Positions 1 through 32,000 are shown, counted from the first letter of the stretch. The stretch is DNA of 32,000 nt from Breznakia blatticola (GCF_004365815.1 NZ_SODD01000024.1:2185-34184), one strand, 5' to 3'. Made by a program: numbers and translations. Notes: generated from the letters alone by a model not told the origin.

Positions 1-587
1 TCCCAAACATTCAACATGACATCTATGATGTGGTATTAAGTTCTGTACCAATAACTTACAAAATACATGTACCTATCCAATACATCCATTCTATTTTGAC
101 TTCTACAGATTTAGAGCAAATAAAAAATAAACTTACACAAAAATTCCAAGATACGTATTCAACTAAAAACTTATTTCAAAACATTTGGGTCTCATACAAA
201 CCTGTTACAAGTTGGAGCGAAATACCAGAATCAATATCGAAATCAAACATCGATAATGAATCTTCACGAGAAGTTATCAATTTATTAAAATTCAATAATT
301 TCAAAATAACTGTAAAAAATGATATAGCTTTAGTTTTTACAATATCACCTCAAAAAACTGATTCTATATATTATATAACAGCTCAATCTAAGTTTACTTA
401 TGAAAAAAATGTTTTTAAATCAGTGATAATTATTACACATTCATTATCTGAGTTATCAACTTATCAACAAGTTTTGCAATCAATTTTATCCATGATTACA
501 AACAAGGAATCAGCTAAGCTACTTTGTGAAATGGATCAAGCAAAAGTAAAGGACTTTATCACAACATATTTAGGACACACTCAATAA
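1..587 (+). CDS. hypothetical protein, probably 5'-truncated by the window edge
   Basis: The track ORF 30..587 begins at GTG with no Shine-Dalgarno. The same frame stays open back to nt 3, so the real start is probably upstream of the window. Stop TAA at 585-587. No motif recognised. Confidence 0.45.
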   Translation, partial: PNIQHDIYDVVLSSVPITYKIHVPIQYIHSILTSTDLEQIKNKLTQKFQDTYSTKNLFQNIWVSYKPVTSWSEIPESISKSNIDNESSREVINLLKFNNFKITVKNDIALVFTISPQKTDSIYYITAQSKFTYEKNVFKSVIIITHSLSELSTYQQVLQSILSMITNKESAKLLCEMDQAKVKDFITTYLGHTQ

Positions 588-591
588 AAAA

Positions 592-651
592 GCAGACAAT
601 CACTTAAAGTAACTCTGTCTAAATATCAGAATTACAAAGTGATTGTACTGC
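592..651. terminator. possible bidirectional terminator between convergent genes
   Basis: Inverted repeat gcagacaatcac (592-603) / gtgattgtactgc (639-651, one extra base). It is preceded by an A-run (586-591) and followed by ttttt (652-656). The loop is long (35 nt), so this is only moderately convincing. Confidence 0.4.
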
Positions 652-657
652 TTTTTC

Positions 658-1722
658 TTATGCCTTTGCTTTTATCTTTCTTTCGAAATCATAATTAGAT
701 AAGTTGTAACTTAATAAATCTAATTCACTGCAAATACACTCGGAAAACACTTGAAACGGTATAATATCATTTATAATATTCATATCATAATTATCTCCGC
801 CAGTAATATTAAGTGTATTTTTATCTTGAAGACTACAATCGTTAGTAATCAAATAAACGTGGTCTGTTAGACCTTTTGTCGCATTAAATAATTGAATCAT
901 TCTATCATGTGACTCACTGTTATTATCAATAAAAATGATCACATGGTCCTTTCTGATTTCGTACGATGGACCATGTACAAACTCTTCCATCTCATAAGCA
1001 TTAGTAGCTGAACCAATCATTTCATTAAGTTTTAATGCACCTTCTAGAGCTACACCGAATGTACTTCCAATACCAACCAGCATCATTCTTCGACTATTAA
1101 GAATAGATGTCTTGTGACTTTCGAAAAATTTTATGGATTTATCTTTGCTATCAGCCATACAAGAGATTTGCTTCTCAATTTTGCCAATTTCCTGTTTCTT
1201 TTTTTGTTCTTTCCATTGTTGTAACTTGCTAGCACATTCAACTGTAAATTTCATAAGGAAGACACTTGAACATGGATATCCTTTTGCAACATAATAATCA
1301 TCACTTCCACTTCCATATTCAAATACATTGGAACAATATTTTTGAATTGGAGCATCTTTATTCGTTGTCAAAACACATACTTCATGCCCAAGAGACATAG
1401 CTTTTTTCACTGCAGCAATCGTATTTGTACTTCTTCCTGATTGTGACATACAAATAACAAATGCTTGATCATCATATGCATAATCATACATAACATACGT
1501 AACTGACCATACAACTTTTACTTCTACATTGAGCGTATTTTGCATATACCACTTTACAGACATTGCAATATTATAAGACGACCCCGAGGCAACAACAACT
1601 ATCTTCTTGCGTTCTTTTTTTGTATATAAATTTGCAAGTTTCTCTATTCGTTTATCTCTATCTTTTAAAATATCTAGACATAATCCTGGAGCTTTCTCCA
1701 TATAATCAAACATATCTCTCAT
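658..1722 (-). CDS. SIS-domain sugar-phosphate isomerase/deglycase (FrlB/GfrE/AgaS/GlmS-isomerase-like)
   Basis: Two SIS-type motifs: VVVASGSSYN and CMSQSGRSTNT. The track ORF starts at TTG (1749). ATG at 1722 (MRDMFDY) has AAGGAAG 7 nt upstream and lies 19 nt after the stop of the upstream PTS gene. Confidence 0.85.
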   Translation of the reverse strand: MRDMFDYMEKAPGLCLDILKDRDKRIEKLANLYTKKERKKIVVVASGSSYNIAMSVKWYMQNTLNVEVKVVWSVTYVMYDYAYDDQAFVICMSQSGRSTNTIAAVKKAMSLGHEVCVLTTNKDAPIQKYCSNVFEYGSGSDDYYVAKGYPCSSVFLMKFTVECASKLQQWKEQKKKQEIGKIEKQISCMADSKDKSIKFFESHKTSILNSRRMMLVGIGSTFGVALEGALKLNEMIGSATNAYEMEEFVHGPSYEIRKDHVIIFIDNNSESHDRMIQLFNATKGLTDHVYLITNDCSLQDKNTLNITGGDNYDMNIINDIIPFQVFSECICSELDLLSYNLSNYDFERKIKAKA

Positions 1723-1741
1723 ATCTAAACTTCCTTTCAAA

Positions 1742-3352
1742 CTATGCAATAATTCCGATTAAATTGAATACAATTCCAAATGCCAATAACGCAAAAATTA
1801 ATGGAAGAACTTTTACTTCTTTACGCAGTAATTTCGATATTACAAAAATTGAAATTAATGGAAGTAAGTTCGGTAATATTTCATCTAAAATTGCTTGAAC
1901 TTCAACAGTAACGCCATTAGCCATATGGAATACCAATGGTGTAGATATGCTAATCATGTCGCAAGTCATCGCTCCGATTACACACATTCCCAAAATACCA
2001 GCACACAGTGACATTTTTTCAATAATATTACTTTTTGACATCATCTCGAGAACCTTATGTCCCAATTCGTAACCTTTGAATGTTAAAATATATCGCATAA
2101 TCCAGTGTGGTACATTAAACACTAACAAGAATAGAATCGGTCCTAATATGCTTCCTTGCATCGCAAATTGACATCCAATACCAGCAGCAACAGTTTTTAC
2201 GATTCCCCACCAAAAGCTATCACCAATACCAGCTAATGGTCCCATTAATCCAGCTTTAACACTGTTAATACTAGCAGCATCGAAATTTTTATCTTGAGCA
2301 TTTTGCTCTTCCATAGAAGCAGAAATACCCATAATAAATGTTGAAAATTCTGGATTACTATTAAAAAACTCTAAATGACGATTAATCGCATCAGACTGAT
2401 CTTGTGGATCAGAATATATTTTTTCAATTGCAGGTAACATCGCACGACAATAACCAATTGATTGTAATCTAGAATAAATAAACGGTCCCTCTAGTCCAAA
2501 CGACTTAAAGAAAATGCTTTTTAAATCAGATTTAGATAACATTTTCTTAATTTCTGTTACCTCTTGTGGTTCATCATCTAAATCATCAAAATCGATAATA
2601 CCACTTTCTTCTGCTCCTGTGTCTTTATCTTTTGTGAAAAAGAATGCAACTGCAGCAAAAGCAGCACCTAAAATTGCAACTGCCATTGTTGGCATTTGTA
2701 AATATGCAGCACATACGAACCCAATAAAAAAGAATGCTAATGTTTTAGGTGTCATAGTTAAATTAAATAGCATCGCAAATCCAAGTGCGGTAAGTAAGTT
2801 TGTACCAGTTCCAATTGCATTCATAACATCTTCTGGAATAGAGTTAGCAATATTTGCAACTGCTTCTGCTCCAACCAATAAACTAATAAATACAGTTAAG
2901 AACATAAACACACAACTTAATCCAAAAATAATCCAAAATGATCGATACACTTGCTTAGGTGTATTCTTTTCGGGATTATCAAATAACAACCTAGCTGCAA
3001 CTAAATCATAACCAGTTGTAGCTAAGTGCTCTAATAATCTAAATACAATCCCAACAGGTATTGCTAAAGCAACTGCAGCTTCAGTACTTAATCCCCCTGA
3101 AATCGCAAACCCTGCTCCTAACACTCCCGCTATTGTTATGTTTATTGGAATTGATATACCAATTCCCATCATCCCCATAGTGGCTAGTTCCAATGTACCA
3201 CCAATAATAATACCTTTGCTTAAATCACCCAATACAAGACCAACCAGTGTACACATCACAAGTGGTCGTGTTGACTTATTAATTCCATCAACATATTCAC
3301 ACCATCCAAAGACAGCGATTAAACCTAAAAGTATTTGTTGAACAATATTCAT
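1742..3352 (-). CDS. PTS mannose/fructose/sorbose-family fused IIC-IID membrane component
   Basis: The N-terminal ~240 aa is hydrophobic and IIC-like, parallel to the separate IIC at 9559..10341. An acidic linker (DFDDLDDEPQE) follows. The C-terminal ~265 aa is IID-like (MLSKSDLKSIFFKSF..., HLEFFNSNPE, GPLAGIGDSFWWG), parallel to the IID at 8727..9575. ATG is preceded by GAGGGGG. Confidence 0.85.
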   Translation of the reverse strand: MNIVQQILLGLIAVFGWCEYVDGINKSTRPLVMCTLVGLVLGDLSKGIIIGGTLELATMGMMGIGISIPINITIAGVLGAGFAISGGLSTEAAVALAIPVGIVFRLLEHLATTGYDLVAARLLFDNPEKNTPKQVYRSFWIIFGLSCVFMFLTVFISLLVGAEAVANIANSIPEDVMNAIGTGTNLLTALGFAMLFNLTMTPKTLAFFFIGFVCAAYLQMPTMAVAILGAAFAAVAFFFTKDKDTGAEESGIIDFDDLDDEPQEVTEIKKMLSKSDLKSIFFKSFGLEGPFIYSRLQSIGYCRAMLPAIEKIYSDPQDQSDAINRHLEFFNSNPEFSTFIMGISASMEEQNAQDKNFDAASINSVKAGLMGPLAGIGDSFWWGIVKTVAAGIGCQFAMQGSILGPILFLLVFNVPHWIMRYILTFKGYELGHKVLEMMSKSNIIEKMSLCAGILGMCVIGAMTCDMISISTPLVFHMANGVTVEVQAILDEILPNLLPLISIFVISKLLRKEVKVLPLIFALLAFGIVFNLIGIIA

Positions 3353-3366
3353 ATATACCCCCTCGT

Positions 3367-3840
3367 CTACTTAATTAAGTCTTTAATATCTTGTTTATTA
3401 TCTGAAGGCATTTGACGCGCTTCGATTTCGTATCCTTTATCTAAAATCTCACGACAAATATCCACATCTTTTTCAGTTAACGTTATCGCATTTGTGTATC
3501 TAGTGCTTCCTTCTCGCTCACGTAAACCACCTAGATTTAAACTATGTAATTCATCAACATTCATTATTAACTCTTTGGCATCTTCCAAATTATTTACAAT
3601 TATCAACGATGAATACTTTTTCGCTTTATCCGTTTTTAGTATTTCAACAGCCTTTTTCACCTCAACTATTGTAAGATTAACATTTTGTGGTTTTGCCAAA
3701 CCTAATGTCATTTTTGTAAATTCATCATGTGCTATCTTATCATTTGCTACAATTATTAAATTCACTTTCAAACTCTTTGTCCAAGCGAAAGCTACTTGAC
3801 CATGAAGTAATCGATCATCAACTCGTAATAGCTTAATCAT
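3367..3840 (-). CDS. PTS mannose-family IIB component
   Basis: N-terminus MIKLLRVDDRLLHGQV carries the phospho-His motif of EIIB-Man. GAGGAG RBS. The start overlaps the IIA stop by 8 nt. Confidence 0.9.
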   Translation of the reverse strand: MIKLLRVDDRLLHGQVAFAWTKSLKVNLIIVANDKIAHDEFTKMTLGLAKPQNVNLTIVEVKKAVEILKTDKAKKYSSLIIVNNLEDAKELIMNVDELHSLNLGGLREREGSTRYTNAITLTEKDVDICREILDKGYEIEARQMPSDNKQDIKDLIK

Positions 3841-4228
3841 TATACTCTCCTCTCGCTAACATATTTACATAAACCATTTGTTCTCTAGCTTGTACTATTT
3901 TTTCATTGAGAAAAGTTGTATCCATTTCTTCGTCATAAAATAGCATTTCTAATACAAATGGCAAATTGAATCCAGAAATTATGTGAACATTTTCATTCAT
4001 ATATCTCATAATTTCACGATTAACACTTCCTGCCAATAGATCCGTAAAGACAATAATTTCATTATCAACTTGACTAGAAAAATACTTCTTCACTTCATCA
4101 ATTATTGAATCAGAATTGACATATGCATCAATTATGTCGATATCATTTCTATCTCCTGCTAATAAGCGGATTGTTGATAACATACCTGATGCCATTTCTC
4201 CATGAGTTGCAATTAAATATCTTCTCAT
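3833..4228 (-). CDS. PTS mannose-family IIA component
   Basis: MRRYLIATHGEMASG is the EIIA-Man N-terminal His motif. The TDLLAGSVN and GFNLPFVLE motifs are also present. AAGGAG RBS. Confidence 0.85.
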   Translation of the reverse strand: MRRYLIATHGEMASGMLSTIRLLAGDRNDIDIIDAYVNSDSIIDEVKKYFSSQVDNEIIVFTDLLAGSVNREIMRYMNENVHIISGFNLPFVLEMLFYDEEMDTTFLNEKIVQAREQMVYVNMLARGEYND

Positions 4229-4248
4229 ATACTCTCCTTTCTAATTAC

Positions 4249-4277
4249 ATTATATTTTTCCGCATCCTTTCTAACAA
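4249..4277 (-). promoter_or_regulatory. candidate sigma-A promoter of the IIA-IIB-IICD-SIS operon
   Basis: Read on the minus strand: TTGTTA (4277-4272), 17-nt spacer, TATAAT (4254-4249), about 20 nt before the ATG at 4228. The spacer contains one TGCGGAAAAA repeat copy. Confidence 0.5.
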
Positions 4278-4360
4278 GACGACCTTTTTCCGATTATCTG
4301 CGGAAATTTTCCTCTAACTACACACTCATTACAATACTTTTCCTCATGTATGCGGAAATT
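4255..4360. repeat. four copies of a (T)GCGGAAA / TTTCCG(CA) motif, a candidate operator set
   Basis: Plus-strand copies: tttttccgca 4255-4264, tttttccga 4285-4293, tgcggaaatttt 4299-4310, tgcggaaatt 4351-4360. Two orientations are present, and one copy lies inside the promoter spacer. Confidence 0.5.
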
Positions 4361-4466
4361 AATAAAGATTAGTATCAATTTTCTTTCTAATAAATACTTC
4401 TGACATTGAATATGTATTGTATGCTACAAATTCGTATTATTAACATGATAAATAAAATACATGATT

Positions 4467-4513
4467 TTAAAAAAAACGACACTATCTTGAATTTTCCAAG
4501 TACTGAGTCGTTT
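4467..4513 (-). terminator. candidate rho-independent terminator after the GntR pair
   Basis: On the minus strand: aaacgac ... (inner cttg/caag stem) ... gtcgttt, followed by T8 (plus-strand A-run 4467-4474). It lies 24 nt after the stop at 4537. Confidence 0.55.
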
Positions 4514-4536
4514 ATCTTTAATATATACAATTGTAT

Positions 4537-5259
4537 TTAACGTATTGCTTCGTATGTAAACACAGCTTTGTCACATCGCAAATAACTTTCTGTGTATTCT
4601 ACTATGTGTCCTTCACTATCTTGACCAATGTATTCAAAATAGTAAAGTGGATCATTTATTTTAATTCCCATTTGTTTAGCTAGTTTTTCATCTGCTTCAA
4701 TGATAATAAGACGTTGTTTAAACTTTTGTGGGAATCTTCCTTTTCTTGCCATATAGTCATAAATAGATACATCTTCAAAGTTGTAATCATCTACATCTTC
4801 GAAGTATTTAAATGGCATATAACAATATTCCATGGCAAATGGTGCATCATTGGCACAACGAAGACGGTGAATTAAATATACATCTTCATATTTTGCTAGT
4901 TCCATTTTAGAACCTAAATAATTAAAAGCTTTTAACATTCCTTTTTCAAGAACGATATCTCTTGTTTGTGCTCCTTGTTCGCGAAGTAATGCACTAATAC
5001 CATATGCATCTTCTCCACCAAGAATTAGACGTTGTGAGTTCTTTCTTTGCACAAATGTACCTTTTCCATGAATTCGAAATAAGTATCCTTCTTCTACCAA
5101 AGATTCAATGGCCTTTTTTACCGTCATTCGATTTACTTGATACATTTCAGCAAGCTTTCTTTCACTAGGAATCGCTTCTCCAGGTAAGTATTCTTGATTA
5201 TTAATTTTCTTAATAATCGCATCCTTGATTTGGATATAAATCGGCATCCGATAATCCAT
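4537..5259 (-). CDS. GntR/HutC-family transcriptional regulator (winged HTH plus UTRA-like effector domain)
   Basis: Motif LPGEAIPSERKLAEMYQVNRMTVKKAIESLVEEGYLFRIHGKGTFV. The likely start is ATG 5259 (MDYRMPIY), with AAAGGAAG upstream and 1 nt after the stop of the preceding GntR gene. The track start at 5292 would overlap that gene. Confidence 0.85.
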   Translation of the reverse strand: MDYRMPIYIQIKDAIIKKINNQEYLPGEAIPSERKLAEMYQVNRMTVKKAIESLVEEGYLFRIHGKGTFVQRKNSQRLILGGEDAYGISALLREQGAQTRDIVLEKGMLKAFNYLGSKMELAKYEDVYLIHRLRCANDAPFAMEYCYMPFKYFEDVDDYNFEDVSIYDYMARKGRFPQKFKQRLIIIEADEKLAKQMGIKINDPLYYFEYIGQDSEGHIVEYTESYLRCDKAVFTYEAIR

Positions 5260-5260
5260 A

Positions 5261-5992
5261 CTAATTTCTTCCTTTCTTTGGTAACAAATCATTATTTACA
5301 AACACAAAACGATCCATAAGCATATACGCTTCAATGTACTCGATTGGTTCTTTTTCTTTTGACATAACGAGTCCTTGTTGTTTTACAAGTTTTTGTCCTA
5401 CTGGTATAGATAGAGCTTTTGCAGTATATTCATCACTTTCTACGACAATAATTTCTTGTTCTGAAAATGCGATATTGTTTAAATAATCATCTTCCAATAC
5501 ATCATATAAAGAATTATTCTCTAAATCTTTTTTATCTAGATCTGGTGCTACATCATATGGAACAGCAGAAGCTTCCAATGAGATTTTTTCATCATCAACA
5601 TAGCGAATTCTCTCAATTGCATAGTATTTTGTTCCAATTGGTAGTTTAAGTTTAATTGATAGTTCTTTACCTACTTCTTTGCGTGAGATGGAAAGCAACT
5701 TCAATCGTTGTTTCTTACCCATTTCTGCAACTGTTTGCGATGTTGAAGAAATGCGGTATACATTCTTTTCAATACGTCTAGGCGCAACAAAATACCCACT
5801 TCTTTCTTTAGCGCAAATCCAACCTTCTTGAAGTAGCAGTTTTAATCCCGTTCGAACGGTTCCTCGTTGAACTTCAAACTTCTCTGCTAACTCTCTTTCA
5901 CTTGGAAGTTTCTCACCCTCTAGAAGTGGAGTGTTTTCAATCATATATTTGATTTCATTGCAGACAATAATGTCTAATGTTAATAATTTCAT
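5261..5992 (-). CDS. GntR/HutC-family transcriptional regulator (second paralogue)
   Basis: Motif LEGEKLPSERELAEKFEVQRGTVRTGLKLLLQEGWICAKERSGYFV. AAAGAGG RBS. Confidence 0.85.
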   Translation of the reverse strand: MKLLTLDIIVCNEIKYMIENTPLLEGEKLPSERELAEKFEVQRGTVRTGLKLLLQEGWICAKERSGYFVAPRRIEKNVYRISSTSQTVAEMGKKQRLKLLSISRKEVGKELSIKLKLPIGTKYYAIERIRYVDDEKISLEASAVPYDVAPDLDKKDLENNSLYDVLEDDYLNNIAFSEQEIIVVESDEYTAKALSIPVGQKLVKQQGLVMSKEKEPIEYIEAYMLMDRFVFVNNDLLPKKGRN

Positions 5993-6014
5993 GGTACAAC
6001 CTCTTTACGGTTTC

Positions 6015-6023
6015 ATTATACCA
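6015..6023 (-). promoter_or_regulatory. extended -10 element (TGGTATAAT) upstream of the GntR pair
   Basis: Minus-strand catgTGgTATAATgaaacc sits 22 nt before the ATG at 5992. No good -35 was found. Confidence 0.45.
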
Positions 6024-6086
6024 CATGAATTCAAAAAGCAAATGATAACAAATTAATTTTATCTAAATTACGATATGTAATAATAT

Positions 6087-6119
6087 AAGAAAAAGCAAAG
6101 AAAGAATTTCCCTCTTCGC
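6087..6119 (-). terminator. candidate rho-independent terminator after the GNAT gene
   Basis: Minus-strand gcgaaga-(11 nt)-tctttgc (one G-U pair) followed by tttttctt. It begins 8 nt after the stop at 6127. Confidence 0.55.
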
Positions 6120-6126
6120 TATGTAT

Positions 6127-6567
6127 CTAATACTTTTCCATTACGATATATTCAGTTCGTTTATATCCCAACTTTTCATAGAAGGCTAATGCTTTTTCAT
6201 TGCGTGGGTTTACTTCTAAAGTGAATGTATAATCATCAATATCATAGTTTGCTTCTAACCATTGAAAGAACTTTCTTCCACAGTTTTGACCACGCATTTG
6301 TGGGCAAATATAGAGTTCATCTATTAAGATGGTAATACTTTCATTTCCATTACTCCAAAAGAACCCTAAAAGTGCATAACCGACAATTTGTTGATCCATT
6401 TCTAGAATAAGTCCTCTTACGTACGGAGAGTTTTTCATCACCATTTTAAAGGTTGCTTCATACTGTTCAATTGAACCTTCTTCCAATGTTGCAAACCCAC
6501 TATAAAAGTCTTTTGACATCTCGTAATATATTTCTTTATCTTGTTGTGTAAAATCACGTATATTCAT
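6127..6567 (-). CDS. GNAT-family N-acetyltransferase
   Basis: 146 aa. Acetyl-CoA binding-type motif ICPQMRGQNCGRKFF, C-terminal ALAFYEKLGY. AAGGAG RBS. Confidence 0.8.
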   Translation of the reverse strand: MNIRDFTQQDKEIYYEMSKDFYSGFATLEEGSIEQYEATFKMVMKNSPYVRGLILEMDQQIVGYALLGFFWSNGNESITILIDELYICPQMRGQNCGRKFFQWLEANYDIDDYTFTLEVNPRNEKALAFYEKLGYKRTEYIVMEKY

Positions 6568-6652
6568 CGTTTATCTCCTTTCTTCATGATGTATATAGAA
6601 GAAACGCTAACGATGAAACTCGTCATTGGCATGTAGAATCAGTCGACTATGC

Positions 6653-8035
6653 TCATCCACAGTTTCCCTCCTCTTTTAAGGTGATGTTTTTTACCCAATT
6701 TTCTTTATGATAAAAATGAGTTGCAATAAATACCTTGAGTATATTGACACCTTCGACACATGCGAATACCCAGATTAAATCCAAGTGCAACACACGTGTT
6801 GTTAGTATACTAAGAAATGTTGGACCAAAGACAATAAACAAGCCATCTATCGCAAGAACTGAGTTTGTATCTCCTCCTGCACGTAAGATATAATAGCAAG
6901 TTTCTGCATACCCTTGTGTCCACATGACCATTGCTTTAATGATAAGTAGAATAATTGCCATCTTCGTATTCTGTGTTCCTAAAGAGAACGCTTTTGGAAT
7001 AACTGGAGTTAGTGCAAGTACAAGTACACTACCAACAACGTAAATAGCTAGCCCAATCTTAATTAAACGCATGGAATCTTTTCTTGCTTGTTCCATCTCA
7101 TTGGCACCTAAATCATTGCCGACAATTGCTCCAGTTGCTGCTGCACATCCAGCAAAAGCTACATAAACCAGACTCGATACATTGTCCACTACTGTAAGTG
7201 CTGGTATAAAAGCTTCGTTTACATAGCAGTAATTCATAAATACAACACTTAAACCAACGGACCAGATAATTTCATTGAAAATTAAGGGAATGGTATTTTT
7301 AATAATATTGTATTTTGATTCACTTTGCATTTTGCCAACCGATTTACCTAAGTGTAAAGTTGCGTTTCTTTGGAATAATAAGATTACTAAAAATCCTAAC
7401 TCTAAGAATCGTGAGATCATCGTTGCTAGTGCTGCACCTTGTACACTTAATGGCGCAAAACCAAAATGTCCAAAGATTAATACATAGTTAAGTACAACAT
7501 TACTTACAAAGGCAATTGCTCCACTTACCATTGGAATTTTCGGTAAACCAATTACACGATATGCAACTGCAATCATCATAGTCAATGCAAAAGGTATATA
7601 CGAATATCTAACAACTTCCAAATACTCCAATGCAAGTTGGATTGTACTTTGCTTACTTACAAAGAACGTAATTACACTTTCAGGAAAGATACATAAATAG
7701 ATCGTTGATATACACCCTACCCAAAAACATGCACGCAAACCAAAACGGAATGTTTGATGATATGCATTATGATTTTTTGCCCCAAAATATTGTGCAATAT
7801 AAATACCAACACCATTAGCTAGACCAAAGACAGCTAGATTAAAAATAAAGAAAAACTTATTGGCGACCGTTACTGCACTTATCGCCTCTTCACTAATTCC
7901 ACCAATCATGAGTGTATCTGCAATACTTAGTAAATTGACTAACAGTTGTTGAATAACCACAGGTAAAGCTAAATATAAGACCCGTTTTAGAAACGGTTTA
8001 CTGATTTTTGTGTGTCTCATTTTATATGTAGACAT
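6653..8035 (-). CDS. MATE-family efflux transporter
   Basis: 460 aa, roughly 12 hydrophobic segments. N-terminal LALPVVIQQLLVNLLSIADTLMIGGISEEAISAV is typical of MatE/NorM-like proteins. GGAGG RBS. Confidence 0.8.
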   Translation of the reverse strand: MSTYKMRHTKISKPFLKRVLYLALPVVIQQLLVNLLSIADTLMIGGISEEAISAVTVANKFFFIFNLAVFGLANGVGIYIAQYFGAKNHNAYHQTFRFGLRACFWVGCISTIYLCIFPESVITFFVSKQSTIQLALEYLEVVRYSYIPFALTMMIAVAYRVIGLPKIPMVSGAIAFVSNVVLNYVLIFGHFGFAPLSVQGAALATMISRFLELGFLVILLFQRNATLHLGKSVGKMQSESKYNIIKNTIPLIFNEIIWSVGLSVVFMNYCYVNEAFIPALTVVDNVSSLVYVAFAGCAAATGAIVGNDLGANEMEQARKDSMRLIKIGLAIYVVGSVLVLALTPVIPKAFSLGTQNTKMAIILLIIKAMVMWTQGYAETCYYILRAGGDTNSVLAIDGLFIVFGPTFLSILTTRVLHLDLIWVFACVEGVNILKVFIATHFYHKENWVKNITLKEEGNCG

Positions 8036-8049
8036 GCATTCCTCCTTTC

Positions 8050-8077
8050 AAAAAACCGGCATGCTCATGCATGCCAG
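8050..8077 (-). terminator. strong rho-independent terminator between the DeoC-like gene and the MATE gene
   Basis: Minus-strand ctggcatgc-atga-gcatgccgg followed by tttttt. It is the most GC-rich hairpin in the region and directly abuts the MATE RBS (gaaaggagg). Confidence 0.75.
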
Positions 8078-8083
8078 TTTTGA

Positions 8084-8722
8084 TTATTTTTCGCCCTCAA
8101 TGATAGCGATGGCAGCACTTGCGCCTAAGGCATTTGCTCCAACTTCTACAAAAGATTTTGCATCTTGGTATGTTCTAATACCACCGGCTGCTTTAATCTG
8201 TATTTGATTGTCTAAGGTCTTTCTCATCAACTTCACATCTTCAAGTGTTGCACCACCAAAACTGCGCCCTGTCGATGTCTTTAAAAAGACAGGTTTTGCA
8301 ATATTGGCTAATTGGCAAACTTTTTCTTTGGAAGTTTCATCCAACTTACACATTTCAACAATTGCTTTATCCACAATGTTGTGTTGTTTACAGAAATAAG
8401 CAACTTGAACCAATTCATCAAGAATGGCATCAAAATTACGATTCTCAATGTTTTCTTGGTTTAATACATAATCAATTTCTTTATATCCTAAAGTAGCGTA
8501 CCGTTTGAATTCGTTTAACTTTTCATCCAAGGTCATCTTTCCTTCAGGAAAATCAATTGCTCCAGCAATGATAATATCGCTATCTTGTAAAAACGTTCTT
8601 GTTTGTTCTAATTGATCTTCTTCGGCAAAGATACAACGAACATTGTACGTTTTTGCTTTTTCTAAATACGTTTGATACGTATCGTTTGGATCTTGTATAT
8701 AATCGATATACTTGTTAATCAT
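8084..8722 (-). CDS. deoxyribose-phosphate aldolase (DeoC)-family class I aldolase
   Basis: FLKTSTGRSFGGAT (Schiff-base Lys motif) and IKAAGGIRT. 212 aa. Confidence 0.8.
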   Translation of the reverse strand: MINKYIDYIQDPNDTYQTYLEKAKTYNVRCIFAEEDQLEQTRTFLQDSDIIIAGAIDFPEGKMTLDEKLNEFKRYATLGYKEIDYVLNQENIENRNFDAILDELVQVAYFCKQHNIVDKAIVEMCKLDETSKEKVCQLANIAKPVFLKTSTGRSFGGATLEDVKLMRKTLDNQIQIKAAGGIRTYQDAKSFVEVGANALGASAAIAIIEGEK

Positions 8723-8726
8723 GATT

Positions 8727-9575
8727 TTAAGCAGCCATGATGCCGAAGTATGCCATTACAATTCCAAATACAACAGTTAATAAGATAAGTTTTACTGGTC
8801 CTACTTTTTTACCTAGTGCCCAGTAATATGTCCATGTGACCCCTAGACCAACAAGTCCAGGCATGATTCCATCTAAAATTTCTTGTAAGGTTTGTGCAGT
8901 TTCTCCACTTCCAATTTTCAAAGATACTTCTGCCCAGAACATATCACAAGTCATCGAACCAATAACCATGATTCCAAGAATACCTGCAGCATGCATAAGT
9001 TTATCCATAGTACCGTTTGCTTGTGCTTTTTGTAGGTATGTAAATCCTAAGTCATATCCTAAATGTGCACCAAATACACGAACTAAGAATGCAGGAATGT
9101 TATAAATTAAGAAATATAGAATTGGTCCAAGAATATTTCCTTGTTGTGCTAATGAAAGTCCAACTCCAAGAGCAATAACACGAATACATCCTAAGAAAAT
9201 AGAATCTCCAATTCCTGAAAGTGGTCCCATTAGTGCAGCTTTAACTCCACTAATTGCGCTACCATCGATCAAGCCTTTATTACGTTCTTCTTCCATTGAT
9301 AATACAATCCCACCAACAAATGGTGCGAGTTGAGGCGTAATGTTGAAGAATTCCATGTGACGTGTTAATGCTTCTGCATATCCCTCAGGATTGTCTTTGT
9401 AAATTTTCTTTAGTTGTTTATCAATCATCAATAAGAATGCCATGTGCATTTGACGTGGATAGTTCCAAGAGTACTCCATTCCAAGTGCTCCAGTGTTGAA
9501 ACACATTCTTGTCAGTTCTTTTTTTGTGATTAATGGTTGGTTTTCCACTGTATTTTGATTAGAAGTCGTCATCAT
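8727..9575 (-). CDS. PTS mannose-family IID component
   Basis: Motifs HMEFFNITPQ, GPLSGIGDSIF and a hydrophobic C-terminus. The likely start is ATGATG at 9575/9572, with GGAGGA 5 nt upstream. The track start at 9626 would overlap IIC by 68 nt. Confidence 0.85.
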   Translation of the reverse strand: MMTTSNQNTVENQPLITKKELTRMCFNTGALGMEYSWNYPRQMHMAFLLMIDKQLKKIYKDNPEGYAEALTRHMEFFNITPQLAPFVGGIVLSMEEERNKGLIDGSAISGVKAALMGPLSGIGDSIFLGCIRVIALGVGLSLAQQGNILGPILYFLIYNIPAFLVRVFGAHLGYDLGFTYLQKAQANGTMDKLMHAAGILGIMVIGSMTCDMFWAEVSLKIGSGETAQTLQEILDGIMPGLVGLGVTWTYYWALGKKVGPVKLILLTVVFGIVMAYFGIMAA

Positions 9576-10341
9576 CCATGTCCTCCTCTTGTACGCCATC
9601 TGCTGTGGCAAATTTCTTACTGCCATCTAAGAAGCCAAATTTTTCAATTACGATAATCACACCAATAATTGCTACTCCAAGTACTGGCATTCCTAAAAAT
9701 GCGGTTAATGTATATCCTAAGAAATAGAATGGTACAAGTTTTTTATTCAAGATCATACGCATTAACATCGCAAATCCTAATGTTGGTAACATACCAGCAG
9801 CAATTGCCATACCATTGATTGCAACTTCAGGAATTGAACCAATAACTGCTTGTACAGCATCTACTCCAAAATAGAATGATAAAGAAACAAGTAAGAATTT
9901 TTCAATGACTCCAAAAGCACCCATTAACCAGTGAACTTTTGTAATTTTTTTCGAATCACCTTTGGTCGCAGCATCATCTGCTATTTTTAGAAATGCAGGT
10001 GTTAAAGCTGCAATAAAGTTACTAATTGATAAAGCAATTAATGCAATTGGCATTGCAAGAGTGATTGCTGTTTCTACTCCTGCTCCAGTTGTAATTGCAA
10101 ATGCAGTACCTAAGATTCCACCAACGACTACATCTGGTGGTATGTAAGCACCAACGGAAATTGCACCCATAAAGATTAATTCAAGACTCGCTCCTACAGT
10201 GATACCCATTTCGAAGTCCCCTAAAATTAATCCTACAATTGGACCAGTCGTAATTGGTCTAAATGTATATAATGTCCCAAATTGGTAATCCAGCACTCCC
10301 CATACAGCAACTAGACCCAATAAAATTGATTCTAATAACAT
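9559..10341 (-). CDS. PTS mannose-family IIC component
   Basis: 260 aa, polytopic membrane protein with IIC-Man-like sequence (GPIVGLILGD, GASLELIFMG). Acidic tail EEDMDDDDF. GGAGGG RBS. Confidence 0.85.
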   Translation of the reverse strand: MLLESILLGLVAVWGVLDYQFGTLYTFRPITTGPIVGLILGDFEMGITVGASLELIFMGAISVGAYIPPDVVVGGILGTAFAITTGAGVETAITLAMPIALIALSISNFIAALTPAFLKIADDAATKGDSKKITKVHWLMGAFGVIEKFLLVSLSFYFGVDAVQAVIGSIPEVAINGMAIAAGMLPTLGFAMLMRMILNKKLVPFYFLGYTLTAFLGMPVLGVAIIGVIIVIEKFGFLDGSKKFATADGVQEEDMDDDDF

Positions 10342-10362
10342 TGTCTTCCCTCCTGTCTATAG

Positions 10363-10833
10363 TTATAGTACGTTTTTGACAAGTATTTTTTTATCATCGA
10401 CTAATGGACGGATTTCGACTTCCAATCCTTTATCGATAAATGATCGTAATATTTCTTCTTCTTTAGGTGTTACAAAGATTTGTTTACTTAACGCTCTTGT
10501 ATCACCCTCTTCTTTTGTGTTTCCTAGATTGATACTTTGAATAGATGGACATCCATTGACCAATTCTTGCGCTTCCGCAATGCTTTGCACAACAATAATT
10601 AATTTATATTTATCTGTTACTCCACTATTGATTGCCTCAATAGAATTTTTCATATCCTTAATTACCAATTTACAACCTGAAGGTTTTCCAAGTTTTAAAG
10701 TGGTTTTCCATACATCGTCATTAATCACAGAGTCACTAGCAACCAAAATACAGTCGGCTCCTACTCCATTTGTCCAAGAAAATGCTACTTGTCCATGTAA
10801 TAATCTGTGATCTACCCTTACTAGTTTAATCAT
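10363..10833 (-). CDS. PTS mannose-family IIB component
   Basis: MIKLVRVDHRLLHGQV motif. AAGGAGG RBS. Confidence 0.9.
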   Translation of the reverse strand: MIKLVRVDHRLLHGQVAFSWTNGVGADCILVASDSVINDDVWKTTLKLGKPSGCKLVIKDMKNSIEAINSGVTDKYKLIIVVQSIAEAQELVNGCPSIQSINLGNTKEEGDTRALSKQIFVTPKEEEILRSFIDKGLEVEIRPLVDDKKILVKNVL

Positions 10834-10847
10834 TATATTTTCCTCCT

Positions 10848-11261
10848 TTAAAACTCGTCATCGTCATTCACATCTTCAAATAATTTGTTGCAAAACTTTG
10901 GTGCAGTATCTACACTGCTTGTAATTTGATCAAGTGTTGTTGCGATATCTACACTTGGATCTGCTAGAAATATTTGCATTAATAATGGTAAATTCATACC
11001 GGTTACTAAGTAGTAGTTTTCTTTTCCTACATACTTCATAAATTCATTATTTACACTTCCACCAAACACATCGGTTAGTGCAATAATTTCTGCATCATCA
11101 GCAATGCTATCAAAAGCATCCTTTACCTGTTTTTCAATGTTTGTGTCTTCTACATATCCATTAATAATGGTTACGTTTTCTTGCTCACCAATTATGATTT
11201 TGATACTCTCATAAATTCCTTTGGCAAATGTTCCATGTGATGCTATTATGTAATGTCTCAT
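10848..11261 (-). CDS. PTS mannose-family IIA component
   Basis: MRHYIIASHGTFAKG and TDVFGGSVNNE motifs. Acidic tail EDVNDDDEF. AAGGAG RBS. Confidence 0.85.
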   Translation of the reverse strand: MRHYIIASHGTFAKGIYESIKIIIGEQENVTIINGYVEDTNIEKQVKDAFDSIADDAEIIALTDVFGGSVNNEFMKYVGKENYYLVTGMNLPLLMQIFLADPSVDIATTLDQITSSVDTAPKFCNKLFEDVNDDDEF

Positions 11262-11265
11262 GTTC

Positions 11266-12090
11266 TTACTCCTTACTACATACTTGATATTGATTCATTG
11301 TTTTTTGATCTGCTTCAAATGGCTTTTCAAAGTAGATATTGTTTACACTTTCTAATGAAAGTAACCCCTCATATCCATATTTTTGTAGGATTTCTAAATC
11401 CGCTTTCATATCCCTTGTTCCATCTGACCATGCTAAGTGACCAACTGGTTTTCCATCAACGAAGTGCACATGTGCAATTTTCTTACCAAATGCTTTGAAA
11501 TAATCATCTAGCGTTTCATTTGCACCTGCCATCGCTCCAAAATCGATACAAACATATAAATTGTCATGATCGACTGCTTGTAAATAGGATTGTAAAGATG
11601 AAATGGAATTCACAAGTCTTGATTCATCTTTTTGCAATGCTTCAATAGCTAAACGAATGTGTTTACTTTCTGCGTAGGCTACTAGTTTTTTCATCATTTG
11701 CACACTTCGCTTAAACGCTTCATTTACATCTTCATCAAGAAATGCCCAACCACTAGTCACAAGAACTAACTTGGCATCAATTTGACTTGCTACATCAATT
11801 GCATGTTTGAAATAGGCTTCCACTCGCTTGATAGCTTGTGAATCTTTGGCTGCCATATTATTTGGTTTTGGATTGGTTTGTTCTGGACAAATCACTTCGA
11901 TTTTCACTCCGTATGCTTTCTCCAACTTTTTGAGTTTATTTACATCCTCATATCCTTGATAATCCATAAAATAATGATGGGGTCCTGTCCATATTTCTGC
12001 TTTTTTAAATCCTATAGATGAAACCTTTTCAAAGAAGGTCTCCAGTTGATAGAATCGATAATGTCCATTCATTGCACACAATTCATTCAT
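11266..12090 (-). CDS. sugar-phosphate isomerase/epimerase (xylose-isomerase-like TIM barrel)
   Basis: 274 aa. Motifs GFKKAEIWTGPHH, RLAIEAL and HVHFVDG fit the AP-endonuclease-2/xylose-isomerase-like fold. AAGGAG RBS. Confidence 0.7.
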   Translation of the reverse strand: MNELCAMNGHYRFYQLETFFEKVSSIGFKKAEIWTGPHHYFMDYQGYEDVNKLKKLEKAYGVKIEVICPEQTNPKPNNMAAKDSQAIKRVEAYFKHAIDVASQIDAKLVLVTSGWAFLDEDVNEAFKRSVQMMKKLVAYAESKHIRLAIEALQKDESRLVNSISSLQSYLQAVDHDNLYVCIDFGAMAGANETLDDYFKAFGKKIAHVHFVDGKPVGHLAWSDGTRDMKADLEILQKYGYEGLLSLESVNNIYFEKPFEADQKTMNQYQVCSKE

Positions 12091-12136
12091 TTGCTTTACT
12101 CCTTTTTACATAAGACTTGCAATCAGTTGATATGCT

Positions 12137-12757
12137 TCAAACAAATTTTCTACAAGATAATCTGCTTTTTTGCTGGTCGATGTGATAGCGATGGTCTTTT
12201 ATCGCTATCACTTTCATACCAGCTTGCTTTGCAGCTTCAATTCCATCCTTAGAATCTTCAATCACGATTGCATGATCTGCACTTACACCAAGTGTGTTCA
12301 ATGTATAGACGTAGATTTCAGGATTCGGCTTCGACTTAGTAAACATGCGTCCACTAACGATGGAATCAAAGTATGTTTCAATACCGTTTTCTTTACAAAC
12401 ATGTTCGATGATATCTGGATCATTCGAACTTGCAACGGAGAGTTTTACATTTTGTTTTTTTAATTCCTTCAATAAGAATTTTAGGTAAGGTTGTAAGAAA
12501 TCAGTAACATCGAAAGGCTCTCCTTGATAGGTTTGCCGATAATACGCATCCATTTCCAGTGCATTTTTATCTAAATGCAACCATGAAGCAAGATAGTTCC
12601 ATGTCACTTCATGACTCGTACCGATAATTTTTCTAAGTTCTTGCATAGGTACTTGTACTCCATGTTGTTGTGCAAAGCAATAAAACTCATATAAATTAAA
12701 GGGTTCTGAATCAATAATGACACCATCCATGTCGAAGATTACTGCTTCTATATTCAT
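12137..12757 (-). CDS. HAD-superfamily hydrolase (beta-phosphoglucomutase/sugar-phosphatase subfamily IA)
   Basis: HAD motif I, VIFDMDGVIIDSEP; motif II, SVASSN; motifs III/IV, KSKPNPEIY ... VIEDSKDGIEAAKQAGM. The ATG lies 1 nt after the upstream stop. Confidence 0.85.
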   Translation of the reverse strand: MNIEAVIFDMDGVIIDSEPFNLYEFYCFAQQHGVQVPMQELRKIIGTSHEVTWNYLASWLHLDKNALEMDAYYRQTYQGEPFDVTDFLQPYLKFLLKELKKQNVKLSVASSNDPDIIEHVCKENGIETYFDSIVSGRMFTKSKPNPEIYVYTLNTLGVSADHAIVIEDSKDGIEAAKQAGMKVIAIKDHRYHIDQQKSRLSCRKFV

Positions 12758-12758
12758 C

Positions 12759-13790
12759 TTAGTATTCGAATTGACGGTAGTAACGTCTGTAGTTCAAGTT
12801 ATGTTTTGTGTATGTTTCATAGTGAGCTGCTAAACGTTCTGTTAAGACTGATGTTGCAATCATAGGTGAAACAATCACTCTAAATTCATCATCAATTCCA
12901 TCAAGTGCATATTCTTGTGTATCAAATACAACAAGTTTGTTTGTAAAACGTTGACAGAATCTTTCTACACGAGTGTCTAGTTGACGACATTCATCTTCAC
13001 CTTTTACTAAGAATACTGGAACTCCTGGTTCTACTAATTCAAGTGTACCATGGAAGAATTCAGGAGATGTAACAGATTTTGTACGTACCCATTGCATTTC
13101 TTCTAAGATACACATTGAGAATAAGTATGTTTCACCCCAAGTTGCTCCTGAACCTACCCAAATATTGTATGGTTCGTTGTAGTATTTCTTAGCGATTTCT
13201 TCAGCTTTAGGGTCGAATTGTTCGCGAATTGCAACTAGGTTTTTGAAGATTCCTTTCATTTGATCAGCAAATAATTCGTATTTTGGGAAGTATCCCATTT
13301 TATTTAAAATACGCAATGCTAATAAGTCAAATAACAAGTAACTGTATTCACACATACCTGTTGTTACATCTGCTTGGATAATTTTTGTAGAAACTTTTCC
13401 TAATGGACTTTCATGTTTCGTGAATGAAACCACTTCGATTCCTTCTGCTTTAATCCAAGTTGCTGCTTCAACGATTTCTTTTGTATCCCCTGAAGCACTT
13501 GCTGTAATAACAACAGAATCTTTCGTAAGTTTCTTTGGACGTAATACATTAATTTCAGCTGCTTCAACTAAATACACATCTAAATCTGAATATTTATCCA
13601 TGAAGTATTTCACTGGAGCAAACTCAGCATACGTACCACCAATTCCTAGAAAGAAGATATTTTTGAATCCTTTTTCAACGATCTCATCTGCAACTTTTTC
13701 AACTGCACCACGTTGTGCATAAATTGCATCACCTTCTTTAAGATATTTATCTACATCAAATTTTGCTAATGTTACTTTTTCTTTTTCCAT
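12759..13790 (-). CDS. SIS-domain protein, fructosamine-6-phosphate deglycase (FrlB)-like
   Basis: FFLGIGGTYAEF and ITASASGDTKE SIS motifs; C-terminal ...RRYYRQFEY. The track start is TTG at 13808. ATG 13790 (MEKEKV) has GAGGAGG 5 nt upstream. Confidence 0.8.
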   Translation of the reverse strand: MEKEKVTLAKFDVDKYLKEGDAIYAQRGAVEKVADEIVEKGFKNIFFLGIGGTYAEFAPVKYFMDKYSDLDVYLVEAAEINVLRPKKLTKDSVVITASASGDTKEIVEAATWIKAEGIEVVSFTKHESPLGKVSTKIIQADVTTGMCEYSYLLFDLLALRILNKMGYFPKYELFADQMKGIFKNLVAIREQFDPKAEEIAKKYYNEPYNIWVGSGATWGETYLFSMCILEEMQWVRTKSVTSPEFFHGTLELVEPGVPVFLVKGEDECRQLDTRVERFCQRFTNKLVVFDTQEYALDGIDDEFRVIVSPMIATSVLTERLAAHYETYTKHNLNYRRYYRQFEY

Positions 13791-13858
13791 TTTGTCCTCC
13801 TCAATCAATCAATAATGAAACATAAAGCGTATCTTATCAGAAACCTCTGGGCCCTCTT

Positions 13859-13928
13859 GTGGTTTCTTTGCTAATCCACTTTACATTTTCAATATACCAG
13901 TACATATTTACTTTTGCAAGCGCTTTCT
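13859..13928 (-). promoter_or_regulatory. promoter, conserved operator module and cre-like site for the SIS-HAD-isomerase-PTS-DeoC operon
   Basis: Minus strand: TTGCAA (13919-13914), 17-nt spacer, TATATT (13896-13891) with a TGg extension. ACTGGTATAT (13901-13892) and the palindrome-like GTGGATTAGCAAAGAAACCAC (13879-13859) match the module at 15100-15142. The plus-strand ttgcaagcgctttct (13914-13928) fits the CcpA cre pattern WTGNAANCGNWNNCW and overlaps the -35. Confidence 0.6.
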
Positions 13929-13944
13929 TTAGATTTTTGTTCAC

Positions 13945-13985
13945 ACAAAGAAAAAAGGAAATCCAAAAATATAAGATTTCCTTTT
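13945..13985 (-). terminator. rho-independent terminator of the monocistronic SIS gene
   Basis: Stem aaaaggaaatc (13953-13963) / gatttcctttt (13975-13985) with an 11-nt loop. On the minus strand it is followed by ttttttctt. It lies 34 nt after the stop at 14019. Confidence 0.7.
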
Positions 13986-14018
13986 ATTTATCGTATGTTT
14001 TACAATTTTAGTTTTTTT

Positions 14019-15083
14019 CTATTTTGTCTTACTTTTTACCACTTTATTAAAGTCTTTCATCAAAATATGGTCTTCCCACTGGTTTTTCTCGGTTGTAATC
14101 TGGTATGCCAAAACCTGAAAAAGAACTACGTGGATAAGCGGTGATAATGTTGGTAGTACATCAAGGTCATAATGATAGATAGTATCTCCCTCTATACCTC
14201 TTGATATTAAATAGCTATGATCTGTAATACAAGTAGTTGCATGCCAAATATCTTGTACTCGTTTTGAACTTGCATCATGATTATCAATACAGATTACAGT
14301 ATATGATGGATCTAATTGTAAATTAGGTCCATGAATATACTCCTCTATTTCATAGGCAAAAGCTGGTATCTTAACTGTTTCACTAATTTTTAAAGCACCT
14401 TCACAAGCAGCACCTATGTTCGGACCAACTGCACAAATAAAGAGCTTTGACATGGATAATAACGCTTTTTGATGACTTCTATAAAAATCGACAGCTTGTG
14501 TAATCAGTTGAGGATATGCATCATAAATACATGATAATTGTGCATGAAAACCATCTACATCTTTTGCACTAATATACTCTAGTTGATATGACGTATGTAT
14601 AGCAAATATGCATAAATACAAAGCAAGTGTACTTACTCCCTTAGTAACATACCCTACGCTTTCTTTACCTACGCCATAGTCAATTACGACATCAGCTGAT
14701 GCAACATCACTATGTATATTGCCAGTTAGGACAATTGCTTTACGATTTAACTTTTGGATTTTCTCTATTGCATCAATGGTATTGGTGCTTGATCCACTTT
14801 GACTAATAGCAAATACAAATGTTTTATCATCCACATATTTCGTATAGTGTGTAAATGTATATGGACTAATCACTTCTACATCACAGTATAACGTATCTTG
14901 CATAAAGTATTTTGCGCAAAGTGCAGCATTGGCACTTGACCCACTAGCAACAATCAGTATCTTTTCATACTCCCATTCTAGAAAACATTCCATTAGTGGC
15001 TGTATAAGTATTTTTGCTTGCTGTAAATTTGTTTTACATACTGCTTCTGTCTCGATTATATAATCCATCATTGTCTCTTTCAT
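14019..15083 (-). CDS. SIS-domain sugar isomerase/deglycase (AgaS/GlmS-isomerase-like, two SIS modules)
   Basis: LIVASGSSANA and AISQSGSSTNT motifs. The likely start is ATG 15083 (MKETMMDY), with AAAGGGGA upstream. The track start at 15173 would run through the promoter region. Confidence 0.85.
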   Translation of the reverse strand: MKETMMDYIIETEAVCKTNLQQAKILIQPLMECFLEWEYEKILIVASGSSANAALCAKYFMQDTLYCDVEVISPYTFTHYTKYVDDKTFVFAISQSGSSTNTIDAIEKIQKLNRKAIVLTGNIHSDVASADVVIDYGVGKESVGYVTKGVSTLALYLCIFAIHTSYQLEYISAKDVDGFHAQLSCIYDAYPQLITQAVDFYRSHQKALLSMSKLFICAVGPNIGAACEGALKISETVKIPAFAYEIEEYIHGPNLQLDPSYTVICIDNHDASSKRVQDIWHATTCITDHSYLISRGIEGDTIYHYDLDVLPTLSPLIHVVLFQVLAYQITTEKNQWEDHILMKDFNKVVKSKTK

Positions 15084-15099
15084 TGTACAATCCCCTTTC

Positions 15100-15158
15100 G
15101 TGGTTTTTATGGTAATCCACTTTGATTTATTTATATACCAGTGATATTTCAATGTCAA
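15100..15158 (-). promoter_or_regulatory. promoter plus conserved operator module for the SIS gene 14019..15083
   Basis: Minus strand: TTGACA (15158-15153), then TATATA/TATAAA (15137-15130). ACTGGTATAT (15142-15133) and GTGGATTACCATAAAAACCAC (15120-15100) have the same spacing as at 13859-13901. Confidence 0.6.
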
Positions 15159-15183
15159 TAGTTGAAAAAACATTAGATTTCAC

Positions 15184-15211
15184 TTGCACATTAGAAAACT
15201 ATTGGTATAAT
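15184..15211 (+). promoter_or_regulatory. sigma-A promoter for the esterase gene
   Basis: TTGCAC (15184-15189), 16-nt spacer, TATAAT (15206-15211) with an upstream TG (extended -10). It sits about 120 nt before the ATG at 15335. Confidence 0.6.
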
Positions 15212-15334
15212 CAAAATTGAAAGTGGTTGTTTATACAATACACTTCATAGGAGCGTTCCTGATAAACATCGATAAACCATATTACTTTTAAGGGGAATAA
15301 GTAATACATTTCAATGTGAAAGGAATGAAGAGAA

Positions 15335-16660
15335 ATGAAGAAATTATTACTCATTACAAGCTTACTATTCGCAAGCTTTTTCATGCACGCGCAAAACGAT
15401 ACACTTTATGCAAATACAACTACTGTCAGTTTTGATGTTGTAGGTAACGTATTCGATTACGGTGCACAAATCAATCAAGTGAAAATTCACTATGATGTGC
15501 CAGTTCAAACAGATGCAATCACAAACGATACATATCAAGTAACTACAGATTACGCACTTGAAGGTGTTGAAGTTGAAAACGGTGAAAGAATCATCGAACA
15601 AATCGAATTTGAAAATGAAAACAAGACAGTTATCTTACACCTATCTTATGGTGTAGACGTTGGTCTTGCCTATGTATTGTATTGGGATGATGATGCATTT
15701 TTAAATCATCCATTAACGGTTCAATATCAACTAACATCAAAAGCAATTCCATTAGCAGATGGAAGTGAACTACAACCGACTTACAATCAAGGTAACGTTA
15801 GTTTTGGCTCAGTTGATGCTTTTACTAGTGGTGAAAGTAGTAGTGGTATCCACTATCGTGATTATAAGCCTAAAGATGACGGCAACAAGCATCCACTAAT
15901 TATCTGGTTCCATGGCGCTGGTGAAGGTGGAGAAAACAACATTACACAAATATTAGGTAATAAAGGTGCATCTGCATTCGTTAGCGATGAAGCACAAACT
16001 GTATTTGATGTCCCATATGTTCTTGCACCTCAAAGTTCGACCTTTTGGATGCCGGAATTAACCTTATGGGATGAATTAACTCTAACTGGTGAAGATCAAA
16101 CCGAAGCAGTTGTCGACATGATAAAAGAATACATCGAACAAAACCCTAACATCGATACAGACCGTGTGTATATCGGTGGAGGCTCAATGGGAGGTTACCA
16201 AGTATGGAAAACGCTATTTGCTGCTCCAGAATTGTTTGCAGCTGCTTTCCCTATTTGCCAAGCCTATGAAGTGCCGCAGGATAAACTAGAAACCGTTAAA
16301 GACATCCCTATTTGGATGGCTCACACAAAAACGGATGATACCATTCCAGTAAGTTATTCTCAAGACGCATATACGAACGCGAAAGCTCTTGGTCTAAATA
16401 TTACATACACGGAATTTGAGAGTGTTGAAGTTGACGGAGTTGAACTTGAAACACATGCAGCATGGGTATATCTACTAAACAACAATGCAACTAACAAAGA
16501 AGGTGAACAATTCTTTGACTGGCTTGCAGCACAAAAGAAAGTTGATGCAATTATCGAAGATGATTCTTCAAACAGCGACACTCTATTTGTCAGTGCAATT
16601 GTTGGTGTAACTGTAGTAGCACTAGCATTTAGTTACTTACGTTCAAAGAAGCAAAATTAA
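15335..16660 (+). CDS. secreted, C-terminally membrane-anchored alpha/beta-hydrolase (esterase/depolymerase-like)
   Basis: N-terminal signal peptide MKKLLLITSLLFASFFMHAQ. HPLIIWFHGAGEGG (oxyanion-region HG motif), GGGSMGG (GxSxG nucleophile elbow), and C-terminal hydrophobic helix LFVSAIVGVTVVALAFSYL followed by RSKKQN. Confidence 0.75.
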   Translation: MKKLLLITSLLFASFFMHAQNDTLYANTTTVSFDVVGNVFDYGAQINQVKIHYDVPVQTDAITNDTYQVTTDYALEGVEVENGERIIEQIEFENENKTVILHLSYGVDVGLAYVLYWDDDAFLNHPLTVQYQLTSKAIPLADGSELQPTYNQGNVSFGSVDAFTSGESSSGIHYRDYKPKDDGNKHPLIIWFHGAGEGGENNITQILGNKGASAFVSDEAQTVFDVPYVLAPQSSTFWMPELTLWDELTLTGEDQTEAVVDMIKEYIEQNPNIDTDRVYIGGGSMGGYQVWKTLFAAPELFAAAFPICQAYEVPQDKLETVKDIPIWMAHTKTDDTIPVSYSQDAYTNAKALGLNITYTEFESVEVDGVELETHAAWVYLLNNNATNKEGEQFFDWLAAQKKVDAIIEDDSSNSDTLFVSAIVGVTVVALAFSYLRSKKQN

Positions 16661-16663
16661 TGT

Positions 16664-16700
16664 AAAATGACAGCTGTTCCATTTCAGCTGTCATTTTATG
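16664..16700 (+). terminator. rho-independent terminator of the esterase gene
   Basis: Perfect 13-bp stem aaaatgacagctg (16664-16676) / cagctgtcatttt (16685-16697) with an 8-nt loop. It starts 4 nt after the stop codon. Confidence 0.8.
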
Positions 16701-16960
16701 ATAGTTTGTGTAAAGTTTTATATTCTCATAAAACCATACATATTTAGTTTGTCTCACTTTTCTTCTTAGCTATATTGTTTCTTTAATAAACAAATAATCG
16801 TAAATCATGATGTTATGTATAGTTATGAAACCCACACTTTGAGTTTTTTATAAAATAATAATACCTGTTACTTGTAAAACTTTATTATTCTATTTTTCGT
16901 CTTTTCTACATTTCTTTAAGGTTGTTAAATTCTATAAAACTATATCCTAAGCAAATTCAT

Positions 16961-18232
16961 TTATCCAAAAAATGACAATTGATCAATACTTTTAGTATTT
17001 TTCTTACTTTCATTTATTATCTTTTGTTCATTTTTCAGCAATTGAGAGAATTTCTCAGATATTTTTCTATATTTAACTAATCTTGGCTCAATATCTTTGC
17101 AAACAGTTTTTGCTTCTGAGATTTCCTCTTTTTCTGATACTGTTAATTTCTCATTTTTATATTGCTCTAGTGTATTAATTAAATCATTTATATTCTTTAG
17201 ATTTTTAACCATCATTTCCCCATTAATGACATAGAAAAACTTAACATACTTATTATTTAATAATAGTTGAATTGTATTCCTTAGAGTACCTGAGCTAACT
17301 TCTATTGCACCGTATCTATTTATAATAATTGGCTTAAATATTGACAATCCCCAATCCGCGACTTCAGCCATTTGTCTATCTTTTTGCATTTGTTGTTGCT
17401 GTCGTTTAAGCAATTCATCAACCTCAATTGTTTCTAATTCCCACTCAGGTTCTATTTTTACTCGGGGAGTTTGCTTGATAGTATAGATTTTTACATTTGT
17501 ATATTTGGGAGAGGATCTTAAATAATCAATTATTTCATTATCAACACCTTTCTTTGAATCTCCAATAACTATTCTTATATTTTGTTTTATTATTGATTTC
17601 AGGGATTCTTGAATGATTTCGGGAATTTCATTTTGTGTTCTCGAACCAGAAATAAAAACTGTTTTTACCCTTGATTTGTTCATTTTCATTGACTTCAATT
17701 CATTTTCTATAATGCCTGATTTTGCTTGGTATTTATCCGATATTAACAAAATTCTATCATTAGCAATTGCACTCCGCACATCAGCATAACTAAGTAAAGT
17801 GTTAATTGGTCTATCTGTTATGAAGATAACAGAAGAAGTACATTGTTTAAAATCGGAATATGAAACTGTAATATTGGGATTGCTTATCGTAAGTAACTTT
17901 TCATTTCCAATGATAAAATACAAGTTGTTTTTTCTAATGAACTTACTCGTTATTTCTTTGGACAACTTCTGCGACTTAGAAAAGAAAACTTTTATACCTC
18001 TTTGTGAAAGTTCTTCTAATCTAAGACTTAGTTTTATCCCTTGATTTAATTGGTTAGTGATTTTATTTCTTAAATCATCTGGCATAGAAATTTTGCTAAT
18101 GTGATCCCTCTCAATAAATTCATTAATGTTATAGTTTACAAGTTTATCTTTTTCTATATCATTTAATGTACTGTCCAACAAATCACTTTCTAAAGCTATA
18201 AGTATTTTTTCAATTGCACTATACTGTGACAT
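16961..18232 (-). CDS. DprA/SLOG-like protein (degenerate DprA-like N-terminal half, DUF2493/YpsA-type SLOG Rossmann module, coiled-coil tail)
   Basis: VFISGSRTQNEI...IRIVIGDSKKGVDNEIIDYL and later ADWGLSIF...SSGTLRNTIQLL follow the SLOG/DUF2493 pattern (GGR ... hGGAxGaD ... GT). The N-terminal GIKVFFSKSQKLSKEI...LYFIIGNEKLL resembles the DprA lead-in. Start ATG 18232 has GGAGGG upstream and lies 1 nt after the RecQ stop (TAG-T-ATG). Confidence 0.55.
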   Translation of the reverse strand: MSQYSAIEKILIALESDLLDSTLNDIEKDKLVNYNINEFIERDHISKISMPDDLRNKITNQLNQGIKLSLRLEELSQRGIKVFFSKSQKLSKEITSKFIRKNNLYFIIGNEKLLTISNPNITVSYSDFKQCTSSVIFITDRPINTLLSYADVRSAIANDRILLISDKYQAKSGIIENELKSMKMNKSRVKTVFISGSRTQNEIPEIIQESLKSIIKQNIRIVIGDSKKGVDNEIIDYLRSSPKYTNVKIYTIKQTPRVKIEPEWELETIEVDELLKRQQQQMQKDRQMAEVADWGLSIFKPIIINRYGAIEVSSGTLRNTIQLLLNNKYVKFFYVINGEMMVKNLKNINDLINTLEQYKNEKLTVSEKEEISEAKTVCKDIEPRLVKYRKISEKFSQLLKNEQKIINESKKNTKSIDQLSFFG

Positions 18233-18233
18233 A

Positions 18234-20288
18234 CTAATTCCCTCCTGTTTTAACGAGTGCAAATGGATAAACAACAGTTGCACCAGCCTTTAACAATTCA
18301 GACGCAATTACAGTAAATGTCCATCTAGAATCAACCATATCATCAACCAACAAAATTCTTTTCCCTTGAATATATGTTTTGTTTATAGAAATTGTATTTT
18401 GAATATTCTCTTGCTGAAATCCGGAACTCAATAGTGTTTTTTGCTCTTTACCTTCTGCGTTTTTCTTTACAGCATTAATATACTGGATATTCAAATCGTT
18501 CGCTAAAGCGACAGAAAAGTTAGTCACCAAATTAGGTCTTCTTATACTTGGTACAGATACTATTAAATTAATAGTATCAACAGCCTTCCGTCTCTTTAAA
18601 AAATTCACCGAATGATTAACTAATTTAGTTGAAAATACACAATCATCGTATTTTTCTTTTTTCACTAGTTGCCCAATCTCTGAATAATAATCATTAGATA
18701 ACACCCAGCCTTCTTGCATTACTTCATTATTTGGTATACGTGCGCCTGTTGACCATTGTTTTCTTGGGAGTATCTTTCCGTGTCTGTTCGTCATATATTT
18801 AGAAGCACTTTTATACGCATTCAAAGAAAAATCTGTCTTCATTACCTTATGACCTACACAATTTGCGCAAATCCCACACGACTCAGCAAAATCAGGTGCA
18901 TTTAATTCATCTGCTATAAATTTCATACTACATGAAGATGTCGTTAAGTATTCTTTCAACTTTTTTAACTCACTTTTTCTAGTTATATTGAGGTTTTCTT
19001 GTTTTATTCTTTCTTTCTCCTTATCAAAATGATTTGTCAAATTTGTACGATAATAAGACTTGTCTTTATAAATATAATCATGTACAAGCAAATAGTTTAA
19101 TCCAACTTTTACTTTTGATGCTTTTGCATTTATTCTAGAATACAAATCATAATATTTTATCCCATCCGTTGCATATGAAATAATTTCACTTAACAAATCA
19201 GGCTTAGAGCAGGTTTCTTCCATAAAATATGTAAGAATTTCTTCATCTTCCGCTCCATGCAATAGAATGGCATATGCTAATTGTCCGTCTCTACCTGCTC
19301 GACCGATTTGTTGATAATAGGCAATTAAATTTGAGGGTAGTTGATAATGTATTACAAATCTAATGTCAGATTTATCATACCCCATCCCCAACTTCACTGT
19401 GGCAACTAGAATTCGTATTTCTCCTTGATCAAACAGCTCAAGATTCCTCTGTGAAGCATTGGGTTCTAAACCCGAATGATAAGAAGCAACACTTAAATCG
19501 TTTTGGTTAAGAAATTCGGCAACATTATCACAATCTCTCTGTGTTAAACAATAAATAATTCCCTGACCCTTATTTAATTTCTCATTATCTTGTAGATTAT
19601 CAAGTATCCACGCTAGTCTTTCTTCACGAGTTTGCTTTGGATTTACTTGTATACTCAAATTATCTCTAATTAAATTACCTCTAACAATTTCTAAATCTTC
19701 TCCTAATTGATTTTTAATATCATTAATGACTCTATTATTTGCTGTTGCAGTTGTTCCTAATATGGATATATCAACTGGCAAGTTATCTAAAAGCTTTACA
19801 ATTCTTTGGTAATCAGGTCTAAAATCATGTCCCCAATCCGAAATAGAATGCGCTTCATCTACAACAAAGAGCTTTATGTTACTTATATTGTAAAAATTAC
19901 TCATAAATACTCCATTTGATAGTCTTTCAGGAGATATAATTAATGCATCATATCTATTAAGATCCTCATAAATTCGATCCCAATCATTTTTATTATCACT
20001 ATTAATTGTTACGATATTTAAACCAATTTTTTTTGCTGTGTCAATCTGATTCTTCATTAAAGACAATAATGGACTGATAATAATTGATGGTCCTGATCCA
20101 CGTTCTCTTAAAATTTTAGTAGCAATAAAATATACTATAGATTTTCCCCATCCTGTTCTTTGAACAACTAAAGTTTTTTTCTTCTCCAAAACCGAAACAA
20201 TTGCACTTAATTGGCCATCTCTAAATTCTGCATTTTCACCATATGTAGATTTTAATATTTGAATAGCTCTGTCCTTGTTATTTAACAC
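18234..20288 (-). CDS. RecQ-family DNA helicase fused to a C-terminal ComF/ComFC-type phosphoribosyltransferase-like domain
   Basis: RecQ motifs: FRDGQ, QRTGWGKS, VVDEAHSISDWGHDFRPDY, GTTATAN, YHSG, VATVKLGMGYDKSDIRFVIHYQLP, YYQQIGRAGRDG. Cys cluster CSMK...CGICANC. C-terminal ...SSGFQQENIQNTISIN...GKRILLVDDMVDSRWTFTV...AGATVVYPFALV matches the PRTase/ComF signature. GTG start with GGAGG 7 nt upstream. Confidence 0.85.
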   Translation of the reverse strand: MLNNKDRAIQILKSTYGENAEFRDGQLSAIVSVLEKKKTLVVQRTGWGKSIVYFIATKILRERGSGPSIIISPLLSLMKNQIDTAKKIGLNIVTINSDNKNDWDRIYEDLNRYDALIISPERLSNGVFMSNFYNISNIKLFVVDEAHSISDWGHDFRPDYQRIVKLLDNLPVDISILGTTATANNRVINDIKNQLGEDLEIVRGNLIRDNLSIQVNPKQTREERLAWILDNLQDNEKLNKGQGIIYCLTQRDCDNVAEFLNQNDLSVASYHSGLEPNASQRNLELFDQGEIRILVATVKLGMGYDKSDIRFVIHYQLPSNLIAYYQQIGRAGRDGQLAYAILLHGAEDEEILTYFMEETCSKPDLLSEIISYATDGIKYYDLYSRINAKASKVKVGLNYLLVHDYIYKDKSYYRTNLTNHFDKEKERIKQENLNITRKSELKKLKEYLTTSSCSMKFIADELNAPDFAESCGICANCVGHKVMKTDFSLNAYKSASKYMTNRHGKILPRKQWSTGARIPNNEVMQEGWVLSNDYYSEIGQLVKKEKYDDCVFSTKLVNHSVNFLKRRKAVDTINLIVSVPSIRRPNLVTNFSVALANDLNIQYINAVKKNAEGKEQKTLLSSGFQQENIQNTISINKTYIQGKRILLVDDMVDSRWTFTVIASELLKAGATVVYPFALVKTGGN

Positions 20289-20324
20289 ACTTTTTCCTCC
20301 ATTTCTTACTTTAAATATGCAAAC

Positions 20325-20333
20325 ATTATATCA
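20325..20333 (-). promoter_or_regulatory. extended -10 element (TGATATAAT) upstream of the RecQ-PRTase operon
   Basis: Minus-strand ccgTGaTATAATgtttgc sits about 35 nt before the GTG start. Only a weak -35 (TTAATA) was found. Confidence 0.45.
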
Positions 20334-20888
20334 CGGTAAGCAAGTGAATATTAAGAAGTTTCATCATTTAATAAAGACGAAAATAGTATCACATGATAGA
20401 AAAAAAGTTACTATCATTAATAGTATGATATTTTAGATTAACTAATCAAAAACAAGAGGATGTTTTGTCCCATAGAAAAACCCAATAACATAAAAATGTG
20501 CTTATTGATGTATCTTGAATAATTATAATGACTTAGCAATACTTATAACCGTGATTATAGAGAGTGTAAAATAAACTGTATAAGTCGAGAGTGTACGGCT
20601 CTGCTACACATTTTTTTATTATCTATTGCTATATAGACTGCTTCGACTTGCATTTTTGTTACCACTACATTTCGATAAACATCCACCTATGTCTCATACA
20701 ATTAGTAGTGCGCCATATCAACTATCTATAATTTCAGTATAATCTATGAAAATATCTCTGAGTTCTATATCTTCTTTATCAATTTGATACCAACATTTAT
20801 ACATTTCGCTTTTGCTACCTTTAGCTAATAAATCAAAGTTGGCATGCAAATACTTATTTGTATCAGCTGTTTATTGTAATTTAAAAGT

Positions 20889-21187
20889 GGACCACTTTCA
20901 TGGCATGTTGCCATTGAAAAAGGGACCACTTATTTTTTTATTCCGGTGTATGAAATAATATAATCCGGAGGTGAAGGAGTGATAAAACTAATGAAAAAAA
21001 ACGAGAGATTATTGTAAGCGTAAAATAACTAGCGCAACCTAAAAAGAACTAAGGTAACTCGTTTGAGTGTTATCTTTAGTCTTTTATTTTGGTCTTTTTT
21101 GCACATAGCATTCTTTGGATAAATCAGAGCTCGTTGGTAAAACATCAACTAGCTTAACATTGATGCTAGTATAAAAATAGGACCACT
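20889..21187. repeat. three direct copies of AAAA-N(1-2)-GGACCACT
   Basis: ggaccact occurs at 20889-20896, 20923-20930 and 21180-21187, each preceded by an A-run. The first two flank the small palindrome atggca-tgt-tgccat (20902-20916). The third lies just upstream of the IS3 orfA promoter and may mark the IS left end. Confidence 0.5.
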
Positions 21188-21641
21188 GAAACAGAGATTT
21201 TCCGACATTTGGTATAATGTAAGTAGATGGACGTACAGATAACTAGAGGAGGTGTTATCAATGTCAAAAGGCAAACAATACACTAAACAATTTAAGCTAG
21301 ATGCAGTTCAATATCATCTTAATCATCCAGAAATATCCATCAAGCAATGTGCCAATAACTTGAATATTGGATATAGTACATTAGGTAAATGGATTCAAGA
21401 GTTCAAAAATAGTGGCGATATTAATGTTCGTGGTAGTGGTAATTATGCAAGTGATGAAGCGAAAGAAAATGCAAGACTACGAAAAGAGTTGAAGGACACA
21501 AAAGATGCTTTAGAAATCTTAAAAAAAGCAATGAGCATACTGGTCGATTAACTGAGAGAAAATATGTTGCAACGAAAAAATCTAAAGAAGAAGACGCATC
21601 GATCTCTGTTAACAGTGTGCTAAGAATACTCGGTGTGTCAA
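21180..21641 (+). mobile_element. truncated IS3-family insertion sequence (left end, orfA, frameshift site, first ~40 codons of orfB)
   Basis: An orfA with HTH and leucine-zipper-like RLRKELKDTKDALEILKKA. A7G slippery run at 21521-21528. The -1 frame continues into ...ISVNSVLRILGVS, which is typical of an IS3 OrfB N-terminus, then degenerates. No DDE domain and no right end were found. Confidence 0.7.
21261..21551 (+). CDS. IS3-family transposase OrfA (HTH protein)
   Basis: MSKGKQYTKQFKLDAVQYH... is a typical IS3/IS150-group OrfA. ATG 21261 has GGAGG upstream, and the extended -10 TGGTATAAT lies at 21210-21218. Confidence 0.8.
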   Translation: MSKGKQYTKQFKLDAVQYHLNHPEISIKQCANNLNIGYSTLGKWIQEFKNSGDINVRGSGNYASDEAKENARLRKELKDTKDALEILKKAMSILVD

Positions 21642-21691
21642 ACATCAGAAAAGAGATTTGTAAACATCTAGTTATTTTTTTGTATTATTAA
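21521..21691 (+). pseudogene. remnant of IS3 transposase orfB (N-terminal fragment only)
   Basis: The -1 frame from the slippery site reads KKSNEHTGRLTERKYVATKKSKEEDASISVNSVLRILGVSNIRKEICKHLVIFLYY*. Similarity to OrfB ends near 21640. The catalytic DDE region is absent. Confidence 0.6.
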
Positions 21692-21717
21692 CAAATTATT
21701 GGATCATTATCATATTC

Positions 21718-22617
21718 TTATATATCATTCAATCTTTCTTTAACTGTTTCTAGTGTTGGTATTGATACATAACTCCCAATGGTTTCGGTAGATATTGAAG
21801 CTGCCATTGAACTATAGATAAGTGCTTGTCTAAGCGCAAATTCATTATGAATGCAATAAGCAAATGCACCATGAAAGATATCTCCTGCTCCTGTTGTATC
21901 TATTGTATTTGTTAGAAAAGCAGGCAAATGTATTATCTTTTCATTTTCCTGATAATAACATCCCTTATCTCCAAATGTTATTACTATACAATTTGGATTA
22001 AGTTTTGATAGTTTTTCAAATGCATCATTAATATCATCATTATTATCTGGATTTAATTCCCTATTACAGTATTGTTGGGCAAAGTCTTGCGAACACACTA
22101 AGTAATCTACTAATGTACACATCTCATGTTTTTCTTGGTTATATGATCCTGCATCCATCACTGTAATTGCATCACTATATTTTTTCATTGTTGGTAAGGC
22201 AACACTTAAGAAATGTCCATCTACTAAAATAACCTTAGGTTCACTATCAAAAGATGGAATATCTAATACTTCTTCTTTTTCATCATAAGTTACTATTGTT
22301 CGATTACCATTTACTTTATTTGTAATTATTGTACTTATTGGTGTTGAATATTCTTTAGATATCATCATTGAACTTAATTTAATACTTGTTTTACTATCGA
22401 GTTCTTTCATGATTTTATCACCATAAAAGTCTGTTCCTAGCCTTGATACTAAATATGTATCTTCATTCCATAATGAACATAGGGCTGCTGAATTAGCTGC
22501 AGGACCACCAATACATTCCATTTTTTCTTTTGTTTTATACTTCTTATTTTCTGATATTTCTTCTTCAATTAAAAATGTCACATCATAGACTGTTTGTCCT
22601 ATACATGCTATTGCCAT
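21718..22617 (-). CDS. PfkB-family carbohydrate kinase (ribokinase/1-phosphofructokinase-like)
   Basis: N-terminal IGQTVYDV...GGPAANSA and C-terminal DTTGAGDIFHGAFAY (PfkB signature 2). GGAGG RBS inside the end of the upstream gene. Confidence 0.85.
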   Translation of the reverse strand: MAIACIGQTVYDVTFLIEEEISENKKYKTKEKMECIGGPAANSAALCSLWNEDTYLVSRLGTDFYGDKIMKELDSKTSIKLSSMMISKEYSTPISTIITNKVNGNRTIVTYDEKEEVLDIPSFDSEPKVILVDGHFLSVALPTMKKYSDAITVMDAGSYNQEKHEMCTLVDYLVCSQDFAQQYCNRELNPDNNDDINDAFEKLSKLNPNCIVITFGDKGCYYQENEKIIHLPAFLTNTIDTTGAGDIFHGAFAYCIHNEFALRQALIYSSMAASISTETIGSYVSIPTLETVKERLNDI

Positions 22618-22619
22618 GA

Positions 22620-23228
22620 TTATCCTCCAATTATCTTATCTAATACTGTAAAGAGTTGCTTATATTCTATTTTATTATAATCTGTAACATCTAATTCTAC
22701 TAGTTGACCTAGTTGGAAAGTATCATATCCTCGATTTTTACATCTATCAATAAATACATCATATGTTAGTAATGCATCTGCTTGTGAACGGTCATTTAAT
22801 ACATCTCCTTTATGATAAGAATTCATTACATGTCCTAGATGACGATCATTAGCTAAATCTCTTGTTTTTTGTCTATCGTATAAAACATCTAAATCACCAA
22901 GTAAGCGAATTGTTAAAATAGAAAAATTATATTTATTTGCTAGTTCTTCTAATTTATCTTTTTGTTTATTACTAAAAGGATAATCAATAATTACATATTC
23001 ACTATTACTCATGGTTTTATCTAAAATAATATAAAAATCATTTAATGCTTGAATATTAACTTCTAACTTTTCATCATTTGTATTATAGCCATATTCATCC
23101 CAATACTTTTCTTTTAGTTCATCAAAAGATAACCATTTCATATTTTTATATTTATCTATAATCATTTTAGTAAGATATGATTTCCCTGTTCCTGGCAATC
23201 CTCCTACTAATACCATTACTTTATTCAT
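22620..23228 (-). CDS. P-loop NTPase / small-molecule kinase-like protein (AAA_33/zeta-toxin-like fold)
   Basis: Walker A VLVGGLPGTGKSYL at the N-terminus, a hydrophobic strand plus Asp (YVIIDYP), 202 aa. GGAGG RBS. Confidence 0.6.
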   Translation of the reverse strand: MNKVMVLVGGLPGTGKSYLTKMIIDKYKNMKWLSFDELKEKYWDEYGYNTNDEKLEVNIQALNDFYIILDKTMSNSEYVIIDYPFSNKQKDKLEELANKYNFSILTIRLLGDLDVLYDRQKTRDLANDRHLGHVMNSYHKGDVLNDRSQADALLTYDVFIDRCKNRGYDTFQLGQLVELDVTDYNKIEYKQLFTVLDKIIGG

Positions 23229-23246
23229 TTATACCTCCATATATAC

Positions 23247-23271
23247 AAAAGGCTAGCATTGCTAGCCTTTT
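23247..23271 (-). terminator. intra-cluster hairpin terminator/attenuator between the aldolase and P-loop kinase genes
   Basis: Perfect stem aaaaggctagc (23247-23257) / gctagcctttt (23261-23271) with a 3-nt loop and T-runs on both sides. It sits in the 47-nt gap between the stop at 23276 and the start at 23228. Confidence 0.7.
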
Positions 23272-23275
23272 TGCT

Positions 23276-24118
23276 TTAGATATTTTTAAATAGGCTAATT
23301 TTCTTCTCAACTACATTAGTAATTGCTTCTAAAGCAGGCATAACATTATCTCTATTGGATACATTTTCTGCATGACTATCATATAATTCAGTTGATAACC
23401 TATTCCATGTCACAAGAAGTTCTGTTCCTACATTGAATTTTCTAATTCCTTGTTGGATTACTTTCTTTACATCTTCGTCTTTTACTCCAGTTCCACCATG
23501 GATAACTAAAGGAATTTCAACTACTTCTTTAATTTCTTGTAAGCGTTCAAAACTAATATTAGTTTTTGCTTTATATGAACCATGTGAAGTACCTACAGCG
23601 ATTGCAAGTGCATCAACACCTGTTTGCTTTACAAATTCAATTGCATCTTGTGGATTAGTATAATGAATATCTTGTTCTGCAACTTCGATTCCATCTTCAG
23701 TTCCACCTACTGTACCTAATTCACCTTCAACACTTACATTGAATTTTTTTGCGTAATCAACAACTCTTTTAGTTCCTAAAATATTCTCTTTTAATGGTAA
23801 TGATGATCCATCAAACATAACTGAGCTATATCCTGCGTCAATTGCTTTTTTGATTTCATTGAAATCTTTAGCATGATCTAAATGTAATACAACATTTACG
23901 CCATAAGTTTCACCCATTGCCTTACAAACTGACACTAAGTTTTCATGTCCAATAAAGTTAGCTGTTCCACAGCTAGTTTGAATAATTACAGGAGTTTTTT
24001 GATTTACTGCTGCTTGTATTATAGCTGGTAACATTTCTAAGTTATGTGTGTTAAATGCTCCTATTGCCATATTTAATTCGTTTGCTTCTTTTAATACTTC
24101 TCTTAAATTTGTATACAT
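23276..24118 (-). CDS. class II fructose/tagatose-bisphosphate aldolase family protein
   Basis: AIGAFNTHNLE, VIIQTS, LHLDHAKD, MFDGS, EGELG and IHGGTG are the metal-dependent class II aldolase motifs (FbaA/GatY/KbaY family). Confidence 0.85.
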   Translation of the reverse strand: MYTNLREVLKEANELNMAIGAFNTHNLEMLPAIIQAAVNQKTPVIIQTSCGTANFIGHENLVSVCKAMGETYGVNVVLHLDHAKDFNEIKKAIDAGYSSVMFDGSSLPLKENILGTKRVVDYAKKFNVSVEGELGTVGGTEDGIEVAEQDIHYTNPQDAIEFVKQTGVDALAIAVGTSHGSYKAKTNISFERLQEIKEVVEIPLVIHGGTGVKDEDVKKVIQQGIRKFNVGTELLVTWNRLSTELYDSHAENVSNRDNVMPALEAITNVVEKKISLFKNI

Positions 24119-24495
24119 TAAATTTTTCCTCTTATTACATCTTTTGATAACTGCATTAATGAATCAATCTTATTCAAATAATATTGAATTTGATCATTGT
24201 CTTTACTTTCAGCCGCTTCGCGGCGTTTGACATTGTATAAACTCATTAAGCGGTTATAATTAGCCCCTAATGTTTTATCTATATCTAAACATTTTTCATA
24301 GTAGTTGATTGCGTCATCATAGTTTTTAAGTAATTCATATTGTTTAGCAATATCAGCATAAGCTTGCCCATTAGAATCATCACTAAGTTCACTTTTAAGT
24401 TTCTCTATTTCTTTCGTGAGTGCTTCTACATCTATTTCAACTACTTCTTCTTGCCTAACCTCTACTTTTTTCTTTTCCTTCTTTTTAAAAAACAT
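24118..24495 (-). CDS. small Lys/Glu-rich protein with one TPR-like helical repeat, function unknown
   Basis: 125 aa. N-terminus FFKKKEKKKVEV and a coiled-coil segment, then AYADIAKQYELLKNYDDAINYYEKCLDID (TPR-like). Its stop overlaps the aldolase ATG (TAATG). No clear RBS. Confidence 0.5.
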   Translation of the reverse strand: MFFKKKEKKKVEVRQEEVVEIDVEALTKEIEKLKSELSDDSNGQAYADIAKQYELLKNYDDAINYYEKCLDIDKTLGANYNRLMSLYNVKRREAAESKDNDQIQYYLNKIDSLMQLSKDVIRGKI

Positions 24496-24504
24496 GTAAT
24501 CTTA

Positions 24505-25791
24505 TTACACTCCCATCATTTTAAATAATGGTAATAATAACCAAGCATATAATAATGCAGCTGCTACAGTATCAACATCAGTTGCTGTTGCATTAATAAA
24601 TCCTAATCCATTGAAGATACCAACAAGTAATGCAGGTAATAATGTAATGAAGAAACCATGACAAATTCCTGAGATAATTGCTCCTCTACGTCCTCCTGTT
24701 GCATTTCCAAAGATACCAGCTGTTCCTCCGGCAAAGAAGTTTGTTAACATACCTGGTAAAATCATTGGTAAACTAAATACTGGTAAGACAAACATTGCAA
24801 CGACACTACCAATTGTTGTTGAAACAAATCCAACGATTACTGCATTTGGTGCGTATGGGAATAATACTGGACAATCAAGAGCAGGAATTGCATTTGGCAC
24901 AACTTTCATTGCAATACCTCTAAATGCAGGTACGATTTCTCCAAGAAGTAAACGAACCCCAGATAACAATACATATACACCAACTACAAATTGAATTGCT
25001 TGTAAGAATGCATGCATTAAGTAGTTTGTACTTCCTGCAAATTGAGCACAGAATTCTGGTCCAGCAAATGCTGCAGTAATAACGAACATTGGAACCATAA
25101 CTACCATTACTGATAAGTATGTATCTTGTAAGAATTCAAATCCTTTTGGTAATTTTAAATCTTCTGTAGATTTACTTGGATCTCCAACAAGTTTTGATAC
25201 ACCTGCAGTAAACATATATCCAATTGTACAAAAGTGACCTAAGGCAATATCATTACTGCCGGTAATCTTTCGAATAATAGGTTGGGCAATTGCTGGCATT
25301 GCTACTGCGAAAATTCCACCAATAATACCACCAACTAAAATTAATGGGAATCCTCTTAATCCTGCAAAGTAACCAAATACTGTACACATTGTAGCCATCC
25401 AAAGGATCGCTTGTCCTGTTAAGAAGATGTATTTCCATTTTGTGAATCTTGCGATTAAAATATTACAAATAAAGATAGCTAAGAATGTTAAGGCAATTTG
25501 ACTTCCTAAACCTAAATCATTCATTGCTTGTCCATTAATTGATTCTATAGAAGGGATAATACCTTCCATTCCAAATCCTTCAGTAAATATTTGACCAAAG
25601 TATGTTAACGCTTGAACAATAATACTTGAACCAGCCGATAATACTTGGAACCCTAATAATGTTTTTAATGTACCAGAGATAACATTACCTACTGGTTTTT
25701 TCTGTAAGATTAATCCTGCCATCGCAATTAATGCAATCGTAATTGCTGCTTGTGTCAGAATATTGTTAATAATAAAATTTACTACTTCCAT
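24505..25791 (-). CDS. PTS ascorbate-family (UlaA/SgaT-like) IIC permease
   Basis: 428 aa polytopic protein. The N-terminus (...NNILTQAAITIALIAMAGLILQKKP...SGTLKTLLGFQVLSAGS) is characteristic of the SgaT/UlaA family. Confidence 0.8.
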   Translation of the reverse strand: MEVVNFIINNILTQAAITIALIAMAGLILQKKPVGNVISGTLKTLLGFQVLSAGSSIIVQALTYFGQIFTEGFGMEGIIPSIESINGQAMNDLGLGSQIALTFLAIFICNILIARFTKWKYIFLTGQAILWMATMCTVFGYFAGLRGFPLILVGGIIGGIFAVAMPAIAQPIIRKITGSNDIALGHFCTIGYMFTAGVSKLVGDPSKSTEDLKLPKGFEFLQDTYLSVMVVMVPMFVITAAFAGPEFCAQFAGSTNYLMHAFLQAIQFVVGVYVLLSGVRLLLGEIVPAFRGIAMKVVPNAIPALDCPVLFPYAPNAVIVGFVSTTIGSVVAMFVLPVFSLPMILPGMLTNFFAGGTAGIFGNATGGRRGAIISGICHGFFITLLPALLVGIFNGLGFINATATDVDTVAAALLYAWLLLPLFKMMGV

Positions 25792-25803
25792 TTTCTTCTC
25801 CTT

Positions 25804-26109
25804 CTATAAAACGCCTTTTGCTTTTAAAACAGGTGTTAGCTTTTCTTCAATTTCTTTTTTGCTAACGATGTTTTTCAAATAAATCATAGTTGTTTTAGAT
25901 TCATCAATCGTATAATTTGCAAACTGTGATCTAAAGTTCTCTGCTGTCATAATAATGTCTGGATTATATGATAATGCACTTGAAATATCACTGTGATCCA
26001 AATCAACTTGTACACCTAAACTGTTGATGACATCTTCTGTGGTCATTTGACAAGCAAAACTACTACCTAATCCAGCCCCACAGACCATTAAGATTTTTAA
26101 ATTCGCCAT
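25804..26109 (-). CDS. PTS IIB component (UlaB/lactose-type, Cys phosphorylation site)
   Basis: KILMVCGAGLGSSFA motif, 101 aa. AAGGAG RBS. Confidence 0.85.
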   Translation of the reverse strand: MANLKILMVCGAGLGSSFACQMTTEDVINSLGVQVDLDHSDISSALSYNPDIIMTAENFRSQFANYTIDESKTTMIYLKNIVSKKEIEEKLTPVLKAKGVL

Positions 26110-26136
26110 AACTTCTCCTTTCTGTTTCCCTCGAAA

Positions 26137-28239
26137 CTAATTTTTCTCAAATTCAAACAAGACTTTTTTAAACTCTTCTTTGTCTTTTATTGACACTAAT
26201 TCTTCTATCTTCTTTTCTTCATTTATTAGTTTTACAATTGTTGCCATCATTTTAAGATGTGCATTGTCATCAATTGCAGCTAAACAAAATACCAACTTAA
26301 CGGGATCGTGATCCTCGTGATTAAATGCTATTGGTGGATCTAAGGTTACTAAACTTATACCAAGTTCATTAACTCCCTCTTCTGGTCTAGCATGTGCTAA
26401 AGCGACGCCCTCACTAATTACAATATAGGGGCCAAACTTATTAACGCTTTCTATCATTGCATCTACATAACACGGTTCAATAACCTTGTCCTTTAGTAGA
26501 GGATTTGCAACTTGCACAATAACATCTTGCCAATCTTTTGCTTTCACATTTAACTGAATATACTCATCTTTTAATACATCACTAATCATTGGTTGATATC
26601 CTTTCTTCTTAAAATGAATTTCATGTTTTTCTAATACATTACCGATTTTTTCTGTAAGTAATGTTTTATTTAATCTTTCGTTATCTTTAAATATGCACTC
26701 GATAATATCTTCTAGTACATCATGTTTTTCTATCTTCTTTGGAAAACTATGGAAATGTTGCTTGTTAAGGGCAATAAATGCTTCAATCTTTTCCTTATCC
26801 ACTTGGTGTAACATTGGATTAATTTGCAAAGACGGAAGTGTATCAACTTCAACATTTGTAGTTTTCAATATAAAGTCTGCATTCATTCTCCTTGTTGCTT
26901 GTGCTTCATATGATCCAACAATTCCAATAACATCAAATTGATAAATACGCTTTACTCTTTGAGCAAGTAATTCTCCTGTTGCTAATCCATGTCCGCACAT
27001 AATAATTACTCGATATTTTTCTGATTGCATTGATTTCAGTTTTTCTTCACTTGCACCAAAATGAATGCACAAATAAGCAATTTCACTTTCTGATATATTG
27101 CGATTCTTAAATACAGGTAATTCATCTAATGATGCTTGAATATCTTCATATATTGATTGATATTCTTGTTTAACCATGTTTTTTAATGGATTATATATCT
27201 CTATATTTTCATCAATTCTTTTCAACAAAGCAGCAAAGTGCTGTACTAAATTCTCAAATAAATTTGTATCTCTTTCGTAAGCAACACTTCTTTTTATTGA
27301 CATACTTTCAATTAACTCAATCATGAACATTTGTATCTTTACCCATTCTCTAGGTAATGTTTGCTTACGTTGAATATTCAAACTATCAACCATAAAATCT
27401 AAATAATTTCTCTCATCACCAGGAACATTATTTATATTGAATATAGACAAAAATCGATCAACAATAAGTTCAGTATGCTCAGCACGATATTTCTTAATAA
27501 ACCTATCATCTTCCCTTATAGAATTTTGATTGAAATATCTTGCTTTCCAAACACAGAAATATATCGACAACTGTAGAAAATACAATTCATTGTTTAATGA
27601 TTCCTCAGAAAATGTTTTTCTCAAATCATGATAGATTGTGATTAAATCAGCTTGATTCAAGAAATTTAGAATTGAGGTAAACTTATCATTACTCAGTCGC
27701 TCTAAATCCTCATTAATTAATTCTTGAATATCAATTTGGGTATTAATAATATTATTTACTAATAATCGAATGTAACCTTCACTTCCTGTAAGTGACAATC
27801 CTTCTTTATTATTACTAACAATGTCAATTCCAAATTCTTTACACCAACCACGTATACTTTTCATACTTTGGTCTATTGCCGACTTACTTACACCAAACAA
27901 TTCCTGAAAATCCTGAGCTAGTATCTTATTTGAATTATCTAGAATATTAAAGAACATAATTACTTCTCGATCACTTTTGTTTTGATAAGGATCATCTTTT
28001 AAATATATATACTCTAAGATTCTCTTTTTCTCTTCTTCATCAACATTCAATAAAACACCTTTTCCACGTATTTTCTCAATCTGAGAAGCACCAATACTTT
28101 CTAGTAATACATTTGCATCTTCTATTGCATACCGGACCAATCTATCTGATATACCATATGAAACAGCTAATTCGTTATAGGCATAAATTTTCTTTTCATT
28201 CAGCAACAAATTAATTACATCAATTTCTCTACTCCGCAT
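26137..28239 (-). CDS. PRD-containing PTS-controlled transcriptional activator (MtlR/LicR/BglG-family: HTH, PRDs, EIIB-like, EIIA-2-like)
   Basis: 700 aa. N-terminal HTH region. PRD-type segment IAYLCIHFG. EIIB(Gat)-like YRVIIMCGHGLATGE. C-terminal EIIA-2 domain with GVALAHARPEEG. Confidence 0.8.
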   Translation of the reverse strand: MRSREIDVINLLLNEKKIYAYNELAVSYGISDRLVRYAIEDANVLLESIGASQIEKIRGKGVLLNVDEEEKKRILEYIYLKDDPYQNKSDREVIMFFNILDNSNKILAQDFQELFGVSKSAIDQSMKSIRGWCKEFGIDIVSNNKEGLSLTGSEGYIRLLVNNIINTQIDIQELINEDLERLSNDKFTSILNFLNQADLITIYHDLRKTFSEESLNNELYFLQLSIYFCVWKARYFNQNSIREDDRFIKKYRAEHTELIVDRFLSIFNINNVPGDERNYLDFMVDSLNIQRKQTLPREWVKIQMFMIELIESMSIKRSVAYERDTNLFENLVQHFAALLKRIDENIEIYNPLKNMVKQEYQSIYEDIQASLDELPVFKNRNISESEIAYLCIHFGASEEKLKSMQSEKYRVIIMCGHGLATGELLAQRVKRIYQFDVIGIVGSYEAQATRRMNADFILKTTNVEVDTLPSLQINPMLHQVDKEKIEAFIALNKQHFHSFPKKIEKHDVLEDIIECIFKDNERLNKTLLTEKIGNVLEKHEIHFKKKGYQPMISDVLKDEYIQLNVKAKDWQDVIVQVANPLLKDKVIEPCYVDAMIESVNKFGPYIVISEGVALAHARPEEGVNELGISLVTLDPPIAFNHEDHDPVKLVFCLAAIDDNAHLKMMATIVKLINEEKKIEELVSIKDKEEFKKVLFEFEKN

Positions 28240-28325
28240 TGGGTCACCTCATACTTTCATTATATTTTTTACTGTCCATTAAAAAAGTAGAACATCTTTC
28301 CAAAAACTTTTGAAATTTTCTACAT

Positions 28326-28361
28326 AACACAAAATGGACTTGAAATTTCTTTCAAGTCCAT
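28326..28361 (-). terminator. rho-independent terminator of the deaminase operon
   Basis: Perfect 12-bp stem atggacttgaaa (28334-28345) / tttcaagtccat (28350-28361) with a 4-nt loop. On the minus strand it is followed by ttttgtgtt. It lies 160 nt after the stop at 28522. Confidence 0.75.
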
Positions 28362-28521
28362 TATCGTTTATATTTGGCTTTATTGTAATAAAGTTAGCAT
28401 TATTAAGGAATTTGTATAACTTTCGTTTTCATAAAACATTTTATACTACCTCTATAATTCAAATGCTAATCCAAGATATATTAAAATCCACAAGTTTTGT
28501 ATCATTTTGTTTTCATTGTCT

Positions 28522-30741
28522 TTACGAAATAAATGTTGTTTCATTAGATAGTACTGCTAAATATTTTATATAATCAAATACATCTTCAACATCTACTCCA
28601 TTTTTTATCAAAGATAATGCTATCAATGAATACTCATTATACAAATCTGTTCCAAATATTGCACTATCATCTGTATTTATAGTAGTTTGAATATGATGCT
28701 TCGTTCCATCTTCTATATATTTTGAATTAAATTTAAATAATGGTAAATTAATATATTTTTTTACTGAAGATATCTTCTTATTTGATGATGGATTAGTTTC
28801 AATAACTATTCTTTTATTATATATTTTTTCCTTAATAATACCTTGAACATTTTTCACTGCTGTCATATATTGTTCTGTTGCAGTTATGCATAACTTTTCA
28901 TCACCCTTTTTTTGTTGTTTATAAGAGAGATATTTCTTATATAAATATTTAGCATTTTTATTCTTATTTGCTTGTTTCCATCTTGGATTATCATAATTTT
29001 TATCTGTTTTTGTACGATTCACTTCTTTAGTATCTATACTATTAGGATCATCACTACGTAAACTCATGCTATCTATATAGTTAGTCAGTTGTACAGTTTC
29101 TCCAAGTAATTCATATGAAAATCTATCAAACTCAGCTAATAGCTCTGCATAGATTGAATCCGTATTGCTTATATAGCTAAGTAGCCATGCTAAATCATCC
29201 ACATGTTTTTGTAAAGTTGTAATAATATAGTTTCTCTTAATCTTAAAATATTCGATGACATCAATACCTAAAGCAATTGCGTGACCTAGCCTATCTCCAG
29301 ACTTAAGATTAATAAATTCAATGCACTCATCAATAGCACGTATTCCACTAGCTAATGATGCAAACTCTTCCCCAACGTGATATGTTATTCCTAAATTATA
29401 ATATTTCCCTATCATTTTTCTATGTCTTCGAAATGTTGGTCCATATACTTCCGGCGGGCAATTTAACTCAAAATTTGCAGTGTCAATTCCAACAATATGA
29501 GGTTGCTCCCTACTTTTTCTCTTACTAGAAAAATATTGATCAATTTTTTTATCTTCCTTAAGTTTTCTTCTTACTTGAAAGTTCCGTACTTCGTCTTTCT
29601 GTATTTTGTGATCTTCCTTAATATAATGAATCACTAATTTATAATCTATCTTTTTAACATTAGGATCTCTTTTTTTATAGAAACTATAAACCTTTTCATT
29701 TGCATCATCTAGTTGGTTAATCATTTCATTAATATCACTTGTCTTTTTAGGTGCTATTCTGAATTCAACTTTATGTGTAATTTTATCACAATAATATTTG
29801 TCAAAAATGCCAATATACAATTTATCCTTTTGAGAATTTGGAATAAATAATTCCTTGATGTTTTCTGAATCTTTAAATTTAGAAAATCCTATCCCATTAT
29901 TGTCTTGCACAAACATTTGCCGGCATTTGCATAAATAGGAAATATATGAATTAGCTACTTTATAGCCTTCATAACTTAATTCATCTAAACGAATCATTCT
30001 AAAAAGATAGAAAAACAATAACACTTCATTTTTATGATGGTATTGAAAATCCTCAGTAGAGATAATATTTTTTTTATCCCATAAACATATTAGACCATCA
30101 ATAATGTTTTTTCCACCGTTCATATATGAATAACTTCCATTTTCAATAACCCTTATTAAAAAATCTCTATTATCAATATACTTAGCAATTCCAAACTTCC
30201 AGTTCAATACTTCGTTATACAGGTATGCTTTTAATCCAAGAATTCTAATTTGCATCTTTTCCATGGAATCTTTCATTTCTCTATTATGGGCGATCTTTTC
30301 CAATTTTTTTGCTTTCATTTTTTTTGTCGATAATGAATGCCAATTCATTTCCCAATTGTATCCAGATCCATTTAGATGCATATGATTATCACAAACCCCA
30401 ATGTCCTTCAAACATTTTTCAATCCTTACTTCATCGTGCTTAACAATAGGTTTGCAATTACAGTCAAATCCCTCACTCTCGGATAACTTTGCGCCGAATA
30501 TTATCCTTGGATCAACTTTATTTACACACCCATCCCATTCAAATAAATTATCAAAATCAACAAGTATCTGCGAATTTCTTTCGGATAATATTTTTTTTGA
30601 TACATGTATAAACAGATGTATTGGATTAAATGATTTAACATTCAAATCGTTCTCAATTTCGTTGATAATTGAATCAGACAACATTAATACTTCCTCAATA
30701 TTATACTCCTCTGGATATAGTTCCAAATATTTTTTACCCAC
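28522..30741 (-). CDS. large divergent adenosine/AMP-deaminase-fold metallohydrolase (RADAR RdrB-like)
   Basis: A full amidohydrolase/ADA motif set: DNH120MH122LNGS, VGID420TANFE, YH455VGE458E, RLGH487AIAL, IETNPSSN, INTD691D692SAIFG. The track start is GTG 30741 (weak RBS). The alternative ATG 30684 (MLSDS) has GAGGAAG 8 nt upstream. Confidence 0.8.
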   Translation of the reverse strand: MGKKYLELYPEEYNIEEVLMLSDSIINEIENDLNVKSFNPIHLFIHVSKKILSERNSQILVDFDNLFEWDGCVNKVDPRIIFGAKLSESEGFDCNCKPIVKHDEVRIEKCLKDIGVCDNHMHLNGSGYNWEMNWHSLSTKKMKAKKLEKIAHNREMKDSMEKMQIRILGLKAYLYNEVLNWKFGIAKYIDNRDFLIRVIENGSYSYMNGGKNIIDGLICLWDKKNIISTEDFQYHHKNEVLLFFYLFRMIRLDELSYEGYKVANSYISYLCKCRQMFVQDNNGIGFSKFKDSENIKELFIPNSQKDKLYIGIFDKYYCDKITHKVEFRIAPKKTSDINEMINQLDDANEKVYSFYKKRDPNVKKIDYKLVIHYIKEDHKIQKDEVRNFQVRRKLKEDKKIDQYFSSKRKSREQPHIVGIDTANFELNCPPEVYGPTFRRHRKMIGKYYNLGITYHVGEEFASLASGIRAIDECIEFINLKSGDRLGHAIALGIDVIEYFKIKRNYIITTLQKHVDDLAWLLSYISNTDSIYAELLAEFDRFSYELLGETVQLTNYIDSMSLRSDDPNSIDTKEVNRTKTDKNYDNPRWKQANKNKNAKYLYKKYLSYKQQKKGDEKLCITATEQYMTAVKNVQGIIKEKIYNKRIVIETNPSSNKKISSVKKYINLPLFKFNSKYIEDGTKHHIQTTINTDDSAIFGTDLYNEYSLIALSLIKNGVDVEDVFDYIKYLAVLSNETTFIS

Positions 30742-30847
30742 TTCTTTTTAAGAAATTTTAGCATTCCGCTCGGTAATTTTTTGAAAGTAAATATCACTTG
30801 TAAAAAAATCTGAATCCTTATATATCACACGAAGAAAGCGATCAATA

Positions 30848-31783
30848 TTATTCATTAATAATCTCCATAATCTTTTCTTTAAATCTATCTTCCTTGGAAA
30901 GTCTTTCAATAAACTTTTTTAAGTCCTTAGTAACAGTTTTCTTAGGTGTATTAAGATGCTTTTCCCAATCTGTAAGTTCCTTTATATCATCCTTTTTTAG
31001 GTTTCCTTCATTAGCTCTTAAAAACTCAAGAATTCTTTTAGCCTTGGGCTTCTTTATACTTTCAACTCCTTTAGTGTCTACTGGAGCTAGAATATATTTC
31101 TGTACTGCTTCTAAATCATTATTTGAGAAAACATTCGCATACTTAATTTCCTCAGAATCTACAAATATGCTCTTATTATTTGTTATTGAATTTTTTTCGA
31201 TATAACTATTTATTCTTCTAAGGAAATATTCTAATTCAGATTCATTTTTGTTTGATCTTCTTTCAAATTGTAACCTGATTATTCTATCAATATCAAACAT
31301 ATTAGTAAAAACATAATATGGATCAGTATCTTCGTCAATTACTTTTGTCTTTAAAGTTTTGACTACATAATTTGACTTCCCTAAAAATGCGAAAGGATCA
31401 AGTTCATAAGTGCGCTTATCTATAAGTTCTGTTGAGTACCCGTTTTCTTCATCAAATAAACTATATAGATTATAATACTCCCTATATAGAAAATTAAAAT
31501 ACGTATCATTTGAATTTGTATCTTTATTTCCAAACAATACATTAGCTTTTCCTCCCAAAAATGGTATTTCAGTATAACAAATTTTATCAATAACTTCTTT
31601 TGATTCATCTTTAAAGTTACTTTGGTAACTATATAATTTCAAAGTATTATTATTCGATCTAATTACTCTAGGAATAATATAACCATTTAATAATCGTAAG
31701 TAGTCATCAAAGTTTCCATCATTAGAATCCTTTATTGATTTTAGATATAATTCTTGTAGAAGCAATGAGTATTTTACTTTCAT
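30848..31783 (-). CDS. hypothetical protein, 311 aa, soluble, Lys-rich helical C-terminus; first gene of the deaminase operon
   Basis: Long ORF in the same orientation, 106 nt upstream of the deaminase gene. No Walker A, no TM segments and no motif I recognise. No Shine-Dalgarno before the ATG at 31783. Confidence 0.55.
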   Translation of the reverse strand: MKVKYSLLLQELYLKSIKDSNDGNFDDYLRLLNGYIIPRVIRSNNNTLKLYSYQSNFKDESKEVIDKICYTEIPFLGGKANVLFGNKDTNSNDTYFNFLYREYYNLYSLFDEENGYSTELIDKRTYELDPFAFLGKSNYVVKTLKTKVIDEDTDPYYVFTNMFDIDRIIRLQFERRSNKNESELEYFLRRINSYIEKNSITNNKSIFVDSEEIKYANVFSNNDLEAVQKYILAPVDTKGVESIKKPKAKRILEFLRANEGNLKKDDIKELTDWEKHLNTPKKTVTKDLKKFIERLSKEDRFKEKIMEIINE

Positions 31784-32000
31784 TACATTAACAAAATATA
31801 TATACTGTAAATTATTAGCGCTGGATGCGCTTATATTTTTTAATACTTCAAGGATTTCAAATACATCTCCAATAGAGATAAATTGTGATCCTACTTTATT
31901 TATTTTGGCTTAATTCAACCGATGCGCACCTAACTTAGATTGTTACATGTATGATGATACATTGAAATGTAAGATTACCATATAAAAATAAGGAAGGTAA

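Follow-up and report, generated by a model that had tools for sequence, protein, structure and literature searches.

In the window, a 32,000-nucleotide stretch of the Breznakia blatticola genome (NZ_SODD01000024.1:2185-34184), two adjacent genes on the minus strand encode proteins of 684 and 423 amino acids (Table 1). The first codes for a RecQ-like helicase joined to a phosphoribosyltransferase (PRTase) domain; its partner lies directly 3' of it on the same strand, an order that agrees with the published description (PMC4670107) of the RqlHI genes. Both open reading frames, their TAG-T-ATG junction and a ribosome binding site inside the RecQ coding sequence had been recognized in an earlier sequence-only reading of this DNA, and the sequence bears them out: the GGAGG of the partner gene sits within the helicase-PRTase coding sequence, and stop and start are separated by 1 nt. 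The same gap is kept at five other loci, namely the Enterococcus, Basilea and Leuconostoc pairs and two decayed loci (L091 and L094). The promoter-like element ahead of the operon comes from a consensus scan in which the count of such sites did not exceed the shuffled expectation.

Table 1. Features of the locus, with positions counted from the first nucleotide of the window.
Feature	Position	Strand	Basis and detail
Bidirectional terminator-like hairpin	16661..16700	.	Consensus scan; separates convergent esterase gene from the operon
Variant psyrA/rqlI-type partner gene, 423 aa, presumed antitoxin	16961..18232	-	ORF; ATG 18232-18230
Partner helical tail, aa 348-423, predicted long helix aa 383-414	16964..17191	-	AlphaFold secondary structure
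SLOG-type domain of partner, aa 187-347, motifs FISGSR, GDSxKGVD, SSGTLRN	17192..17674	-	Invariant residues; Foldseek
Partner N-terminal half, aa 1-168: helical domain, then degenerate DprA-type Rossmann remnant without GGxxGxD	17729..18232	-	hhalign
Gene junction	18230..18245	-	Sequence; GGAGG 18245-18241, TAG 18236-18234, T 18233, ATG 18232-18230
psyrT/rqlH-type gene, 684 aa	18234..20288	-	ORF; GTG start 20288-20286
PRTase domain, aa ~521-684	18237..18728	-	TIGR00201 comF, PADLOC ShosT, Pfam Pribosyltran
PRPP-binding loop LLVDDMVDSRWT of PRTase domain	18318-18356	-	LLVDD..S.W pattern invariant
Cysteine cluster C453...C471-x2-C474-x2-C477, putative zinc site	18858..18932	-	All four invariant (alignment A3)
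DEAH box, D144-E-A-H147	19848..19859	-	Translation; invariant in six homologues
psyrT start region	20286..20354	-	GGAGG 20300-20296, 7 nt ahead of GTG
Promoter-like TTAATA-18-TATAAT with TG extension	20354-20325	-	Consensus scan only
IS3-family orfA remnant (HTH_Tnp_1), without intact orfB	21252..21551	+	Pfam PF01527, E=3.8e-10

The neighbours of the pair in the window are metabolic genes. About 960 nt of non-coding DNA and a truncated IS3 element lie next to it; the latter, an orfA-only HTH_Tnp_1 reading frame, is the IS3 scar that had been noticed earlier, and it forms the upstream boundary of the insertion. A blastn comparison of the 1.4-kb region upstream of the helicase gene against plasmids gave no match. 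The locus had also been singled out as AT-rich, which does not hold as a distinctive property: GC content is 31.4% in the helicase gene and 28.1% in the partner gene, compared with an average of 31.9% across the window, and a foreign origin could therefore not be argued from base composition.

The sole other defence-like gene in the window encodes an RdrB-like deaminase and lies 8 kb away. We considered this gene, together with a 311-aa reading frame upstream of it, as a RADAR system, and rejected the assignment since no RdrA-like match was found. The single other contig that carries this gene ends 150 nt upstream.

The helicase-PRTase protein matches PsyrT from end to end

A PADLOC search, proposed in the sequence-only reading, returned the 684-aa protein as PsyrT (PDLC03928) with E=3.2e-223, aligning aa 3-682 to model positions 3-685 of 689. 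Judged by this end-to-end match, the helicase gene encodes PsyrT in full length. Its RecQ-like SF2 helicase core (aa ~6-360) is recovered by Pfam DEAD (E=4e-26) and Helicase_C (E=8e-22), the protein passes the TIGR00614 recQ_fam cut-off (283.7 bits versus 219.8), and in a profile comparison aa 6-346 match the structure of E. coli RecQ (1oyw). The Walker A lysine (K49) and D144-H147 are invariant in six homologues, bacterial as well as archaeal (alignment A3), so that the RecQ core and DEAH box reported earlier are confirmed by Pfam, TIGR00614 and residue conservation alike. The protein fails the recQ equivalog model TIGR01389 (316.5 bits versus a cut-off of 640.2) as well as NF008279 (235.8 versus 1015), and as the RecQ structures align to nothing outside aa 6-346, neither an RQC nor an HRDC region is detected in it. 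The match of Pfam RecQ_Zn_bind to the protein is weak (E=0.029).

The C-terminal ComFC/PRTase domain that had been proposed is present. It is matched by TIGR00201 comF (E=1.7e-8, aa 521-680), by the GntX model (E=1e-7) and by PADLOC ShosT, the last over the PRTase portion only (E=1.3e-8, aa 572-682). The curated cut-off of TIGR00201 is not reached (34.7 bits versus 233.55), and Pfam Pribosyltran likewise stays below its own (22.4 bits versus 26.3). In the PRPP loop, residues L647, V648, D649, D650, S654 and W656 are invariant across the six homologues (alignment A3). On this profile and conservation evidence the PRTase domain is real, though weak against generic models.

The partner protein departs from standard PsyrA

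Canonical PsyrA proteins score 470-577 bits on the PADLOC PsyrA model and match both PF02481 and PF18306, whereas the 423-aa partner reaches 15.7 bits (E=0.0015) over aa 46-115 only. Pfam and NCBIfam scans of this protein, PF02481 (DNA_processg_A) and PF18306 included, gave no match, nor did the PADLOC ShosA profile. A Pfam scan of all 34 members of the partner family (alignment A1) returned scattered weak matches only, with PF02481 in 3 of the 34 (best E=0.0089), and the best hit of the family profile against PDB sequences had an E-value of 0.57 and was judged spurious. The profile check suggested at the outset thus succeeded for the helicase and PRTase domains, and for the partner it yielded neither more than the 15.7-bit match nor a SLOG Pfam hit.

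Profile-profile alignment was more informative for the N-terminal half. Using hhalign, aa 4-168 of A1 aligned to positions 19-236 of a 29-sequence canonical PsyrA alignment with a probability of 98% (E=8e-14), and the partner family aligned to the single E. coli PsyrA with a probability of 93%. The glycine-rich DprA segment (GGxxGxD) is deleted in the former alignment. The 423-aa protein keeps 47 positions that are invariant across the partner family. By these comparisons, the N-terminal half of the partner is homologous to PsyrA, whereas the partner as a whole is not a standard PsyrA, a point that the sequence-only reading missed.

The AlphaFold model of the whole partner (pLDDT 88.5) has ShosA (8zva) as its best PDB fold match (Foldseek, E=2.7e-5), and also matches ThsA SLOG, YpsA and DprA folds. 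For the C-terminal domain (pLDDT 93.2), Foldseek retrieved ThsA SLOG, LOG, YpsA and MoCo carrier protein from the PDB, as well as viral proteins named YpsA, DUF2493 or DprA-like, with TM-scores to SLOG-type proteins of only ~0.5-0.6. About 1000 relatives of this domain were found, mostly stand-alone proteins of ~200 aa; no Pfam model covers these stand-alone relatives, and the partner domain belongs to no Pfam SLOG family. The earlier assignment of a SLOG/DUF2493-type protein therefore stands in part: according to the predicted models, the partner can be called SLOG/DprA-like only at the level of fold and superfamily, and Pfam and NCBIfam give it no family. The idea that the SLOG domain arose by recent duplication of the DprA domain of PsyrA was also considered and proved unsupported, as hhalign of the SLOG half against canonical PsyrA aligned the motif region only (E ~0.1). 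In a by-eye alignment with the LOG motif PGGxGTxxE, the invariant N319 falls where LOG has its catalytic Glu.

Variant pairs are patchily distributed and in relatives lie near defence genes

We surveyed 80 PsyrT-like loci using HMM searches of stop-to-stop reading frames, since calling frames from the first start codon was unreliable in high-GC loci; a search with the C-terminal half of the toxin returned mostly gene fragments and was left out of the survey. Forty-nine of the 80 loci have no PsyrA partner and are mostly actinobacterial (for example, in M. smegmatis), which suggests that the helicase-PRTase is not toxic in every setting.

The variant partner type forms a small family in Firmicutes and Basilea, always located 1 nt after a PsyrT of a single clade. 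Members of this clade are 50-61% identical to the window protein, versus at most 43% for other PsyrTs. The variant pair is patchy, with about 16 clusters at 50% identity among 1.8 billion proteins. Its relatives occur beside other defence systems: in Enterococcus the pair adjoins QatBCD, in Leuconostoc it lies beside GajA/GajB (Gabija) and a MobL relaxase, and on a metagenome contig it neighbours an MkoC-like helicase (Mokosh-like). On an E. coli plasmid, canonical pairs are embedded in a type I restriction-modification operon. A survey of RecQ-PRTase fusions and their neighbours, advocated in the sequence-only reading, thus places the relatives of the variant pair among known defence systems. 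At L091 the toxin gene is split and at L094 it is reduced to a 91-aa remnant, with the partner intact at both; decay of the toxin next to an intact partner can be read as a toxin-antitoxin-like pattern.

Interpretation of the locus

PsyrTA, also named RqlHI, has been published as a toxin-antitoxin system that acts against phages (Sberro 2013; Russell & Mulvey 2015, PMC4670107; Millman 2022, bioRxiv 10.1101/2022.05.11.491447). For the pair described here, we directly observe the family to which it belongs, its domain make-up, the coupling of its genes and its genomic associations. We consider it probable (roughly 85%) that the two genes form a PsyrTA/RqlHI toxin-antitoxin module of the phage-defence kind, which Breznakia blatticola acquired as accessory DNA between operons for sugar utilisation. 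The earlier view of a conflict or DNA-surveillance module, as opposed to a housekeeping RecQ, is upheld by the full-length PsyrT, the failed recQ equivalog cut-off and the defence-island setting of the relatives. The accompanying proposal of a new merger between the competence trio and a DprA-PRTase defence pair, with a PRTase-fused RecQ in the place of ComFA, is not supported, as exactly this architecture is the published PsyrTA/RqlHI.

For toxicity, neutralisation, trigger and anti-phage activity in Breznakia blatticola, we infer a course of events modelled on RqlHI of E. coli. The toxin would be the upstream gene product, combining a RecQ-like 3'-5' helicase with a PRPP-binding PRTase, and the antitoxin the product of the downstream, translationally coupled gene. 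The antitoxin would bind the PRTase domain and keep it silent; once lost or titrated in infection, it would leave the PRTase free to cause DNA damage and replication arrest (with SOS response and filamentation), by which the infection would be aborted. In E. coli, the equivalent PRTase aspartate of RqlH (D663) is required for toxicity, RqlI co-immunoprecipitates with RqlH only if the PRTase domain is present, and the RqlI N-terminus is required (PMC4670107). PsyrTA makes cells resistant to phage, and a psyrA deletion proved impossible to transform (bioRxiv 10.1101/2022.05.11.491447). As the partner of Breznakia blatticola falls outside the PsyrA profile and DNA_processg_A, its antitoxin function is deduced from its position, the partial homology and the decay pattern.

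As both partner types share the N-terminal half, which is reported to be necessary for the antitoxin to function, it is a candidate toxin-binding part. The PsyrA-type half that is kept would then act as the toxin-binding adaptor, and the intact second SLOG domain would be the sensor or ligand-binding part. A bolder extension, which we put forward tentatively and regard as rather unlikely, is that in this Firmicutes sub-lineage the DprA-type ssDNA-binding domain was disabled and a SLOG domain recruited, such that the antitoxin may sense a nucleotide-derived small molecule and not ssDNA; the ligand could be, for example, the PRTase product or a phage-induced metabolite.

The pair might alternatively be a genome-maintenance helicase with a regulatory partner, acting on the cell's own DNA in repair, recombination or replication restart and toxic only when the two are out of balance. 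A cooperative beneficial function on bacterial DNA has indeed been proposed (Russell & Mulvey, PMC4670107), and the many partnerless loci and the ordinary metabolic neighbours in the window would fit it. We nevertheless hold this improbable, given the failed recQ equivalog cut-off and the undetected RQC/HRDC region, the patchy occurrence of the variant pair with relatives in defence islands or mobile contexts, the decay of toxins beside retained partners, and the published anti-phage activity of the family. That the pair is an inactive relic, a decaying mobile-element remnant with no current function, is suggested by the truncated IS3, the adjoining non-coding DNA and the decayed copies in relatives, but is very improbable in view of two full-length reading frames, the retained invariant residues of the toxin family and the 47 partner-family positions, and the intact ribosome binding site and 1-nt coupling. 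Least credible is a competence module for DNA uptake and processing, its helicase playing the part of ComFA, its PRTase that of ComFC and its partner that of DprA in dealing with the ssDNA that enters during natural transformation: ComF and GntX are the best non-defence matches of the PRTase domain, the partner fold is DprA-related and the analogy is published, but the comF score is far under its cut-off, the helicase is RecQ-type and not ComFA-type, the partner is without a DprA Pfam domain and has lost the glycine-rich motif, no competence genes lie near the pair in the window, and the family has been shown to act in toxin-antitoxin and defence roles.

Because the architecture is already described and catalogued (PADLOC PsyrT/PsyrA, DefenseFinder PsyrTA), the toxin-antitoxin module proposed here gives no new system. 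The variant antitoxin, however, scores so far below canonical PsyrA, and is so devoid of its Pfam domains, that automated annotation may miss the pair or call it an orphan PsyrT. In earlier work most Gram-positive taxa were reported to be without RqlI; the present loci show a closely coupled partner for at least some of the RqlH homologues in Firmicutes. Comparison of the two partner types suggests a division of labour, in which the N-terminal half would bind the toxin and the exchangeable Rossmann module is a candidate sensor. If the altered-sensing idea were true, the locus would represent a PsyrTA with a new trigger logic, and Gram-positive bacteria regarded as having RqlH only would sometimes carry a cryptic, unrecognised RqlI.

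Comparison with known systems

The resemblance of RqlHI to ComF/DprA competence proteins was discussed already in 2015 (Russell & Mulvey, PMC4670107). Like ComFA, ComFC and DprA, the pair combines a helicase, a ComF-type PRTase and a DprA-related Rossmann fold; it differs from them in its low comF score, its RecQ-type helicase and its context. With canonical RecQ (E. coli, TIGR01389) the toxin shares the catalytic core over aa 6-346 and the recQ_fam assignment, and differs by the equivalog score, the weak zinc-binding match and a C-terminal domain that is here a PRTase. The partner resembles SLOG sensors (ThsA of Thoeris, LOG, YpsA, DUF2493) in its predicted C-terminal fold and in its glycine/serine-rich loop pattern.

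The DprA-PRTase pair ShosTA ('DprA-PPRT' in Rousset 2022; structures 8zva and others) was linked to rqlHI antitoxins in that study. ShosTA shares with the present locus a PRTase-based toxin, an antitoxin of DprA/SLOG fold and the same toxin-antitoxin/abortive-infection logic. ShosT, however, has a PRTase and a pyrophosphatase domain and no helicase, which the locus here does have; in ShosA the DprA domain is intact and binds both ssDNA and RecA, whereas the motif is not intact in the N-terminal half of our partner, and the resemblance of the partner to ShosA is at the fold level only.

The closest likeness is to PsyrTA/RqlHI. The differences lie in the partner, which scores 15.7 bits on the PsyrA model as against 470-577 for canonical proteins, is without GGxxGxD and the PsyrA C-terminal part, and has a distinct SLOG domain and helical tail. 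Shared are the full-length PsyrT (helicase, four-cysteine cluster and PRTase), the toxin-then-partner order of near-abutting genes, the PsyrA-homologous N-terminal half of the partner and the association of relatives with defence islands. Seen in this comparison, the presumed antitoxin is a rare, rearranged variant in an otherwise known system.

A PsyrT-type gene coupled to a variant partner

The 684-aa helicase-PRTase matched the PADLOC PsyrT model (689 positions) over aa 3-682 with E=3.2e-223. By this decisive match the gene is, as judged by profile similarity, a bona fide PsyrT (RqlH). The sequence-only reading was right to class the locus as a conflict or DNA-surveillance module and not as a housekeeping RecQ. 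The RecQ catalytic core was recovered by Pfam (DEAD, E=4e-26; Helicase_C, E=8e-22), the protein passed the TIGR00614 recQ_fam cut-off (283.7 bits, cut-off 219.8), and the E. coli RecQ structure 1oyw matched aa 6-346. The C-terminus matched ComF (E=1.7e-8), ShosT (E=1.3e-8) and GntX (E=1e-7). Profile and PADLOC searches thus bore out the proposed RecQ-ComF fusion, with the Pfam Pribosyltran score slightly under its cut-off, and left the partner with a marginal PsyrA score.

Aligning this PsyrT with five homologues (from Enterococcus, Basilea, E. coli, Nostoc and a haloarchaeon) revealed intact catalytic motifs: K49 and the DEAH box, four cysteines (C453, C471, C474 and C477), and the PRPP-loop residues L647, V648, D649, D650, S654 and W656 were all invariant. 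Both ORFs, the DEAH box, the CGICANC and LLVDDMVDSRWT motifs and the TAG-T-ATG junction were found as first described. In this geometry of translational coupling a single T separates the toxin stop from the partner start, and an RBS-like GGAGG lies within the toxin coding sequence; another GGAGG precedes the GTG start of psyrT by 7 nt. The description of the locus as AT-rich held up poorly: the helicase gene has 31.4% GC and the partner gene 28.1%, where the window as a whole averages 31.9%.

Coordinates of features in the window and in loci retrieved from other genomes
Feature	Sequence	Coordinates	Strand	Details
psyrT-type gene	window	18234..20288	(-)	684 aa, GTG start
psyrT stop	window	18236-18234	(-)	TAG
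Partner start	window	18232-18230	(-)	ATG
Partner ORF	window	16961..18232	(-)	423 aa
RBS-like GGAGG	window	18245-18241		ahead of partner ATG
DEAH box	window	19859-19848		in psyrT
Terminator-like hairpin	window	16661-16700
IS3-family orfA	window	21252-21551		Pfam HTH_Tnp_1, E=3.8e-10
P-loop kinase gene	window	22620-23228	(-)	202 aa, AAA_33/Zeta_toxin-like
RdrB-like deaminase gene	window	28522-30741	(-)	739 aa
ORF upstream of RdrB-like gene	window	30848-31783	(-)	311 aa
Split PsyrT, intact partner	L091, Enterococcus hulanensis	4732-8272		414-aa and 231-aa ORFs
PRTase remnant, intact partner	L094, another contig	6724-8260		91-aa remnant
Canonical PsyrTA	L008, E. coli IncF plasmid NZ_OX030731.1	700-10121		inserted in restriction-modification operon
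PsyrT with two PsyrA-like ORFs	L044, Bacteroidetes MAG	7054-9148
PsyrT with two PsyrA-like ORFs	L056, Rhodothermales MAG	7079-9130
PsyrT homologue	L010, Halomicrobium plasmid	3977-6839		full length, 38% identity
SLOG-half protein	L005, Aerococcus	6001-7785		237 aa

Architecture of the partner

The partner, annotated as a "hypothetical protein" in Breznakia blatticola (exact protein match), had no match in Pfam or NCBIfam scans, and its similarity to the PADLOC PsyrA model was confined to aa 46-115 (E=0.0015). Its family proved small in homology searches, which gave 49 matches after clustering at 90% and, among 1.84 billion clusters at 50% identity, about 16 representatives of full length. The members are from Enterococcus, Leuconostoc, Basilea and metagenomes, and all of them lack Pfam domains. 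The earlier assignment to a SLOG type, silent in the Pfam and NCBIfam scans, was upheld at the level of fold: the AlphaFold model of the whole partner (pLDDT 88.5) had its top match in ShosA (8zva, E=2.7e-5), with the ThsA SLOG domain, YpsA and DprA next.

Comparison of the variant family profile with an alignment of 29 canonical PsyrA sequences from genome loci revealed partial homology. The N-terminal half (aa 4-168) aligned with PsyrA positions 19-236 at 98% probability (E=8e-14), with deletion of the segment bearing the glycine-rich VSGGArGVD motif and of the next helix, and the C-terminal half (aa 187-347) aligned weakly with the PsyrA motif region (E about 0.1). Modelled alone, the C-terminal half forms a complete SLOG-type Rossmann domain (pLDDT 93.2), matching ThsA SLOG, LOG, YpsA and MoCo carrier protein in the PDB as well as viral proteins annotated as YpsA, DUF2493 or DprA-like. 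The alignment with its motif deletion and the complete SLOG model together indicate that the partner is, as aligned and modelled, made of four parts: the helical domain found at the N-terminus of PsyrA, a DprA remnant that has degenerated, a separate SLOG domain that is intact, and a helical tail.

The C-terminal SLOG domain has about 1000 relatives, most of them stand-alone proteins of about 200 aa that no Pfam family spans. They share the pattern SGS...GDAxGxD...KD...SxGTxxN; 6 of 49 match DUF7211 elsewhere in the protein, and there are a few weak DprA/YpsA matches. In Aerococcus, a protein consisting of the SLOG half and tail alone is followed after 18 nt by a 350-aa protein of unknown function, with no PsyrT nearby; this pair may be a different two-gene module built on the same SLOG domain. 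The LOG motif is PGGxGTxxE, and by-eye comparison places an invariant Asn (N319) of the partner at its catalytic Glu, which makes a LOG-like hydrolase role for this domain less likely.

Relatives and genomic context

Full-length variant partners in relatives lie directly downstream of PsyrT (E=1e-213 to 1e-227), with a 1-nt gap in the Enterococcus, Basilea and Leuconostoc pairs and a 6-nt gap in one metagenome contig. Toxin and partner have co-evolved: in a neighbour-joining tree the PsyrTs that precede a variant partner group in one clade, with 50-61% identity to the window PsyrT (all others 43% or less). The sister of this clade is the Firmicutes PsyrTs with canonical partners, which is consistent with the partner having been remodelled once inside a Firmicutes lineage. 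In two loci (L091 and L094) a decayed toxin is followed by an intact partner, as an antitoxin role of the partner would predict. The Enterococcus hulanensis locus is near HicAB and an integrase.

The relatives with a full-length partner reside in defence islands, next to QatB, QatC, QatD and a KAP NTPase in Enterococcus and to GajA (E=2e-225), GajB (E=3e-188) and a MobL relaxase in Leuconostoc; the metagenome contig has an MkoC-like helicase beside the pair. The window pair itself lies between sugar-utilisation operons (PTS components, SIS-domain isomerases, PfkB kinase, class II aldolase, GntR and PRD regulators). On one side is an esterase gene that converges on the pair, with a hairpin resembling a terminator; upstream of psyrT are about 960 nt of non-coding DNA and then the IS3 scar noted earlier, an orfA-only remnant. 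Its orfB apparently retains the first ~100 nt, stopping against the PfkB kinase gene (window 20289-21720). A blastn search of the region upstream of psyrT against plasmids gave no match. The sole other defence-like gene in the window is RdrB-like. Given these metabolic surroundings and this single gene, evidence for the accessory character of the pair comes mainly from the relatives.

The RdrB-like protein matches PADLOC RdrB, the RADAR deaminase, over aa 364-708 (E=3.6e-29), and its C-terminus is of adenosine-deaminase type (Pfam A_deaminase, aa 640-707). An RdrA-like ATPase was not detected, and the ORF upstream had no Pfam or PADLOC match; the only other contig with this gene stops 150 nt upstream of it. 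The P-loop kinase gene, the most AT-rich in the window (25.3% GC), lies within a sugar operon between the PfkB kinase and class II aldolase genes and had no PADLOC match.

A profile scan found at least 599 PsyrT-like genes in species-representative genomes. Among 80 loci retrieved from these, canonical PsyrA was present in 31 (immediately after PsyrT in all except L016), and the other 49, mostly from Actinobacteria, had neither this nor the variant partner. These many solo actinobacterial homologues favour a genome-maintenance helicase with a regulator; however, the patchy distribution, the defence contexts of relatives, the toxin decay and the failed recQ equivalog test (316.5 bits, cut-off 640.2) all argue against such a role. 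A competence module is disfavoured by scores far under the family cut-offs and by the lack of com genes nearby, and an inactive relic by the intact ORFs and fully conserved motifs.

The E. coli IncF plasmid carries PsyrTA between the S-subunit and R-subunit genes of a type I operon; the two PsyrA-like ORFs after PsyrT in the Bacteroidetes and Rhodothermales MAGs are consecutive and score about 340-350 and 187-193 bits; and after the archaeal PsyrT homologue of Halomicrobium a DUF6735 protein takes the place of PsyrA.

Discussion

The locus is an already known system, PsyrTA/RqlHI. PsyrTA is among the two-gene toxin-antitoxin systems giving phage resistance, with a DprA-like antitoxin and a PRTase-domain toxin, and a psyrA deletion could not be transformed (Millman et al., bioRxiv 10.1101/2022.05.11.491447). 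RqlH alone causes SOS response, filamentation and mutagenesis, an effect that needs the PRTase domain and is abolished by D663A; RqlI co-immunoprecipitates with RqlH only when that domain is present, and requires its own N-terminus for antitoxin function (Russell & Mulvey, PMC4670107). There, rqlH always precedes a close or overlapping rqlI, and the ComF/DprA competence analogy, put forward as new in the sequence-only reading, is already discussed. Rousset et al. tied their DprA-PRTase defence pair to shosTA and rqlHI antitoxins (PMC9122126). In the sister system ShosTA, toxicity needs PRPP binding; the DprA-like ShosA forms a dimer and binds both ssDNA and RecA, and several triggers of phage origin have been put forward (PMC11961720, PMC12961424).

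By analogy with E. coli RqlHI and ShosTA, the partner would bind the PRTase domain and silence the toxin, and free toxin would cause PRPP-dependent DNA damage and replication arrest. Infection might free it through loss of a labile antitoxin, or through titration of the antitoxin by phage-derived nucleic acid or ligand. The conserved N-terminal half of the partner may be the toxin-binding adaptor and its exchangeable Rossmann module the sensor.

The only new element is the rare architecture of the antitoxin, which standard models overlook. Canonical partners reach 577 bits (E. coli plasmid) and 470 bits (Nostoc plasmid) on the PsyrA model and both have PF02481 and PF18306, whereas the window partner reaches 15.7 bits with no Pfam domain.
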